64,000 bases of DNA, taken from a virus (taxonomy: Duplodnaviria; Caudoviricetes). Below are positions 1 to 64,000 of this stretch, piece after piece. The translations under genes and the position numbers were made by a program. The notes below the pieces were generated by a model that ran no database searches, was not told the DNA's origin, and saw nothing but the letters and a program-made list of their open reading frames with translations. Numbering within the stretch: the stretch's first letter is position 1; every line of letters starts with the position of its first letter. The stretch is taken from positions 1,040 to 65,039 of the IMG/VR virus record IMGVR_UViG_3300042402_003469. The stretch is one strand, 5' to 3'.

Positions 1-918
1 AGATTTCATACGATTAAACATTGTGTTTTTAATAGGAGCCAAAGATACATCAAATTTTGAATAATTCTTAGCATAAGATTGTACAGGTCTTGTCCAAACT
101 CTAACATAAGGTTGGTCATATTGATTCGGAAACTCTTCTTCTTTAAATTTCATTAAGTAATTAATGTAATCCTCACTTAACCCCATTCTATTTGTGGTTA
201 CAATCTGTTCGTACTTATTCCAAACAGTTTCTTCAGGTCTAATAGGTCTTTGTTTTTGTTCTCCCGTATCTCTATTAATTTCTGTAATAGTACCTCGAGT
301 GTCAAAACCACATAAGTAAATTTGTAAGTCTTTTCTATCTTCTAAATTAAATTTAGATAATGAACCTTCGATTAGTTTTAAATCGTGTAAGTGAGAAGAC
401 CCACCTAACCACCCAACTCGTAATTTATCGGACTCTAAGGTTGGTTCGTTAAACTGAGGTTCTTTTGGGTCGATTGCGTTTGGTAAAACAATAACATTCT
501 TATTTATTTTTCTAATTTCATTAGCAAATAAATTCGTTGTTGTTGTAACGTATCTTGCGGCCTTTAAATTCGCAACTATTTTTTCGTGAATTTTATGATT
601 TTTAATTAAATCGTAGATTGGGTGTTCAGGACCTGGCATCCAATAATCATCAATATCAACAATTGTTATAATACCCATATCGTTTAATGTCTTAAGGAGA
701 GTAGGGGTATTATCGTAGTTTTGACCTACAGTACGATGAATATGAACTATTTGATATTTTTTCCAATAATTCAAATCATCCACTTTTGGTGTATAATCGA
801 TATCTACGTGAAAATCTTCAGGATATAATTTCTGTAAAAAGATGTGAGGGTCAACTGACCTAAATTTTCCAACACCTGTTTTGTCGGATGGTAGTACTAA
901 TACGTTGATTTTAGCCAT
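1..918 (-). CDS. Glycosyltransferase, GT-B fold (GT4-like); runs off the window start
   Basis: Not in the ORF track. Manual translation from ATG at 918: MAKINVLVLPSDKTGVGKFRS...IVDIDDYW...VTTTTNLFA..NVIVLPNAID...RVGWLGGSSH..DL...FDVSLAPIKNTMFNRMKS. These motifs are typical of phage GT-B glycosyltransferases. Confidence 0.8.
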   Translation of the reverse strand, partial: MAKINVLVLPSDKTGVGKFRSVDPHIFLQKLYPEDFHVDIDYTPKVDDLNYWKKYQIVHIHRTVGQNYDNTPTLLKTLNDMGIITIVDIDDYWMPGPEHPIYDLIKNHKIHEKIVANLKAARYVTTTTNLFANEIRKINKNVIVLPNAIDPKEPQFNEPTLESDKLRVGWLGGSSHLHDLKLIEGSLSKFNLEDRKDLQIYLCGFDTRGTITEINRDTGEQKQRPIRPEETVWNKYEQIVTTNRMGLSEDYINYLMKFKEEEFPNQYDQPYVRVWTRPVQSYAKNYSKFDVSLAPIKNTMFNRMKS

Positions 919-965
919 TCTATTTGTTTTCCATAAGAATAACAAAAAAAAGGCAATAAAGAAAG

Positions 966-1532
966 TTATTTTAGTTTTTTGACTTTAGATATTTTACCTT
1001 CAAATAGGTGTTTACCAACCTTAATCATCATAATCTCATCTGATTTTGAAGTACTCTCAGTTATTAAACCATTCTCTTTTAATACCTCCTGAACAACTTC
1101 TTTCATCATTTTTCTCAAATCAGTGTTAGATGGTGTTCTTTGGGATTGTTCTTGAACTGGTTGTTGTGGTTTGTTAGTACCCATTAATTTAGACGCCTTC
1201 TCAACTAACTCATCACTTAAGACTGATGTGTTACTTGCGGATAATGGATTTACTGATTGAATTGGGTTTTCCATCATTAATCGTTTAATCTCATCAGGTA
1301 ATTTTGAGTTTAAAATTCTATCTTTAGTCGGTGGCGCGTCATCAATTTGTTTTGGTATATTTGATTCTGAGACATATTCATTAGGTATATTGTAATTCGC
1401 TGATGGAGCTTCATAATTCTCAACCACAGGGGTTTGATAATTAGTAGTTTGGGGAATTCCTCCTCTACCAATACTATTATGTTTGTCCATAATGGCTTTA
1501 GATATTGCCAATTTTTGCATTAAGTCACTCAT
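966..1532 (-). CDS. Hypothetical protein, possibly head-associated
   Basis: 188-aa ORF in a tightly packed minus-strand operon; contains KEVVQEVLKENGLITE. Confidence 0.6.
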   Translation of the reverse strand: MSDLMQKLAISKAIMDKHNSIGRGGIPQTTNYQTPVVENYEAPSANYNIPNEYVSESNIPKQIDDAPPTKDRILNSKLPDEIKRLMMENPIQSVNPLSASNTSVLSDELVEKASKLMGTNKPQQPVQEQSQRTPSNTDLRKMMKEVVQEVLKENGLITESTSKSDEIMMIKVGKHLFEGKISKVKKLK

Positions 1533-1533
1533 A

Positions 1534-1941
1534 TTATGCTACGTTTTCTTGTGGTGGATTATCGAATTTTGCGTTCAAGATTACTTGAGCCATCGTTTTA
1601 TCTCCATTAAAATTATAACCAGGTCTTGGTTCATTGTAAACTTCTCCTGTGGGTTTTGACGATAATATTTTGTCGAGTCTAAAAAGTCTCCACCCTGGTA
1701 ATGGTTGTTCTCCCTTATAACCTGTGTGTGAAGAACCTTCTTTATCCCAGGCTCTAACCACTTTATTATTAGCTTTACTAATACCGATACAAACTGGTTC
1801 TATTTCACGTAGTCCTCGACCACCTGGCTCATCACCATCGTAGTATATAATCACAACTTTTCTTTGTTTTATCGCATCAATAATATCCTCATATGATGCG
1901 GTTTCTGTGATTAGTTTAGTAAATGTGGTTAATAGTTTCAT
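1534..1941 (-). CDS. Stand-alone WYL-domain protein
   Basis: AIKQRKVVIIYY...REIEP...VRAW...WRLFRLDKI matches the WYL (Sm/SH3-like) consensus; no HTH or WCX domain. Confidence 0.8.
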   Translation of the reverse strand: MKLLTTFTKLITETASYEDIIDAIKQRKVVIIYYDGDEPGGRGLREIEPVCIGISKANNKVVRAWDKEGSSHTGYKGEQPLPGWRLFRLDKILSSKPTGEVYNEPRPGYNFNGDKTMAQVILNAKFDNPPQENVA

Positions 1942-2231
1942 TAAAAATCAGGATATGTTTTTGATGAATTAAATTTGTTAATTTTGATTTCACTTTTTCT
2001 TTCAACGTTATCAACACTACTACCCGCAAAAGTACTGTAAACATCTAAATCTCCACCCGTACCCTTACCTTGTTCATCTCCCGTTGCCAAAGCGTCAGGG
2101 TTAGTTGATGAATATGAATTTGTTGAATTGTAGTTGTTCTTAGGAAAAAGTTTTTTTCTTTCCTGTTCGGCAATCTCAGTTAATGAGTTCTTTTCAGTTT
2201 GTGCCAAATCAATAGGTTCTTGTTGTGACAT
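1941..2231 (-). CDS. Hypothetical protein
   Basis: 96-aa ORF whose stop overlaps the next start (coupled). Confidence 0.6.
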   Translation of the reverse strand: MSQQEPIDLAQTEKNSLTEIAEQERKKLFPKNNYNSTNSYSSTNPDALATGDEQGKGTGGDLDVYSTFAGSSVDNVERKSEIKINKFNSSKTYPDF

Positions 2232-2233
2232 AA

Positions 2234-2656
2234 TTATATTATTTTTGAAATTATTTCGTTTATTCGTTTTAAACTTTCGGTTATTTTAATATCATCATTA
2301 TGTGTGTGATGACTTTTACTTGGTCTATTCATATTAGATAACCCTTTAGGGTCATTATCTTTTGGACTTTGATTAAATGAATTAGATAATCCACTTTCTT
2401 TTCTTGCGGTTTTAGAATTCTCTAAAGAATTCCTATCAGAATTTAAAGTCTGATTAACCCAATTTAACATAGTATCACCGCCCAAAGAATCCTTCTCACC
2501 ATTTTCAATTCTATGTTTAATCTTTTTTAGTAAAGAGTAAGACACATTACCTTTAGACAATAAATTACCAATAGTCTCTTCATTAGAATGACTTTGTAAA
2601 TGCTTTGTGATATGTTCAGGGATTTTATATTCTTTCCCGTATAAATCTTTATTCAC
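2234..2656 (-). CDS. Hypothetical protein
   Basis: 140-aa ORF overlapping the upstream gene by 8 nt; ends ITESLKRINEIISKII. Confidence 0.6.
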   Translation of the reverse strand: MNKDLYGKEYKIPEHITKHLQSHSNEETIGNLLSKGNVSYSLLKKIKHRIENGEKDSLGGDTMLNWVNQTLNSDRNSLENSKTARKESGLSNSFNQSPKDNDPKGLSNMNRPSKSHHTHNDDIKITESLKRINEIISKII

Positions 2657-3506
2657 TCTTTAACATTTTGATTAATTGATTTATTGTAAGTCCTTCTTTT
2701 TCCGCCATTTTTTTAAGAGAATCTACATTCTTCTTAATAATTTTAGAAGCTTTATCTTCCTTTTCACCCAACTCACCATCAGAATTTTTCCTATTCAATA
2801 AGATTTCGTCAATAGCTTTAATCATCTTCTGTCTTTGAATTTCAGACAAAGTCATTCTATCAATAAACCCTTTTTTGTTTCTAATCTTTTTAGGTGCGTT
2901 TTTTGTTCTATTACCTGAAGGGTCTTTACCGAACTGTTCAGTTCTTTCTTTTGCTTCGTCAGGTTCCATCCCCATTTTTTTAACCAAATAATTGAACGTT
3001 TCTTTACCATCCATATCTTTAGTTTCCTCATACCCAAACGCTTCGGAATAATCAACTTCATTCACAACATTAGTTTCGTCTGAAGTAGACTCACCATAAT
3101 ATCTTCTATATCCTCTAGTAACAGGATTACCTGGCATTCTTGTTGCGGGTACAATTTTATCGGTAATATTTTTCTGAGTTAACCCCCAATTAATTGGTGG
3201 GTATTTAGAATTATTCATTGTTCCGTCATAATCAACTAATTCCTCAATTTCAGATTTTTCTTTTGAAATTGGTTCAAAATATTTTTTAATTTGTCCTTTG
3301 GTTTTTATTTTTTTGTTTTTAAGTATCGATGAAATTCCTTTTTTAACTTTTTCTAAATCTTTTTTATCAAAGTCAATTTTTTCGTCTTTCTTTCTGGACT
3401 CTACCAAAGTATCCGCAATAGAATAGTATAACGATATTTTATCGCTTTTTTCCGTAATGTAGAAATAATATGGAGTAATAAAATACTCTGTATTCGTTTG
3501 AATCAT
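2649..3506 (-). CDS. Hypothetical protein, first gene of the minus-strand operon
   Basis: 285-aa ORF with a minus-strand TATTTAT at 3521-3527 just upstream. Confidence 0.65.
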
Positions 3507-3520
3507 TTTACTTTTTACAT

Positions 3521-3547
3521 ATAAATACTGCGATACAAGGTATTTAT
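3521..3547. promoter_or_regulatory. Divergent pair of TATTTAT motifs (putative late promoters)
   Basis: ATAAATA at 3521-3527 (minus-strand TATTTAT, before ATG 3506) and TATTTAT at 3541-3547 (before ATG 3557). Confidence 0.6.
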
Positions 3548-3556
3548 CATAGAATT

Positions 3557-6500
3557 ATGGCCTATCAAAATATAAACCAGTATAATTTTAAGAAGTGGTA
3601 CCTTCTTAACAGGTCCGAGATACAGGATTTTTCCTTATCATCGGACGAAAGAGACTATAAGGAGGAAGTTATTTTCTCCCCAAACCTTATTGCTGAAAAT
3701 GACGGGAATAGGTTACCATTTAGTTTTGATTTAGATAATCCGAACAATAGTGAGTTGTTTGTATTGAATTATAACGCCTATAATCCATACAATAATTTAA
3801 TTTCTTCTAATTACTATAATCCAAATAATATTGACTTAACTTGTTATAGCTCACAAACAATTTGTGATATTGGGTTAACAGGTATTGATAACGGTCTTGT
3901 TGACCAAATGACAGGCGAGACCATTACAACTACTGAAGGATTATTGTCGGACTTCCAAAAATTCGATAGATTATCTTTCGATAGAAGATTAAAACTACAC
4001 CAAGTTACAGGATATACATCAGACCCTAATATTAGATTTTCTGGGTTACAAAAAGACATATCATATAACGTTGTATCAAAGATATCCCCAAAAATTGGTG
4101 TATATCACGAATTATATGGAGGATTTTACCAAGGTTTTTATAAATTATTTGGATACGATTATACTTTGTTTCCTGAAAGGGTTAATAAAGGTTGGTCGGT
4201 TGAGGTTTTACTTAAACCAAGATTTATTGATGAATTTACACCTCCTTCTAACCAAACAACTTTAAATAACTTTTATCCTAATAATAAGGACCTGTTCTTT
4301 TATTTAGGTACAAGAGCTGAAAATAAATTTTATCATAGTGCCAATGGGAGTCCTTTATCCGACCCTACTTATGTTAGGGTTACCGACCCACTAACTTGTC
4401 TTAAGACTTGTGGTTGCGCCAGTACCGCAATTACTAATTCTAATTGTATTTCGGTTTATCAAACTACTGAGACACCTGTTTCACCTGAACCTAATTGCGA
4501 ATGTGGATGTCAGGAAACTCCTGTTATCATAGGACCTGATAAGGACCCAAAATTAGATGACTTATCAAATGCGATTGCATTTAAACTTTGCGGTGACCCA
4601 CATAATCCTCAAATTGGTGTTAGAATTTTAAGATTTACAGGAGACTGTGTTACCACAGGAACCTGTTCAACCACAGGTGTTACATATCAAACAGGTTACA
4701 CTGTAGATAATTTATGTACACCTAAAGGAATTTATGATTTTTGTGAACAAGTTAATCCTGCGTTTTTACAACAAGAACATTGGGTTCAATTGGATTTGGT
4801 TTGGGAAAGATACACTTGGTTTGACACTTGTGACTTGTGGTATAAAGGTGGTTTAGGGTTAATAAGTGAAGACCCATATTTATTTTCATTAGTTAACGAA
4901 TCTGTTAAATTAATTCAACCTAAATCTGACGTAGGTCCTGATATTGATAAAAGAATTGAGGTCGTTAGATTAAATGAAAGATGGTTAATTGAAAAAGAGT
5001 TTAGAAAAGGACGAATTAAAGTTTACGTTAATGGTAGAATATTCCACACCTTTGAGGATATTGAAGAAATAATACCGAGAGCTTTAGATACTGAAAAGGA
5101 AAGACAAGTCGGAGTCCCTTACAACGTATCTTGGGGAGGAGGTACTCAAGGGTTACATAATAATTTAACATTTACAGGATGTCCTGAATCATTAACAGGT
5201 TTAGTTTATCAACAAGACCCAGAATGTTTACCGAATAACATATTACAAGGTACTTCATTATCAGGGTTAACAACCAACATTTTATTAGAACAAAATTTTG
5301 CAGGGTCATTTGATGGGGGTATATCTCAGTTTAGAATGTACACCGAACCCTTATCTGCAGATGAGGTTAAACATAACTTTTTACTATTAAAAGATAAGTT
5401 TGAGTTATTTGATTTTGATTGTCCTAATTGTACAGTAATAATCCCTATTACAACAACTACGACTACAATAAATCCCATTACGACAACTACAACTACAATA
5501 AATCCTATCACTACAACTACAACTACAATAAATCCTATCACTACAACTACTACAACAATAATACCTATTACAACCACCACAACTACTTTTTATCCCACAC
5601 CTACCCCAACCCCTACGATAACTCCAACCGTAACGCCAACCCCAACAGTTACTCCAACCCCAACAGTTACTCCAACACCTATTGAAAATTGTTTCTTATT
5701 ACAAGAAAACGGTTTTTATATTCTACAAGAAAATGGTGACAGATTAATAATACAATGTAATTCAACACCACCAAACGACATTAATTATTTGATTATACCA
5801 AATAATGATATTGATGGTAACAATATATTAAATAACGATTTAAAAGGAGACTATATCCCTAATAATGATTTAATCGGAGGGTTTATCCCTAATAATGATT
5901 TAAGTGGAAGGTTTGTCCCTAATAATGATTTAAGTGGTAAATTTGTACCTAATAATGATTTAAATGGAAACAATATTCCGTTTAATGATTTCTATGACAA
6001 TCACATACCAAACGATGGATTAGGTTCTGAAATAATACCAAATAACGATTTAATTCCCGAAATATTAGGTTTAAGTGGAGGATGTTTTACTTTGATAACC
6101 CAGCCTTACTTTTTTCCCGAACCAGGTAATATAATATTCCCCGAATTTTCAGCACCTAGTAGTCAGGGGTTATTAACACCAAATACGTTTGACGTTAATG
6201 GTGTTGATTTTAACTATATTGATAATGAAGGAAATGATTTATTTGATTATTTTAGTCCATTATTGTCTAACGACTATTTAATCTATTTTAGTCAAAATGG
6301 GAATACTGCAATATACCAAGGTAACCCAACTTCATTTGTTGTGGAGTTTGGAGGGTTTTATAATGGAGGTACTGATGGTGGTGAGGTAATGACATCACAA
6401 TTAATATTAATACAACCGTCACCTGTCGATTTTATTGAGGGTGAACCTGTTTGTGTTTGGTTTGAGTTGATAGTAACACCAACACCAACACCAACACCAA

Positions 6501-7201
6501 CACCTACTCCAACATCGACGCCAACTCCAACCCCAACTCCAACAGAAACTCCTACACCAACACCAACCCCTACACCAACCCCTACACCAACTCCAATTTT
6601 AGATGGATTTGATTACCCAAGTTTTGCTTCAATATCAGGACTTGAATTAGTCGGTACATATGTGAGTCAAACATCTAATGAAATTTATTTGACATCACCA
6701 ACTGTTGCCTCAACAGGTAATCTTTATAGGTCAACATCTGTTAGATATGATAGAGATTTCTCACTTGAATGGAAATCATATATTGGTGGTGGAACAGGTG
6801 CTGACGGATATTGTATACAATGGACAACAATTAATAATGCAAATGGAATTGGCGGTGGAGGTATCGGTAGAATAGCCAATCCATCAACAATACACGCAAT
6901 AGGATTTTACACTTACACAATTAATAATTTCCAATGGTTTAAGAATAATGTTTTACAATCAACGGATTCGGTTAGTGCGGGTTATTGGAGACAAGTATTA
7001 TATTTTTGGGCCGATTATAATCACACAAATCAAACGCTTGATTTATATTTTAGTAACGTGGATAGTAAACCTATTTCACCAAATAAACAATACACTAGTT
7101 TCTCATTTGATTCGACCCCTTATTATATAGGATTTGGAGCAGCAACAGGAGGTGCTCAAGATTATCATAATATAGTTGATTGGAAACTAACGTTTGTATA
7201 A
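3557..7201 (+). CDS. Large virion protein: ConA/LamG-like N-terminal part, Thr/Pro-rich linkers, C-terminal legume (L-type) lectin domain
   Basis: [24 protein letters not shown] resembles a LamG end. GADG...[18 protein letters not shown] is a legume-lectin signature. Also has a [14 protein letters not shown] motif and low-complexity repeats. Confidence 0.7.
5438..5680 (+). repeat. 30-nt tandem repeat encoding I(I/N)PITTTTTT x5, followed by a (PT/PTVT)n tract
   Basis: Visible in both DNA and protein. Confidence 0.9.
5771..6053 (+). repeat. About nine 10-aa repeats with a PNNDL core
   Basis: [60 protein letters not shown]...; cctaataatgattta recurs every 30 nt. Confidence 0.85.
6476..6594 (+). 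repeat. (Pro-Thr)n tract before the lectin domain
   Basis: [28 protein letters not shown]... Confidence 0.9.
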
Positions 7202-7243
7202 CACAAATAAAAAATAAACGATATTTATAAATAAAAAAATAAA

Positions 7244-9295
7244 ATGGCAATAGGAGTTAGAATAACAAGTAATAATTTATCGGGACAAACCGCAAATGTT
7301 ACGTTCCAACCAATGACAGGTGGAACACCAATTGACTTGGGTATTAGGACAATACCTTTCAATTATTATAGTGAATTACCTTATGGTGATTACACTATAT
7401 CATCAACTACATACGATTATGTTTATACTTTAACAGTTTCACAACCTTATGGACAAAACCAAAATTATATGCAATTAGGTAACGTTTCAGGGGAAACGAC
7501 CGTAAGTTTAGGGTTCTTAAACTTTAACGACTTTACCGCTGAAGTTATAGATTTAGGTGTTGATATGGAATATTGGAGTGTTTATAACTGGTATCCATTA
7601 TCTGAAAGTGGTTGTTTATTAGATTTTCGTAATGATGGTTATACTGAACGTTTAGCATTGTTTATAGATGTTAATGGGAATGTTGTTGAACAATTCAGTG
7701 CAACAACCTTTGACTCTAATTCTGGGGCGTTAGATGGTAGAATTGTATATTTCCGAGACCCTGACGGTGGTTTATTCTATTGGTTTAATGGTCAGTCGGT
7801 TTATCAATACACATTTGACCCAAATTATGAGACTTTAGACATTCAATGGGATTGGGACTCAACTTGTCAAGATGGTTCATTCTTTTTCATAATTAATAAT
7901 AGTGACAATGACACGTCATATTCATATAAAGTTAACAATAATGGTTCTACCGAATTAATTAATAGTTGGGATAATACTGTTGAAAGACGATATTATGGTA
8001 CGTATTATTCATCAAATTATTTTCACGAAATATCTGAATTAATAAGTGGTGATACTCTTATTAGTCTAAAAATTTATGACACGTCACTTAATGAGAAAGC
8101 TGATTTATCAATAGCGTCAAACACATACAACTCTTGGGACTTACAATGGTATGGTAACAAATCATTTAATATTATGATGTGGAATAGTACTGACGGTGAC
8201 ATTGATTATTTAATTCACAATTATAATGGTGTTACTGATTACGTTTCAACAACAACACACGTAAGAGGGGTTAATTACACTCAAAGAACAATTAATTCTG
8301 ACGGAAATTTTTACCCTGATGAAGTACCTGTTGGTGGTATTTTTATTTTCTTATATAATGGTACGGGAGCTTATTACGCTGGAGGTGGATATGAGGTTAG
8401 TTACTTAGATGTCATTTATAAATTAGAAAATCAAACTGAATTAACGACGTATGTTTTCCAAGATAGTGGTTCAAATGACAAAACTTTTGATATGAATTCT
8501 TGGGGTAATAAGACTTATTATACAATATGTTCGACAGGAGACACTAATTCGGCGGTTTTCTCAATAACTGAAAATGGTGTTAACATTACATCAACAAATG
8601 TTAGTTATAATGATATAAACGGGTCAAGTCGTGATTGGTTTGGAGATTATTTTAACTACAGTTATGTGACCGACGGTACTTCATACGCTAACAATAAGTT
8701 ATTCTTAAATGGTGAATTAGTTGATTCATTAGGATTTCCAATACCTAACTGGTATAATACTACGACAAGTTATGAAACGTTTTATACGACTAATTACGAG
8801 GTCGGGTATTATGTTAATAATCAAGTAACGGGGTATACACAAACAGAAGTATATCAAAATGTAAATACGTCATCAGATTATTACACTCAAGAATACTATT
8901 ATGAGAACTCAAATATTCTTTTGTATAATACTCAAAATTCAACCGCTAGAGTTTTAACTAAAGATTCATTAAGTAATCAATTTAGTTTACCTGAAGATTC
9001 GGGTGAAAGAGAATTAGTAATTGGTAAAGATAAATTCTTATACGTTTTTCTTACAAATTCCGATAACTTAAGAATCAATTTATATAATTTTAACGGAGCA
9101 CTATTAAATAGTACTATTGTTGAAGATGATTATTGGAGTGACATTTACGGAGTTAAAGATAGATATGTTGTAAAAAATAGTATTGATGGTCAATACCTAT
9201 TAACTATGATTTCTGATGATGAAATAAAACAAATTACAATAGATAATGAATATACCAGTTGGGATATGATAAACGATTACATATGGTGGGACTAA
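7244..9295 (+). CDS. Putative virion or fibre-associated protein, Tyr/Asn-rich and probably beta-rich
   Basis: 683-aa ORF, TATTTAT at 7222-7228, first gene of the fibre operon. Confidence 0.55.
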   Translation: MAIGVRITSNNLSGQTANVTFQPMTGGTPIDLGIRTIPFNYYSELPYGDYTISSTTYDYVYTLTVSQPYGQNQNYMQLGNVSGETTVSLGFLNFNDFTAEVIDLGVDMEYWSVYNWYPLSESGCLLDFRNDGYTERLALFIDVNGNVVEQFSATTFDSNSGALDGRIVYFRDPDGGLFYWFNGQSVYQYTFDPNYETLDIQWDWDSTCQDGSFFFIINNSDNDTSYSYKVNNNGSTELINSWDNTVERRYYGTYYSSNYFHEISELISGDTLISLKIYDTSLNEKADLSIASNTYNSWDLQWYGNKSFNIMMWNSTDGDIDYLIHNYNGVTDYVSTTTHVRGVNYTQRTINSDGNFYPDEVPVGGIFIFLYNGTGAYYAGGGYEVSYLDVIYKLENQTELTTYVFQDSGSNDKTFDMNSWGNKTYYTICSTGDTNSAVFSITENGVNITSTNVSYNDINGSSRDWFGDYFNYSYVTDGTSYANNKLFLNGELVDSLGFPIPNWYNTTTSYETFYTTNYEVGYYVNNQVTGYTQTEVYQNVNTSSDYYTQEYYYENSNILLYNTQNSTARVLTKDSLSNQFSLPEDSGERELVIGKDKFLYVFLTNSDNLRINLYNFNGALLNSTIVEDDYWSDIYGVKDRYVVKNSIDGQYLLTMISDDEIKQITIDNEYTSWDMINDYIWWD

Positions 9296-9296
9296 T

Positions 9297-9554
9297 ATGA
9301 GATATCAAACACAAATAACAGTAAAACTAAAAGGTCAAGGTAATTTACAAAATTACGTTACCTCACTTAATTTAAACGACAACATTACAGTTGCCGATTT
9401 TAAATCAGAAATTAAAAAAACAACTAAATTCTTAGACCTTTACACAATCGAAAAAGAGATTGTTTATTTAGGTAGTAACGAATTAAAAGATGATAATATT
9501 GTACCTAATAATAAATCAGGTTTACAATATTATATGGAATTAAATAAAAAATAA
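9297..9554 (+). CDS. Ubiquitin-like (beta-grasp) small protein without C-terminal diglycine
   Basis: QITVK...SLNLNDNITVADFKSEIKK...IVYLGSNELKDDNIV aligns by eye with ubiquitin QIFVK...TLEVEPSDTIENVKAKIQD...LIFAGKQLEDGRTL. One-nt gaps to both neighbours. Confidence 0.55.
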   Translation: MRYQTQITVKLKGQGNLQNYVTSLNLNDNITVADFKSEIKKTTKFLDLYTIEKEIVYLGSNELKDDNIVPNNKSGLQYYMELNKK

Positions 9555-9555
9555 A

Positions 9556-11361
9556 ATGGCGAATTTACCAATATCATTATTACCGAAAGCAACCACAGGA
9601 TATTCAGATTCTTTGATGGTTATCGTAAACTATAATACCGTTGCCTCAGGACAAACTGAGTCAATACCTTTTTCTGCGGTAACTAGAAGTGGTGAAAACG
9701 GAACCTCGGGAACGAGTGGCTCTTCAGGTATTAATGGTACTCCAGGTTCTAACGGAACTTCGGGTAGTTCTGGACAGTCAGGAACATCAGGTACTGATGG
9801 TACAAGCGGAACTTCAGGTATTGACGGTACAAGTGGTACTTCAGGGACTAGTGGTTCATCAGGAGTTAACGGGGTATCAAGTGGACAAGTTTTATTTTTC
9901 AATACACAAAATACTCAATCACCTTATTTTGAAATTTCCCCTGTTGCTGATAATCTTTCGGAAACAGGTGTAACAGTAAGTGTTTCAGCACAAACTGAAG
10001 GGGTTATTGCGGAATATCAAACACCTGTGTCCTACCCTGGTATTAATATATTACCTCCAGGTGTGTGGACTTTTAACTTACACGCATACAAAGAAAACCC
10101 AAGTGCGATTTTTGATATATTTTGTAGGGTATATAAAAGAGATAGTGGTGGTACTGAAACTTTATTATTTAGTACTGACCCTGTACCAGTAACAACATAT
10201 GCCCCTAATGTTGCAATGTATGTTACCGACGTATATCAGTCAGGTAGTACTTTAGATATTACCGATAGATTAGTTGTTAAAGTGATAGGTAAGAACAATA
10301 AACTATTTGACCAAGTATATTCTTTGACATTTGTTAGTGAGGGTACGAACCATTATTCATTTGGGACGACTACTTTATATTATTTAGGAGGTACTTCAGG
10401 TAGTAGTGGTACTTCAGGAAGTTCAGGTACAAGTAATGGGTCTTCAGGAACAAGTGGTAGTTCAGGGGAATCAGGAACTTCAGGTTCTTCAGGTACAAGT
10501 AATGGTTCTTCAGGAACTAGTGGTAGTTCAGGTGAATCAGGAACAAGTGGGTCATCAGGTATAAATGGTACTCCAGGTTCTAATGGAACTTCAGGTACAA
10601 GTGGTAGTTCAGGTGAATCAGGAACTTCAGGTATTGATGGTACATCAGGTACAAGTGGTAGTTCAGGTGAATCAGGAACTTCAGGTATTGATGGTACATC
10701 AGGTACTAGTGGTAGCTCAGGAGAATCAGGAACTTCAGGTACAAGTGGTTCATCAGGTACTAGTGGTAGCTCAGGAGAATCAGGAACTTCAGGTATAAAT
10801 GGTACTCCAGGTTCTAATGGAACTTCAGGTACAAGTGGTTCATCAGGTATAAATGGTACATCAGGAACAAGTGGTAGTTCGGGAACATCTCCATCAGTAC
10901 CTGAAAGATATTATGGTGCGTTTTATGATAATGGTATACAACCATTATTAGCCGCAAACACCCCCCAAGTGATGAGTGCTAACACCACAACATATTCTAA
11001 TGGTGTAATTATAAGTGGAGGAACTAGATTTGTTGTTGAAAATTCAGGTATTTACAATCTACAATTTTCTGCACAATTAAATAAAACTTCGTCAGGGACA
11101 GATGAAGTTGCAATATGGTTTAGAAAAAACGGTAATGATATTGTTAATTCAAATACCGAAATGCAAGTACCAAAACAAGGTTCTTCAGGCAAATTAGTTG
11201 CTGCTTGGAATATTATTGAACAACTAAATGCCAATGAATATTTGGAAATTGTTTGGGCATCTGCAGATACCACATACGAAATATTATATCAACCATCACA
11301 AGTAACACCTTATGCAAAACCAGAAACACCGTCCATAATTGTAACGGTAACTCAAGTTTAG
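9556..11361 (+). CDS. Collagen-like fibre protein (Gly-X-Ser/Asn/Asp triplets) with a C-terminal C1q/BclA-like trimerisation domain
   Basis: N-terminal MANLPISLLP resembles fibre N-termini; two G-X-Y blocks; C-terminal YYGAFYD...SGIYNLQFSAQL...IWFRKNG...YLEIVW. Confidence 0.75.
   Translation: MANLPISLLPKATTGYSDSLMVIVNYNTVASGQTESIPFSAVTRSGENGTSGTSGSSGINGTPGSNGTSGSSGQSGTSGTDGTSGTSGIDGTSGTSGTSGSSGVNGVSSGQVLFFNTQNTQSPYFEISPVADNLSETGVTVSVSAQTEGVIAEYQTPVSYPGINILPPGVWTFNLHAYKENPSAIFDIFCRVYKRDSGGTETLLFSTDPVPVTTYAPNVAMYVTDVYQSGSTLDITDRLVVKVIGKNNKLFDQVYSLTFVSEGTNHYSFGTTTLYYLGGTSGSSGTSGSSGTSNGSSGTSGSSGESGTSGSSGTSNGSSGTSGSSGESGTSGSSGINGTPGSNGTSGTSGSSGESGTSGIDGTSGTSGSSGESGTSGIDGTSGTSGSSGESGTSGTSGSSGTSGSSGESGTSGINGTPGSNGTSGTSGSSGINGTSGTSGSSGTSPSVPERYYGAFYDNGIQPLLAANTPQVMSANTTTYSNGVIISGGTRFVVENSGIYNLQFSAQLNKTSSGTDEVAIWFRKNGNDIVNSNTEMQVPKQGSSGKLVAAWNIIEQLNANEYLEIVWASADTTYEILYQPSQVTPYAKPETPSIIVTVTQV
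9691..9879 (+). repeat. Collagen-like block 1 (GTS/GSS triplets)
   Basis: Uninterrupted Gly-X-Y run. Confidence 0.9.
10390..10890 (+). repeat. Collagen-like block 2 (GTS/GSS/GES triplets, two single-Asn register breaks)
   Basis: Gly-X-Y run with GTSNGSS interruptions and internal 54- and 66-nt duplications. Confidence 0.9.
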
Positions 11362-11388
11362 ACTTATTCAACAAATTAAATAACAATT

Positions 11389-11419
11389 AAAATCCTCCAA
11401 GTATCTTGGAGGATTTTTT
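11389..11419 (+). terminator. Intrinsic terminator after the fibre operon
   Basis: AAAATCCTCCAAG-TAT-CTTGGAGGATTTT followed by T residues. Confidence 0.8.
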
Positions 11420-11468
11420 ATTTATATTACTTCTTTGTTTCTTATATTTTAGTATCTAAAATAATAGT

Positions 11469-12719
11469 ATGAAGATTTTTATTCAAATAGCGTCCTACAG
11501 AGACCCACAGTTAATACCAACAATCAAAGATGCCATCGATAAAGCTAAGAACCCAAAAAATTTAGTTTTTTCAATTGCAAGACAATTTCATCCTGAAGAT
11601 AAGTTTGACGATTTATCTGAGTATGAGAATGATGATAGATTTAGAATTTTAAACATTCCATTTGAAGAATCGAAGGGTGTTTGTTGGGCTAGACACTTGA
11701 CACAACAGTTATATCAAGAAGAAGAATATACGATGCAAATCGATTCTCATATGAGATTTGAAAAGAATTGGGATAAAACTTTAATTGATATGATTAAAGG
11801 TTTACAAAAGAAAGGTTATAAGAAACCATTATTAACAGGTTACGTTTCTTCATTTGACCCTGAAAACGACCCTAATGGTCGAGTTACGGTTCCGTGGAGA
11901 ATGTCTTTTGACCGATTCATACCTGAAGGTGCGGTTTTCTTTCTACCTGAGACAATTCCTGGATGGCAAGATTTAACAGAACCAATACCATCAAGATTCT
12001 ATTCTGCTCACTTTGCGTTTACGGTTGGACAATTTTCAAAAGAAGTTCAACACGACCCAGAATTTTACTTCCACGGAGAAGAAATTTCAATTGCCGCAAG
12101 AGCGTATACCCACGGTTATGATTTATTTCATCCACATAAAGTTGTTGTTTGGCACGAATATACTCGTAAGGGTAGAACAAAACAATGGGATGATGATAAG
12201 ACTTGGGGTGAAAAGAATTCAAGAGCTCACGCTAAGAATAGACGATTATTTAGTATGGATGGTGAAGTATTCGACCCTGAAGAGTTCGGTATTTTTGGTT
12301 TTGGTACTGAAAGAACTCTTAGAGATTATGAAAAATACTCAGGACTTCTTTTTAGTAAAAGGTCCGTACAACAGTATACGTTAGATAAAAAGTACCCACC
12401 AAATCCTAATCCTTACGAAAACGATGAGGATTGGATGAATAGTTTTTCATCGGTATTTAAACACTGTATTGACGTTTCATTTAGTCAAGTACCTGAAAAT
12501 GATTATGAATTTTGGGCGGTTATTTTTGAGAGAGACGGGGGACAAGAGTTGTTTAGAAAAGACGCGGATAAAAATGAGATATCGAGACTTATGTCAGATA
12601 AGGATGGGTATTGTAAAATTTGGAGGGAATTCCAAACTTCCGAAAAACCGTCAAAATGGGTCGTTTGGCCGTATTCAACATCTAAAGGATGGTGTGATAA
12701 ATTAGAAGGAAAATTATAA
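11469..12719 (+). CDS. GT60-like polypeptide O-GlcNAc transferase (Gnt1/Gnt2 family)
   Basis: IFIQIASYRD, GVCWARH, QIDSHMRF (DxH), F.GEEI...R.YTHGYD..HP...VWHEY are hallmarks of the GT60 family. Confidence 0.8.
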   Translation: MKIFIQIASYRDPQLIPTIKDAIDKAKNPKNLVFSIARQFHPEDKFDDLSEYENDDRFRILNIPFEESKGVCWARHLTQQLYQEEEYTMQIDSHMRFEKNWDKTLIDMIKGLQKKGYKKPLLTGYVSSFDPENDPNGRVTVPWRMSFDRFIPEGAVFFLPETIPGWQDLTEPIPSRFYSAHFAFTVGQFSKEVQHDPEFYFHGEEISIAARAYTHGYDLFHPHKVVVWHEYTRKGRTKQWDDDKTWGEKNSRAHAKNRRLFSMDGEVFDPEEFGIFGFGTERTLRDYEKYSGLLFSKRSVQQYTLDKKYPPNPNPYENDEDWMNSFSSVFKHCIDVSFSQVPENDYEFWAVIFERDGGQELFRKDADKNEISRLMSDKDGYCKIWREFQTSEKPSKWVVWPYSTSKGWCDKLEGKL

Positions 12720-12722
12720 AAT

Positions 12723-15395
12723 ATGTTAATACCTCATTATACTCCGTCGAGTGTTAAAAACAGTAATAAAGACATTATTAGTGCGGGAATTTCAGAGAAT
12801 AATGTTAAAATACTAAAATTAACTAAACACTATAAGAATCCCGTTTTTTACCCTAGAAAGTTTGAAAAATGGTCCGACACATTTGAAGTGACTCAAATGG
12901 ATGATGTTATTCAAATCAGGAGGACTGATAACCCAAATTTAGGATGGGGGGAATCGTTATTAATTGACGTTGAGTATGATTTATTAGACACATCTAAGGA
13001 ACTGTCCTCACAAAAGATACCTAGAGTTATCTATCAAACATTCAAAACCAATGAAGTGCCTAAAGGGATGTATGAATCTATTAATAGTTGGAAGACTTTA
13101 AATCCTGAATACGAACATTATTTTTACTCCGATAATGAATGTGAAAATTTTATTGAAAAATTTTTTGGGATTAAAGTGTTAAACGCTTATTTAGACTTAG
13201 TTCCAGGTGCGTTTAAAGCCGACCTATTTAGATGTTGTGTTTTATATGAAAAAGGTGGTGTGTATGTTGATTCTGATATGATATGTTTGAAAAGTTTAGG
13301 AGAATACATTGAACCTAACGATTCGTTTATTGTTGGGAGAGATGACCCGATGTCTAAAAGTTTTTTATATAACGCCTTTATGGCTTCAGAACCTAAAAAC
13401 CCTATTTTTAAAAAAATGATTGACGCCATTGTTGAAAATGTGTCTAATCGTAAAGATATATATTATTTGGATATATGTGGTCCAGGTCTTTTAGGAAAAA
13501 CTGTAAACAAAGTTTACGGACTTAATGAAAATAATGAGTATGAATTAGGGTTACAAGATTTCAATGGGGTTAATGTAAAAATATTAAAACATAATTGGGA
13601 AACTAAAACAATTAAATTAGGGGATGTTGATTTGGTATATACCGAATACCCTGATAAAAATAGAGAAATGACAGAATTAAAAATTCCAACATACTATTCT
13701 TTATACACAAATAAAACCGTTTATCGAGAAATACCCAGAAATATTTACTACCCAACCTACGACCATTTAAGTCTAAATCAATATATGGTTGACTCGTTTA
13801 AAAATAAAAATAAAAGATGGAATTTACAACATTACACTAATAATGATTTTTTAAAGTTTTTTGAAGAATATAATGAAGAATTAAAAACGTTAATAGGTGT
13901 AGATACTTTATCGTATTTTTTAACATTACATAATGGAGGAGAAAAGTCCGATTTTTGGAGATATTGTATAATTTATTTATTTGGTGGGGTTTATACCGAC
14001 TCCGACACTTATTGTAATGTACCTCTAGACCTGTGGACTATTAATCACGATTTAATTTTAGGTATTGAAGCTAATTTACCTCTTGAGGTTGCTGAAACTT
14101 TTGGGATGGACAAAATCGGATATAATCATAATGGTTATGTAGTGTCAGTATGTAATTGGACTTTCGCGGCAAAACCTAAACATAACTTCTTTAAGAAATT
14201 AATTTTAGACATTTGTAATAACCCAATTAACGGTGATATTATAAACAATACAGGACCTGGTAGATTTACAAAACACGCAATAGACTATTTTTCAGGACAA
14301 GACCTATCCATATTAAACACGAATAATATATATCAGGATAAATCGGTATTGTTTAATATTAATAGATTTGGTTCTAATCAGTCACATTCTAATTCGTTTA
14401 AAAACTATTCAAACCCGTTTGATTGTAATGACGATGTTTATGTTGTCCATATGTTTGATGGTACTTGGAGGTCTAAAAGTAATAAATCAATAAAAACTAA
14501 TAAATCAAATCTTGGTATTTCTCATAATTTAACATTACTAAAAACAAACTCAGGATATAAAGGTGTCGGTAGATTAGATAAAGATACGTCAAGAACTCAT
14601 TTTATGAAAGTTATTGGTGATTGTCGGTCATTATTAGAAATTAATTATGATTTTGATTTTAATATTATTTCCGAATCCGAAAAACATATTACAGGTTTTG
14701 ACAATATTGCGAAATTTGAGGATTACCGATGGTTCACATTTAAGACTAAAAACTATCTTTGCGTTTCCTACATTGACGAGGACTTCAACACTAAAGTTTC
14801 TATTTTAAATGAGGACTATAAATTTTTGGGGGACGTTAAAATTGATGAATATAACCGAGTTTCATTTGTCGGTCCTGAAAAAATATGGGAGAAAAACTGG
14901 TTGTTTTTTGAAAAAGACGGTGAACTATACTTCATTTATTCGACTACCCCAAGATACGTGGTGTATAAATGCGTTAATTTTGAAACTTTAGAATTTGAAA
15001 AAAGTATCAACATTGAATGGCCGTTAAACGAGAATGTTCCTGATAATGAAGTTTATTTCACATCATATGTCGGGGGCCCAATTAAAATTGCCACAGGGGG
15101 GTCGTCAAACCCAATTTATATAGAAAGTCGAGGGGTTTACTTATATTTTATTCATACCAAATTTTATAGTGAAAAAAAATATAACCATTATGCGGTAATT
15201 TTGGATAAAAATATGTTACCAATTAAGTTTTGTACTAGACCAATAATTCACAAACTAATTCCTTACGACCTATTATTTGTCTCTTCTGTCATTGAGGTTG
15301 AGGACTACTTAGTGTTTTCGGGGGGTATTTCGGATAATACTAACTTTGTATGGGAATTATCTAAAGAACATATTTTTAAAATTATTGGGATATAA
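12723..15395 (+). CDS. Multidomain glycosyltransferase: two GT32 (OCH1-like, DxD) domains plus a C-terminal five-bladed-propeller-like domain (GT91/GH130-like)
   Basis: KIPRVIYQTF...KADLFRC..LY..GGVYVDSD...CGPG; EIPRNIY...KSDFWRY..IY..GGVYTDSD...TGPG; C-terminal FEDYR and EKNWLFF. Confidence 0.75.
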   Translation: MLIPHYTPSSVKNSNKDIISAGISENNVKILKLTKHYKNPVFYPRKFEKWSDTFEVTQMDDVIQIRRTDNPNLGWGESLLIDVEYDLLDTSKELSSQKIPRVIYQTFKTNEVPKGMYESINSWKTLNPEYEHYFYSDNECENFIEKFFGIKVLNAYLDLVPGAFKADLFRCCVLYEKGGVYVDSDMICLKSLGEYIEPNDSFIVGRDDPMSKSFLYNAFMASEPKNPIFKKMIDAIVENVSNRKDIYYLDICGPGLLGKTVNKVYGLNENNEYELGLQDFNGVNVKILKHNWETKTIKLGDVDLVYTEYPDKNREMTELKIPTYYSLYTNKTVYREIPRNIYYPTYDHLSLNQYMVDSFKNKNKRWNLQHYTNNDFLKFFEEYNEELKTLIGVDTLSYFLTLHNGGEKSDFWRYCIIYLFGGVYTDSDTYCNVPLDLWTINHDLILGIEANLPLEVAETFGMDKIGYNHNGYVVSVCNWTFAAKPKHNFFKKLILDICNNPINGDIINNTGPGRFTKHAIDYFSGQDLSILNTNNIYQDKSVLFNINRFGSNQSHSNSFKNYSNPFDCNDDVYVVHMFDGTWRSKSNKSIKTNKSNLGISHNLTLLKTNSGYKGVGRLDKDTSRTHFMKVIGDCRSLLEINYDFDFNIISESEKHITGFDNIAKFEDYRWFTFKTKNYLCVSYIDEDFNTKVSILNEDYKFLGDVKIDEYNRVSFVGPEKIWEKNWLFFEKDGELYFIYSTTPRYVVYKCVNFETLEFEKSINIEWPLNENVPDNEVYFTSYVGGPIKIATGGSSNPIYIESRGVYLYFIHTKFYSEKKYNHYAVILDKNMLPIKFCTRPIIHKLIPYDLLFVSSVIEVEDYLVFSGGISDNTNFVWELSKEHIFKIIGI

Positions 15396-15449
15396 TCAAG
15401 AGATGGATTTTATTTCCAATATTTTAATATTTATAAATAAAAAACCTTA

Positions 15450-15830
15450 ATGGAATTTTATATCAAAAAAAACGCAACATTACCTGTACTTAAAATGCAA
15501 GTCGTTAAAGACGGTAGAAGTGATTATCAAAACTTTATGGATTTGATAGAATCTTCTTCTATTATTTTTAGTATGGTCGATATTGAAACAGGTATTCCTA
15601 AAATAGTCTCTAAACGAGCGGGGTTTGTGTCAAAAACATTCATAGACCCTAACACTCCTACTGAATATTATATTTATTACACTTTCACAAAAAAAGATAC
15701 AAATAAAGTTGGTCGTTATGAAGGTCAATTTATGTTGAAAAATGAACAAGGAGACCTAATAGTTCCAATTAGGGAACAATTATTTATAACAGTCCAAGAT
15801 AGTTTTATTTCCGACACCGCTTGTTGTTAA
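15450..15830 (+). CDS. Small virion protein, BppU N-terminal/Ig-like
   Basis: FYIKKNATLPVL...YYTFTKKDT..VGRYEGQF...P pattern; TATTTAT at 15428-15434. Confidence 0.5.
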   Translation: MEFYIKKNATLPVLKMQVVKDGRSDYQNFMDLIESSSIIFSMVDIETGIPKIVSKRAGFVSKTFIDPNTPTEYYIYYTFTKKDTNKVGRYEGQFMLKNEQGDLIVPIREQLFITVQDSFISDTACC

Positions 15831-15859
15831 TTGACTTCGGATTTTTAAATTTCTATATT
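15831..15859 (+). promoter_or_regulatory. Sigma70-type promoter for the DNA polymerase gene
   Basis: TTGACT (15831-36), 17-nt spacer, TATATT (15854-59). Confidence 0.6.
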
Positions 15860-15924
15860 TATGTTTGTAAGGTAAACGTCGAATTTTTCGGCAGCTAATG
15901 AACCACACGTAAAAGATAGAAAAA

Positions 15925-18636
15925 ATGATTAGTCAAGAAGAAATTAAAACCTTCCTAGAAGGTAATGACCCCGAAGAATTCATTGTCGCGGTCGAATTTG
16001 ATTATGTGTCAGATTCAGTTTATAAAATTAAAGAAATCCCTGGTCAGGGTAAAGTAATCCAAAAAGACAGTTTTATTGCATTTGCTTGGGTCGGAGACTT
16101 AAGAGGTTTGAATTTTTATCAAAACTCAAAAGCCGCTCAGAAAGAGTATATGACCAAATATGGTATTGTTATCGAAAAGTTAGAGACTAAAGGTAACGAT
16201 AGAATGGAACAAGGTCTTAAGTATATGGTAAAATCCTTAAAGGGGTATCGTACTTTAATACAGTTCTTTCGAGATGGTGGATTAGACCCTTGGAGTGACA
16301 GAGCGAAGGATTTAATTATGATTCTACCTCCTGTAGAACAATACTTAATTCAAAGAGAAAAACGTTTATTTAAGGGATATGAGGAGTACAACGATGTTAC
16401 TCGACTTGTATTCGACTTAGAGACGACCGCACTTGAACCTAAGGACGGTCGTATCTTTATGATTGGAATAAAAACCAATAAAGGTTACCAAAAGGTAATC
16501 GAATGTGCTACCGAAGAACAAGAAAGACAAGGTCTTATTGAGTTCTTCAACATTATTGATGAGTTAAAACCAAGTATTATTGGTGGTTACAATTCAGCAA
16601 ACTTCGACTGGTTTTGGATTTTTGAAAGATGTCAGGCACTTAACTTAGATATCAAAAAAACCTGTCGTTCTTTAAACCCCGCAAGAACAATATCTCAAAA
16701 AGAGAGTATGTTAAAACTTGCGAATGAGGTCGAACGATTTAATCAGGTGTCTATATGGGGTTACAATATTATCGATATTATTCACTCAGTTCGTAGAGCA
16801 CAAGCAATCAATTCAAGTATTAAATCCGCAGGTTTGAAATATATTACTCAATATATTGATGCTGAAGCGGATGACCGTATCTATATCGACCACTTAGACA
16901 TTGGACCTATGTATGCCAAGAAAGAAGAGTATTGGTTAAATGTTACTAATGGTAAATATAAAAGAGCCGATAATCCCGCGTTTAACGATTTGGACAAAAG
17001 ATTTCCTGGTACTTACATTAAAACTACAGGTGATAATATAGTTGAGAGATATCTTGACGATGACTTAGAAGAAACTCTTATTGTAGATGACGAATTCAAT
17101 CAGGGTTCGTTCTTATTGGCATCTATGATTCCAACAACGTATGAAAGAGTTTCAACTATGGGTACCGCAACATTATGGAAAATGTTGATGTTAGCTTGGT
17201 CATATAAATTCAAATTAGCGATTCCAAAAAAACAAGAGAAGACCGATTTCGTAGGAGGTCTATCAAGATTACTTAAAGTGGGATATTCAAGAAACGTATT
17301 GAAACTCGACTTTAGTTCCCTATATCCTTCTATTCAGTTAGTACACGATGTATTCCCTGAGTGTGACGTTACAGGTGGTATGAAGGCGATGTTGAAGTAT
17401 TTCCGTGATACTCGTATCTTATATAAGAATTTGGCGGGTCAGTATGAGAAATCAGACCCTAAGAAATCTTTATCATATGACCGTAAACAGTTACCAATTA
17501 AGATTTTCATCAACTCGATGTTCGGTGCGTTATCCGCTCCACAGGTGTTTGCTTGGGGTGATATGTATATGGGAGAACAGATTACCTGTACGGGTAGACA
17601 ATATCTTCGTATGATGATTAAGTTCTTTATGAAACGTGGTTATACCCCACTTGTAATGGATACGGACGGTGTAAACTTCTCTAAACCTGAGGGTTGGGAA
17701 AACAGACGTTATGTAGGTAAAGGTCTAAATTGGAAAGTTAAAGAGGGTAAAGAATACACAGGAGACGACGCCGACGTTGCCGAGTTCAATGATTTATTTA
17801 TGAGAGGTGAAATGGCGTTAGATACTGATGGTACTTGGCCGTCTTGTATTAACTTGGCTCGTAAGAACTATGCGGTTATGGACGCTAAGGGTAAGGTAAA
17901 ATTAACAGGTAATACCATTAAATCTAAAAAATTACCTTTATATATTGAGGCGTTCTTAGACAAGGGAGTTAAATTATTATTGGAAGGTAAGGGACAAGAG
18001 TTTGTTGAATGGTACTATGAATACTTACAGAAAATATTTGACAGAAGAATTCCTTTAAAACAAATTGCCCAAAGAGCTAAGGTTAAATTATCGTTGGATG
18101 ATTACCGAATTAGAAGTACTCAAAAAACTAAATCGGGTGGTTCTATGAGTAAGATGGCACATATGGAATTGGCCATTAAACACGGATTGAATATTAATCT
18201 TGGTGATGTTATCTTTTATGTTAATAATGGACTTAGGGCATCTCACGGTGATGTTCAGAAAAAAGGTAATGACACAGTTTTAAATTGTTATATGTTAGAC
18301 CCTAAAGAGTTAGAAGACAATCCTGAATTAACTGGTGATTATAATGTACCAAGAGCAATTACCACATTTAACAAACGTATTGAACCATTATTGGTTGTTT
18401 TTAAAGATGAAATTAGAGATGGATTATTAGTTTTGGACCCCGAAAAACGTGGATTATTCACTAAAGAACAATGTGAGTTGATTAATGGAAAACCATTTGA
18501 CGAGTCGGGTCAAGATAAACTTGAGGATGTATTGGCGATTTCAGAACCTGAGATGGTTTATTGGAATAAAAGAGGATTAAGTCCTGATTATATGTATGAG
18601 TTGGCCGATGAAGGCTGGGAGGAATATATTAATTAA
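15925..18636 (+). CDS. polB: Family B DNA polymerase with 3'-5' exonuclease
   Basis: ExoI FDLET, ExoII GYNSANFD, motif A DFSSLYPS, motif B KIFINSMFG, motif C MDTDG. Confidence 0.95.
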   Translation: MISQEEIKTFLEGNDPEEFIVAVEFDYVSDSVYKIKEIPGQGKVIQKDSFIAFAWVGDLRGLNFYQNSKAAQKEYMTKYGIVIEKLETKGNDRMEQGLKYMVKSLKGYRTLIQFFRDGGLDPWSDRAKDLIMILPPVEQYLIQREKRLFKGYEEYNDVTRLVFDLETTALEPKDGRIFMIGIKTNKGYQKVIECATEEQERQGLIEFFNIIDELKPSIIGGYNSANFDWFWIFERCQALNLDIKKTCRSLNPARTISQKESMLKLANEVERFNQVSIWGYNIIDIIHSVRRAQAINSSIKSAGLKYITQYIDAEADDRIYIDHLDIGPMYAKKEEYWLNVTNGKYKRADNPAFNDLDKRFPGTYIKTTGDNIVERYLDDDLEETLIVDDEFNQGSFLLASMIPTTYERVSTMGTATLWKMLMLAWSYKFKLAIPKKQEKTDFVGGLSRLLKVGYSRNVLKLDFSSLYPSIQLVHDVFPECDVTGGMKAMLKYFRDTRILYKNLAGQYEKSDPKKSLSYDRKQLPIKIFINSMFGALSAPQVFAWGDMYMGEQITCTGRQYLRMMIKFFMKRGYTPLVMDTDGVNFSKPEGWENRRYVGKGLNWKVKEGKEYTGDDADVAEFNDLFMRGEMALDTDGTWPSCINLARKNYAVMDAKGKVKLTGNTIKSKKLPLYIEAFLDKGVKLLLEGKGQEFVEWYYEYLQKIFDRRIPLKQIAQRAKVKLSLDDYRIRSTQKTKSGGSMSKMAHMELAIKHGLNINLGDVIFYVNNGLRASHGDVQKKGNDTVLNCYMLDPKELEDNPELTGDYNVPRAITTFNKRIEPLLVVFKDEIRDGLLVLDPEKRGLFTKEQCELINGKPFDESGQDKLEDVLAISEPEMVYWNKRGLSPDYMYELADEGWEEYIN

Positions 18637-18675
18637 AAAAAAAGGAATATGTTAAAATTACATATTCCTTTTTTT
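18637..18675. terminator. Bidirectional terminator between convergent genes
   Basis: AAAAAAAGGAATATGT-TAAAATT-ACATATTCCTTTTTTT perfect inverted repeat. Confidence 0.85.
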
Positions 18676-18677
18676 GT

Positions 18678-19013
18678 TTAGGATTGTTTTAATCCGTCTG
18701 AACTTAAAATATACCAATTACCCGATATAAATTTAAATTCGACACAAGCTCCTTTATCTATTAAAATTTCGTCGAACTCCTCATCAATTCTACCCGAACT
18801 TGGTAGGATTAGTACTTTAGTTAATGCCTTAATAACAATGTGGTCTGTTGATGAGTGGTCTAAAATGACTTTAGAAAATTCCACATCTTTAATTACAACA
18901 GTACTTTCACCTTTGGTTCTAAATTGTGTTTCAGAAACTAAAGCGTTCTCAGACGATACTATAACTTGTCCGTTTATTATTCTTTCCGAAGGTGTACTTC
19001 TTATTATTGCCAT
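18678..19013 (-). CDS. Hypothetical protein, possibly a beta-rich virion component
   Basis: 111-aa ORF directly downstream of the neck gene. Confidence 0.55.
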   Translation of the reverse strand: MAIIRSTPSERIINGQVIVSSENALVSETQFRTKGESTVVIKDVEFSKVILDHSSTDHIVIKALTKVLILPSSGRIDEEFDEILIDKGACVEFKFISGNWYILSSDGLKQS

Positions 19014-19017
19014 AAAA

Positions 19018-20130
19018 TTAAATTACGTATATTTGTCTTGGCATTGCTCTAAATTTCAAAGCCTTATTTAGATTTTCCGCGATTAACGCGTCTTTTTCTA
19101 TTTGTTTTTCAGGTCTTAATCTTTCTAAACGAGCCATTAACTCCTCTTGTAGTTTCGCTCTTTCGTCTTTACCCTCAGTTAATAAACTTGTATAATCCAT
19201 AGTAAGTTCACTATCAGGGGTTTTAAGATTACCACTATATTTTCCTCTAACTCGTCCTAACGCTTCTTTACATAAACCGATGAACCATCTTCTAATCCAT
19301 TGTTGTGCGGGGTTATTTAAGTCTTCCCAAGAGATTTCATCTAAAGGAACATCTGAAGGTAATTTTACGATATCAGGATTGTCACTTAAACATTTATCTC
19401 TATCGGCACCATCAACATCATAATACCAATACCATACTTTACCATTATGGTAATTAGCACTACCAAAATCCCATTTACCACCAGGTGTGTTCATTAGGTG
19501 AATCATTTTTTTACCATCGGGTAATGCGGTTATTCTATATGTCAAGTCACTACCAATAATACGTCTTTGGATATTAGTCTCCTGCATTCTTAATAACATA
19601 TCAAAAGCTGGCATCATAGTATACGAACCTGAATAACCCAACTGAGAAAATCCTCCAACACCACCAAGACCTGGACCACCCATCGCACCAAATGCGAACG
19701 GGTCAAACATTACGTTATTCATTGTTGCAGGAGTAAACCACAACAATTCATTAATTTCTCTACCTTTAGGTATTTCGTAAAGTTGTTGATTTTTTTCTGT
19801 AACTATATAATCTTTCTTTAAAACCCAATCACCTCCAGCTTGTAAACCCACAATTTTAGAGTATGCGTAAGTATATCTTGTTTCATAATCTAAACTTCTG
19901 GTTATGAATGCTCTTGTTAAAGATTGTTCATCTAAATTTAGATTCTGTAATGCCGACCACTGAGACTCAATCAGCCAATCTTGAATGTATTGTGAGTAGT
20001 CCCCGATGGATAATTCTAATAAAGAATCCATCATTTCGTCTTCTAATTCGACACTTCTAAGAGGTGCACCTAAAAGGTGTTTAACTCTTGTATATAATTT
20101 TGTTCTATTTGGTTCTGCTATTATTCCCAT
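19018..20130 (-). CDS. Neck protein/head-tail adaptor (T4 gp13-like)
   Basis: LGAPLRSVELEDEM...WIRRWFIGLCKEALGRVRGKY...LLTEGKDERAKLQEEL, typical of gp13-like proteins. Confidence 0.75.
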   Translation of the reverse strand: MGIIAEPNRTKLYTRVKHLLGAPLRSVELEDEMMDSLLELSIGDYSQYIQDWLIESQWSALQNLNLDEQSLTRAFITRSLDYETRYTYAYSKIVGLQAGGDWVLKKDYIVTEKNQQLYEIPKGREINELLWFTPATMNNVMFDPFAFGAMGGPGLGGVGGFSQLGYSGSYTMMPAFDMLLRMQETNIQRRIIGSDLTYRITALPDGKKMIHLMNTPGGKWDFGSANYHNGKVWYWYYDVDGADRDKCLSDNPDIVKLPSDVPLDEISWEDLNNPAQQWIRRWFIGLCKEALGRVRGKYSGNLKTPDSELTMDYTSLLTEGKDERAKLQEELMARLERLRPEKQIEKDALIAENLNKALKFRAMPRQIYVI

Positions 20131-21788
20131 ATGATGTTTTCAGATAAATATTTGTTACAGTCGATTAATTCCAATTCTCCTTTGGCAAATATCGTGGCAA
20201 CTTCATTTTGTTTTGGAACGTAATAACTTCCTTGATATATTCTGGTTTTAGGGGTTCTATAAATTCTGACCTGTTTTGACTTAACATTAACAAAAATAAG
20301 TAAACCAACTTTATTATATGATTGAGTACTTGACGACCCCTGAACAACAAAGTATTCTCCTTTTTCAAAAATATTTTTAAATGGTTTGATTTGAGACGTG
20401 AATTCTTTTCCGTCAATAACCACGGTGGCATCAATACCTGATAACATATCTTTTGTCATACCACCACCCGACACGATTGTACACGAACCTTCACCATAAT
20501 TTTGGTTTATGATTTTCATAGCCGCCTCTTCATTTCGTTTACCTAAACAATCTGTTTTTTTCAAAACCCCACCAATTTGTCTTAAAGTATTAGATTGTTC
20601 ACCTCTTTTAAAGATGTTAGACCTTAATCCGTCTAAAACTGAGAAGAATTTTCTTAATTCAATTAAATTTGTATTTGGATTATCCCCGTATTCGATTGTG
20701 TTTTGATTATTCTTTTTGAGGTATTCATTAACGTCTTTATGTATGATACAGAACGCGGTGTATGATGAGGTTAAATTCATTAACAATGACCTAACATTTT
20801 GTTTACTGTATAATCCCGCCTCGTGACCTGCGAATAATGAATTTTTTTCTTTCCAATTTTCAGGATATGATTTTTTAAGTATATCCATCCATCCTGAAAT
20901 ATATTCTTTTTTGAATTTACCGTACGAGTCGGATTTTTCTAACAAATCTGTAGGTGGGAATAAAAGTTTTTTAAACATTTGTTCTTCGGTCGTAGAACAA
21001 CTTTGAGATTTAACTTCTTCCTCAGTTAAAAAATCTTTACTCGTTGAGTTCATTAATTGAGTCATAACAATTTCTTCATCAATTCGAGTTTCAATCTTCA
21101 TTTTGTAAAGTTTTTCTACAAACTCCCAGTTAACCGCAGTCCAAAAGTTTTTAATATACTCGTCTCTTTTATTTCGATACTTCAAATAATATGCGTGTTC
21201 CCATAAATCTAATCCTAAAATAGGGTATCCACCATCTTTAATGTCATTCATTAAAGGATTATCTTGATTTGGGGTTGACATAATTTTTAAAGAGTTGTTT
21301 TTAGTTACAACTAACCAAACCCAACCTGAACCAAATCTTTCTTTGGCAATCTCATCAAATTTCTTTTTAAACGCTCCAACGGTCCCAAACTCAGATTCAA
21401 GTTTTTTAAGAATCAACCCTTTTGGTTTTTGAGGTATTGGTGTTAACATTTTCCAAAAAAGTGCGTGGTTGTAAGCACCACCCGCATTATTTCTAACGTT
21501 TTTATTAAAACGACTAATCGTTTTTACAATTTGTTCTAAGTCTAAATCACCAAATTTTTTCTTATCTAACGCCAAATTTAGTTTTTCGACATAACCTTTA
21601 TAATGTTTATTATAATGGATGTCCATTGTCTCAGGGTCGATAAAACGTTTAAGTGATGTGTAAGAGTAAGGTAATTTTTCAATACCAATTCTTTTCATTT
21701 CAGATAAAAAGAATTTTTGAGTTTTTTTAGTTTCAACTAGTGTAACCTCCTCTTTTAAGGCTTCAATCTTATTTACTAGATTTTTCAT
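20121..21788 (-). CDS. sod: Fe/Mn superoxide dismutase (Mn-type signature) fused to a C-terminal PD-(D/E)xK-like domain
   Basis: LPYSY...HYNKH, NNAGGAYNH, FGSGWVWL, PNQD, DLWEHAYY with all metal ligands present. About 320 extra C-terminal residues include G..NE...D...GID...QIK. Confidence 0.85.
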   Translation of the reverse strand: MKNLVNKIEALKEEVTLVETKKTQKFFLSEMKRIGIEKLPYSYTSLKRFIDPETMDIHYNKHYKGYVEKLNLALDKKKFGDLDLEQIVKTISRFNKNVRNNAGGAYNHALFWKMLTPIPQKPKGLILKKLESEFGTVGAFKKKFDEIAKERFGSGWVWLVVTKNNSLKIMSTPNQDNPLMNDIKDGGYPILGLDLWEHAYYLKYRNKRDEYIKNFWTAVNWEFVEKLYKMKIETRIDEEIVMTQLMNSTSKDFLTEEEVKSQSCSTTEEQMFKKLLFPPTDLLEKSDSYGKFKKEYISGWMDILKKSYPENWKEKNSLFAGHEAGLYSKQNVRSLLMNLTSSYTAFCIIHKDVNEYLKKNNQNTIEYGDNPNTNLIELRKFFSVLDGLRSNIFKRGEQSNTLRQIGGVLKKTDCLGKRNEEAAMKIINQNYGEGSCTIVSGGGMTKDMLSGIDATVVIDGKEFTSQIKPFKNIFEKGEYFVVQGSSSTQSYNKVGLLIFVNVKSKQVRIYRTPKTRIYQGSYYVPKQNEVATIFAKGELELIDCNKYLSENIIWE

Positions 21789-21833
21789 ATGTTAAGGCTT
21801 TTATTATTCTAATAAATAATCGGTAATTCCGAT

Positions 21834-23612
21834 TTATCTACTATTGTTTATAGAATTCAAAACTTCTTCTACAAAATCTGCCTTATCAAGGTTGTCACCC
21901 ATAACTGTTTCTATAATAGATTTTTTCTTTGATAGAATATCGTAAATAACCCCCTCAATCGTATTTTCAAATATTGGGTAATACACCGAAACGTTTGATT
22001 TCTGACCATATCGATAAGCTCTATCTTCAGCTTGACTGTGGTCTGATGGTAAGAAAGATAAATCATTCATTATGACGGCCTCTGCAGATGTTAATGTAAT
22101 ACCAACACCCGCGGCTTTTATGTTTCCTACAAAAACGTTTATTTTATCATTGGTTTGAAATTGGTCAACCGCGAATTGTCTTTGTGGTTGACTACAACTT
22201 CCATCTAAGAAAACACATTGTTTTCCAAAATGTTCTACTATTTTTTGAAGTGAGTTAGTAAAGTTAGTGAAAATAATAACTTTCTTTCCTTGTTCTATTA
22301 TATTTTCACACAACTCTATTGTGCTTGATATTTTTTCTTCGGCAATAATCTGTCTAACTTTTGTTAGTTTTGAAAATTGTAATGTTAATGATGAGGATTC
22401 TTCAGAATTGGTTCGGTACCAATCAAAGTATTCCCCCATTAATCCCTCGTATAATTTTGATTTTAATCTCAAATAAACAGGGGTAATGATTTTATCAGGT
22501 AAATCTAACACGTCTTCTTTTAATCTTCTTAAGACTTGTCTTGATGTTCTATCTCGTAGTTCTTCTAAATTAGACGCTCCCTTCACATTCCATACCTTTC
22601 TAGGTCCTGCTTTAAATTGATAACCCTCACAATAACGGATTGCGTATGCCATCCAATTCTGAGCAACAGGAGATTCAATAAGGTTTAATAGGTTAAAATA
22701 ATTAATTGGTCTTGATGTTAGAGGGGTTCCTGTCAGTAACCACAACCTATCAACTCTCTTAGCAAAACTATTAACCAATTTAGTTCTTTGTGCTTGTGCG
22801 TTTTGTAAGTAATGTGCTTCATCAATAATAATTAAATCAAAATTCATTTGATATATTGGACTATTTTCTTTGTCTTTAATATCGTAGAAGTTTTTAACAA
22901 TATCATAATTGATAATTACGAAGTCGTGTTCTGTTGAGAAATTTTTACCTTCACAAATATATACACTTCTGTCGGTGTAGTTTTGAATCTCCCTCATCCA
23001 ATTAATTTTAAGTGATGCTGGGGATATTATTAATATTTTTTTAGCACCTGTTTCTAACGCGGCGATAATAGTTGAGGTTGTTTTACCCAATCCCATATCA
23101 TCCGCAAGTATAAACCTTTTACAACCAACTAACTTCTCAATAGCCTCTTTCTGATGATTTAAAGGGGGTCTGTGAGAATATTTTGAATAATCAATCTCGA
23201 CTTTTTCAACGTTATGTGTTTTAATTATGGCGCCCTTCGGTAACCATATTTCGTGTAATTCTTCATTTTCAAATATTTTTCCCCAAATATGATATGATTT
23301 GTCTTTCTCAACTAAAAGTTTTTCAATCCATATTTGTTCAGGTACTTTTGTGTATAATTTTTCGTCGGCAATTTTTTGAGCGAAGTAGGGGTCAAGGTCA
23401 ACCCATTTTTTTGCAACTTTAGGTACTATATTATGAAAAGTAACAATGTATTCCGCTTGAGCTCTTGTGGGATAAAACTTTTTGTTTAGGTCTTGTTGTC
23501 TCTTTAACCTTAACAAATAGTTATTCGCACCTGAATATGACTCAAGTATTTCAAGTGCTTTTCTTTCTATTAATGGTGTATTGTTTGAAGTATTAATTTC
23601 CAACTCAGTCAT
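21834..23612 (-). CDS. SNF2-family (SMARCAL1/HARP-like) helicase
   Basis: LADDMGLGKT, DEAH, TGTP, QAEDRAYRYGQ. Confidence 0.9.
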   Translation of the reverse strand: MTELEINTSNNTPLIERKALEILESYSGANNYLLRLKRQQDLNKKFYPTRAQAEYIVTFHNIVPKVAKKWVDLDPYFAQKIADEKLYTKVPEQIWIEKLLVEKDKSYHIWGKIFENEELHEIWLPKGAIIKTHNVEKVEIDYSKYSHRPPLNHQKEAIEKLVGCKRFILADDMGLGKTTSTIIAALETGAKKILIISPASLKINWMREIQNYTDRSVYICEGKNFSTEHDFVIINYDIVKNFYDIKDKENSPIYQMNFDLIIIDEAHYLQNAQAQRTKLVNSFAKRVDRLWLLTGTPLTSRPINYFNLLNLIESPVAQNWMAYAIRYCEGYQFKAGPRKVWNVKGASNLEELRDRTSRQVLRRLKEDVLDLPDKIITPVYLRLKSKLYEGLMGEYFDWYRTNSEESSSLTLQFSKLTKVRQIIAEEKISSTIELCENIIEQGKKVIIFTNFTNSLQKIVEHFGKQCVFLDGSCSQPQRQFAVDQFQTNDKINVFVGNIKAAGVGITLTSAEAVIMNDLSFLPSDHSQAEDRAYRYGQKSNVSVYYPIFENTIEGVIYDILSKKKSIIETVMGDNLDKADFVEEVLNSINNSR

Positions 23613-23653
23613 CTATTTATGTAATGATAATAAATTTTTGGATATTTATCAAT

Positions 23654-24169
23654 ATGAGTCAAAATAAAGTACCAATTACAAGATTAGGAAAGTTCTTCGG
23701 AGCGGAGGATTATCATTTAGATATTGATATGGGTAGAGAATGGTTAGAAGGTGATATGAACTTCACTTTAGTTTTATACAGGGTTGATAGATATAAAACT
23801 AAAACTGATGATGTTTATGGTGAAACTGTTTCTGACGGAATTAAATTCTTTCCACCTGTTCAGTTTAACGCGTTCTTACAAATAGTGGCACCTGAAAATA
23901 AATTTATGGGTAATAGTAAAGTTGAACAATTTGAACCAGGTAATGCAAGAATTTCGGTATATCAATCTCATTTAGACGAATTAGGTATTGATATATCCTA
24001 CGGTGATTATATTGGTTACTATGAAACTGAAACAAGAGTTAGATACTATGTTGTTGCAAATGACGGTAGAGTTGTGTCTGATAATAAACATACTTACGGT
24101 GGGTATAAACCATTCTACAGAACCATAGTGGCAACACCTGTAACCGCTGACGAATTTAGAGGATTATAA
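23654..24169 (+). CDS. Head closure/neck protein (T4 gp14-like); start probably ATG 23654 rather than 23624
   Basis: VLYRVD..KTKTDDVYGE...FFPPV...GDYIGY pattern; TATTTAT at 23643-49 immediately before ATG 23654. Confidence 0.6.
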   Translation: MSQNKVPITRLGKFFGAEDYHLDIDMGREWLEGDMNFTLVLYRVDRYKTKTDDVYGETVSDGIKFFPPVQFNAFLQIVAPENKFMGNSKVEQFEPGNARISVYQSHLDELGIDISYGDYIGYYETETRVRYYVVANDGRVVSDNKHTYGGYKPFYRTIVATPVTADEFRGL

Positions 24170-24717
24170 TGAAAATATTAATTAGTGAAAGACAAAGAAA
24201 TTTAATAATGGAGACCATCACAAACGATGAGGTTATATGTGATGATTGTGGTTGGTCTTGGGATTTATCAGACGGAGGTGATGACCCTTATATATGTCAT
24301 AAATGCGGTCACGATAATTCTGAAGAAGACTTTAAAGGTAAACGAGTTATGGTTTATTATAACTTACATAAACACACTTTTTCAGTGACTTATAAATCCA
24401 AAGTAATCCTTCACGCGGATTATGTCAAATTAAGTGATGTTGAGTTTAGAGTTAGAAAGGGTGGAAAAGAAAAAGTTAGAAGTGAAAAAAGTAAAAATGT
24501 ACACGCCTTTGTTATCGGTGACTTAGTTGATTATTGTAAATATCCTTGTGAAAATATGCCTCAGGAATCAAATGACAATGTTGTAACATATAACCCTTAC
24601 AAATACGACAGTTTTGTTTATAAATCAACAGAACAACCTGTATATCGAGCAAAAGAGGTTGATATGATTAATCAAAAGAATAAATTATTCGTTATTAACG
24701 AAATTTTAAAATACTAA
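24169..24717 (+). CDS. Hypothetical protein with an N-terminal leader, a Zn ribbon and a conserved-looking phage domain
   Basis: MKILISERQRNLIME; CDDC...CHKC; VYYNLHKHTFSV...KNVHAFVIG...YNPYK. Confidence 0.6.
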   Translation: MKILISERQRNLIMETITNDEVICDDCGWSWDLSDGGDDPYICHKCGHDNSEEDFKGKRVMVYYNLHKHTFSVTYKSKVILHADYVKLSDVEFRVRKGGKEKVRSEKSKNVHAFVIGDLVDYCKYPCENMPQESNDNVVTYNPYKYDSFVYKSTEQPVYRAKEVDMINQKNKLFVINEILKY

Positions 24718-24718
24718 T

Positions 24719-25759
24719 ATGGGATTTCCTAAACAAATAAAAAAAAATATTGAGTTAACTCCTTACAGAACTTTATATCCAAGAAGGGTTGAGTTATTGG
24801 ATAAGATTAACGAACACGGAACTTATTTACCTAAATCAATATTACACGCCGATTTAGATAGAGGGTTTTTGGATTTTGTAAAAGAGGAATTAAAGGTGTC
24901 TGTTGAGGGTAAAGTAATACCTACAGTAGATATTATAGTTACTACTCAGAATTGGGCTCAGTTTACTCAAACTTGGAAATTCCAAGATTTGGATAAAAAC
25001 GCAGCACCACCATTTATAACAGTAGTAAGAGCCCCTGAAATTAAATACGGTTCTCTACCTTCATTACAATATACTATACCTAATAGACGACAATTTTATT
25101 ATGCGTCTGTACCAAGTTTTGATGGTAATAGAATTAATGTTGATGTATATAAAATACCTCAGCCAGTTCCTGTTGATATCAAATATTCTCTTAAGATAAT
25201 TTGTAATCGAATGAGAGAATTGAACGCTCTTAATAAAACAATATTACAAAAATTTTCATCAAGACAAGCTTATCAAAATATTAAAGGACATTATATTCCA
25301 ATTATTATGGATAATGTATCTGATGAATCAGTTATGGATATTGAGAAAAGAAAATATTACATTCAAAGTTATGACTTTACTATGATGGGGTTTCTTTTAG
25401 ATGAAGATGAGTTTGAAGTTAAACCTGGTGTTGAGAGAGTATTTCAAATATATGAAGCATCTAACAGTAACGGAGGAGGTAGAAGAAGAAAAAATTCTGA
25501 TAACCCATCAACGTATGAAGTTAATGTGGAATTTTCAGATGAAAATACATTTGTCCTTAAACGATTTTATGATAAAGTAGATTTAAGTTGGGTTTCCTCA
25601 GATAACGTTTCCAAGTACGAAGTCTATATTGACGGTGAGTATTATGGGTCTGATTTAACTAATATTAAGGTAAACGGAGGTGACGAAGTTAAGTTTCAAA
25701 TAATAAAAACCTATTCAAATCAGAGTTCTAATTTGAAGTTTACCGCCACCATAGTTTAA
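24719..25759 (+). CDS. Tail terminator/completion protein (T4 gp15-like)
   Basis: IPQPVPVDIKYSLKIIC...LN.LN..ILQKF; position between the neck and sheath genes. Confidence 0.6.
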   Translation: MGFPKQIKKNIELTPYRTLYPRRVELLDKINEHGTYLPKSILHADLDRGFLDFVKEELKVSVEGKVIPTVDIIVTTQNWAQFTQTWKFQDLDKNAAPPFITVVRAPEIKYGSLPSLQYTIPNRRQFYYASVPSFDGNRINVDVYKIPQPVPVDIKYSLKIICNRMRELNALNKTILQKFSSRQAYQNIKGHYIPIIMDNVSDESVMDIEKRKYYIQSYDFTMMGFLLDEDEFEVKPGVERVFQIYEASNSNGGGRRRKNSDNPSTYEVNVEFSDENTFVLKRFYDKVDLSWVSSDNVSKYEVYIDGEYYGSDLTNIKVNGGDEVKFQIIKTYSNQSSNLKFTATIV

Positions 25760-25926
25760 TTTTCTCCGTATATATCCTTTTTTTCTTTACAAGTTTCTAA
25801 AATTAAATTTTCAATAAACTTATAAATCTTAATACCCCTCTTATCACAATATTTCTTCAATATCTCGTGTGATTCGACTGAAATCTTAAGGTTTTTAATT
25901 TTTTTGGTTTCCTTGTCCATATCCAT
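25756..25926 (-). CDS. Small ribbon-helix-helix-like DNA-binding protein (start 25926 or 25920, not 26091)
   Basis: KNLKISVESHEILKKYCDKRGIKIYKFIENLI has the RHH strand-helix-helix pattern; minus-strand TATTTAT at 25962-25968. Confidence 0.65.
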   Translation of the reverse strand: MDMDKETKKIKNLKISVESHEILKKYCDKRGIKIYKFIENLILETCKEKKDIYGEN

Positions 25927-26045
25927 AAGTAGAAAAAAGGCAGAAAAAAGTCTGCCAGAATATAAATATGTTTTAAAAAGTAAAGTTTTTTGGTGTAAAA
26001 ACAAATATTTATGATTAAATAAATCTGAATAGAAATTAAAAAATA

Positions 26046-29000
26046 ATGGCAACAAACAGTAAAGTATTCGTGTCACCTGGAGTGTACACATCAGAAAGAG
26101 ACTTAAGCTTTGTTACTCAAAGTGTTGGTGTTACTACATTAGGGGTTGTAGGTGAGGCTTTAAAAGGTCCCGCTTTTGAACCTATCTTCATTAGTAGCTA
26201 CGATGAGTTCCAAACTTACTTCGGGGGAACGAACCCTGAAAAATTTATAAACACACAAATCCCTAAGTACGAATCGGCGTATATTGCAAAATCATATCTA
26301 CAACAATCTAATCAAATGTTTATGACAAGAGTATTAGGTTTATCAGGATACGATGCGGGTCCTTCTTGGTCAATTCAAACAATTGCTAACGTAGACCCTA
26401 CAACGATTAAGATGGATGAGGTTTGTGCTAGTGTTCCTAACTATAATGACAATACTTGTGACATTACTTGTACAGGAGTGTCTCTTAGTTTTGACGTTGA
26501 GTTCACAGGTTGTAGTAACCAAGATGGTTCTATTACTTATGTAACTAATTTCCCTGATGAAATTCAAAACATCATTAATAACCAATACACTAAATTCAAT
26601 GGTGGTGTATCTACATTAAAATCGGATATTAACCAACAGTTATTATCCATTTTTGCACAACCAAGTTTAAGTGGTACTTCAATTAACTATTGGGGTAGTA
26701 TTGATAATATTGATTACGATATTTTATCACCTGTATTTACAGATGCTAATAACGTATTAAACGTACCAAGTGTAAATGAAGCTGACACAGATTTTTCTTC
26801 TTCATTTAACGATTCTTGGTATTATTCATTATTTGATAATTTCAGTGGTGATAGTTATTCAGGTATGTCTTTTTGGACAGTAGTTTCGGAGTTAACTATG
26901 TTACCTAAAACAGGTACAACTACGACTACAACAACAACTATGAATATCACAACAACTACAACAACTTTAAACCCTTGTGCAACAACCACAACAACTTCAC
27001 CTATAACTACAACAACTACTACACAACCTGATTGTTTTACAGGTACACTTCACGGTAAAATTTATTACTACACAGGTACTTCTTACAGTAACTACAATAA
27101 TTTAATTGTGTCAACTTTAAGGTCAAGAGGTTTATCAACTTATGATACTACTAACGACGGACCGACTTATGAAGTTAGTGCGTTAAGTGCGGTTACTTTA
27201 GACTTTACAGGTAGTTATTCAGCGGTTAAGAAAAACCCATTCGCACCATTCGCTATTAATGTTACAAATAATGAAGGTAAGACATTTGTATTTAAAACTT
27301 CATTACAAGAGTCAGACGCAACTTACTTACCAAAAGTATTTGGTGGAAGTAATTTCGCTAAACCAAGAACTGAGGTTCCATTATTTGTTGAAGAAACATT
27401 CTCAAGTATGTTGAATTGGGCATTTAAGAAAGGATATATTAGAGGATTAAGAGCAGAATTAATTTCTACACCAGAATCTAGAAGTAATATCTCTTCAAGT
27501 ATTGGATACTATGGTGAGAGATATCAAACACCTGAATCACCTTGGTTGGTGTCTGAATTAAGAGGTACTAAAGTTTACAGATTATTTAAATTTATCTCAA
27601 TAGCTGACGGTAATTCGGCAAATGACCAATTGAAAATTTCAATTATGAATATGTCATTTGGAAATCAAACTTTTGATGTTGTTATCCGTGATTGGTATGA
27701 TACTGACGACGCACCAGTTGTGTTAGAAAAATTCACTAACTGTTCTATGGACCCTAATTTAAATAATTTCGTAGCTAAAAAAATAGGTACTGCTGATGGG
27801 GAATACGCGTTGAACTCTAAATTTGTAATGGTTGAAATAAATGAAGATGCACCTACAGACTCATTACCTTGTGGTTTCGAGGGTTATACTTTCAGAAACT
27901 ACGAATCATCAAAATCACCATTCCCTGTTTATAAAACTAAATACGATTTCCCAGGAGAAGTTATTTTCAACCCTCCATTTGGATATAGTAATGGTCAAGA
28001 TAACCCAGCAATTAGCGCGGGTGACAATGTAAGAAGAACTTACTTAGGTTTATCAACTGCTGCAGGTGCTGGATACGATTTAGATTTCTTCCAATATGTA
28101 GGTAAACAAAACTTAGGAACTACTTGTGACCCTGTATTACAAGATTGGTCTTATTTAACTAAAGGATTCCATATGGACTCAGGTGCGACTGTAGTTAAAA
28201 TTGCTGACTTATTCGCTACTTCAGGTAGAACGGCATTTGCAGTTGGTGATGCTGAATTTAGAAACGACCCAACAAATGCAAATAACCCTTATTATAGATT
28301 ATACGCGAGAAAATTCTCATTAATGGTTAACGGAGGTTTCGACGGATGGGACGTTTATAGAGAATACCGTACAAACTCCGATAGATTCCAAGTAGGTTCT
28401 TCAGGTTATTTAGCGGGAGCTTGTTACTCAGATAGATATCCAAACGCAACAGGTACAGGTTTGTTTAAACGTATCACTGTTGGAGATAATACTCAGGATT
28501 GGGCAAATACTGACTACTACGCATACCTATTAGGTCAAAAAACATTCTCAAACCCTGAGGCGGTAAACATTAATGTGTTTGTAACACCAGGTATTGATTA
28601 TGTAAATAATAGTAACTTAGTTGAACAAGCAATTGAAATGATTGAGTACGATAGAGCGGATTCATTATATATCTGTACTACTCCTGACTTTAATATGTTT
28701 GTACCTTCAACTACGGATTCATTAGATATGATTTTCCCACAAGAGGCGGTAGATAATTTAGAACAAACAGGAATTGATTCCAACTACACCGCGACTTACT
28801 ACCCTTGGGTTTTAACTCGTGATACAGTTAATAATACACAAATTTACATTCCTGCGACTGCGGAAGTAACAAGAAACTTAGCGTTAACCGACAACATCGC
28901 GTTCCCTTGGTTCGCATCTGCGGGTTACACAAGAGGTCTTGTAAACTCAATTAAAGCAAGACGTAAATTAACACAAGAAGATAGAGATACTTTATATGTA

Positions 29001-29399
29001 GGTAGACTTAACCCAATTGCAACCTTCTCAGATGTTGGTACCGTAATTTGGGGTAACAAAACTCTACAAATTAGAGAGTCTGCTCTTGATAGAATCAACG
29101 TAAGAAGATTGTTATTACAAGCTCGTAAATTGATTTCAGCGGTAGCGGTTAGATTACTGTTCGAACAAAACGACGCGAAAGTTAGACAAGATTTCTTGGA
29201 TGCGGTTAATCCTATCTTAGACGCTATCAGAAGAGACAGAGGTTTATACGATTTCCGTGTAACAGTATCATCATCTCCTGAAGACTTAGATAAAAACCAA
29301 TTAGTAGGTAAGATTTATATTAAACCAACTAAAGCGTTAGAATTCATCGATATTGAGTTCTTGATTACACCTACAGGTGCATCATTTGACAATATCTAA
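26046..29399 (+). CDS. Contractile tail sheath protein
   Basis: SPGVYTSERD, KGPAFEP, YYPWV, PWFASAGYTRG, WGNKTL...RINVRRL, IKPTKALEFI. Confidence 0.95.
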   Translation: MATNSKVFVSPGVYTSERDLSFVTQSVGVTTLGVVGEALKGPAFEPIFISSYDEFQTYFGGTNPEKFINTQIPKYESAYIAKSYLQQSNQMFMTRVLGLSGYDAGPSWSIQTIANVDPTTIKMDEVCASVPNYNDNTCDITCTGVSLSFDVEFTGCSNQDGSITYVTNFPDEIQNIINNQYTKFNGGVSTLKSDINQQLLSIFAQPSLSGTSINYWGSIDNIDYDILSPVFTDANNVLNVPSVNEADTDFSSSFNDSWYYSLFDNFSGDSYSGMSFWTVVSELTMLPKTGTTTTTTTTMNITTTTTTLNPCATTTTTSPITTTTTTQPDCFTGTLHGKIYYYTGTSYSNYNNLIVSTLRSRGLSTYDTTNDGPTYEVSALSAVTLDFTGSYSAVKKNPFAPFAINVTNNEGKTFVFKTSLQESDATYLPKVFGGSNFAKPRTEVPLFVEETFSSMLNWAFKKGYIRGLRAELISTPESRSNISSSIGYYGERYQTPESPWLVSELRGTKVYRLFKFISIADGNSANDQLKISIMNMSFGNQTFDVVIRDWYDTDDAPVVLEKFTNCSMDPNLNNFVAKKIGTADGEYALNSKFVMVEINEDAPTDSLPCGFEGYTFRNYESSKSPFPVYKTKYDFPGEVIFNPPFGYSNGQDNPAISAGDNVRRTYLGLSTAAGAGYDLDFFQYVGKQNLGTTCDPVLQDWSYLTKGFHMDSGATVVKIADLFATSGRTAFAVGDAEFRNDPTNANNPYYRLYARKFSLMVNGGFDGWDVYREYRTNSDRFQVGSSGYLAGACYSDRYPNATGTGLFKRITVGDNTQDWANTDYYAYLLGQKTFSNPEAVNINVFVTPGIDYVNNSNLVEQAIEMIEYDRADSLYICTTPDFNMFVPSTTDSLDMIFPQEAVDNLEQTGIDSNYTATYYPWVLTRDTVNNTQIYIPATAEVTRNLALTDNIAFPWFASAGYTRGLVNSIKARRKLTQEDRDTLYVGRLNPIATFSDVGTVIWGNKTLQIRESALDRINVRRLLLQARKLISAVAVRLLFEQNDAKVRQDFLDAVNPILDAIRRDRGLYDFRVTVSSSPEDLDKNQLVGKIYIKPTKALEFIDIEFLITPTGASFDNI

Positions 29400-29408
29400 T
29401 ACTTATAT

Positions 29409-29431
29409 GGTGGGGAGTAATCCCCACCTTT
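29409..29431 (+). terminator. GC-rich hairpin with a GNRA loop after the sheath gene (terminator or stabiliser)
   Basis: GGTGGGGA-GTAA-TCCCCACC-TTT; the U tail is short. Confidence 0.65.
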
Positions 29432-29448
29432 AGCCTTTAAATTAAAAT

Positions 29449-30264
29449 ATGAAAAGAAGAATAAAAGAAGGATTCACAGACGAAGGAACACCAGATTTAA
29501 AGTATTACGCTTTTGATTGGGATGATAACATTGTTACAATGCCAACAAGAATTATGGTTAAGTCGGATAAAGGTGAAGATATCGGTATGACTACCGAAGA
29601 TTTTGCACATTATAGGTCTAAAATTGGAAAAGAAGATTTCGACTATAATGGTAACACTATTGTAGGGTTTGCTGAAGACCCTTTTAGAAATTTTAGAACA
29701 CCAGGTGATAAAGCGTTTTTAGTTGACGCTATGTTGGCAAAACCAGGTCCTGCTTGGAGTGATTTTGTAGAATGTATTAACAACGGTTCTATTTTTTCGA
29801 TTGTAACTGCGAGAGGTCACAATCCTAAGACATTAAAAGAGGGGGTTTATAATTATATTGTTTCAGGATTCAATGGAATCAATAAAGACGAATTGTTAAA
29901 AAATTTAAGAAAATATAGAAATTTTACAGGTGAGAGTGAATTATCAGACGCTCAATTAATTAAAAGTTACCTTGATTTATGTAGATTCTATCCCGTATCT
30001 TTTGGTACAGGAGCTGAGGCTAATCCTGAAGAAGAAAAAGTTAAAGCTTTGGAGGAATTTGTGGGGTATGTTAGAGAACTTTCTTCAAAATTACACAAAA
30101 GAGCGTTCCTTAAAAATAAGGTGAGTAATAATTTTGTACCAACGATTGGATTTTCTGATGATGACCTTAAGAATGTAGAAACAGTTAAGAAACATTTTGA
30201 AGACAAACCAGACAATATATTACAGACTTATTATACATCAGGAGGTGAAAAAGTTAAATATTAA
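29449..30264 (+). CDS. HAD-superfamily phosphatase-like protein
   Basis: Motif I FDWDDNI, motif II VTARG, motif IV GFSDDD. Confidence 0.7.
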   Translation: MKRRIKEGFTDEGTPDLKYYAFDWDDNIVTMPTRIMVKSDKGEDIGMTTEDFAHYRSKIGKEDFDYNGNTIVGFAEDPFRNFRTPGDKAFLVDAMLAKPGPAWSDFVECINNGSIFSIVTARGHNPKTLKEGVYNYIVSGFNGINKDELLKNLRKYRNFTGESELSDAQLIKSYLDLCRFYPVSFGTGAEANPEEEKVKALEEFVGYVRELSSKLHKRAFLKNKVSNNFVPTIGFSDDDLKNVETVKKHFEDKPDNILQTYYTSGGEKVKY

Positions 30265-30415
30265 TAAATTAATAATAAAAACTAGAAATAATCAATAACT
30301 AGATATTTTCTAGTAGAAGATTACAGAATAAAAAAATAAAGTAAATACAAAAATTTTAAAGTTGGAAGTATTTATAGTAATAAATAAAAAACAAAATAAT
30401 TAAAAATAAAATACT

Positions 30416-30904
30416 ATGGCTGATTTATTGATGAAAATGCCGATACCGTACGAACCGAAACGTCAGAACCGATTTATCTTACGTTTTCCTTCTACATTAG
30501 GTATTAACGAATGGTTTGTAGAATCAACTTCTAGACCACACATTAAAATTAATCCAACTGAGATTCAGTTTTTAAATACATCAACATTCGTTGCGGGTAG
30601 ATTCAACTGGGACCCTATTTCTGTTAAATTCCGTGACCCAATCGGTCCGTCGGCCGCACAGGCGCTTATGGAATGGGTACGTTTACACGCTGAGTCAGTT
30701 ACAGGACGTATGGGTTACGCTGCGGGTTACAAGAAAAATGTCGACCTTGAAATGTTAGACCCAACAGGTGTTGTTGTTGAGAAATGGATTTTGGAAGGTA
30801 CATTCTTAACTGACGTATCATTTGGTGATTTAGGTTATTCAAATGACGGTTTAGTACAAATTAGTGCATCTTTACGTATGGACAGATGTATCTTAGTTTA
30901 CTAA
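30416..30904 (+). CDS. Tail tube protein (T4 gp19-like)
   Basis: YEPKRQNRF...RP...AGR..W..I.V.F.D...EW...GY..GYKK...LDPTG.VVEKW.L.G; TATTTAT at 30369-75. Confidence 0.9.
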   Translation: MADLLMKMPIPYEPKRQNRFILRFPSTLGINEWFVESTSRPHIKINPTEIQFLNTSTFVAGRFNWDPISVKFRDPIGPSAAQALMEWVRLHAESVTGRMGYAAGYKKNVDLEMLDPTGVVVEKWILEGTFLTDVSFGDLGYSNDGLVQISASLRMDRCILVY

Positions 30905-30942
30905 TACAATACTATTGATAAAAAAATACATACTACTATATT

Positions 30943-30976
30943 TAACCATAGGGACACTATAAACTCTCTATGGTTA
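30943..30976 (+). terminator. Hairpin between the tube and chaperone genes
   Basis: TAACCATAGGGA...TCTCTATGGTTA (one G-U pair) followed by a T tract. Confidence 0.55.
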
Positions 30977-30986
30977 TTTTTTTTAT

Positions 30987-31742
30987 ATGGATACAACACA
31001 ACAATATGGACAACAAAACTTCTCTTTACCACACGATGTGGTAAAACTACCTACAGGAGGAGTATTTTACAAAAATAAAAAGAAATCGGTTAAGGTGGGA
31101 TATCTTACCGCGGCAGATGAGAACATCTTAATGGCTGGTGACAGTATAGGTAAAGATGGTTTGGTCATTACGTTATTACGTAATAAATTATATGAACCTG
31201 ACTTAAGACCTGATGAATTATTACAGGGGGATTTAGAAGCAATTCTAATCTTTTTAAGAAATAGTGCGTTTGGACCTGAGTATAATATTACATTGACTGA
31301 CCCTGACACTAACAAAAAATTTGAAACAACTATCTTATTAGATGAGTTATACATCAAAGAAACCAAAGAAAAACCTAATGATGAGGGATATTTTATTGTT
31401 CAATTACCAAAATCAAATTCTACCGTAAAATTAAAACCGTTATCATTTGGAGAACTTAGTGAGTTGGATAAAATGGCTGACCAGTACCCTGTTGGGAGAA
31501 TCGCCCCAAAACAAACTTGGAAATTAAATAAAATGGTTGTTGAAATTGATGGTAACTCAGATGTTGCTCACATTACACAAACCATTGACTCTTTACCAAT
31601 ATCAGATGCTAAGTTTATTAGAAACTTTGTTGAGGAAAATGAACCAAGACTTGACTTAGTCAGAAAAGTTAACGCCCCGTCAGGAAAAGAGGTATATGCG
31701 AATATAGCCTTTGGGGTGGAGTTTTTTCGGCCTTTCTTCTAA
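30987..31742 (+). CDS. Tail assembly chaperone/baseplate hub assembly protein (T4 gp26-like)
   Basis: VKLPTGG.FY...YLTAADENIL...LL.GD..AILIFLR...G..Y; ends EFFRPFF; lies between tube and tape measure. Confidence 0.75.
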   Translation: MDTTQQYGQQNFSLPHDVVKLPTGGVFYKNKKKSVKVGYLTAADENILMAGDSIGKDGLVITLLRNKLYEPDLRPDELLQGDLEAILIFLRNSAFGPEYNITLTDPDTNKKFETTILLDELYIKETKEKPNDEGYFIVQLPKSNSTVKLKPLSFGELSELDKMADQYPVGRIAPKQTWKLNKMVVEIDGNSDVAHITQTIDSLPISDAKFIRNFVEENEPRLDLVRKVNAPSGKEVYANIAFGVEFFRPFF

Positions 31743-31887
31743 TTATCGAGAAACCCAATCTTGGGAATATTATGTCTGTACTAAACACTTAAATGTTTCG
31801 TATACAGACTTTCTTTCTATGCCCGTATATCTACGGAGATATATAATTGACCAATTTGTTAAGGAAATTACTCCAAAAAATAATTAG
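31726..31887 (+). CDS. Unannotated +1-frame ORF (gp51/'T'-like chaperone extension), probably reached by a frameshift
   Basis: FGLSSNYRETQSWEYYVCTKHLNVSYTDFLSMPVYLRRYIIDQFVKEITPKNN*. It has no 5' ATG and overlaps TTT TTT CGG at 31722-31730. Confidence 0.65.
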   Translation, partial: FGLSSNYRETQSWEYYVCTKHLNVSYTDFLSMPVYLRRYIIDQFVKEITPKNN

Positions 31888-31914
31888 TCAATCTATTTAT
31901 ATAAAAAATAATTT

Positions 31915-33978
31915 ATGTTACAAACAGGTGGTAATAAAGATAACGAGGCGGAATTAGCCAAATTAAAAGCGGCGAACGAAGAAGCGTCTAAAGTTAGTTT
32001 AAGTGTTATACCTGGACTTGATGCGGTCATTAATAAAATGACGGATGTTAATAAGAGTTTAGGTGGTTTTACTAAAGAAATTAAAGACTCAATTGAAACC
32101 GTTGAAACTACGGTAAATTCGGTATCTAGATTATTTGCGGGTAGTCAACAGATGGCTCAAAATACAAGAGACCTTCTAAGAGATGCTACTCCGTCAGTTG
32201 CGGCGTTAGGTGGAAACATTGCTGATGTTGCTAAAATTCAAAAAGGTGTAATTGAAGGATTACAAACTCAATCAAGTTTAAATACTGACTCATATAAAGA
32301 ATTATACGCCGCGGGTTCATTGGTTGCGGGTGCAAGTGAAAATGCAGGTGCTAAAGCCGCTGCGATGATTCCTATGTTTGCAAATGCAGGTTATGGGATT
32401 AATAATATAGGTAAAGAAATGACGGGTATTCTTAATTCGGCGAAAGAATTAGGTGTTACTTCACAATCTGTATATAAACAATTAGAAGGACAGATGGGTA
32501 AGATGGCTTTGTACAACTTTGATGGAGGAGTACAAGGAATGGCTAAAATGGCCGCTCAAGCGTCTTTATTGAGAATTGATATGAGTCAAACTTTAGGTTT
32601 GGCCGATAAACTATTTGAACCTGATGCTGCGGTTCAAATGTCAGCCGCGTTCCAAAGATTAGGGGTTCAGGTATCTAGTTTACTTGACCCGTATAAATTA
32701 ATGGATATGTCAAGAAATGACCCTGCAAAACTACAAGAAGAAGTTGGTAAGGCATTAAAATCAATGACATATTTTGACGAACAAACTAAAAGTATTAGAA
32801 TTTTACCTGGTGCCCAAGGACAATTAAGAGAAATTGCCAAAGAAATGGGTATGAGTGCCGACCAAGTTGCGAAGTGGGCGATGAATGCTGGTGACCTCGA
32901 TAGAAAAATGAGGGAAATTACATTTAATCCTGAATTCGCGGATGAGGATTCTAAGAAAATGATTGCTGGTATGGCTCAACTTGGTGCGACTGGTGGTAAA
33001 TTTGAAGGTCAATATGTTATCAAAACCGCTTCAGGAGACGAAAAATTAGTTTCCGAAGTTAAGTCTGAAGACTTAAAGGAAATCCAATCGATGAATGAAA
33101 AATTGGCTAGCCCTGCAAAAATGCAATTAGAAGCGAATGGTATTTTAAAAAATATTGAAAACTTGATAGCCGCAAGACAAGGAGTTATAGGACGTGCGGT
33201 TGCAACACAACCTAGTTTTGTTAAAGATATTGAAAGTCTTGGTAAAATAGTTGCAACAGGTCAAGAAACTATTAATATGACTATGGGTTTACAACGAGAT
33301 GCTAATGATAAAAATCAAATTCACGTAGAATCCATATCAAAAAATATTCAAAAGTTAACAGACGTTCTTAGTAAATCATTTGATAAACTTAGTAAAGGTG
33401 ATATTACAGGTGCTGGACAAGAAATGGCGTCTGGTGGTAAGGCGGCATACGAACAAATTAAAGGTGCCGTTGGTAATGTCCCACAAAACTTTTCAGAATC
33501 TCAGGAGATGTGGGGGGGTAATGTTGATGTTACGGCAATTAAAACACTTCTTAGTAGTAGTATGTTATCAGAAATTCCAGATACTATTAAAGAACAAATT
33601 AATACTGCGTTAAATGGGTTGTCTGGAAGTCAAACGGTTAATAGTTCTAATGTACAAACCGCAGCACCAAACCCAACAATAACACCAAACCCAACAATAA
33701 CACCGAGTCAGATAACTAATCCTACTATTAATAATGGTAATGCAACACCACCATTACCTGAGACAGGTAATGTTAAAGTTGACGGAACTATTAGTGTTAA
33801 TGTTAACCCTATTGGTCTGGAAAGTTTTGTTATGGATATGTTGGCTAAATCAGATGTTTCAACGGCAATTTACCAAGGAAATAGTCGAACAGAAAGAATG
33901 ATGAATGACTTAAAAGGAAGTGGGGAAAACAAAGCTAAGGCAGGAAATTTATTTGGACCGACATCTGCGTTCGCATAA
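31915..33978 (+). CDS. Tape measure protein (putative)
   Basis: Ala/Gly/Met-rich helical protein right after the tube and chaperone genes; TATTTAT at 31894-31900. Confidence 0.7.
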   Translation: MLQTGGNKDNEAELAKLKAANEEASKVSLSVIPGLDAVINKMTDVNKSLGGFTKEIKDSIETVETTVNSVSRLFAGSQQMAQNTRDLLRDATPSVAALGGNIADVAKIQKGVIEGLQTQSSLNTDSYKELYAAGSLVAGASENAGAKAAAMIPMFANAGYGINNIGKEMTGILNSAKELGVTSQSVYKQLEGQMGKMALYNFDGGVQGMAKMAAQASLLRIDMSQTLGLADKLFEPDAAVQMSAAFQRLGVQVSSLLDPYKLMDMSRNDPAKLQEEVGKALKSMTYFDEQTKSIRILPGAQGQLREIAKEMGMSADQVAKWAMNAGDLDRKMREITFNPEFADEDSKKMIAGMAQLGATGGKFEGQYVIKTASGDEKLVSEVKSEDLKEIQSMNEKLASPAKMQLEANGILKNIENLIAARQGVIGRAVATQPSFVKDIESLGKIVATGQETINMTMGLQRDANDKNQIHVESISKNIQKLTDVLSKSFDKLSKGDITGAGQEMASGGKAAYEQIKGAVGNVPQNFSESQEMWGGNVDVTAIKTLLSSSMLSEIPDTIKEQINTALNGLSGSQTVNSSNVQTAAPNPTITPNPTITPSQITNPTINNGNATPPLPETGNVKVDGTISVNVNPIGLESFVMDMLAKSDVSTAIYQGNSRTERMMNDLKGSGENKAKAGNLFGPTSAFA

Positions 33979-34037
33979 TATCATAGATACTTTAAAAAAA
34001 ATAAAACTATTATCTATTTATAGATAAAATAAAAAGG

Positions 34038-37000
34038 ATGCCAAGTACGTTAACATTTCCATCTACTGAAGGGTTTAGAAATAAGTTATTAGCAAGAAAC
34101 TTATCTGCATATACAGTGCCAGGTAGTTATGTTCCTCCTTCAGGAACAATAGTAAAAGAAACCGTTCTTAGAGATGAGGGAGTGCTTAATCAGGATGACT
34201 CTTTAATTGAAAATCCACCTAAAAATTTAGGACCTACATTCCACGGGTTATATAATTTAAATGAATATGGACCTGATAGCGGATTTGGAGACACTATAAC
34301 TCAATCACAACCAATCGTATTATCAAATAATAATGGTGTTTATGATATAACAGACACTTCATTACCTCAACAAAGTTTGGACGGTAATACTTGGCCTTCA
34401 TATAATTCTAACGCAATTGCTGAGCAGGATATTACCTCAGTTAATAGATGGGCGTTCACGACAATTCAATTGGCTCAAATTGGAAATCTACTTCTTACTC
34501 CAAAGTTTGAAGAATATGATGTTTTAAACGCTAGTTTACCTGAACAAAGTTTAAATGGTAATACTTGGCCATCGTACAACTCAAACGCGATTTCTGAAGA
34601 AGATATTCCATCAGTAAACAAATATTCATTTGATTTTGTACAATTAGCATTAATTGGTAATTTGTTATTAACACCAATCTATTCTAGATACGATATTAGT
34701 CAAGCATCACTACCCCAACAAAGTTTGGATGGGTTAGGGTGGCCGTCATATAACTCTAATGCAATTAATGAAAATACTATTTCATCAGTTAATAGATACG
34801 GTTTACCGTCAATATTATTATATCAAATTAACGATGTAATATTATCGCCAACATACGAACAATATAATTTAAATTTAGCGAGCTTACCACAACAAAGTTT
34901 AAATGGTAATACTTGGCCATCATATAATTCTAATGCAATATCCGAAGAAGATATTCCTTCTGTTAATAGATGGAGTACACCTTATGTTAATTTATTTTCA
35001 ATTGGTAGTGTCATTTTAGCACCTAAATTTGAAGAGTATGATATAAATAATGCCACACTACCTGAACAGAGTTTAACAGGTGCAGGATGGCCGTCGTATA
35101 ATCCAGCATTATCTCAACAGGAATTACCTACGGCTAATAAGTATTCTTGGGACAATGCAAATATTGAATTATATTCGGTTGAAACTAAACAGTTAACACC
35201 AAGTTTTTCATCGTATTTCACTTTTGTTCCTTCATATTATACACCTTATCAAATACTATTACAAGACGACCCGACAGGTTCTGACGGTAGTTTATCTCAG
35301 GACTCGTATATTGTACAACTTGGGGCAAAAACTCTTAGACAAGAGTTAAAAGAAAGAATTGACAGACAATTAATAAAGAATACTGTTGGTAGAATTAATT
35401 TACCTAACGCGGCTAACGACCCATTAATGGCCGTTCAGATGTTACAAGGTAAAATACCTTTAGTTGAGAGAGATTGGGTTATTACTCGACCTGGTAATAT
35501 TTTATTTAGAGCTGCGGATTTCGCAGCAAGACTTGGTGGTTTTTATTTTCCAGGTTCTGAAATTCCTGGTGATTATTTTGAAACTGACCCTAAAAATTTA
35601 AACCTTGCGGGTCAAATAGGTAAAGCCCTTGGTATTAGTAGTAATAAAGGATTGATTGGTAGGTTAACTCATCAAAAGTCCGCGTCCCAATTATTTCTTA
35701 ATAACACGGGTGGTGGACAAAAATCACAACTTTATTATACCTTAGGATTTAACAGATATGGACCTGATTATGATAAAGGGATTATTGGTAATCTTATTGA
35801 CGGTGCTAAAAACTTATTAAACAGTATTTTAGATAAACCAACTAAAGGTGGTTATTACGTTGGTAGTAAAGAAGTTGACCCTAGTTATGTTGATGGTCCT
35901 TCAGGTAAATTACCTTTAAATATGTTTGGAGAAGAAGTTCAAACATCTGTTTACGGACCTAATGTTTTAGCTGACTTATACGAGCCAGGTTTAGATGGTA
36001 TTAAATTTGGTTTTGCGGGGGATTCTTTCTATGGAAATGGAGGACTTGCAGGAGGATTAACTTGGTCAACGGCGAATTCCAATTCAAAGATTGGGTATAA
36101 AGTTGGTAAAAATGGTAACCCAGTTAGTATTGATTCCGAATATAACCAAACTAAATCTTATTTAAGTATTGATTTAAGTACTACTGATAAAAATTTCAGA
36201 GAAGGTTCTATTCTATGGCATACTCAAAAATTAGTTGAGGCTGGTGAAGGGGATACTGCTCACGTAGGTAACGCCATTAATCAAATCAGTAAAGTCTTTA
36301 ATGATGGATATAAAGAAATTACTAAAGGTTCTAAAGTGATGAGTTATGTTGATGAAGGTGGAGTTGTAGTTGGTAAAGAATATTGTAGAGTTTTTACTAA
36401 AGATACTCCATATTTTACATATGCAGATTTACAAAAGAGAGATGGTAATCATAGAGGATATTCGTATTCTGTTTTAGATAAAACATATAATCTTAATATT
36501 GCACCTTTAAAAGGTACATCAACCTCAAGTTCTACAAATATTAAAGATGGTAGAGTAAAAAAATATATGTTCTCACTTGAAAATTTAGCTTGGAGAACAT
36601 CAAACAGACCTGGTTTAACATATCTTGATTTACCTGAGTGTGAGAGAGGTCCTAACGGAGGTAGAGTTATGTGGTTTCCACCATACGATATTAGTTTTAA
36701 TGAAAACGTAACACCAAGTTTTCAGGGACAAGATTTCTTAGGTAGACCTGAACCCGTATATACATATAAAAGTACTCAAAGAACGGGTACTTTAAATTGG
36801 AAAATTATTGTTGACCACCCGTCAATTTTAAATACGATTGTTGAAAAAGAATTAAAGGGTAAAAATAAAGATTTAATTAACGGTGTTGTTGATGCGTTTT
36901 TTGCGGGATGTAAGAAATATGATATCTATGAGTTAGCCAGAAAATATAATACAATACCAATTAGTGAGTTGTTCTATATGCAACAAATCATTACTAATCC

Positions 37001-39698
37001 AAATGTAAGACCTGAAGATGTTGAGAGTTTTGAACTACCAACGGTTGAAGAACAAGTAAAACCACCAACAACAATCCCAACAAATATTGATTTAAGTAAA
37101 TGGGTTGGTTTAGGGTTTTATTTTGATAATGATTATCCTAATCCAAAAACTACTCAAACTACAACTACAGATAGTTTTGCGAGTTTATATACTAACTACA
37201 CTGCTAAACAAGCGACATATCAGACTAATGCGACTGCCGCAAACAAACCTTTAGTAGATAACTTCTTTAAAGATGTTGTTATTTTCAACTATTCTGAAAC
37301 TGAGAAATTCTTAAATGATTTAGTTTCTACGTTTGAAAATAATAAAACACCTGATGGAACAAAAACCTCAGCTAAGGTTGAGTTAGTTTTAGATGGTAGT
37401 GCTTCGGCCCCTAACACCGCAGCGTATAATAAAAATTTATCACAACGAAGAATTTCTTCGGTTCAAAATTATTTAAAAACTTGGAATAGTGGTAAATTAA
37501 AAAAATACGTTGACGACAAAGTTTTAACGGTTAAGGATGGTGCGGCATTAGGTGAATCTCCTACTAACGTTTCACCTAAATCTAAAGGTGGTGGAACATT
37601 AGGTCCTTTTAACTGTTCTGATGGTGACCCATCAGCGAATAAAAATACTGAAATTTACACACCTAATGCTATGGCTTGTAGAAGAGTTAGTATTAGAAGT
37701 ATAAACTCTAATGTGGAGCCAACCCCTACAATATCGAAAGAAGGTAGCACTCAAGGGGGTAATGGTGGTAGTATTAAACTTGGTTATAAACCAGCGACAC
37801 CCGTACCTCCAACAATCACCACAACCCAAAAACTTAAGGATGGTATTAGTAAAAAAATACTTAGAAGATTGTTATCTGAATGTGACTATTTTACATTGAT
37901 AGAAGAACAGAATCCTATGTTTTATGATACTATTAAAGAAAAGGTAAAATATTTTGACCCTGCGTTTCACTCTATGACACCTGAAGGTCTTAACTCTAGA
38001 TTAACTTTCTTACATCAATGTACAAGACCTGGTGATACTATTCCTGTAATTGGTAATGATGGTAAACCTAAATATAATAGTTCAGTTAACACTAGTTTCG
38101 GTGCACCTCCTGTTTTAGTATTAAGAATAGGGGATTTTTATAATACAAAAATTATCCCTACATCGTTACAGATAAGTTACGACCCGTTAGTTTTTGATAT
38201 TAATCCTGAAGGTATTGGAGTTCAACCTATGATTGCTAAGATATCGTTAGGGTTTAACTTTGTTGGTGGTTCAGGATTGAAAGAGCCGATTGATAAATTA
38301 CAAAACGCACTATCATTCAACTATTATGCGAATACTGAGATGTATGATGAAAGAGCTGATTGGACCGACGATTCATTTAAAAAGATTGATAATGATTTAC
38401 TTAGGGCTTTATTAGATAAGACACCTGTAGTTGGTGTAAATGATGCTAATAACGCATTGTCTAATGAGGGGGGTACTACTATTGGGGTCATCCAAGAAAA
38501 AGTGGAATCTGATTTAGGAACTAGCGGTACCATTACTTATCAAAAAATAATGGACGAGTCATTATTAAAGGGAGGTCAATCTTACATTGATACTACTTTA
38601 AATAAAATCGAACAAATAACTAAAGATTATAACTTCCAAATTTATACTGCGTATTCTCAGGGTAGAAAATATGTTAAAGGTAATACTAAAGAATTTACAA
38701 CACCTAAAGAATTGAAAATTTACGGTAAAACAGATACTATCGAAAGTAATATTAGTAAATTATATGAAATGGTAATCGCCGATATCGATAAGGTTAATAG
38801 TAAAAATGATGATGGACTTAAATACATTACTAATCTATATCAAAACGATTTTCAAAATTCTGTAATTAAGAAAGTTAAAGAAAATTTGAAAAACGCGGTA
38901 AATAAAACCAAATCAAATGTGTTAACCGCTCTAACATCAGCGGATAATGAAATGACCAAAGCTCAATTAGAGTTGATTAGAACGTTGGCTAAGTTAGATA
39001 TTGTTGATACGAAGTGTGATGGTTATATTAAAACCGACCAAACGGCTAAAATTTATAATATAACTGCAACTACTGAAGTCCAATCTGGTTCAACATTTGC
39101 AAATACTTATGATGAATTAGTTGGGGACTACAGTTCTGCAATAGATTCACTATATTCTTTTTATACCGATATGACGAGTTATAAATCAACAGGAAATACC
39201 CCTAAAACATACTCTTTAGTTGATTTGGAATATAAACCTGATAATTTAAAAACATATAAAGATGGTGGTTTAGGTACCGACCCTAAAAATGGTGATGAAG
39301 AAAGAAGATTTTATGCTTTGATGAGTAAAACAATTTTAGATGGTAATTTATTTGAATCTTTTATTAAAGATGTTGTACCAACTGACATTGCAAATTCAAA
39401 GTCAGCAGGTCCTACATTAATTGATTATACTAAAACATATTTTACGAATATTAAATCAAGTTATAAAGAAGAATATGATGCGGAACAATTAATCGTTAAG
39501 ACATTTAAAGAAACCGAAAATTACAAAGACAAATATTCTAAATGGACACCATATCCGTCAGGTAAGATTAGAAAGTTTGACTTCAATGGGTATGTCGAAG
39601 GTACTGGTGAACAAACAACCAGAGTACAAAATTTATATAAAAATGGTAACTCGAATGAAGATACCGCAACATTTAACGGAAAAAATAAACTAAACTAA
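34038..39698 (+). CDS. Very large baseplate/tube-initiator-like protein with N-terminal 58-aa repeats and an inserted OmpA-like domain
   Basis: WFPPYDISFNE...FLGRPEPVYTY..T.R and PPVLVLRIGDFY.TKII..SL.ISYD resemble tube-initiator halves. They flank FYFDND...GSAS...YNKNLSQRR...GE...CRRVSI. Confidence 0.65.
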   Translation: MPSTLTFPSTEGFRNKLLARNLSAYTVPGSYVPPSGTIVKETVLRDEGVLNQDDSLIENPPKNLGPTFHGLYNLNEYGPDSGFGDTITQSQPIVLSNNNGVYDITDTSLPQQSLDGNTWPSYNSNAIAEQDITSVNRWAFTTIQLAQIGNLLLTPKFEEYDVLNASLPEQSLNGNTWPSYNSNAISEEDIPSVNKYSFDFVQLALIGNLLLTPIYSRYDISQASLPQQSLDGLGWPSYNSNAINENTISSVNRYGLPSILLYQINDVILSPTYEQYNLNLASLPQQSLNGNTWPSYNSNAISEEDIPSVNRWSTPYVNLFSIGSVILAPKFEEYDINNATLPEQSLTGAGWPSYNPALSQQELPTANKYSWDNANIELYSVETKQLTPSFSSYFTFVPSYYTPYQILLQDDPTGSDGSLSQDSYIVQLGAKTLRQELKERIDRQLIKNTVGRINLPNAANDPLMAVQMLQGKIPLVERDWVITRPGNILFRAADFAARLGGFYFPGSEIPGDYFETDPKNLNLAGQIGKALGISSNKGLIGRLTHQKSASQLFLNNTGGGQKSQLYYTLGFNRYGPDYDKGIIGNLIDGAKNLLNSILDKPTKGGYYVGSKEVDPSYVDGPSGKLPLNMFGEEVQTSVYGPNVLADLYEPGLDGIKFGFAGDSFYGNGGLAGGLTWSTANSNSKIGYKVGKNGNPVSIDSEYNQTKSYLSIDLSTTDKNFREGSILWHTQKLVEAGEGDTAHVGNAINQISKVFNDGYKEITKGSKVMSYVDEGGVVVGKEYCRVFTKDTPYFTYADLQKRDGNHRGYSYSVLDKTYNLNIAPLKGTSTSSSTNIKDGRVKKYMFSLENLAWRTSNRPGLTYLDLPECERGPNGGRVMWFPPYDISFNENVTPSFQGQDFLGRPEPVYTYKSTQRTGTLNWKIIVDHPSILNTIVEKELKGKNKDLINGVVDAFFAGCKKYDIYELARKYNTIPISELFYMQQIITNPNVRPEDVESFELPTVEEQVKPPTTIPTNIDLSKWVGLGFYFDNDYPNPKTTQTTTTDSFASLYTNYTAKQATYQTNATAANKPLVDNFFKDVVIFNYSETEKFLNDLVSTFENNKTPDGTKTSAKVELVLDGSASAPNTAAYNKNLSQRRISSVQNYLKTWNSGKLKKYVDDKVLTVKDGAALGESPTNVSPKSKGGGTLGPFNCSDGDPSANKNTEIYTPNAMACRRVSIRSINSNVEPTPTISKEGSTQGGNGGSIKLGYKPATPVPPTITTTQKLKDGISKKILRRLLSECDYFTLIEEQNPMFYDTIKEKVKYFDPAFHSMTPEGLNSRLTFLHQCTRPGDTIPVIGNDGKPKYNSSVNTSFGAPPVLVLRIGDFYNTKIIPTSLQISYDPLVFDINPEGIGVQPMIAKISLGFNFVGGSGLKEPIDKLQNALSFNYYANTEMYDERADWTDDSFKKIDNDLLRALLDKTPVVGVNDANNALSNEGGTTIGVIQEKVESDLGTSGTITYQKIMDESLLKGGQSYIDTTLNKIEQITKDYNFQIYTAYSQGRKYVKGNTKEFTTPKELKIYGKTDTIESNISKLYEMVIADIDKVNSKNDDGLKYITNLYQNDFQNSVIKKVKENLKNAVNKTKSNVLTALTSADNEMTKAQLELIRTLAKLDIVDTKCDGYIKTDQTAKIYNITATTEVQSGSTFANTYDELVGDYSSAIDSLYSFYTDMTSYKSTGNTPKTYSLVDLEYKPDNLKTYKDGGLGTDPKNGDEERRFYALMSKTILDGNLFESFIKDVVPTDIANSKSAGPTLIDYTKTYFTNIKSSYKEEYDAEQLIVKTFKETENYKDKYSKWTPYPSGKIRKFDFNGYVEGTGEQTTRVQNLYKNGNSNEDTATFNGKNKLN
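34341..35210 (+). repeat. Five tandem 174-nt (58-aa) repeats
   Basis: Trp codon of WPSYN at 34392, 34566, 34740, 34914 and 35088 (exact 174-nt period). Confidence 0.9.
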
Positions 39699-40021
39699 TG
39701 TCAGACTTATATTTTAACAGATATTATAACTTTCTAATTAATGGAAACCAAACTGTGGTACCGTTTGTGAAAATACCCGTAAAGTCTTCGGATAAGAAAT
39801 ATTTTTATAAAACGGGTATTAGCCGTTTAGATAAGATAAGTCAAGAATTTTATGGTACTCCTTTTTTTGGATGGGTTATACTTGCGGCGAATCCGCTATA
39901 CGGGGGATTAGAATGGAACATACCTGACAATGCTCTATTGACAATTCCATTTCCTTTAGTAGCTTCTGTACAAGATTATGAATCTGAACTAAACACTTAC
40001 TTCTTCTATTATGGTAGATAA
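39698..40021 (+). CDS. Baseplate wedge protein, gp53/tail X (LysM-like)
   Basis: RLDKISQEFYGTP.FGWVIL.ANP...IP...L.IP. Confidence 0.75.
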   Translation: MSDLYFNRYYNFLINGNQTVVPFVKIPVKSSDKKYFYKTGISRLDKISQEFYGTPFFGWVILAANPLYGGLEWNIPDNALLTIPFPLVASVQDYESELNTYFFYYGR

Positions 40022-43000
40022 CAATGAAAATGTATTAGTTGAATTCGATTATCAAAACATTGTTTTAGTTGACCCAAATAAAATAATAGATAGTGAAGGA
40101 AACGTTAAAGAAAGATTATTAAAGCACGAGAACTTAGTTTATTATGCGAACTTGGAATGTAATTTATTCCCAAGGACAAGACTTTCAGTTGGTAATAATG
40201 GGTATTATGAAAATAAAACCGTATCGATTGCTGCAATTAATTTTTTAAAGCCAGGTAATAAAACCTTTTTAGATAATGGTTATTTAGATGAAATAACAGG
40301 ATTCAATAGTGTCCAAGGTAAAGGGGCTAATCAAATCATTGAAACTAATAATCAAATTGTTAAGTCTGACAAATCTACAGAATCATATCAAACACAATCA
40401 ATATCAAATAACATTGATAATAATTTATTATTAATTAGTGACATTTCAATTAATACCCCTTTAAATTTAACACCGACAGTTACAATTAAAATGGAGGATA
40501 TTAGAGGTAGAGCGTTATTTGAACAAGGAGAAAATTCACCATATTCTGTATTTTTTAATTACCCATATCCATTATTTTATTTAACGGTTAAAGGTTATTT
40601 AGGTAAGGCGGTAAAATATCAGTTAGCATTAAAAACATTTAATGCGAGATTTGACACCGCTAGTGGTAATTTTAAAATTGAGTGTGTCTTTATGGCGTAT
40701 AAGTATAATGTTCTAACTAATGTGAGTATGGAACAAGTTAAAGCGATTCCTTATATGTATAGAACCAAATATACTTTAAGTCCTGTTGGAGACGCGTCAT
40801 CACAATCAGCCCAAAATCAAGTTGGTAATACTACTAAAGATGTTGCAATGAAATCAACATCTAGAGGATATGAGAAAATGAAAGAAGTGTACTCAGAGTA
40901 TAAAAGTAAGGGATTAATTCCTGAAGATTTTCCTGAGATGACTTTACAAGAATTAGTTGTAAAACTTGAAGTGCTTGAAAAGACTATAACGGATAGTTTA
41001 AGTAAAGCGGATATGGCTCCAATAACTGACGGTGAAAACTATCAAAATAATTTAACTGAATATGAAAAAGAAGTTTATTTTGCTAGAGGTAATTCTTGGT
41101 TTTATAAGTATATGAACACTACTGAGTTTTTTATTGACAAAGCTACAGGTTTAAAAATGTACACATTCAATAAAGAAACCATTGAAGGTAAGAAAAAATT
41201 AACTGCAATTACTGATTTATCAAAAGGTTTAATCCCTAAATGGAATAAAGTTTTAGCGGATAATAAAACTTTCGGTAATGGTGGGAAATATAAAGTTGGT
41301 GGTGAAGAATTTAATTCGGAGATTCAAAATAAGATTAATTTTTTAATGTTCACTATTAATTCTTCTCCTGACCAAATCAATTGGGACGAAACCTATAGAC
41401 AAAGAACGGGTAAAGAAGCTAATGAGGTTGGTGTTACAGAATTAAAAACAAAATCATATCAAAATGTTTTACGTTCAGCAACTGTTGATGGTGAAGATGT
41501 TACATTTAATTGGTATGTTTTTGAGGGACCTGGACGATTTGTTGACAGTATGCAAATTATGCACAATAAGGCGACATCTAAATTAGACGAAATCCAAGAG
41601 AAATTCTCTAAACTATTGTCTACAAGATTATCAGACCCTAAAAGTGGTTTAGGATTTAAACCTACATTGAAAAATGTTATCGCGGTTTTATTGGCGGGTA
41701 GTGAGGCGTTTTTACGAATAATGTGTGATGTTCACCAAAACGCTTGGAACCAAAGAAAAAACAAATATAGAGTTGGTGCGGTTTTAAGTAATGATAAATC
41801 CGCAACTTCAGTTGATGCTAAACAATCTGTGGCAACTACTGATGGTAATTTAATTCCTGTGTATCCTTGGCCTCAATATTTTATTGAAACTAATAATGAT
41901 AAAGGTGAGAAGTTTGAAATTGCTTACCCTGGTGACCCTAAAGTTATTTCTAAAACTAAAGGGTATCTATATGATGTGTGGCCTGAAGTTGAATTTGTAG
42001 AAGAATTTATTAAGGGTAAAACAGTCACCATAGTTCCTAGTGCGGATACTCAATCAAGTACTTCGGCGTCCAACCTTGTTAATAGAGTATCATTAAATGC
42101 TATAGATTTCCCAACAACAAATACATTCTTTTCGAACAAACAAGAGTCTAAATTTATGTATGAAATTTGGGAAAGAATCTTTTTACCTGCGAATTATCAA
42201 AGGTTTATGAGACCTAATGCTGAAAATGAAATTCTTGATGTTATTGCCGAATCGGAGTTCATCAATATCAGTAAATCGTTATTACAAGATGCTCCATTCT
42301 TAATTGAGAAACTAAAAAGATATGGTTTTAATTCAAGTAATTACGTACCATTCTTGGCGAGTATATCGAATGACGGTCTTGGAGAAAGTTGGCAAAAATT
42401 TATTAGAGATGAATTTGTAACGACATATATTCAACAGGAGGTTGAAAGCCAATTTGTTATTTTAGATAATACGGTTATTAGTTCAGGATATCAAAATGTT
42501 GACCCACAACCCACTAACATTGATAAGTTTAAAAGTTATTTAAAAAGTAATGTGACTAATAGTACTAATTTTTTAGACACATTACCTTATAATATGGAAG
42601 GGTGGTACTCTCAAAATTTGGCAAATGGTAAAACTTCGGGTTCTATTAGAGACATATATAATACTAGTAAGGTTTATGTGTTGAATGAAGATAAAAAAAT
42701 GGTTGCAAATTTTGATAGTAATACGACCACTAGTGATAATAGACCTGTTAGTAGTTTTAATTATTTAAAACCTAACATTCCTACACAGGACGGATTGGGA
42801 TTACAAAGCTTTTATTCCCAAAGAGCTGGTGACGACTTCGCGAACACACAACAAGTAACTGAAGGGCAAGTTAATTATATTAATTATAGTGGTAATGTTT
42901 CTGCACAACAAACAACTTCAATGATGAACACACCTATGTTTGTAAACTCGGTTTTACAAGGAGTTGATAATTGGTTGTCGGGTAATACATATCCATACGT

Positions 43001-46000
43001 TAACGCGTCTTATTTGTTGTTAAACAGTTTACCTATAGCGACTCTTAGAGAAAAATATAAATCATATTCGAATGGGGTTGCAACCGATTTAGATTATATT
43101 TTTGCGGTATTTAAAAAATTTGGTGCAATTCATAAAGTCCCATATGCTTGGGTTTTAAAATATGGTTCTATTTGGCATAGATATAAGAATTGGGTTGAAA
43201 ACGGTGTAGATATTTTAGACACGGTTTGGACAGATTTTGACGCAGCAAGTAATTATGACCCAACTGTAAGTGACCCTGAAAGAACCTATACTTTAACAAT
43301 CCCTGGTGATACGACAACTACTGACATTGTTTTACAAAGTGTAACTCCTGTTGTGGGTGGAACCGTAACCCAATTAAATTTAGGATTCTATCCTAAAGTT
43401 ATTGATAAATTTAATTTGTTCTACAGAGGATATAATTTATTTAATGGTTATACTAATGCCGACATTCAAACTCAGTTAGATAATTCCACTAGTGGATTTA
43501 CATTAACACCTGTCTCAGATGCGATAATCAACAAGTATTCAGGTTATAATAGTTCCGATTTAACGGATATACTATCAATTAAACCTTGGAATTGTACTTT
43601 ATTAGATAAGAGGAATAAATTAGAATATATCGTACCTTCTTTTGGTAGTACTATTAATCAAATAAATTCAGAGTGTTTTGATAACTCAGATAAATTACTA
43701 TTAAGTATTACTTCAAACCCCGCAATTTTTAACGGGTCGGTTAGAAGTTTTTGGGCTTTACCGAATTATGGGTATTTTGATTTGTTTGAAGTTGATAAAC
43801 CCCAACCTACACAACACCTTAAAACAATTCTAAGTGGGTCTCCAGACCAATTAGCGTTTACGTTAGGTAAATATAGTGCCTATACTTCCAATGAAGAAAT
43901 GTTCTCAGTCTTTAATAGAGAAATTTTGGATATGTTGGAAAATGAGTTCTTGAAGTTCTCAAAATCTATGTATGAATATGAGACTAAACAAGTAGGTGAT
44001 TTAGTAACAACTAGAGTTCAAATTGATAAATTATATTTGGACCCTAACGGTATTAATAAAAACTTCCAACTCTTATTAAAAGATATGATGTCAGTAAATA
44101 TAGTTACTCCATCATCAACCAGTTCTTCAAATCAAACTAATACGTTAAAAAAAGAACAATTTATTAAAGTTAATAATACTATTAAAAATTTCTTGGAATT
44201 TGATGTTGTTTTAAAATACGGTAATCCTGGTGATTATAATAGAAGATTATTTGATAGTTTTGCAACTAACGTATTCATTGAAGATAAGATATCGTTTAAT
44301 TATTATGTTGAAGGTTCGTTACCTAAATCAGGGGTTACGGGAACAACACTTTCAGTTTACAAATCCGCAAATCCTGAAAGTTGGAAAGCGTTAGAAACGT
44401 ATGTCGGGTTCTCAACTGAGGAAGGGGTTAAATATACTAGTACGGGTAGTGTTGTTACTGATTTCTTTATTGATATGAATGTTGAGTTCATTCCTGAGTC
44501 AGTCCAAACATTAGCACCTTTAATTAAGATTTATGCGACTCAAAAGAAATTAGACCCAACAATGAATCGTGGTAAATTTATTGCGTTGTTAAATCAATAT
44601 TTAAACGACAATAAAAAATTTAGTGATACTTTATTAAATTCGGTATTTCAGAAAGTTAGGTTTGGACTACCAAACGTTGACATTATACCTGAAAAACCTA
44701 TGGATACTGCTTTACAAGGTGAACAAACTAAAGTTGAGTTGTGGGAGAATTTTAAAGCGTTAAATGATACTTGGGTTGCTGGGTATGATTATACTCAGAC
44801 AACTTTCTTAGAAGATGTACTTCTATTAGATAGAGGTAATAGAAACATTGCAGATGAGGTTTTAATTGACCCATTTAAGGTTAGAAACTTATTAAAAACA
44901 ATTAATCCTAGTGCTTCTGTGTATTTCTATCTTGAGTCGTTATTAGATATTCATCATTTTGTTTGTATGATGCACCCTGCATATGTTAACTATTACAATG
45001 TACAGGAAGTTGAAAAAAACAGTGTACCTAAAATTGAGGGTAGTTTGGAATTTGGTAATACTTTATTTGGTACTTACTTAAATGTAGATACTCGAGCTTC
45101 ATCTCCAAAATTAGTTTGTATATATGCCGCAGAACCAAGTAAACATTTGGAAAACGATAAAAATGAAAATAATAGATTTAAGTCAGATTCATTTGATTTA
45201 AGAAGAAGTAGTGATAACCCATTGACTGATAAGTTAGAAGGTAAGACCGATTGGGGGTTATCAAATAGAGTTGTTGGGTTTAATGTTGATATCGGAATTA
45301 GAAATCAAAACATATTTTACTATTTTGACGTATCTCAGGATAGTGGTAAACAAACGTCGGAATCTTTACTTCAGATGGATAATCTAATTAATCAGTCGAA
45401 CGGTAAACAAACTGCGACTCAAAACGTTTCATTATGGAATTTTTATAAGAGTAGGTCATATCAGTGTAGAGTTAATATGTTGGGTAATGTTATGATACAA
45501 CCAACAATGTATTTTAACGTAAGACACGTACCAATGTTTAATGGTCCTTATTATATTATGGATGTTAATCACAGTATATCACCAGGAAGGTTTGAAACCA
45601 CATTTACAGGTATTAGACAACAGGTGTTTGCATTACCAAAAATGGAAAACTACATCCAAACTCTAACTAAAAAGTTATTCCTTGACTTATATCAACAGGT
45701 TAAACAAAAAGTTAATACGGACGCTAAAAGTAATTCTACGGCTAATTCAAATCCGAATAGTGTTACAACAACAAGTTCAACCGCGGCACCAAGTACCAAT
45801 AATGCTACGGTAACAAATACAGGTAAGGTTGATGATTCTCAAAATTGTTCAACTAAGTTAGACCCTAAATACAACAAATACGTAGGGTCTAATCCTGAAC
45901 AGTCTTCATTAAGTCCTAAACAAGTAATCGATGGTATTAATTATAATATTTCAAGTGGGGATAATTTGGATATTACTAAGATGATGTCATTTGTAACAAT

Positions 46001-46736
46001 TTATTTAGAGTCGTTTAAAGACAATCAATTTTACACATTCAACAATAACTTTGCGGGTGTTAAATTAAATTATGATTGGCCAGGTGAATTACCTAAATTC
46101 TTTACACCAAACAAATATCTGTGTGTTTTATCTAAAGATGGTTATTCATATCCATATGCGGAGTTTAGCGACATTAATAATGTGTATAAATTACTTGGTG
46201 CTAAATGGGGTCCTGTTTCATCATTGTCAACAATGGATGCTGAATCATTAACTGAAAGTTGGGTTAGAAGATGGAATAAGGGTACTATGGGTATTCCTGA
46301 CTTTGAAAAATTTAAAACCGATAAGAAAACTGAGTATGATAATTTAATTTATAAAGTAACCGAGGCAATGAAATTGGCGACTACTTTAGGACTATTAACT
46401 CCACCACCACCTCCTGTAACAATTAATTATTTAGGTGAGTTTGACACCTTACAAGGTAATGATGGTAGTTACTATAATTTAGAACAGAATAATGGTAAAT
46501 TTAAAGTTTTACGAATTGTTGACTCTAATTATAATTACAATAATGTTGGTAGTACGTTGTTTAAAGATTCTAATGGAGATATTATGACCTATGGTTGTGT
46601 ATCAGGTTCGGGTTCAAAGACGTGTACAGTAAATGGTAAAAACCCTGGAACATATACAATGAATGTTGAATATTACCCTAACGGGCAATTAAATTCGACT
46701 AAGATAGATTTGGTTAGTCAACCGTTTACACAATAA
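40011..46736 (+). CDS. Giant baseplate hub protein (gp27/gpD-like) with a GH73-like muramidase segment near the C-terminus
   Basis: N-terminal VTIKMEDIRGRALF..PYPLFYLTVKGY.G; hub end SYQCRVNMLGNVMIQPTMYF...GPYYIMDVNHSI..G.FETTFTG.R; then IYLES...NNNFAGVK. Confidence 0.65.
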   Translation: MVDNNENVLVEFDYQNIVLVDPNKIIDSEGNVKERLLKHENLVYYANLECNLFPRTRLSVGNNGYYENKTVSIAAINFLKPGNKTFLDNGYLDEITGFNSVQGKGANQIIETNNQIVKSDKSTESYQTQSISNNIDNNLLLISDISINTPLNLTPTVTIKMEDIRGRALFEQGENSPYSVFFNYPYPLFYLTVKGYLGKAVKYQLALKTFNARFDTASGNFKIECVFMAYKYNVLTNVSMEQVKAIPYMYRTKYTLSPVGDASSQSAQNQVGNTTKDVAMKSTSRGYEKMKEVYSEYKSKGLIPEDFPEMTLQELVVKLEVLEKTITDSLSKADMAPITDGENYQNNLTEYEKEVYFARGNSWFYKYMNTTEFFIDKATGLKMYTFNKETIEGKKKLTAITDLSKGLIPKWNKVLADNKTFGNGGKYKVGGEEFNSEIQNKINFLMFTINSSPDQINWDETYRQRTGKEANEVGVTELKTKSYQNVLRSATVDGEDVTFNWYVFEGPGRFVDSMQIMHNKATSKLDEIQEKFSKLLSTRLSDPKSGLGFKPTLKNVIAVLLAGSEAFLRIMCDVHQNAWNQRKNKYRVGAVLSNDKSATSVDAKQSVATTDGNLIPVYPWPQYFIETNNDKGEKFEIAYPGDPKVISKTKGYLYDVWPEVEFVEEFIKGKTVTIVPSADTQSSTSASNLVNRVSLNAIDFPTTNTFFSNKQESKFMYEIWERIFLPANYQRFMRPNAENEILDVIAESEFINISKSLLQDAPFLIEKLKRYGFNSSNYVPFLASISNDGLGESWQKFIRDEFVTTYIQQEVESQFVILDNTVISSGYQNVDPQPTNIDKFKSYLKSNVTNSTNFLDTLPYNMEGWYSQNLANGKTSGSIRDIYNTSKVYVLNEDKKMVANFDSNTTTSDNRPVSSFNYLKPNIPTQDGLGLQSFYSQRAGDDFANTQQVTEGQVNYINYSGNVSAQQTTSMMNTPMFVNSVLQGVDNWLSGNTYPYVNASYLLLNSLPIATLREKYKSYSNGVATDLDYIFAVFKKFGAIHKVPYAWVLKYGSIWHRYKNWVENGVDILDTVWTDFDAASNYDPTVSDPERTYTLTIPGDTTTTDIVLQSVTPVVGGTVTQLNLGFYPKVIDKFNLFYRGYNLFNGYTNADIQTQLDNSTSGFTLTPVSDAIINKYSGYNSSDLTDILSIKPWNCTLLDKRNKLEYIVPSFGSTINQINSECFDNSDKLLLSITSNPAIFNGSVRSFWALPNYGYFDLFEVDKPQPTQHLKTILSGSPDQLAFTLGKYSAYTSNEEMFSVFNREILDMLENEFLKFSKSMYEYETKQVGDLVTTRVQIDKLYLDPNGINKNFQLLLKDMMSVNIVTPSSTSSSNQTNTLKKEQFIKVNNTIKNFLEFDVVLKYGNPGDYNRRLFDSFATNVFIEDKISFNYYVEGSLPKSGVTGTTLSVYKSANPESWKALETYVGFSTEEGVKYTSTGSVVTDFFIDMNVEFIPESVQTLAPLIKIYATQKKLDPTMNRGKFIALLNQYLNDNKKFSDTLLNSVFQKVRFGLPNVDIIPEKPMDTALQGEQTKVELWENFKALNDTWVAGYDYTQTTFLEDVLLLDRGNRNIADEVLIDPFKVRNLLKTINPSASVYFYLESLLDIHHFVCMMHPAYVNYYNVQEVEKNSVPKIEGSLEFGNTLFGTYLNVDTRASSPKLVCIYAAEPSKHLENDKNENNRFKSDSFDLRRSSDNPLTDKLEGKTDWGLSNRVVGFNVDIGIRNQNIFYYFDVSQDSGKQTSESLLQMDNLINQSNGKQTATQNVSLWNFYKSRSYQCRVNMLGNVMIQPTMYFNVRHVPMFNGPYYIMDVNHSISPGRFETTFTGIRQQVFALPKMENYIQTLTKKLFLDLYQQVKQKVNTDAKSNSTANSNPNSVTTTSSTAAPSTNNATVTNTGKVDDSQNCSTKLDPKYNKYVGSNPEQSSLSPKQVIDGINYNISSGDNLDITKMMSFVTIYLESFKDNQFYTFNNNFAGVKLNYDWPGELPKFFTPNKYLCVLSKDGYSYPYAEFSDINNVYKLLGAKWGPVSSLSTMDAESLTESWVRRWNKGTMGIPDFEKFKTDKKTEYDNLIYKVTEAMKLATTLGLLTPPPPPVTINYLGEFDTLQGNDGSYYNLEQNNGKFKVLRIVDSNYNYNNVGSTLFKDSNGDIMTYGCVSGSGSKTCTVNGKNPGTYTMNVEYYPNGQLNSTKIDLVSQPFTQ

Positions 46737-46776
46737 CATTTACAATAACTGCAATATTTATAATAAAAATAAGATT

Positions 46777-47001
46777 ATGGACGCAAATTTAATATTAGAT
46801 AATTACTTAGGTAAAAAAACCAGAACTACAGAAAAAGATATGGGTGATGGTACTAAACAAGTATGTGATTTAGACACTAACGAATGTTATACTGTTAGAA
46901 TGAAAGATGGTTTAATTGAAAGAGTTGACCATATGATGTCTAAAAATAAAAAAGTTCAAGTTGAAACACTAACTGGTGTTAAACAATTATTAAACGGATA
47001 A
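46777..47001 (+). CDS. Hypothetical protein
   Basis: 74-aa ORF, TATTTAT at 46755-61. Confidence 0.6.
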   Translation: MDANLILDNYLGKKTRTTEKDMGDGTKQVCDLDTNECYTVRMKDGLIERVDHMMSKNKKVQVETLTGVKQLLNG

Positions 47002-47005
47002 GAAT

Positions 47006-47701
47006 ATGGCAATCGATAAGAAAATTATAGAAGAAATTAAAAGATATAATTCAATTAACAAATATATCTTAGAACAAGAATTACCTGAGCCACCTGTTGG
47101 AGATGCTCCACCATTACCAGGAGGAGATGAACCTGTTGGAGACGCGCCTGTTGGAGATGCTCCGCCATTACCAGGAGGAGACGCACCTGTTGGAGGTGAA
47201 ACTCCTGCGGAAGGAGAACCTCAACCTATTGACACTGAAACAGACCCTGATGTTGAAAAAATTGACGACGAGGGAAATCCTGAAGGTGAAGAGGGTATGG
47301 AAGATACTGATAGTGAAGAATTAGATATCACAGATTTGGTGACAACTCAAAAAGATATGGGTCAAAAACAAGATGAGTATTTTGAAAAGTTATTTGGACA
47401 CTTAGACAACTTAGAATCTAAGTTAGGTGAAATGGACCAATTAATGAGCAAGATTAACTCTATGGAAGAGAAAATTGAAAAATATAGAGAAAAGACACCA
47501 CAAGAAAAATTAGAACTTAGAAGTTTAGATTCGGGGCCTTTTAATCAAAAATTGACAGATTTCTTTATCGATAAAGAACCTGATATGGAAAAATCAGGTA
47601 AGAATGAATATATTTTAACAAGTGATGACGTTGAGAACTTCTCATCCGCGGATATTAAAAATTCATTCACTATGGAACCTAAAAAGAATTTCGGATTTTA
47701 A
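47006..47701 (+). CDS. Acidic, Pro-rich coiled-coil protein (possible head core/scaffold-like)
   Basis: IIEEIKRY...ILEQ leader, duplicated PVGDAPPLPGGD, coiled coil LDNLESKLGEMDQLMSKINSMEEKIEK. Confidence 0.55.
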   Translation: MAIDKKIIEEIKRYNSINKYILEQELPEPPVGDAPPLPGGDEPVGDAPVGDAPPLPGGDAPVGGETPAEGEPQPIDTETDPDVEKIDDEGNPEGEEGMEDTDSEELDITDLVTTQKDMGQKQDEYFEKLFGHLDNLESKLGEMDQLMSKINSMEEKIEKYREKTPQEKLELRSLDSGPFNQKLTDFFIDKEPDMEKSGKNEYILTSDDVENFSSADIKNSFTMEPKKNFGF

Positions 47702-47702
47702 T

Positions 47703-47731
47703 TTGACAAAGTAGGTAATTGGGTTTATTAT
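47703..47731 (+). promoter_or_regulatory. Near-consensus sigma70 promoter for the replication operon
   Basis: TTGACA (47703-08), 17-nt spacer, TATTAT (47726-31). Confidence 0.7.
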
Positions 47732-47769
47732 TAGGTTACAAATAACTTAAAATTTTAAAAACAATTATT

Positions 47770-48621
47770 ATGATGTCAACACTAGATTCTGTCTTAGCTC
47801 AGTACGAGAAATCACAACAGTCAGGAGGTAACTCCAACAAAATGTCTATGGACGAACGTATGAAGAAATACTTCGCAGCGATTCTACCACAAGGACAAAA
47901 CTCTGCTCAAAAACGTATTCGTATCCTCCCAACAAAAGATGGTAGTTCGCCATTTGTTGAGGCTTGGTTTCACGAAGTGCAGGTAGGTGGTCAATGGAAC
48001 AAACTATATGACCCTTCTAAAAACGATAATGAACGTTCACCTTTGAACGAAGTTTATGAAGAACTTACCGCAACAGGTAAAGAGTCTGACAAAGAACTTG
48101 CGAAAAATTACAAATCAAGAAAATTCTACATTGTCAAAGTAATCGACAGAGATAAACCTGAAGATGGTGTTAAATTCTGGCGTTTCAAACACAACTACAA
48201 AAATGAAGGTGTGTTAGACAAAATTATTCCAATTTGGAGAAATAAAGGGGATATCACTAACGCTGAAAACGGTCGTGATTTGATTATTGAATTAGCTAAA
48301 GCTAAAACTCCAAAAGGTAAGGATTATACTATCATCCAAACAATTATGTACGATGATGCTCAACCATTACACGAAGACAAGACTCAATTAGATGCTTGGG
48401 TTAATGATGAATTAACTTGGAGAGATGTTTACTCTAAAAAACCAACTGACTACTTAGAGGCGATTGCACGAGGAGAAACTCCACGTTGGGATTCTGAAAA
48501 AGGTGGTTATGTTTATGGTGATAGTTCATCTGAAGAAATGAGTATGGGTGGAGGAACAAGTGCGTCTTCATACAAAGACCCACAAGAGAATGCACAACCT
48601 GATGAGGATATGCCATTCTAA
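47770..48621 (+). CDS. Single-stranded DNA-binding protein (T4 gp32-like)
   Basis: IRILP..DG..PF....H, VIDRD....GVKFWRF, GRDL.I, acidic tail DEDMPF. Confidence 0.8.
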   Translation: MMSTLDSVLAQYEKSQQSGGNSNKMSMDERMKKYFAAILPQGQNSAQKRIRILPTKDGSSPFVEAWFHEVQVGGQWNKLYDPSKNDNERSPLNEVYEELTATGKESDKELAKNYKSRKFYIVKVIDRDKPEDGVKFWRFKHNYKNEGVLDKIIPIWRNKGDITNAENGRDLIIELAKAKTPKGKDYTIIQTIMYDDAQPLHEDKTQLDAWVNDELTWRDVYSKKPTDYLEAIARGETPRWDSEKGGYVYGDSSSEEMSMGGGTSASSYKDPQENAQPDEDMPF

Positions 48622-48628
48622 TATTACT

Positions 48629-48671
48629 ATAGAACTTGGATACTTACTTAGACGTAGTGTCCAAGTTCTAT
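48629..48671 (+). terminator. Long 16-bp hairpin between ssb and uvsX
   Basis: ATAGAACTTGGATACT...AGTGTCCAAGTTCTAT (one G-U pair) followed by TTATTTTT. Confidence 0.7.
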
Positions 48672-48706
48672 TTATTTTTAAATAAAAACAAAACATAAAA
48701 TAGACA

Positions 48707-49708
48707 ATGGCGATTAAAAAAAATGATTTCAGTTCGGTAAAGAAAAAGTTCTCTACCTCTGCAAAGTACAAACCACAACGATTTTTCGATTTGGGTCCTG
48801 ACTTTTTAGATGCGGTTGGTTTACCAGGTCCTGCAATTGGACACTTGAATATGTTTTTAGGTCACTCAGATACAGGTAAAACAACTGCGTTAGTTAAGAC
48901 TGCGGTTGATGCTCAGAAAAAAGGTATTTTACCTGTGTTTATTATTACGGAACAAAAATGGTCTTTTGAACACGCAAAACTTATGGGGTTTGAGTGTGAA
49001 GAAGTAGTTGATGAAGAGACGGGTGAATTGGATTGGGATGGATTTTACATCTTCAACAATAACTTTGACTACATTGAACAAATCACTGATTACATTAACG
49101 AATTATTGGATGCTCAAGAAAAAGGAGAATTAGATTACAGTTTATGTTTTATGTGGGATTCAGTTGGTTCAGTTCCTTGTAAAATGACTTACGAAGGTAA
49201 AGGTGGTAAACAACATAACGCATCTACATTGGCTGACAAAATTGGTATGGGTATCAATCAACGTATTTCAGGTTCACGTAAAGCGGATTCTAAATACGAG
49301 AATACCTTAATTATAGTTAACCAACCTTGGGTTGAGTTACCTGACAATCCGTTTGGTCAACCTAAGATTAAAGCTAAAGGTGGTGAGGCGATTTGGTTGA
49401 ACTCATCTTTGGTATTCTTATTTGGTAATCAAAAAGGTGCGGGTACAACTAAAATTACTGCAACCAAAGATAAGAGAACTATTAAATTCGCGTCAAGAAC
49501 AAAGGTATCTGTGATGAAAAACCACATCAATGGTTTAGGTTATGAAGATGGTAAAATCATTGTAACACCACACGGATTCATTGCGGGTAAGGAAGCGTCA
49601 GAAGAAAAAGCGTCAATCGAAAAATACAAAAAAGAATACGCTGATTATTGGAAAGAAATCATCGGAACTGATGGTGATTTTGATTTGAGAGAAGAAAAAG
49701 AGTCGTAA
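48707..49708 (+). CDS. uvsX: RecA/UvsX-like recombinase
   Basis: Walker A GHSDTGKT, Walker B WDSVG, IIVNQ, KGGEA. Confidence 0.85.
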   Translation: MAIKKNDFSSVKKKFSTSAKYKPQRFFDLGPDFLDAVGLPGPAIGHLNMFLGHSDTGKTTALVKTAVDAQKKGILPVFIITEQKWSFEHAKLMGFECEEVVDEETGELDWDGFYIFNNNFDYIEQITDYINELLDAQEKGELDYSLCFMWDSVGSVPCKMTYEGKGGKQHNASTLADKIGMGINQRISGSRKADSKYENTLIIVNQPWVELPDNPFGQPKIKAKGGEAIWLNSSLVFLFGNQKGAGTTKITATKDKRTIKFASRTKVSVMKNHINGLGYEDGKIIVTPHGFIAGKEASEEKASIEKYKKEYADYWKEIIGTDGDFDLREEKES

Positions 49709-49726
49709 CATTATAAATAAAACTAA

Positions 49727-50737
49727 GTGACTAAAACATTATTAGTTGACGGTAACAATTTACTAAAAATAGGATTTCACGGGGTAAAAGATTTTTACCA
49801 CAATGGAGAACACGTTGGAGGGATATGGCATTTCATCAACACTCTACGTAAATTTATTGAAGAATATAACTACGACAAAGTTGTGGTATTTTGGGATGGA
49901 GAAAGTAGTTCATCCGCAAGAAAATTAATTTACCCACAATATAAAGAAAATAGACATTCCGAAACAAATGTTTATAAGGAAGATTCTTTCACAAAACAGA
50001 AAGAACGAATTAAAGAATATTTGGAGGAAATGTTTGTAAGACAGATAGACATTGACAATAATGAGGCTGATGATTTAATTGCCTATTATTGTCAGGTGTC
50101 TCCTGATGAAAATAAGACAATATTTTCAGGTGATAGGGACTTAACACAGTTAATCTCAGAACGTGTCTCTATCTATTCCCCAAACACTAAGACAATGTAT
50201 AAGAACGGTGATAAGATTAAAGTTTATCACTATGAATTTCCGCATCAAAATATTAAAACATATAAAATATTATCGGGAGATAAATCAGATAATATAGATG
50301 GTATCTATTATTTGGGTGAGAAAACTTTAGTTAAATTATTCCCTGAGCTACTTGAAAATACGGTAAATGTTTCCGATATTTTAACAAAGGCTCAAATGTT
50401 ATTTGAAACGGATAAAAACAATACTGCTTTAAATAATTTATTAACGGGAAAAACAAAAAGAGGAATTTATGGGGATGAATTTTTTGAAATCAATGAAAAA
50501 ATTGTAGATTTGTCCAACCCACTGATAACTGACGAGGCTAAGGAATTAGTTGAGTTATATTATCGAGAAAGTTTAGACCCTGATGGTAGAGGGTATAAAA
50601 ACTTAATAAAGATGATGATGGAAAACGGATTCTTTAAATACCTACCAAAGACTGATGACGCTTGGGTTAACTTCATCAGACCTTTTATGAAACTAACCCG
50701 AAAAGAAAAAAGAAATTATAAAACAAATAAAAATTAA
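49727..50737 (+). CDS. 5'-3' exonuclease/flap endonuclease (T4 RNase H, PolI N-terminal-like), GTG start
   Basis: LLVDGNN, YKENR, EADDLI, SGDRDLTQL, GDKSDNI.GI..LGEKT. Confidence 0.9.
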   Translation: MTKTLLVDGNNLLKIGFHGVKDFYHNGEHVGGIWHFINTLRKFIEEYNYDKVVVFWDGESSSSARKLIYPQYKENRHSETNVYKEDSFTKQKERIKEYLEEMFVRQIDIDNNEADDLIAYYCQVSPDENKTIFSGDRDLTQLISERVSIYSPNTKTMYKNGDKIKVYHYEFPHQNIKTYKILSGDKSDNIDGIYYLGEKTLVKLFPELLENTVNVSDILTKAQMLFETDKNNTALNNLLTGKTKRGIYGDEFFEINEKIVDLSNPLITDEAKELVELYYRESLDPDGRGYKNLIKMMMENGFFKYLPKTDDAWVNFIRPFMKLTRKEKRNYKTNKN

Positions 50738-50740
50738 ATT

Positions 50741-51196
50741 ATGACAAAAGAGCAAGACTTAACGAAAATGGAGTTTTTACTTACGTTAAATGACAGAATC
50801 ATTGTACAACGATTTTACAATGTGAAAGGTTTTAATTCATCTGCAAAAAATTCGTTAGAATTATACGAATTTATTAAAGACGTAAAAGACGATTTAGAGT
50901 TGGATTTGAAAAACAGAACAGTTACGTATATGATTGACAACATCAATCAAATTATGGAAGATGAGAACGTTTTAAACACATCAATGACAGATGGTGAAGA
51001 ACACTTTAATTTATTTATTAAGGTTGGTGATGAGACACTTTGTCATAGACAATTCAACGCAAAATTATACCCACCAAAAATAAGATACACCGTAGATGTA
51101 CGCCCGTACCTAAAAACTGTACTTAAGGGTTTGACTGACATTTTTTCAGGTGAAAATTTAACTTATGAATATATAGGCCTTCCGCTTTCAGTATAG
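50741..51196 (+). CDS. Hypothetical protein in the replication operon
   Basis: 151-aa ORF between the exonuclease and helicase genes. Confidence 0.6.
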   Translation: MTKEQDLTKMEFLLTLNDRIIVQRFYNVKGFNSSAKNSLELYEFIKDVKDDLELDLKNRTVTYMIDNINQIMEDENVLNTSMTDGEEHFNLFIKVGDETLCHRQFNAKLYPPKIRYTVDVRPYLKTVLKGLTDIFSGENLTYEYIGLPLSV

Positions 51197-51227
51197 TATT
51201 TATCAATTACACAAACAAATATAGAGT

Positions 51228-52622
51228 ATGAATTCAGGCAAAAATTTTAATTATTTAGGGGAAACTTTCCAACTACAACTTCTTAATCAAACTATCTTAG
51301 ATAAAGAATTCGCTCGCTCAATTATTGATGTTATTGAACTAAATTATTTTGAAAACAAGTATTTTAAAATCATAATTCAGATGATTAAAGAATACTATAA
51401 AAAGTACGAATCAAGTCCATCTTTTGAAACATTAGGTCAAATTGCCAAGTCAGAATTCCAACAGGAATTAGCCGCCAGAATGGTATTAGACACAATTAAT
51501 AAAGTTGCTGAGGCACCTCTTGAGGGTAGTACTTATGTTCAGGAAAAGGCATTGAAATTCTGTAAACAACAAGAGTTACAGAAAGTGATGACAAAGGCTC
51601 AAAAAATCATTGATGGGGGTGAGTTTGAAAACTACGACACATTAGAAGAAATGGTTAGTAAGGCCTTACAAGTCGGAGAAGTAGATAAGGGAACTGAAGA
51701 TGTATTTCACAATTTAGACGACGTTCTAAATGATGATTATAGACATCCAGTACCTATGGGGATTCCAGGTATTGACAAACTACTTAAAGGTGGTTTGGCT
51801 AAGGGAGAAATCGGTGTAATTTTAGCACCAACAGGCGTAGGTAAATCTACATTATTAACAAAAATTGCTAATCACGGGTTTAACTTAGGTTATAACGTAT
51901 TACAAATATTCTTTGAAGATAACCCAAAGATTATTCAAAGAAAACATTTTACACTTTGGACAGGAATTGCCCCTGATGATATGGCAAATAAAAAAGAAGA
52001 AGTAATGGAGAAAGTTACGGCAATAAAAGAATCTATGCCTAACAAATTAACTCTTAAGAAATTACCTTCTGATACTCTAACTATGATGCAAATCAAGAAT
52101 CAAGTTAGAAAAATGATTGCTGAGGGAAATAAAATTGATATGGTTTTGTTAGATTATATTGATTGTGTTGTCCCTGATAAAAATCTTGGTGACGAATGGA
52201 AGAGTGAGGGGTCTGTGATGAGAGGTTTTGAGGCGATGTGTCACGAGTTGAACATTGTTGGATGGACTGCAACACAAGGAAACCGTTCCTCAATTTCATC
52301 TGAAGTAGTTACCACCGACCAAATGGGTGGTTCTATTAAGAAAGCACAAGTTGGTCACGTTATCATTTCCGTGGCAAAAACTTTACAACAAAAAGAAATG
52401 AAACTAGCTACTATCGCAATTACTAAATCTCGTATTGGTTCCGATGGTGTTGTATTTGAAAACTGTAAATTCGATAACGAACTTATCGAAATTGATACTG
52501 AAAGTTCAGTAACATTTTTAGGATTTGAAGAACAAAAAGAGGAACAAAAGAGAGATAGAGTAAAAGAACTTCTTGAGAAAAGAAAAGAAAGAGAGCAACA
52601 ACAAAAACAAAAACAGTCTTAA
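51228..52622 (+). CDS. Replicative DnaB-like helicase (T4 gp41-like)
   Basis: APTGVGKS, LDYID, WTATQGNR, KSR.G. Confidence 0.9.
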   Translation: MNSGKNFNYLGETFQLQLLNQTILDKEFARSIIDVIELNYFENKYFKIIIQMIKEYYKKYESSPSFETLGQIAKSEFQQELAARMVLDTINKVAEAPLEGSTYVQEKALKFCKQQELQKVMTKAQKIIDGGEFENYDTLEEMVSKALQVGEVDKGTEDVFHNLDDVLNDDYRHPVPMGIPGIDKLLKGGLAKGEIGVILAPTGVGKSTLLTKIANHGFNLGYNVLQIFFEDNPKIIQRKHFTLWTGIAPDDMANKKEEVMEKVTAIKESMPNKLTLKKLPSDTLTMMQIKNQVRKMIAEGNKIDMVLLDYIDCVVPDKNLGDEWKSEGSVMRGFEAMCHELNIVGWTATQGNRSSISSEVVTTDQMGGSIKKAQVGHVIISVAKTLQQKEMKLATIAITKSRIGSDGVVFENCKFDNELIEIDTESSVTFLGFEEQKEEQKRDRVKELLEKRKEREQQQKQKQS

Positions 52623-52644
52623 CAAAAATTAAATTAAAATTACT

Positions 52645-53592
52645 ATGGAAAAAATATTGGTAGAAAATCCCAACAGGTTCGTCATCTTCCCTATCGAACA
52701 CAATGATATTTGGGAGTTTTACAAACAACATCAGGCGGCGTTTTGGACTGCTGAAGAAATTGACTTGACAAACGACATTCGTGATTGGGAAAATTTATCT
52801 GATAATGAAAAATACTTCATTAAAAATATATTATCATTTTTCGCGGCGTCTGACGGAATTGTAAATGAAAATTTAGCGGAGAATTTCCTTAAAGAAGTTC
52901 AATACCCTGAAGCTAAATTCTTCTACGGGTTCCAACTTATGATGGAGAACATTCACTCATTAATGTATTCTCTTCTTATTGACACGTATGTATCAAGTCC
53001 TGAAGAGAAAGATGAGTGTTTCCACGCAATTGACAAATTACCTGCGGTACAAAAGAAAGCAAAATGGGCTTTGGATTGGATTGAAAATTCAACTTTTGAG
53101 GAAAGATTAATTGCTTTTGCCGCGGTTGAAGGTATCTTCTTCTCAGGTTCATTCTGTTCAATCTTCTGGTTAAAGTCAAGAGGAATTATGCAAGGATTAT
53201 GTAATGCTAATTCACTTATTTTTAAAGATGAGAATTTACATTGTGACTTTGCAATTCATTTATTGAATAATCACATTGAAAATAAACCAAGTGAGAAAAG
53301 AATAAGAGAAATCTTATTATCGGCATTGGAGATTGAAAAAGAATTCATTATTGAATCATTACCTGTTTCACTTATTGGTATGAACTCAAACTTAATGAAA
53401 CAATATCTTGAATTTGTAACTGATGGTTTACTAATTAAACTTGGTTGTAAAAAAGAATTTAATGTTGAACAACCATTTAAATTTATGGAACAAATTGCCG
53501 TTGAAACAAAAGGTAATTTTTTCGAATCGAGAACCGTTGAATACCAAAAAGCAAAGTTAGGTGAATCACTTTCATTTACCGATGATTTTTAA
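52645..53592 (+). CDS. nrdB: Ribonucleotide reductase class Ia beta subunit
   Basis: [38 protein letters not shown]. Confidence 0.95.
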
Positions 53593-53610
53593 TATATAAA
53601 AAAGAGAAAT

Positions 53611-56043
53611 ATGATGTCATTAAGAATAAAAAAGAGAAGTGGAGACGACGCGTCGTTTAACCCACAAAAAATATATCAAAGAATTAAAAGAGCGTCTAAA
53701 GGGCTTAACGTTAATTCAGATGAAATCTTTATTAAGGTGATTACCTCAGTACCGACTGAAGGTTTAATCACAACTAAAGAGTTAGATAAACTTATTTATG
53801 AAATTGCTGCGGCTTATACGGGTAGTCATCACGACTATTCAAGATTAGCTTCGTCAGTGGCAATATCTTCATACCATAAAGAGACTTCTGAGAGTTTTTC
53901 AGAGACTATGCACACATTACACGTTGAAGGTGTAATAAATGACAGGTTAATGGAGATTGTTGAGTCTTATGGTCCAAGTAATATTGATTCGGTAATTAAT
54001 CACGAAAATGATTATAACTTTGATTACTTTGCTTGGAGGTCATTAATTGAAATGTACTTGTTGAAAACACCTCAAGGTAAGGTAATTGAAAGACCTCAAC
54101 ATATGTATATGAGGGTTGCGTTATGGGTTACTAACACTTTTGAAGAGGCCGTTGAGTATTACAAGTCATTATCAAATCAACTTATTTCACCAGCAACACC
54201 AATTATGATTAACTCGGGAACTAAGACTCCTCAGTTAGCATCTTGTGTATTACATTATAATGATTCAGATTCAAGAAACGGATTATTAAACACTTTCAAC
54301 GACATATCAACGTATTCGTCTGACGCGGCAGGTATTGGGTTATGTTTATCTAATATTCGTAGTAAAGAGAGTAGAATTAATTCATCAGGAGGATTCGCGG
54401 GAGGATTATTGAAATATTTGAAAATTGTAAATGAAGGATTAAGATTCTTTAATCAACAAGGTAGAAGACCTGGTAGTGCTGCAATCTATTTAGAACCTTG
54501 GCATAAGGATATTATTGATTTACTTGAGATTAAAAAGAATACAGGTGCTGAGGAATTAAGGGCTCGTGATTTATTTACCGCATTATGGATTCCTGATAAC
54601 TTTATGAAGGCCGTAGAAAATAACGATGATTGGTATTTGTTCTGTCCAAATGATATTATTAAAGCGGGTATTAAACCATTACAAGAATGTTATGGTGACG
54701 AGTACGAAGAAAATTACCGTAAAGCGGTTGAGTTAGGTATTGGTAAAAAAGTGTCGGCTCAAACAATTTGGAATAAAATTATTGAATCACAAGTTGAAAC
54801 AGGGGTTCCTTATTTATGTTCTAAGGATAATGCTAATAGAAAAACTAACCACCAAAATATTGGGGTAATTAAACAATCTAATTTATGTAATGAAATTTAT
54901 CAGTTTACTGATGAGGAGACAACTGCAATATGTACATTATCTTCTATGGTGTTGAAAAACTTTATTGTTGATGGTAAATTTGATTTTAAATTATTATACA
55001 GTGAAGTTAGAAAAGTAGTAAGAGCGTTAAACAACGTTGTAGACAAAAACAACTACTCTACTGACAAAGGACATAAAGGTGGTTTAGAACAAAGAGCGAT
55101 AGCAATTGGAACCCAAGGATTAGCTGACGTATTTTACTTAATGGATTATATCTTCACATCTGAAGAAGCTAAAAATCTTAACAAACAAATTTTTGAAACA
55201 ATTTATTTCGCGGCTATCACTGAAAGTAACGACCTATGTAAAACTGAAAACAGAAAACCTTACAAATTCTTTAATGGTTCACCTATGTCTAAAGGAGATT
55301 TCCAATTTGATATGTGGGGGTTAGGTGAGTCTGATTTATCGGGTATGTTTGATTGGGAATCATTAAAAAATGATGTTAAAAAATACGGTGTTTGTAATTC
55401 ATTATTTACGGCTCAAATGCCTGTGGCATCTTCAGCTAAGATTACAGGTTCGTTTGAAATGACAGAACCAGCTCACTCGGCTTTATTTAACAGAAGAGTT
55501 GTTGGTGGTGAAATTATGATTGTTAACAAGTATTTGATTAACGACTTTGAGAAAATTGGGATTTGGTGTGAGGACTTAAAAAATGAAATCATCTTTAACG
55601 AAGGGTCAATCCAAAAAATTAACTTCAATGCTTACTTAGATACTGAAGATAAAAATTACAATAAAAAAGTTAAGAGAATTGAACATTTAATTCCGAAATA
55701 TAAAACTATTTGGGAAATCTCACAGAAAGAACTTATTGATATGGCGGCCGACAGAGCACCATTCATTGACCAATCACAATCAATGAATATCTATATGTCA
55801 AACCCAACATTATCTAAGATATCTTCATCACACTTCCACTCTTGGAAGAAAGGTTTGAAAACACTTTGTTATTATGTTAGAACGAAGGCGATTTCGACAG
55901 GGGCAAAACATTTGGCAATGGATATTTCAAAAATGGAATCACCTAAGAAAAATGTTGAGGTACCTAAAGTAGATTATAGTAATATGAATCTACCACCAAA
56001 ACCTGAGGGTATTGAGATTGAATGTTTTGGATGTTCGTCTTAA
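53611..56043 (+). CDS. nrdA: Ribonucleotide reductase class Ia alpha subunit with ATP cone
   Basis: N-terminal ATP cone, SPATP, LASC, SNLCNEI, MPVASS, KTLCYYVR, C-terminal CxxC. Confidence 0.95.
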   Translation: MMSLRIKKRSGDDASFNPQKIYQRIKRASKGLNVNSDEIFIKVITSVPTEGLITTKELDKLIYEIAAAYTGSHHDYSRLASSVAISSYHKETSESFSETMHTLHVEGVINDRLMEIVESYGPSNIDSVINHENDYNFDYFAWRSLIEMYLLKTPQGKVIERPQHMYMRVALWVTNTFEEAVEYYKSLSNQLISPATPIMINSGTKTPQLASCVLHYNDSDSRNGLLNTFNDISTYSSDAAGIGLCLSNIRSKESRINSSGGFAGGLLKYLKIVNEGLRFFNQQGRRPGSAAIYLEPWHKDIIDLLEIKKNTGAEELRARDLFTALWIPDNFMKAVENNDDWYLFCPNDIIKAGIKPLQECYGDEYEENYRKAVELGIGKKVSAQTIWNKIIESQVETGVPYLCSKDNANRKTNHQNIGVIKQSNLCNEIYQFTDEETTAICTLSSMVLKNFIVDGKFDFKLLYSEVRKVVRALNNVVDKNNYSTDKGHKGGLEQRAIAIGTQGLADVFYLMDYIFTSEEAKNLNKQIFETIYFAAITESNDLCKTENRKPYKFFNGSPMSKGDFQFDMWGLGESDLSGMFDWESLKNDVKKYGVCNSLFTAQMPVASSAKITGSFEMTEPAHSALFNRRVVGGEIMIVNKYLINDFEKIGIWCEDLKNEIIFNEGSIQKINFNAYLDTEDKNYNKKVKRIEHLIPKYKTIWEISQKELIDMAADRAPFIDQSQSMNIYMSNPTLSKISSSHFHSWKKGLKTLCYYVRTKAISTGAKHLAMDISKMESPKKNVEVPKVDYSNMNLPPKPEGIEIECFGCSS

Positions 56044-56063
56044 TTTAAAATATCACGACAATT

Positions 56064-56089
56064 ATCCCGACACTATGTCGGGATTTTTT
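56064..56089 (+). terminator. Intrinsic terminator after nrdA
   Basis: ATCCCGACA-CTA-TGTCGGGAT-TTTTT. Confidence 0.8.
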
Positions 56090-56135
56090 ATTTTACACTA
56101 TTTATAAGAAATAATCACGACATATATTTATTGAT

Positions 56136-56594
56136 ATGGCAAATGGTAAAACATATGGGATTGCGTTCCCCTTCAACAGTTCTACTGAAGGAGACTATCT
56201 GAAACTAACTCAAACTTCGAATGATGAGATAAGGACAGATTTAATTCACCTACTTCTTACAAGAAAAGGGTCTAGATATTTTTTGCCTGATTTTGGAACT
56301 CGATTATATGAGTATATTTTCGAACCATTAGATACTCCAACATTTAACAGTATTGAATCTGAGATTCGAGAGTCGTGTGAAAAGTATTTACCTCAATTAA
56401 GAATTACCAGCATTAGTGTCAAAGCTTATGTTAGTGAAGAAACTGAAAGTGGTGGTGTAAGTTCAGGTAGTAATACTACTGAGTATAATATGCCAGGTAT
56501 GGGTGCTGATGAATACACCGCTAAGGTTAAAATAGATTACGTAATAACCGACGATGTCTTTAGTAGTAAAGATTTCGTAATCTTAAATATTTAA
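56136..56594 (+). CDS. Baseplate wedge protein (T4 gp25-like)
   Basis: GIAFPF...LLLTRKGSRYFLPDFGTRLYEYIFEP. Confidence 0.9.
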   Translation: MANGKTYGIAFPFNSSTEGDYLKLTQTSNDEIRTDLIHLLLTRKGSRYFLPDFGTRLYEYIFEPLDTPTFNSIESEIRESCEKYLPQLRITSISVKAYVSEETESGGVSSGSNTTEYNMPGMGADEYTAKVKIDYVITDDVFSSKDFVILNI

Positions 56595-56599
56595 TTAAT

Positions 56600-58441
56600 A
56601 TGGCAGAAAAAAGAATATCCTATACCGTAAGGGACTTCCAAGAAGTTAGAACGGAATTAATAAATTTTACAAAAACCTATTATCCTGAGTTAATAGATAA
56701 CTTTAACGACGCTTCTATTTTCTCCGCTTTATTGGATTTAAATGCTGCCGTATCAGACAACTTACATTTCCATATTGATAGAAGTGTCCAAGAAACTGTT
56801 TTACAATATGCTCAACAAAAATCTTCAATATTTAACATCGCAAGAACTTATGGATTAAAACTTCCAGGTCAAAGACCTTCAGTTGCGTTAGTTGATTTCT
56901 CAATTACGGTACCCGCAAATGGTGATAAGGATGATGAGAGATATGAAGGTATATTAAGAAGAGGAAGTCAAGTAACGGGAGTTGGACAAATTTTTGAAAA
57001 CGTATATGATATTGATTTTTCGTCACCATATAATTCACAAGGTTTCCCAAACCGACTTAAAATACCTAACTTTGATGGTAACAATAATTTGATTAGTTAC
57101 ACAATAACTAAAAGAGAATTAGTGGTTAATGGTATTACCAAAGTATTCAAACAAGTTATAACCGCCAATGACGTTAGACCGTTTTTTGAGTTGTTTTTAC
57201 CTGAAAAGAATGTGTTAGGTGTTACATCAGTTATACAGAAAGATGGTACTAACTATGCTAACGTACCTACGGTGTCTGAGTTTTTATCACCCGCAGGTAA
57301 ATGGTATGAAGTTGATGCGTTGGCTCAAGACAGGGTGTTCATTGAGGACTCAACAAAACCAACTGATTTACCTGGCGTTAAAGTTGGGCAATGGGTTGTG
57401 ACTAATGACCGATTTATAACTGAATATACACCTGAAGGATTTTTAAAGATGACTTTTGGTGGAGGTAATACATCTGCGGAAGACCAATTAAGGGAATTTG
57501 CTAGAAGTGGAATTGAAACTTTACCGATGCAGAATTATTTAAATAATTTCTCATTGGGTAGTACATTAAAAGCTAATACCACAATTTTTGTACAGTATAG
57601 AATTGGTGGTGGGTTAGGTACCAATATTGGAGTTAACACTATCAATCAGATTGGTACTGTTTCGTTCTTCGTAAACGGACCTTCTGAATCAACAAATACT
57701 GCGGTGGTTAATTCATTGAGATGTACTAACGTAACCGCAGCAATTGGGGGAGCGGGATTACCTACGTTAGAAGAAATAAGAAATTTTGTATCGTTTAACT
57801 TCTCGGCACAAAACAGAGCGGTTACTATTAATGATTATGAAGCTTTAATTAGAAAAATGCCAGGACAATTTGGTGCACCTGCTAAAGTCTCTGTTGTTGA
57901 GGAAGATAATAAAATTAGAGTTAAGATATTGTCATATGATACTTCAGGTGCTTTAACATCTATAGTCTCAAATACGTTATTAAATAATCTCGCCGAGTAT
58001 CTTTCAAACTATCGTATGATAAACGACTACATTTCAATTGAAACTGCGGATGTGATTGATTTGGCCGTTGAGGTGTCAGTTGTATTGGATGCTAGCCAAA
58101 ATCAAGGGGTTGTTGTTGGTACGATAATTAATAAGATTTCGGATTATTTTAATCCGTCAACAAGACAATTAGGAGGTAACGTTAATATATCTGAAATTAA
58201 TAAAATAATTCAATCTGAGAATGGGGTAATATCTTTAACTGAATTAAAAGTGTTTAATAAAGTAGGGGGAGAATACTCATCTTCAGAAACTTCAATGAAA
58301 TATGCTGATTCTTCTACAAAACAGATAGAACCTACGGATAACACAATCTTCGCACTCCCAACTCAAATCTATCAAATTAGATATCCAAATAAGGATATCA
58401 CGGTTAAGGTTAAGAATTTCCAAACCGTATCAATTAGCTAA
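56600..58441 (+). CDS. Baseplate wedge protein (T4 gp6/baseplate J-like)
   Basis: RDF...L......YP....DF, IARTYG, FGGG, Y.IGGG...N, AQNRAVTINDY. Confidence 0.85.
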   Translation: MAEKRISYTVRDFQEVRTELINFTKTYYPELIDNFNDASIFSALLDLNAAVSDNLHFHIDRSVQETVLQYAQQKSSIFNIARTYGLKLPGQRPSVALVDFSITVPANGDKDDERYEGILRRGSQVTGVGQIFENVYDIDFSSPYNSQGFPNRLKIPNFDGNNNLISYTITKRELVVNGITKVFKQVITANDVRPFFELFLPEKNVLGVTSVIQKDGTNYANVPTVSEFLSPAGKWYEVDALAQDRVFIEDSTKPTDLPGVKVGQWVVTNDRFITEYTPEGFLKMTFGGGNTSAEDQLREFARSGIETLPMQNYLNNFSLGSTLKANTTIFVQYRIGGGLGTNIGVNTINQIGTVSFFVNGPSESTNTAVVNSLRCTNVTAAIGGAGLPTLEEIRNFVSFNFSAQNRAVTINDYEALIRKMPGQFGAPAKVSVVEEDNKIRVKILSYDTSGALTSIVSNTLLNNLAEYLSNYRMINDYISIETADVIDLAVEVSVVLDASQNQGVVVGTIINKISDYFNPSTRQLGGNVNISEINKIIQSENGVISLTELKVFNKVGGEYSSSETSMKYADSSTKQIEPTDNTIFALPTQIYQIRYPNKDITVKVKNFQTVSIS

Positions 58442-58559
58442 GGATTTATTTATTACATTATCTTTTTATGTTTAGAGTAACTTGTTTTTTCTAAACATAA
58501 AAACCAGTGCACAGACTTGAAAAACAGTCTATCAACTATTTATCGATTAAAGGAATATA

Positions 58560-61500
58560 ATGGGGAATTCGTATAGAATTAAAGCTAATCCAGGCAAAGA
58601 CCAAAACTTAGTAGTTCAAGTTGACCAAGATTTTGAACAACTTGAAATATTATCATTAAAAATTAGACAAGGAGATGTCTACCTAAGAATGTGCTCAGAT
58701 TATGGGGTTATTGCGGGTAGAGTTTTTGCAAACAATGGTTATGGTATACCAAATGCTAAGTTATCAATCTTTATACCTGTTACTGACGAAGATTTAAAAA
58801 ATCCTGTAATTAAATCATTATACCCTTATAAATCGGTTTTGGACACTAATGAGGATGGTTATAAGTTTAATCTATTACCTTATCTTCCTTCTTATAGTAA
58901 TCACGTTGCGACAGGGACATTTCCATCTCGAAAAGATAACTTAGTTGACCAAACAGTTGTTCAGTTATACGACAAGTATTACAAATATACGGTTCAAACA
59001 AACGATAGTGGGGATTACTTAATTTATGGTGTACCTGTTGGTAGTCACACTATTGTAATGAATGTGGACCTATCAGACATTGGGCCTTTTTCGTTAGGTC
59101 CTCAGGATTTAGTCAGAATGGGTCTTGCAACTGAAGAACAATTTGATGGTAATAAATTTAATTCATCTTCAAACTTTAATTCACTACCTCAGGTTATTGT
59201 AATTAATAAGAGTATTGAGGTCGCACCATTTTGGGGTGAACCTGAGATATGTCAAATAGGTATTACAAGGACAGATTTTGATATAACCAACGAAGCTAAC
59301 ATTGATATTAAACCTACCGCAATTTTTATGGGGTCTTTAGTTAGTACTTCTAACTCAATTGCGATTAAACAAAATTGTGTTTCTAGAAAAGAAACGGGAA
59401 ATCAGTGTCAAATGACCACAGGACCTGGTGAGATTTTGGCGATTACCCAAACAATCTTTAACGACTCTGACGGTTTACCAATACTTGAACAAGCCAAATT
59501 ACCTAACGGGGGTAAAGTTATTGATGGAAATGGGGTATGGATGTTTGACCTACCAATGAATAATAACTACATATCAACAAATGAATATGGAGAACAGGTT
59601 ATTTCCAATGACCCTAAAGTTGGTATTCCGACTAAAGCCAAATACAGATTTAAAATTAAATGGCAACAAAGTAAGAGTATTGCTGAAGATTTTAAAAGAG
59701 GTTATTTCTTAGTTCCAAATATTAAGGAAAAAGGATGGGAGTTTTATGGGTCAGACCCATTACGTGGAGGTCTTGGAGATTATAATGATGCGTTAACATC
59801 TTACGCTTTTGATTTAGGTTGGTCTGGGTATACAACAGGTAGTGTTGATATAACAAACCCTGAATTATTATCTTATATTAATTGTGAAGATAGATTTTAT
59901 GAATTTGATTATAATAAAGTTTATACTGTTTCAGGTTTAATTGATAACTACAAGGTTGCTGGTGGTAAAGAAAAATTCTTAGCAATTAAAAGAATTGATG
60001 ATGACACCTGTGAGGATAGTGTAAATAAGTTTCCTGCGAATGATGGTGTATTTCATACCTCATTATTGTGGATAATATTAAACATATTGATTTCAATCAT
60101 TGGGTTCTTAATGTTACCCGTCCTTATTGTTTATGATATTGTTGCGTTTCTTATAAATCTAATATATTTAATTATTCAAACAGTACTTTGTGGTATTTGT
60201 GGTATTGGTTTTAGTATCGCGGTAATTAGTTTCTATCCTTTTGGTTGGATTTGTCGTTCTTTAGGTATTGATTGTGACGACCCAAAACTACCAATAAAAC
60301 CATTGGATATGCCAATGTTAACTTATCCTGATTGTGAAGCTTGTAGTTGCGATGGGTCAGACGGTAATGGTAGTGACCCTACTTCAGGTGGTGCTAATCA
60401 AACCACGGGTCAGGCTCAACAAAACCAAAATCAATTTATAACATCATTTAATACACCAACGGCCTTTGGTAAGTTAGATAACCCATCGGTATTTAATAAT
60501 GTTTTTAGTAACACACTTTTTTGGTCACCATCAGATGTTCCTATTATCAAACAATTATTAGGAGGTACATTTGTTAATGGTACAAATATGACTGCTGGTG
60601 GTGTTGGGAGAATAAATACTTCTTCAGGTTTTATGGAATGTTATGATTTACCGTTTGGTGAGAGGATTAATTTATTTAATACTAAAGGTTCTTACTACAA
60701 TGGTGCTAATCAGGTGAAAGTGACATACGAACCAACTTCTAACGGTCCTACTGCGGGACATTTTGATAATGTAATTGCAATTTTAGTTAGTAAAGCGACT
60801 ACTCTTAGTGCGGGTAAGATGTTTTCATTTTCAAGTCCATATTCATCTAAAGACCCTAACTTTACAGGTGCAACGGTTAATAGTATTGGAAGTACTCAGT
60901 TAACGGGTACTACGACAATACCAACTACGTTAAGTGGTACTTACGCAAGTCCGACTAACCCATTGTCGAACATACCATTTTCATATTCGACACCTACTAT
61001 GTATAACACTAATGTTAGTAAAACAATATATTACACATATCCGTCAGATATTGAGTATTTCCAAGTAATAACGGGAATGACCGTCGCTCAGTTTAGAAGT
61101 TTAGTACCTGCAACTCGTTTCGCGAATAGTTTTGGGGATATTATTGAAAGTACTTCGACTATTACTAGTCATACGGGGATTTTTAGTGACACGGTAACTG
61201 TGACACCTATTGATTTTATATCACAAGATAGTAAGGTATTAATAATCCAAAGAGGTGTTGACCCTAATTCATTTAGTGTTCAAACTAAATTTGACCTGAG
61301 TCGAGTTTTTGGATATACATCAATTAACCAACCAGATTGTTTAGTTATCGGGGATTATAAAGTTAACGTTCCGATTAAGAATTCGACACTACTCGCGATA
61401 TCGTCACCGTTGAATATGTTTGACCACGATTTTGTTCCTGGTATGAATAACAACACTCCTAATAATGGGTTTGATTTATATTTCAGTTCTCAATTTTTTG

Positions 61501-63446
61501 AACCCGCAAATTCACCGTCATATTATTATACGGGGTATACAACTAACGCTCATACGTTTTATTCTAGTTTAGATAATACTAAAGTGATTCCGTCGGTATT
61601 TGTACCCTCACCACCAGCAACGGTTTTGAGTCCATCTAAGATTGATAATACAATATCATCACCTAGACGTTTACTTAAATCGTTATCAAGTCAAGCTTTG
61701 TATAGTGGTACACTAACCCCTGGAAAATATAATCCTAGTGAATTTGTTGACGGAGGTGCGTATGTGTTTACCCAATCAACATCATACCCTAACAATTTAA
61801 AATCATATTATTATAGTCCAGGATATAATACAGGTAGTACTTTAAGTATGTCTTATTATAAGAATAATGTTATGAGAAGTGATAGATTACCTACTTCTGA
61901 TTTTCAAACAACTAATGGTAATAACACCTATTTCTTACAACAAAATCCTGCTTTGACCGTATACACTTTCTCCACTAATGGGATTATAGTTGCAGGGGCA
62001 GGTCAATCAAACGCATCTTATGCGGATACCTTTGAACCTACTGACAACGCGTTTGAAAGTAATAGTGCTTTAAATACGTTTACTTGTAGTAAGATGGTTT
62101 CGTTAAAATGTTATGCGGGTAATGGTTTAAATATTACTGTTGACCCTACGTGTAAGAACAATGACTCGGTAACTGATAATGGTTGTTATCGTTTTTGTCC
62201 TCGTTGTGGAGACATTAATGATATTTTTGGACCAATTGCTGGAATGGGTAAAGACCTTGAAAACTTTGGTGAATATATTCTTAGATTCAAGTTTTTCTTT
62301 GCTTTATGTCAAGGAGTTTTAAGTCAGGTCTTTAATAATAATTGGGTTAATGGTGTCTTATTTGCTTATCCATTTAAAATTAATACTTACTATAATAGTA
62401 AGAATAAAGTTAACGGTCGTGAGTATTGCCGAGATATTGTTTTCCTACACCCAACAACAAATACGTTTTATTATAGAAGTACTCCTTGGGACGGTAGTAA
62501 TTTTATCGGATTTAAATCAAGAGGTGATAATGGAAAAGGTTCTAACGACACTAATTTAAAGTATCCAACAACTCTCATTAATTTAGGGCCTAGAGATTCA
62601 TTTATGAAAGAGATTATTTTAAATGGTAATTTTAACGGATATAATATGAAAGAGTTTTCCGAAACTTCATATAATGATACTTCGGATATGGTTAACTTAT
62701 TTGGTATTATGAGAATACTTGACTCAAGTTTTTTGGCAAATTTCTTTGGTAACCAAATTACTAAATTATTTTCAAGAAGTGGTAGAAAGGTTGACGCAGA
62801 TTTTGCTCAGTCAGTTGCGGTTAACTCTCAAATTGGTGTGGTACCATTGGATACCTCTTTTTATACCACATCACCATCATCACCAGGTGGAGCTTCGGTT
62901 ATTGCCGCAGGGGGAAGTTCGAGTAGTATTATGATGGGTATTATGTATACTTCAAGTACTGAATCAATACAAGTTAGAGATTTTATCTCACCCGTTAGAA
63001 CAATTAGATGGAATCCATTAACAAATGATTTTGCTTATGATTATACGGAAACTAAGTCACAACTTACACCTCATTATATGTGGAGATTAAATTCAGGGCC
63101 TACAATTTTTGGTACACAAACTAATAATTGGGCAACATCACCTAATCCCTCAAGTATTGCGGCTATTAAGTACCAACAAATGGATAGGTTGCCGACACAA
63201 ATACCTGGTAGTCCATATCCTGTATGGAACGCTTCGGTTAATGAATATAATGCACGTGGTTATTTATTTGCGAGTAATTCTAATGATATGGCTTCAATAA
63301 CTTACAACTATTCGGCGCCGACTATCCAAGGAAAAACGGTATTAGGTGGAGCACCTTGGTATTTTTATTTTGGATTGAGAAAGGGTAACACCGCCATAAA
63401 CAGATTTTCAAATAAGTTCATAGGAACAACAGGTTTAAATGAGTAA
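58560..63446 (+). CDS. Very large putative virion protein with an N-terminal Ig/carboxypeptidase-regulatory-like region and an internal hydrophobic, Cys-rich segment
   Basis: GVIAGRV...GIPNAKLSIF...TNDSGDYLIYGVPVG; hydrophobic stretch at about aa 502-572; YPDCEACSC; TATTTAT at 58537-43. Confidence 0.6.
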   Translation: MGNSYRIKANPGKDQNLVVQVDQDFEQLEILSLKIRQGDVYLRMCSDYGVIAGRVFANNGYGIPNAKLSIFIPVTDEDLKNPVIKSLYPYKSVLDTNEDGYKFNLLPYLPSYSNHVATGTFPSRKDNLVDQTVVQLYDKYYKYTVQTNDSGDYLIYGVPVGSHTIVMNVDLSDIGPFSLGPQDLVRMGLATEEQFDGNKFNSSSNFNSLPQVIVINKSIEVAPFWGEPEICQIGITRTDFDITNEANIDIKPTAIFMGSLVSTSNSIAIKQNCVSRKETGNQCQMTTGPGEILAITQTIFNDSDGLPILEQAKLPNGGKVIDGNGVWMFDLPMNNNYISTNEYGEQVISNDPKVGIPTKAKYRFKIKWQQSKSIAEDFKRGYFLVPNIKEKGWEFYGSDPLRGGLGDYNDALTSYAFDLGWSGYTTGSVDITNPELLSYINCEDRFYEFDYNKVYTVSGLIDNYKVAGGKEKFLAIKRIDDDTCEDSVNKFPANDGVFHTSLLWIILNILISIIGFLMLPVLIVYDIVAFLINLIYLIIQTVLCGICGIGFSIAVISFYPFGWICRSLGIDCDDPKLPIKPLDMPMLTYPDCEACSCDGSDGNGSDPTSGGANQTTGQAQQNQNQFITSFNTPTAFGKLDNPSVFNNVFSNTLFWSPSDVPIIKQLLGGTFVNGTNMTAGGVGRINTSSGFMECYDLPFGERINLFNTKGSYYNGANQVKVTYEPTSNGPTAGHFDNVIAILVSKATTLSAGKMFSFSSPYSSKDPNFTGATVNSIGSTQLTGTTTIPTTLSGTYASPTNPLSNIPFSYSTPTMYNTNVSKTIYYTYPSDIEYFQVITGMTVAQFRSLVPATRFANSFGDIIESTSTITSHTGIFSDTVTVTPIDFISQDSKVLIIQRGVDPNSFSVQTKFDLSRVFGYTSINQPDCLVIGDYKVNVPIKNSTLLAISSPLNMFDHDFVPGMNNNTPNNGFDLYFSSQFFEPANSPSYYYTGYTTNAHTFYSSLDNTKVIPSVFVPSPPATVLSPSKIDNTISSPRRLLKSLSSQALYSGTLTPGKYNPSEFVDGGAYVFTQSTSYPNNLKSYYYSPGYNTGSTLSMSYYKNNVMRSDRLPTSDFQTTNGNNTYFLQQNPALTVYTFSTNGIIVAGAGQSNASYADTFEPTDNAFESNSALNTFTCSKMVSLKCYAGNGLNITVDPTCKNNDSVTDNGCYRFCPRCGDINDIFGPIAGMGKDLENFGEYILRFKFFFALCQGVLSQVFNNNWVNGVLFAYPFKINTYYNSKNKVNGREYCRDIVFLHPTTNTFYYRSTPWDGSNFIGFKSRGDNGKGSNDTNLKYPTTLINLGPRDSFMKEIILNGNFNGYNMKEFSETSYNDTSDMVNLFGIMRILDSSFLANFFGNQITKLFSRSGRKVDADFAQSVAVNSQIGVVPLDTSFYTTSPSSPGGASVIAAGGSSSSIMMGIMYTSSTESIQVRDFISPVRTIRWNPLTNDFAYDYTETKSQLTPHYMWRLNSGPTIFGTQTNNWATSPNPSSIAAIKYQQMDRLPTQIPGSPYPVWNASVNEYNARGYLFASNSNDMASITYNYSAPTIQGKTVLGGAPWYFYFGLRKGNTAINRFSNKFIGTTGLNE

Positions 63447-64000
63447 TCAAATTGAAACAAGAATAGTATTAGGGTCTAAAAGATATAAGACCGCAATTGA
63501 TACGGATTTAGGTATTAAAGTACCTCTAGAAAATACTCAAAAAGAAATTGATGAGTTTGATAGAAATAATCGCATCAGTTTAGCTCAAGTATTTGATGAC
63601 GAAAGACAGGCGTCAACTACTTTTAGACTTAGTGCTAATATGGATTTTATGTTTTATAACGTGTATAGTGGAAGTACGGGATTACTTGACTATAAACCAT
63701 TCACGTACAATATGTATTATGTGAACCAATTAAGTTCATTTAACACAACTATGTGGACAGGTTACCCATTATACAATGAATTTGATTTTATAAGAACAGA
63801 TAATAATGTACCTGGATATACTACAACATCAGGTACGGTTCAACCTCATATATATTTTGTAAATAAAAGCGCGACAACATATAATTGGACTCAATACATT
63901 AGTTACGCATATCAAAACGATTATACTAAACGATTAGAATATTATGAGGAGGACGGTGGTACTAACGGATGGGCTGCGGGTGACGGTATTCCTTTCTATA
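63439..64000 (+). CDS. Hypothetical protein, probably structural; truncated by the window end
   Basis: Not in the ORF track. ATG 63439 overlaps the previous stop; MSNQIETRIVLGSKRYK...LAQVFDDERQASTTFR... stays open to the end. Confidence 0.7.
   Translation, partial: MSNQIETRIVLGSKRYKTAIDTDLGIKVPLENTQKEIDEFDRNNRISLAQVFDDERQASTTFRLSANMDFMFYNVYSGSTGLLDYKPFTYNMYYVNQLSSFNTTMWTGYPLYNEFDFIRTDNNVPGYTTTSGTVQPHIYFVNKSATTYNWTQYISYAYQNDYTKRLEYYEEDGGTNGWAAGDGIPFY

Follow-up and report, generated by a model that had tools for sequence, protein, structure and literature searches.

Which acceptor is served by the glycosyltransferases that a jumbo myovirus encodes next to its fibre-like genes? The locus lies in a genome fragment of 64,000 nucleotides (the window), for which the original prediction proposed a pathway that builds O-glycans on the virion rather than on DNA. 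After comparative analysis, the best-supported reading is that virion proteins rich in Ser/Thr, and not DNA, are where O-glycans are started and extended, although the support is partial. Conserved gene order, a second phage lineage, the solubility of the enzymes and a report on phage XacN1 speak for it. The GT91-type propeller and the saturated substrates of the prediction did not hold, and nothing ties its glycosyltransferase at 1-918 to the module. The predicted genes exist at the positions given, but the Ser/Thr saturation and the GT91 assignment were overstated or wrong, and the fibre-like and glycosyltransferase genes probably do not form one operon. With a probability of roughly 0.6, the locus is a phage-encoded cytoplasmic O-glycosylation module that acts on virion surface proteins, every step of which we infer.

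The first enzyme of the block, P0005, matches the Pfam family PF11397 'Glycosyltransferase (GlcNAc)' (E 1.5e-68; 232 bits, cut-off 21) and phrog_24687 (E 6e-167). Its DxH motif, D92-S93-H94, is kept in at least 90% of the alignment rows, and residues 300-416 form a conserved extension. Both the profile assignment and the motif uphold the predicted GT60-like identity. As described in PMC7185993, DxH replaces DxD in GT27 and GT60, which share polypeptide Ser/Thr O-glycosylation, and TcOGNT1, a GT60 enzyme of T. cruzi, is reported to make GlcNAc-alpha1-O-Thr on mucin-like proteins (PMC9472816). Like the other enzymes and the Ser/Thr-rich proteins of the window, P0005 is devoid of TM-like segments. 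Its homologues in 80 IMG/VR loci, a selection from 409 matching stretches, are 71-98% identical, and those in Xanthomonas and Stenotrophomonas jumbo phages 44-48%.

The neighbouring enzyme P0006 combines four domains. Two stretches match PF04488, the GT32 DXD region (87.5 bits, cut-off 23), and a profile match links the protein to Och1 (9n3s, E 2.5e-19). In VIA-align comparisons with its AlphaFold2 model (pLDDT 91), YeGT aligned to residues 95-313 (Z 18.2) and Och1 to residues 334-577 (Z 21.4); D183, D185 and D428 are invariant and D426 is nearly so. The predicted GT32-GT32 arrangement is thus confirmed by two PF04488 stretches and Och1-like folds. The C-terminal domain is modelled as a beta-propeller, as had been proposed, but the structure matches listed contain the mannoside-enzyme families GH130 (7fip versus residues 587-888: Z 24.1, rmsd 3.1, 266 residues) and GT108 (MPT-2, Z 19.1) and no GT91 member.

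Table 1. Features of the glycosyltransferase locus and of the tail sheath gene; positions are those of the window unless residues are given.
Feature	Position	Strand	Length	Description
P0007	1..945	-		putative glycosyltransferase, cut by the window edge, ATG at 918; phrog_7162 E 2.4e-30
P0001	3557..7201	+	1214 aa	modular fibre- or adhesin-like protein, judged from the translation
Candidate acceptor tract 1	5444..5680	+		P0001 residues 630-708; five TTTTTT runs and PT linker
Candidate acceptor tract 2	6476..6595	+		P0001 residues 974-1013; (TP)n linker preceding the lectin-like domain
P0002	7244..9295	+	683 aa	between fibre-like genes; no known family
P0003	9297..9554	+	85 aa	small protein
P0004	9556..11361	+	601 aa	collagen-like fibre protein; PF01391 E 4e-30
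Hairpin	11389..11417	+		terminator-like, 13-bp stem then T-rich tail; consensus scan only
P0005	11469..12719	+	416 aa	GT60-type transferase; proposed initiating polypeptide O-glycosyltransferase
P0006	12723..15395	+	890 aa	four-domain enzyme; proposed glycan extender
P0006, N-terminal domain	residues 1-95			beta-sandwich
P0006, GT32-like domain 1	residues about 95-313			DSD 183-185
P0006, GT32-like domain 2	residues about 334-577			DSD 426-428
P0006, C-terminal domain	residues about 587-890			GH130/GT108-like five-bladed propeller
o126	15450..15830	+	126 aa	conserved; closes the cassette
Tail sheath	26046..29399	+	1117 aa	large insertion; PF17482 and PF04984; homology to tail sheaths

Potential acceptors are encoded upstream of P0005. 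P0001 consists of an N-terminal domain of about 625 residues, a poly-Thr/PT linker, Asn/Asp-rich repeats, another PT linker and, at the C-terminus, a lectin-like domain; in relatives, the N-terminal domain is 47-92% identical and the C-terminal parts are variable. The predicted fold of residues 1-625 reached a pLDDT of 39. Residues 1036-1104 gave a weak legume-lectin match below the Pfam cut-off (E 9e-6), and the protein atlas offered viral ConA-like/Laminin_G_3 clusters as a lead (score 0.96). At the nucleotide level, tract 1 has a poly-Thr codon pattern (G000 6489-6625, equivalent to window 5450-5586) and tract 2 a PT codon pattern (G000 7518-7630, window 6479-6591). P0002 matched nothing in Pfam, PHROG or PDB, had protein atlas scores of at most 0.79 that serve as leads only, and is 30-84% identical or absent among relatives. 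P0003 has no family match in Pfam or PHROG, and its homologue in locus L008 is 93% identical. The collagen prediction holds for P0004, in which Gly-X-Ser/Thr triplets occupy residues 46-108 and 279-445 (nt 9691-9879 and 10390-10890), while its middle and C-terminal domains are globular. P0004 matches tail-fibre PHROGs 6320 and 5073 (E 1e-30 to 1e-31), largely via the collagen repeats, although the phrog_5073 match continues past the collagen as far as residue 578 in the C-terminal part. It is the only one of P0001-P0004 with such a match, and the phage database contained no homologue of P0001-P0003; that all four are virion proteins is what we infer. The tail sheath, which is certain to be part of the virion, has a poly-Thr tract like that of P0001 at roughly residues 289-330 (approximately nt 26910-27035; codon pattern at G000 27955-28061, window 26916-27022) and is therefore a possible further acceptor. 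The description of these proteins as Ser/Thr-saturated fits the P0001 linkers and the P0004 collagen tracts, but not the whole proteins, with S+T contents of 17.8% (P0001), 19.2% (P0002), 12.9% (P0003) and 32.3% (P0004); the tail sheath has 19.2%. PT and poly-Thr stretches are common flexible linkers that need not be glycosylated.

The glycosyltransferase genes follow the fibre-like genes, as predicted, but a strong terminator-like hairpin intervenes, and the two adjacent groups probably do not share an operon.

The prediction had called for a comparison of gene order across related phages, which placed GT60 between Ser/Thr-rich ORFs and a glycan cassette in the jumbo lineage. GT60 is present in all 81 jumbo loci (L003-L083), but kinship and partial redundancy among them (83 GT60 sequences, 59 of them distinct) mean that locus counts are not independent events. 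Its median identity of 73.3% is about that of DNA polymerase (73.9%; 36 loci), a comparison that is inflated for GT60 because 80 loci were picked as its best matches. The genes on its 5' side are hypervariable and Ser/Thr-rich: in 68 of the 81 loci, a same-strand ORF with an S+T fraction of at least 0.20 lies immediately upstream, and the 288 upstream same-strand ORFs have a median of 0.232 (61% at or above 0.20) versus 0.117 (8%) for 356 other ORFs. On the 3' side follows a variable cassette of glycan enzymes with 1-10 ORFs per locus, in total 361 ORFs in 61 clusters. Among the 143 ORFs scanned, Pfam assigned HtrL_YibB (24), FkbM (11), GT25 (8), RMNT_CmcI (8), GT10 (5), TylF (4), GT34 (4), GT2 (4), PLOD-GT (2), sulfotransferase (1) and NDP-sugar synthesis (1), in addition to a few families of general methyltransferases, hydrolases and acetyltransferases; 25 of the 32 Pfam families are listed, and none of these is a nucleic-acid-modification family. 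The closing gene o126 has no Pfam match, but in many relatives its homologues carry a long PT/poly-Thr-linked extension (86 o126-like ORFs; median S+T 0.18, 44% at or above 0.20).

A similar gene pair occurs in a second, podovirus-like lineage. A P0006 homologue of full length occurs in 31 loci, and in 29 of them GT60 lies beside this GT32-GT32-propeller gene with at most one ORF between the two. Most of these loci are contigs of 7-60 kb that have no other gene in common with the window. The PT-linker proteins that flank the pair match 'virion structural protein' PHROGs (phrog_14478, E 6e-126; phrog_15100) and annotated structural proteins of the Cellulophaga podophages phi13:2, phi18:3, phi19:3 and phi46:3. 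The enrichment of S+T-rich ORFs is modest (36 of 93 large neighbours versus 22 of 80 more distant ORFs, summed by hand), and 5 of the 29 pairs are without a Ser/Thr-rich neighbour. The published Xanthomonas jumbo phage XacN1 encodes a GT60 homologue, ORF334, with 47% identity to P0005; it is followed, as in a similar cassette, by a carbamoyltransferase, two ORFs and an HtrL-type protein of 546 residues. Its authors report no fewer than two glycoproteins in the virion, without gene assignment in the text, and suggest ORF328 and ORF334 as their makers (PMC5852040).

In the mechanism that we propose, the soluble GT60-type enzyme would transfer the first sugar, by family analogy an alpha-linked HexNAc from a UDP-sugar, onto threonines or serines within extended stretches of freshly synthesised structural proteins. 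P0001 would offer its poly-Thr and Pro-Thr linkers as acceptors, the tail sheath its poly-Thr insert and P0004 perhaps its Gly-X-Ser collagen. P0006 would then lengthen the chain, its two Och1-like GT32 domains probably adding alpha-linked hexose or mannose and its propeller probably beta-linked mannose. In relatives, in a pattern similar to that of an O-antigen locus, the initiator would be kept and the extension enzymes exchanged, and each lineage would thereby bear its own glycans on hypervariable fibre or decoration proteins. A conserved initiator-type enzyme, swappable sugar genes and fibre-like proteins with Thr-rich linkers occur together; phages with this module therefore probably coat parts of their particles with variable sugars.

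Soluble glycosyltransferases could also modify host components during infection, either cytoplasmic proteins, as glycosylating toxins do, or intermediates of the LPS core or capsule at the cytoplasmic face, for takeover or to block superinfection, with the Ser/Thr-rich neighbours being coincidental. The GT32-like domains of P0006 resemble the glycosylating domains of SetA, YeGT and PaTox in profile (E 1e-6 to 1e-4) and fold (Z about 18), with a weak TcdA_TcdB match below the Pfam cut-off; HtrL_YibB and GT25 are named for LPS-core loci, and the PHROGs category 'moron, auxiliary metabolic gene and host takeover' includes P0005 and P0007. However, flippase, polymerase and polyprenyl-phosphate transferase are missing, of 197 dereplicated ORFs from the cassettes a single one has a TM-like segment, and the characterised GT60 members described in PMC7185993 and PMC9472816 act on Thr-rich polypeptides. 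The GT60-P0006 pair also lies inside virion structural modules in an unrelated lineage, and a conserved host target would poorly explain an O-antigen-like variable cassette beside hypervariable fibre genes; we consider a host-directed function unlikely. The least probable explanation is that another soluble product, such as an unattached oligosaccharide, a small molecule or a phage protein from outside the virion, is glycosylated and the linkers stay bare. The TylF, CmcI and FkbM-type methyltransferases, known too from natural-product pathways, would fit, as would the scattering of PT/poly-Thr linkers across the genomes of complete relatives, not just beside GT60. Against it stand the absence of scaffold-forming (polyketide or aglycone) genes among the cassette families listed, the polymerase-like conservation of GT60 in hundreds of phage contigs and the linkage of the module to structural genes in both lineages.

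A further alternative is hypermodification of DNA, in which the GT60-type enzyme and the cassette would glycosylate modified phage bases and thereby evade restriction. Some phages are known to attach diverse glycans to DNA with glycosyltransferases (as cited in PMC12619734). In the jumbo lineage the block is directly followed by PolB, and in XacN1 and Xoo-sp13 it has PolB and RNase H nearby; together with the hairpin that parts it from the fibre genes, this position also fits an early DNA-modification function. Nonetheless, the three complete relatives encode one PF00303 protein each, and for the one protein checked the 60 best PDB matches listed are all thymidylate synthases (E 1e-70 to 1e-55); the relatives thus appear to carry a canonical thymidylate synthase alone, and no hydroxymethylase candidate was found in them. 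Tet_JBP matched none of five records, which is weak evidence, as the control likewise matched nowhere. The sugar O-methyltransferases, fucosyl- and galactosyl-type families and sulfotransferase of the cassettes, and their size of 1-10 genes, are more like the making of a protein or polysaccharide glycan. GT60 is discussed solely for polypeptide O-glycosylation where PMC7185993 and PMC9472816 treat the family, and the second-lineage pair sits among structural genes. DNA as the acceptor is accordingly very improbable.

The additional glycosyltransferase of the original prediction, P0007, retains its identity by PHROG match, but nothing ties it to the module and it is part of the conserved backbone. 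The complete ORF (404-413 aa; G000:C1:743-1984) has no match in Pfam or NCBIfam. Homologues at the same place in relatives are 61-75% identical, and glycosyltransferases of Phapecoctavirus- and Justusliebigvirus-type coliphages about 26%. Beyond P0007, on the same strand and outside the window, lies a 150-aa cytidylyltransferase-like gene (PF01467, E 4e-13).

We read the locus as a system for the cytoplasmic O-glycosylation of virion proteins and give this reading a probability of about 0.6. The soluble GT60-type enzyme P0005 would place the first sugar, an α-HexNAc by analogy with its family, on Thr or Ser residues of extended linkers in the cytoplasm, and the two GT32 domains and the GH130/GT108-like propeller of P0006 would add further residues, probably mannose. 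In related phages, the initiator would be kept and the extenders exchanged, and an order of extension followed by capping cannot be assigned to these steps.

The IMG/VR record that spans the window is 65,039 nt long and has a CheckV completeness of 22%, which implies a genome of about 300 kb. Because a tail sheath, a gp19-type tail tube, T4-type baseplate proteins, gp32, a DnaB-type helicase, a ribonucleotide reductase and a family-B DNA polymerase (PolB) are encoded, the source is, on its gene content, a jumbo myovirus. A giant eukaryotic virus, considered for its eukaryote-like glycosyltransferase (GT) families and collagen, is ruled out by the sheath, the gp19-type tube, the baseplate proteins and gp32. 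The G+C content is about 32%, and the nearest sheath proteins, 30–35% identical, are those of a Microcystis phage and Flavobacterium phages. No close cultured relative was found by megablast of the GT region or by tblastn of the N-terminal domain of P0001 (residues 1–625) against a phage collection.

Features of the window and its flank (window positions unless a record position is given)
Feature	Position	Strand	Remarks
Cytidylyltransferase-like gene	G000:C1:289-741 (whole record), just before window start	-	150 aa; PF01467
P0007, GT by PHROG annotation	1-945	-	
P0001, fibre/adhesin-like	3557-7201		
P0001 tandem repeat domain	~5775-6060		residues ~740-835
P0002	7244-9295		
P0003	9297-9554		
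P0004, collagen-like	9556-11361		
Terminator-like hairpin	11389-11417	+	13-bp stem; between P0004 and the GT genes
P0005, GT60-type	11469-12719		
P0006, GT32-GT32-propeller	12723-15395		
o126, closing the cassette	15450-15830		
Superoxide dismutase fusion	20121-21788	-	555 aa
L5 gp82-like domain protein	24169-24717	+	PF25735
Tail sheath	26046-29399	+	1117 aa; sheath-family match only in about the last 300 residues
Very large ORF	34038-39698	+	1886 aa
Very large ORF	40011-46736	+	2241 aa
Very large ORF	58560-63446	+	1628 aa

Both enzyme genes lie where the original prediction had placed them. P0005 matches PF11397, 'Glycosyltransferase (GlcNAc)', which we take to be CAZy family GT60, with 232.2 bits (cut-off 21; E 1.5e-68) in two stretches that reach residue 294. 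Its DxH motif, D92-S93-H94, recurs in 90% or more of the 23 rows of an alignment of distant homologues, one of these rows being a GT32 protein included in error. The family match and the motif together bear out the proposed GT60 assignment. According to passages of PMC7185993, DxH replaces the DxD of GT-A enzymes in GT27 and GT60, two families that both carry out the O-glycosylation of polypeptides on Ser/Thr. A PDB sequence search returned no meaningful solved-structure relative of P0005, and NCBIfam gave no match for P0005, P0006 or P0007. PF11397 and the DxH motif are common to P0005 and the protist GT60 enzymes (TcOGNT1/2 of T. cruzi and the Gnt enzymes of Dictyostelium). In contrast to P0005, which has no transmembrane (TM) segment, these either sit in the Golgi as type-II membrane proteins or modify hydroxyproline on Skp1; P0005 further differs by a conserved C-terminal extension of about 115 residues and by being encoded by a virus of bacteria. 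The family as a whole comprises 4,684 representative clusters at E ≤0.001, and PF11397-type domains also occur in tandem, in two to four copies, inside proteins of 1,088–2,461 aa of unknown origin (P0130–P0144 and others).

The GT32-GT32 architecture proposed for P0006 was confirmed by two stretches matching PF04488 (87.5 bits; cut-off 23) and by a profile of 40 homologues, which matched fungal Och1 (9n3s) at E 2.5e-19. An AlphaFold2 model (pLDDT 91) consists of a β-sandwich (residues 1–95), two GT-A domains and a five-bladed propeller. In VIA-align comparisons, residues 334–577 superimposed on Och1 (Z 21.4, rmsd 2.6, 223 residues); D183, D185 and D428 are invariant across the 40 homologues and D426 is nearly so. 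The propeller (residues 587–890) aligned with GH130 7fip (Z 24.1, rmsd 3.1, 266 residues), with the GH130 mannoside synthase Uhgb_MS (9erg; Z 23.4) and with Leishmania GT108 MPT-2 (Z 19.1), whereas GH43 enzymes scored lower (Z about 18); Foldseek E-values ranged from 6e-12 to 1e-7. Pfam gave no GH130 match at E ≤0.01, and sequence identity of the propeller to GH130/GT108 structures is 12–16%. On the model, the propeller has a GH130/GT108-like fold, the best matches being all GH130 or GT108. It had been described as GT91-type, and GT91 was absent from the Pfam, PDB-sequence and fold matches; the fold scores therefore favour GH130/GT108-like as its label. Its invariant polar residues across the 40 homologues are R617, E666, D667, R669, E723, K724, N725, H811 and D871. 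The domains of P0006 resemble fungal Och1, GH130 phosphorylases and the Uhgb_MS synthase (Z 23–24), and MPT-2, and we know of no characterised enzyme that fuses two GT32 domains with a GH130/GT108-like propeller and an N-terminal β-sandwich. P0006 is widespread, with 151 proteins matching it at E ≤0.001, and the 120 listed, most of them near full length, are 41–93% identical over 59–100% of the query.

The candidate acceptors had been called Ser/Thr-saturated virion proteins, which is too strong for whole proteins, since Ser plus Thr (S+T) amounts to 17.8%, 19.2%, 12.9% and 32.3% in P0001 to P0004, respectively. Ser and Thr runs are found in local tracts. P0001 carries five T6 runs and a PT linker at residues 630–708 and a second PT linker at residues 974–1013, and it contains a ten-residue segment that we set beside the PTVT spacers of Dictyostelium. 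Spore-coat proteins and PsA-type PTVT spacers of Dictyostelium bear O-GlcNAc. Between the two linkers of P0001 lies an Asn/Asp-rich domain of about ten tandem (I/V)PNNDL(x)G(x)(x) copies, for which no family was found. P0004 matches the collagen family PF01391 (103.7 bits; cut-off 27.2) and has Gly-X-Ser/Thr runs of 21 and 43 triplets. The tail sheath, whose place in the virion is certain, has a large N-terminal/central insertion with a poly-Thr tract at about residues 289–330, where T5–T8 runs follow the style of the P0001 linker. No TM-like segment was found in the enzymes or Ser/Thr-rich proteins of the window. The Thr-rich and Pro-Thr tracts proposed as acceptors of P0005 would resemble the Thr-rich acceptors of T. 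cruzi mucins, as described in part of PMC9472816. Structure and sequence searches of these proteins gave little: AlphaFold2 on residues 1–625 of P0001 (14-row alignment) yielded a pLDDT of 39 and an unusable fold, the PDB sequence match of P0001 is confined to its PT-linker region, no meaningful PDB match was obtained for the rest of P0001, for P0002 or for P0007, and protein-atlas leads for P0002 were weak (scores ≤0.79).

Synteny was compared across related phages. Scanning viral contigs for relatives of P0005 gave 409 stretches, from which the best 80 loci were kept (71–98% identity; contigs up to 322 kb). ORF and BLAST comparison revealed one conserved layout, in which the GT60 gene sits between Ser/Thr-rich ORFs and a variable cassette: the divergent backbone gene o285, a P0001-like gene and further plus-strand ORFs, the GT60 gene, one to ten variable ORFs, an o126-like ORF, and PolB. 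The same-strand ORFs upstream of GT60 (n = 288), in which PT, poly-Thr or collagen runs are common, have a median S+T of 0.232, and 61% reach at least 0.20, compared with a median of 0.117 and 8% for other ORFs (n = 356) and a median of 0.111 for cassette ORFs (n = 359). In 68 of 81 loci, GT60 is directly preceded by a same-strand ORF with S+T ≥0.20; kinship and partial redundancy among the loci (83 GT60 sequences, 59 of them distinct) mean that these counts are not independent events. The o126-like ORF frequently has a PT/poly-Thr extension, and its S+T is at least 0.20 in 44% of cases. GT60 is about as conserved as PolB (median identity 73.3% and 73.9% in 36 loci), a comparison biased by the selection of loci on GT60 similarity. 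In complete relatives, PT/poly-Thr tracts are spread over several parts of the genome besides the vicinity of GT60, a distribution that fits many predicted acceptors yet weakens the argument from adjacency.

The cassette comprises 361 ORFs in 61 sequence clusters, or 197 ORFs after dereplication. In five cassettes (L005, L006, L024, L026 and L076), Pfam identified TylF- and CmcI-type sugar O-methyltransferases, FkbM methyltransferases, a HAD-nucleotidyltransferase fusion, GT25, DUF3431 and a terminal HtrL_YibB-type enzyme; an ORF of the L017 cassette matches GT34. In a random subset of 143 of the 178 eligible dereplicated ORFs, the tally was HtrL_YibB 24, FkbM 11, Methyltransf_24 11, GT25 8, RMNT_CmcI 8, GT10 5, TylF 4, GT34 4, GT2 4 and PLOD-GT 2, with GT7, a GT31-type enzyme, a sulfotransferase, a GNAT protein and an NDP-sugar enzyme found once each. 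A TM-like segment is present in only one of the 197 dereplicated ORFs, and the pathway is therefore predicted to be soluble and to operate without Wzx/Wzy-type machinery. In the window, the cassette consists of P0006 alone, a version shared, among the 80 loci, by just one contig of 93% identity and by L003. The PLOD-type GT domain PF25342 was seen in two cassette ORFs; this family glycosylates collagen hydroxylysine.

The content and position of the GT block also bear on whether it modifies the phage DNA instead, a possibility that we regard as very improbable. The block has PolB as its neighbour here and lies near both PolB and RNase H in XacN1, and between it and the fibre genes stands the terminator-like hairpin, all of which would suit DNA glycosylation. 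The cassette chemistry, with O-methylation, sulfation and fucosyl- and galactosyl-type GTs, looks instead like that of a protein or polysaccharide glycan, and no nucleic-acid-modification family appeared among the 25 families listed of the 32 that Pfam gave for the cassettes. Each of the three complete relatives (3/3) has a single PF00303 gene, and the one PF00303 protein examined matches only thymidylate synthases among its best 60 PDB matches. A route through hydroxymethylated bases, by a ThyA-family hydroxymethylase or TET/JBP, was not found in the relatives, the genome of the window being only 22% complete; the lack of a Tet_JBP match in 5/5 records is uninformative, because the control search matched in no genome either. 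In the related phage of locus L087, the thymidylate synthase match (G001:C1:60011-61096) falls into two pieces (model positions 1–154 and 158–265) about 150 nt apart in a 436-aa frame, which suggests an insertion within the predicted enzyme.

That the GTs act on targets in the host is unlikely as well, if less so than an action on DNA. GT32-like domains resemble those of glycosylating toxins, and the names HtrL and GT25 derive from lipopolysaccharide loci, but a host-directed activity would leave the structural-module context and the hypervariable neighbours unexplained.

Of the 80 loci from a profile scan with P0006, 31 cover nearly the whole query, including two that a contig end truncates. 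In 29 of the 31, the exceptions being L091 and L113, a GT60 homologue (35–98% identity) is separated from the P0006 homologue by no more than one ORF. Most contigs of this second, podovirus-like lineage are 7–60 kb long and have no further gene in common with the window at E 1e-5. Their layout begins with a giant PT-linker protein (1,865–2,100 aa), a 147-aa ORF, GT60 and sometimes a methyltransferase, and ends with a GT32-GT32-propeller gene (762–773 aa, without the N-terminal sandwich) and a second PT-linker protein. The giant protein of L106 matches phrog_14478, 'virion structural protein' (E 6e-126), and the PT protein downstream of it has a match to phrog_38031 and weaker ones to virion-structural PHROGs. 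In a tblastn search, the giant protein was similar to proteins annotated as structural in the Cellulophaga podophages phi13:2, phi18:3, phi19:3 and phi46:3 (33% identity) and in Flavobacterium podophages. Since most of the contigs with the pair otherwise lack genes of the window, the comparison of gene content indicates that it has moved between unrelated phage types, and in the second lineage it lies inside the virion module. At least one Ser/Thr-rich ORF is among the two nearest large ORFs on either side in 24 of the 29 pairs; counted per ORF, the enrichment is modest, with 36 of 93 near the pair (a figure summed by hand) and 22 of 80 further away.

Phage-encoded virion glycosylation is already known from mycobacteriophages and has been suggested for XacN1, as far as the available parts of the cited papers go. 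P0005 is 44–48% identical to proteins of the Xanthomonas phages XacN1 and Xoo-sp13 and the Stenotrophomonas phages CM1 and RAS14. The GT60 gene of the two Xanthomonas phages heads a block of a carbamoyltransferase, two ORFs and a 546-aa protein, which in XacN1 matches the HtrL_YibB family; this XacN1-type block, as cassettes of the related loci can, ends with an HtrL_YibB-type protein. It differs in having the carbamoyltransferase and in the lack of adjoining PT/poly-Thr ORFs in the annotated stretch. The XacN1 paper (PMC5852040) reports at least two virion glycoproteins (its Supplementary Fig. S4), and its authors suggested that ORF328 and ORF334 produce them; a CAZy family, an acceptor and a comparative analysis are absent from the available portion of that paper. 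Our literature search found no published description of a GT60-headed phage module beyond the XacN1 remark, nor of the initiator as a GT60 enzyme, of its conservation at the level of the polymerase across hundreds of contigs, of an O-antigen-like variable cassette, or of the transfer of GT60 and GT32-GT32-propeller between myoviruses and podoviruses. For the Bacteroidota jumbo phages termed 'moraphage', four core GT orthogroups are described, their role being left unresolved in the available part of PMC12619734.

In mycobacteriophages, phage-encoded GTs work in the cytoplasm and attach glycans to virion proteins, at terminal or extended stretches of the structural proteins (Freeman et al. 2023, as cited in PMC12619734). 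GT genes are linked to structural genes by synteny in both the jumbo and the second lineage, and the XacN1 paper gives the one experimental hint that the products of such genes carry glycan. The mycobacteriophage acceptors are, as far as that source reports them, the C-termini of capsid and tail-tube subunits, whereas the candidates here are internal linkers of fibre-like proteins and the sheath insertion; a second difference is the variation of the extension cassette here, which resembles that of a serotype locus. Conserved flanks around hypervariable GTs, sugar-modifying enzymes and NDP-sugar enzymes would make the cassette analogous to bacterial O-antigen and capsule loci, but Wzx, Wzy, a polyprenyl-phosphate initiator and membrane proteins are missing, and the proposed carrier is a protein.

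Giant viruses (chlorovirus PBCV-1 with Vp54, and Mimivirus-type clusters) likewise have their own soluble, eukaryote-like GTs and sugar methyltransferases as well as collagen-like neighbours; unlike the phage described here, they infect eukaryotes. PBCV-1 glycans are N-linked, and we know of no GT60 initiator in giant viruses. The giant-virus enzymes are independent of the ER and Golgi, according to work cited in part of PMC5852040. Single-domain GT32 homologues of P0006 (30–44% identity) were observed in loci L123–L168, many on GVMAG giant-virus contigs; in several, the homologue directly follows collagen-like ORFs and precedes conserved ORFs of about 680 (minus strand), 195 and 612 aa. By analogy, this arrangement may be a collagen or fibril glycosylation unit of giant viruses.

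A broader and more tentative proposal, which we hold to be somewhat less probable than its negation, is that a genetically encoded, serotype-like glycan coat, built by a mobile two-part module, covers many uncultured aquatic phages, including jumbo myoviruses and podoviruses with Bacteroidota as their probable hosts. This module would combine a conserved GT60 initiator with a freely exchanged extension cassette and would place lineage-specific O-glycans on the mucin-like linkers found in hypervariable fibres, in decoration proteins and even in the tail sheath. The nature of the glycan would then be under O-antigen-like diversifying selection and would help to decide host recognition or escape from attack by the host or the environment. 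Glycosylated phage particles are, to our knowledge, regarded as rare, the clear cases being a few mycobacteriophages together with the brief XacN1 remark. If the proposal is correct, glycan coats would be a common and evolvable layer of phage surfaces in natural waters, with a bearing on host range, particle stability, protease resistance, stickiness to organic matter and the interpretation of virion proteomes and cryo-EM maps of such phages, and the GT60 family would gain its first function in bacterial viruses. Because the enzymes are soluble, they could also serve as tools for the cytoplasmic O-glycosylation of PT/poly-Thr tags.

A further GT had been placed at positions 1–918. The PHROG annotation of P0007 as a glycosyltransferase agrees with this and is the only source of the call; at full length (404–413 aa), P0007 has no Pfam or NCBIfam match. 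It is not the counterpart of the GT9-like ORF328 of XacN1, to which it shows no similarity (E 0.2). The adjoining cytidylyltransferase-like gene does not reach the cut-off for either glycerol-3-phosphate cytidylyltransferase or RfaE domain II, and its presence hints at a possible second activated-sugar or glycerol-phosphate step.

Several other genes of the window stand out. The three very large ORFs lie among tail and baseplate genes, had no Pfam match in the two of the three that were scanned, and are probably structural. The superoxide dismutase ORF contains a complete Fe/Mn enzyme (PF00081 and PF02777) at residues 37–226 (E 1e-38), fused at its C-terminus to about 330 residues that match no family, and its relatives are 26–95% identical. 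The mycobacteriophage L5 gp82-like domain (E 2e-31) is unexpected in a low-G+C aquatic myovirus.
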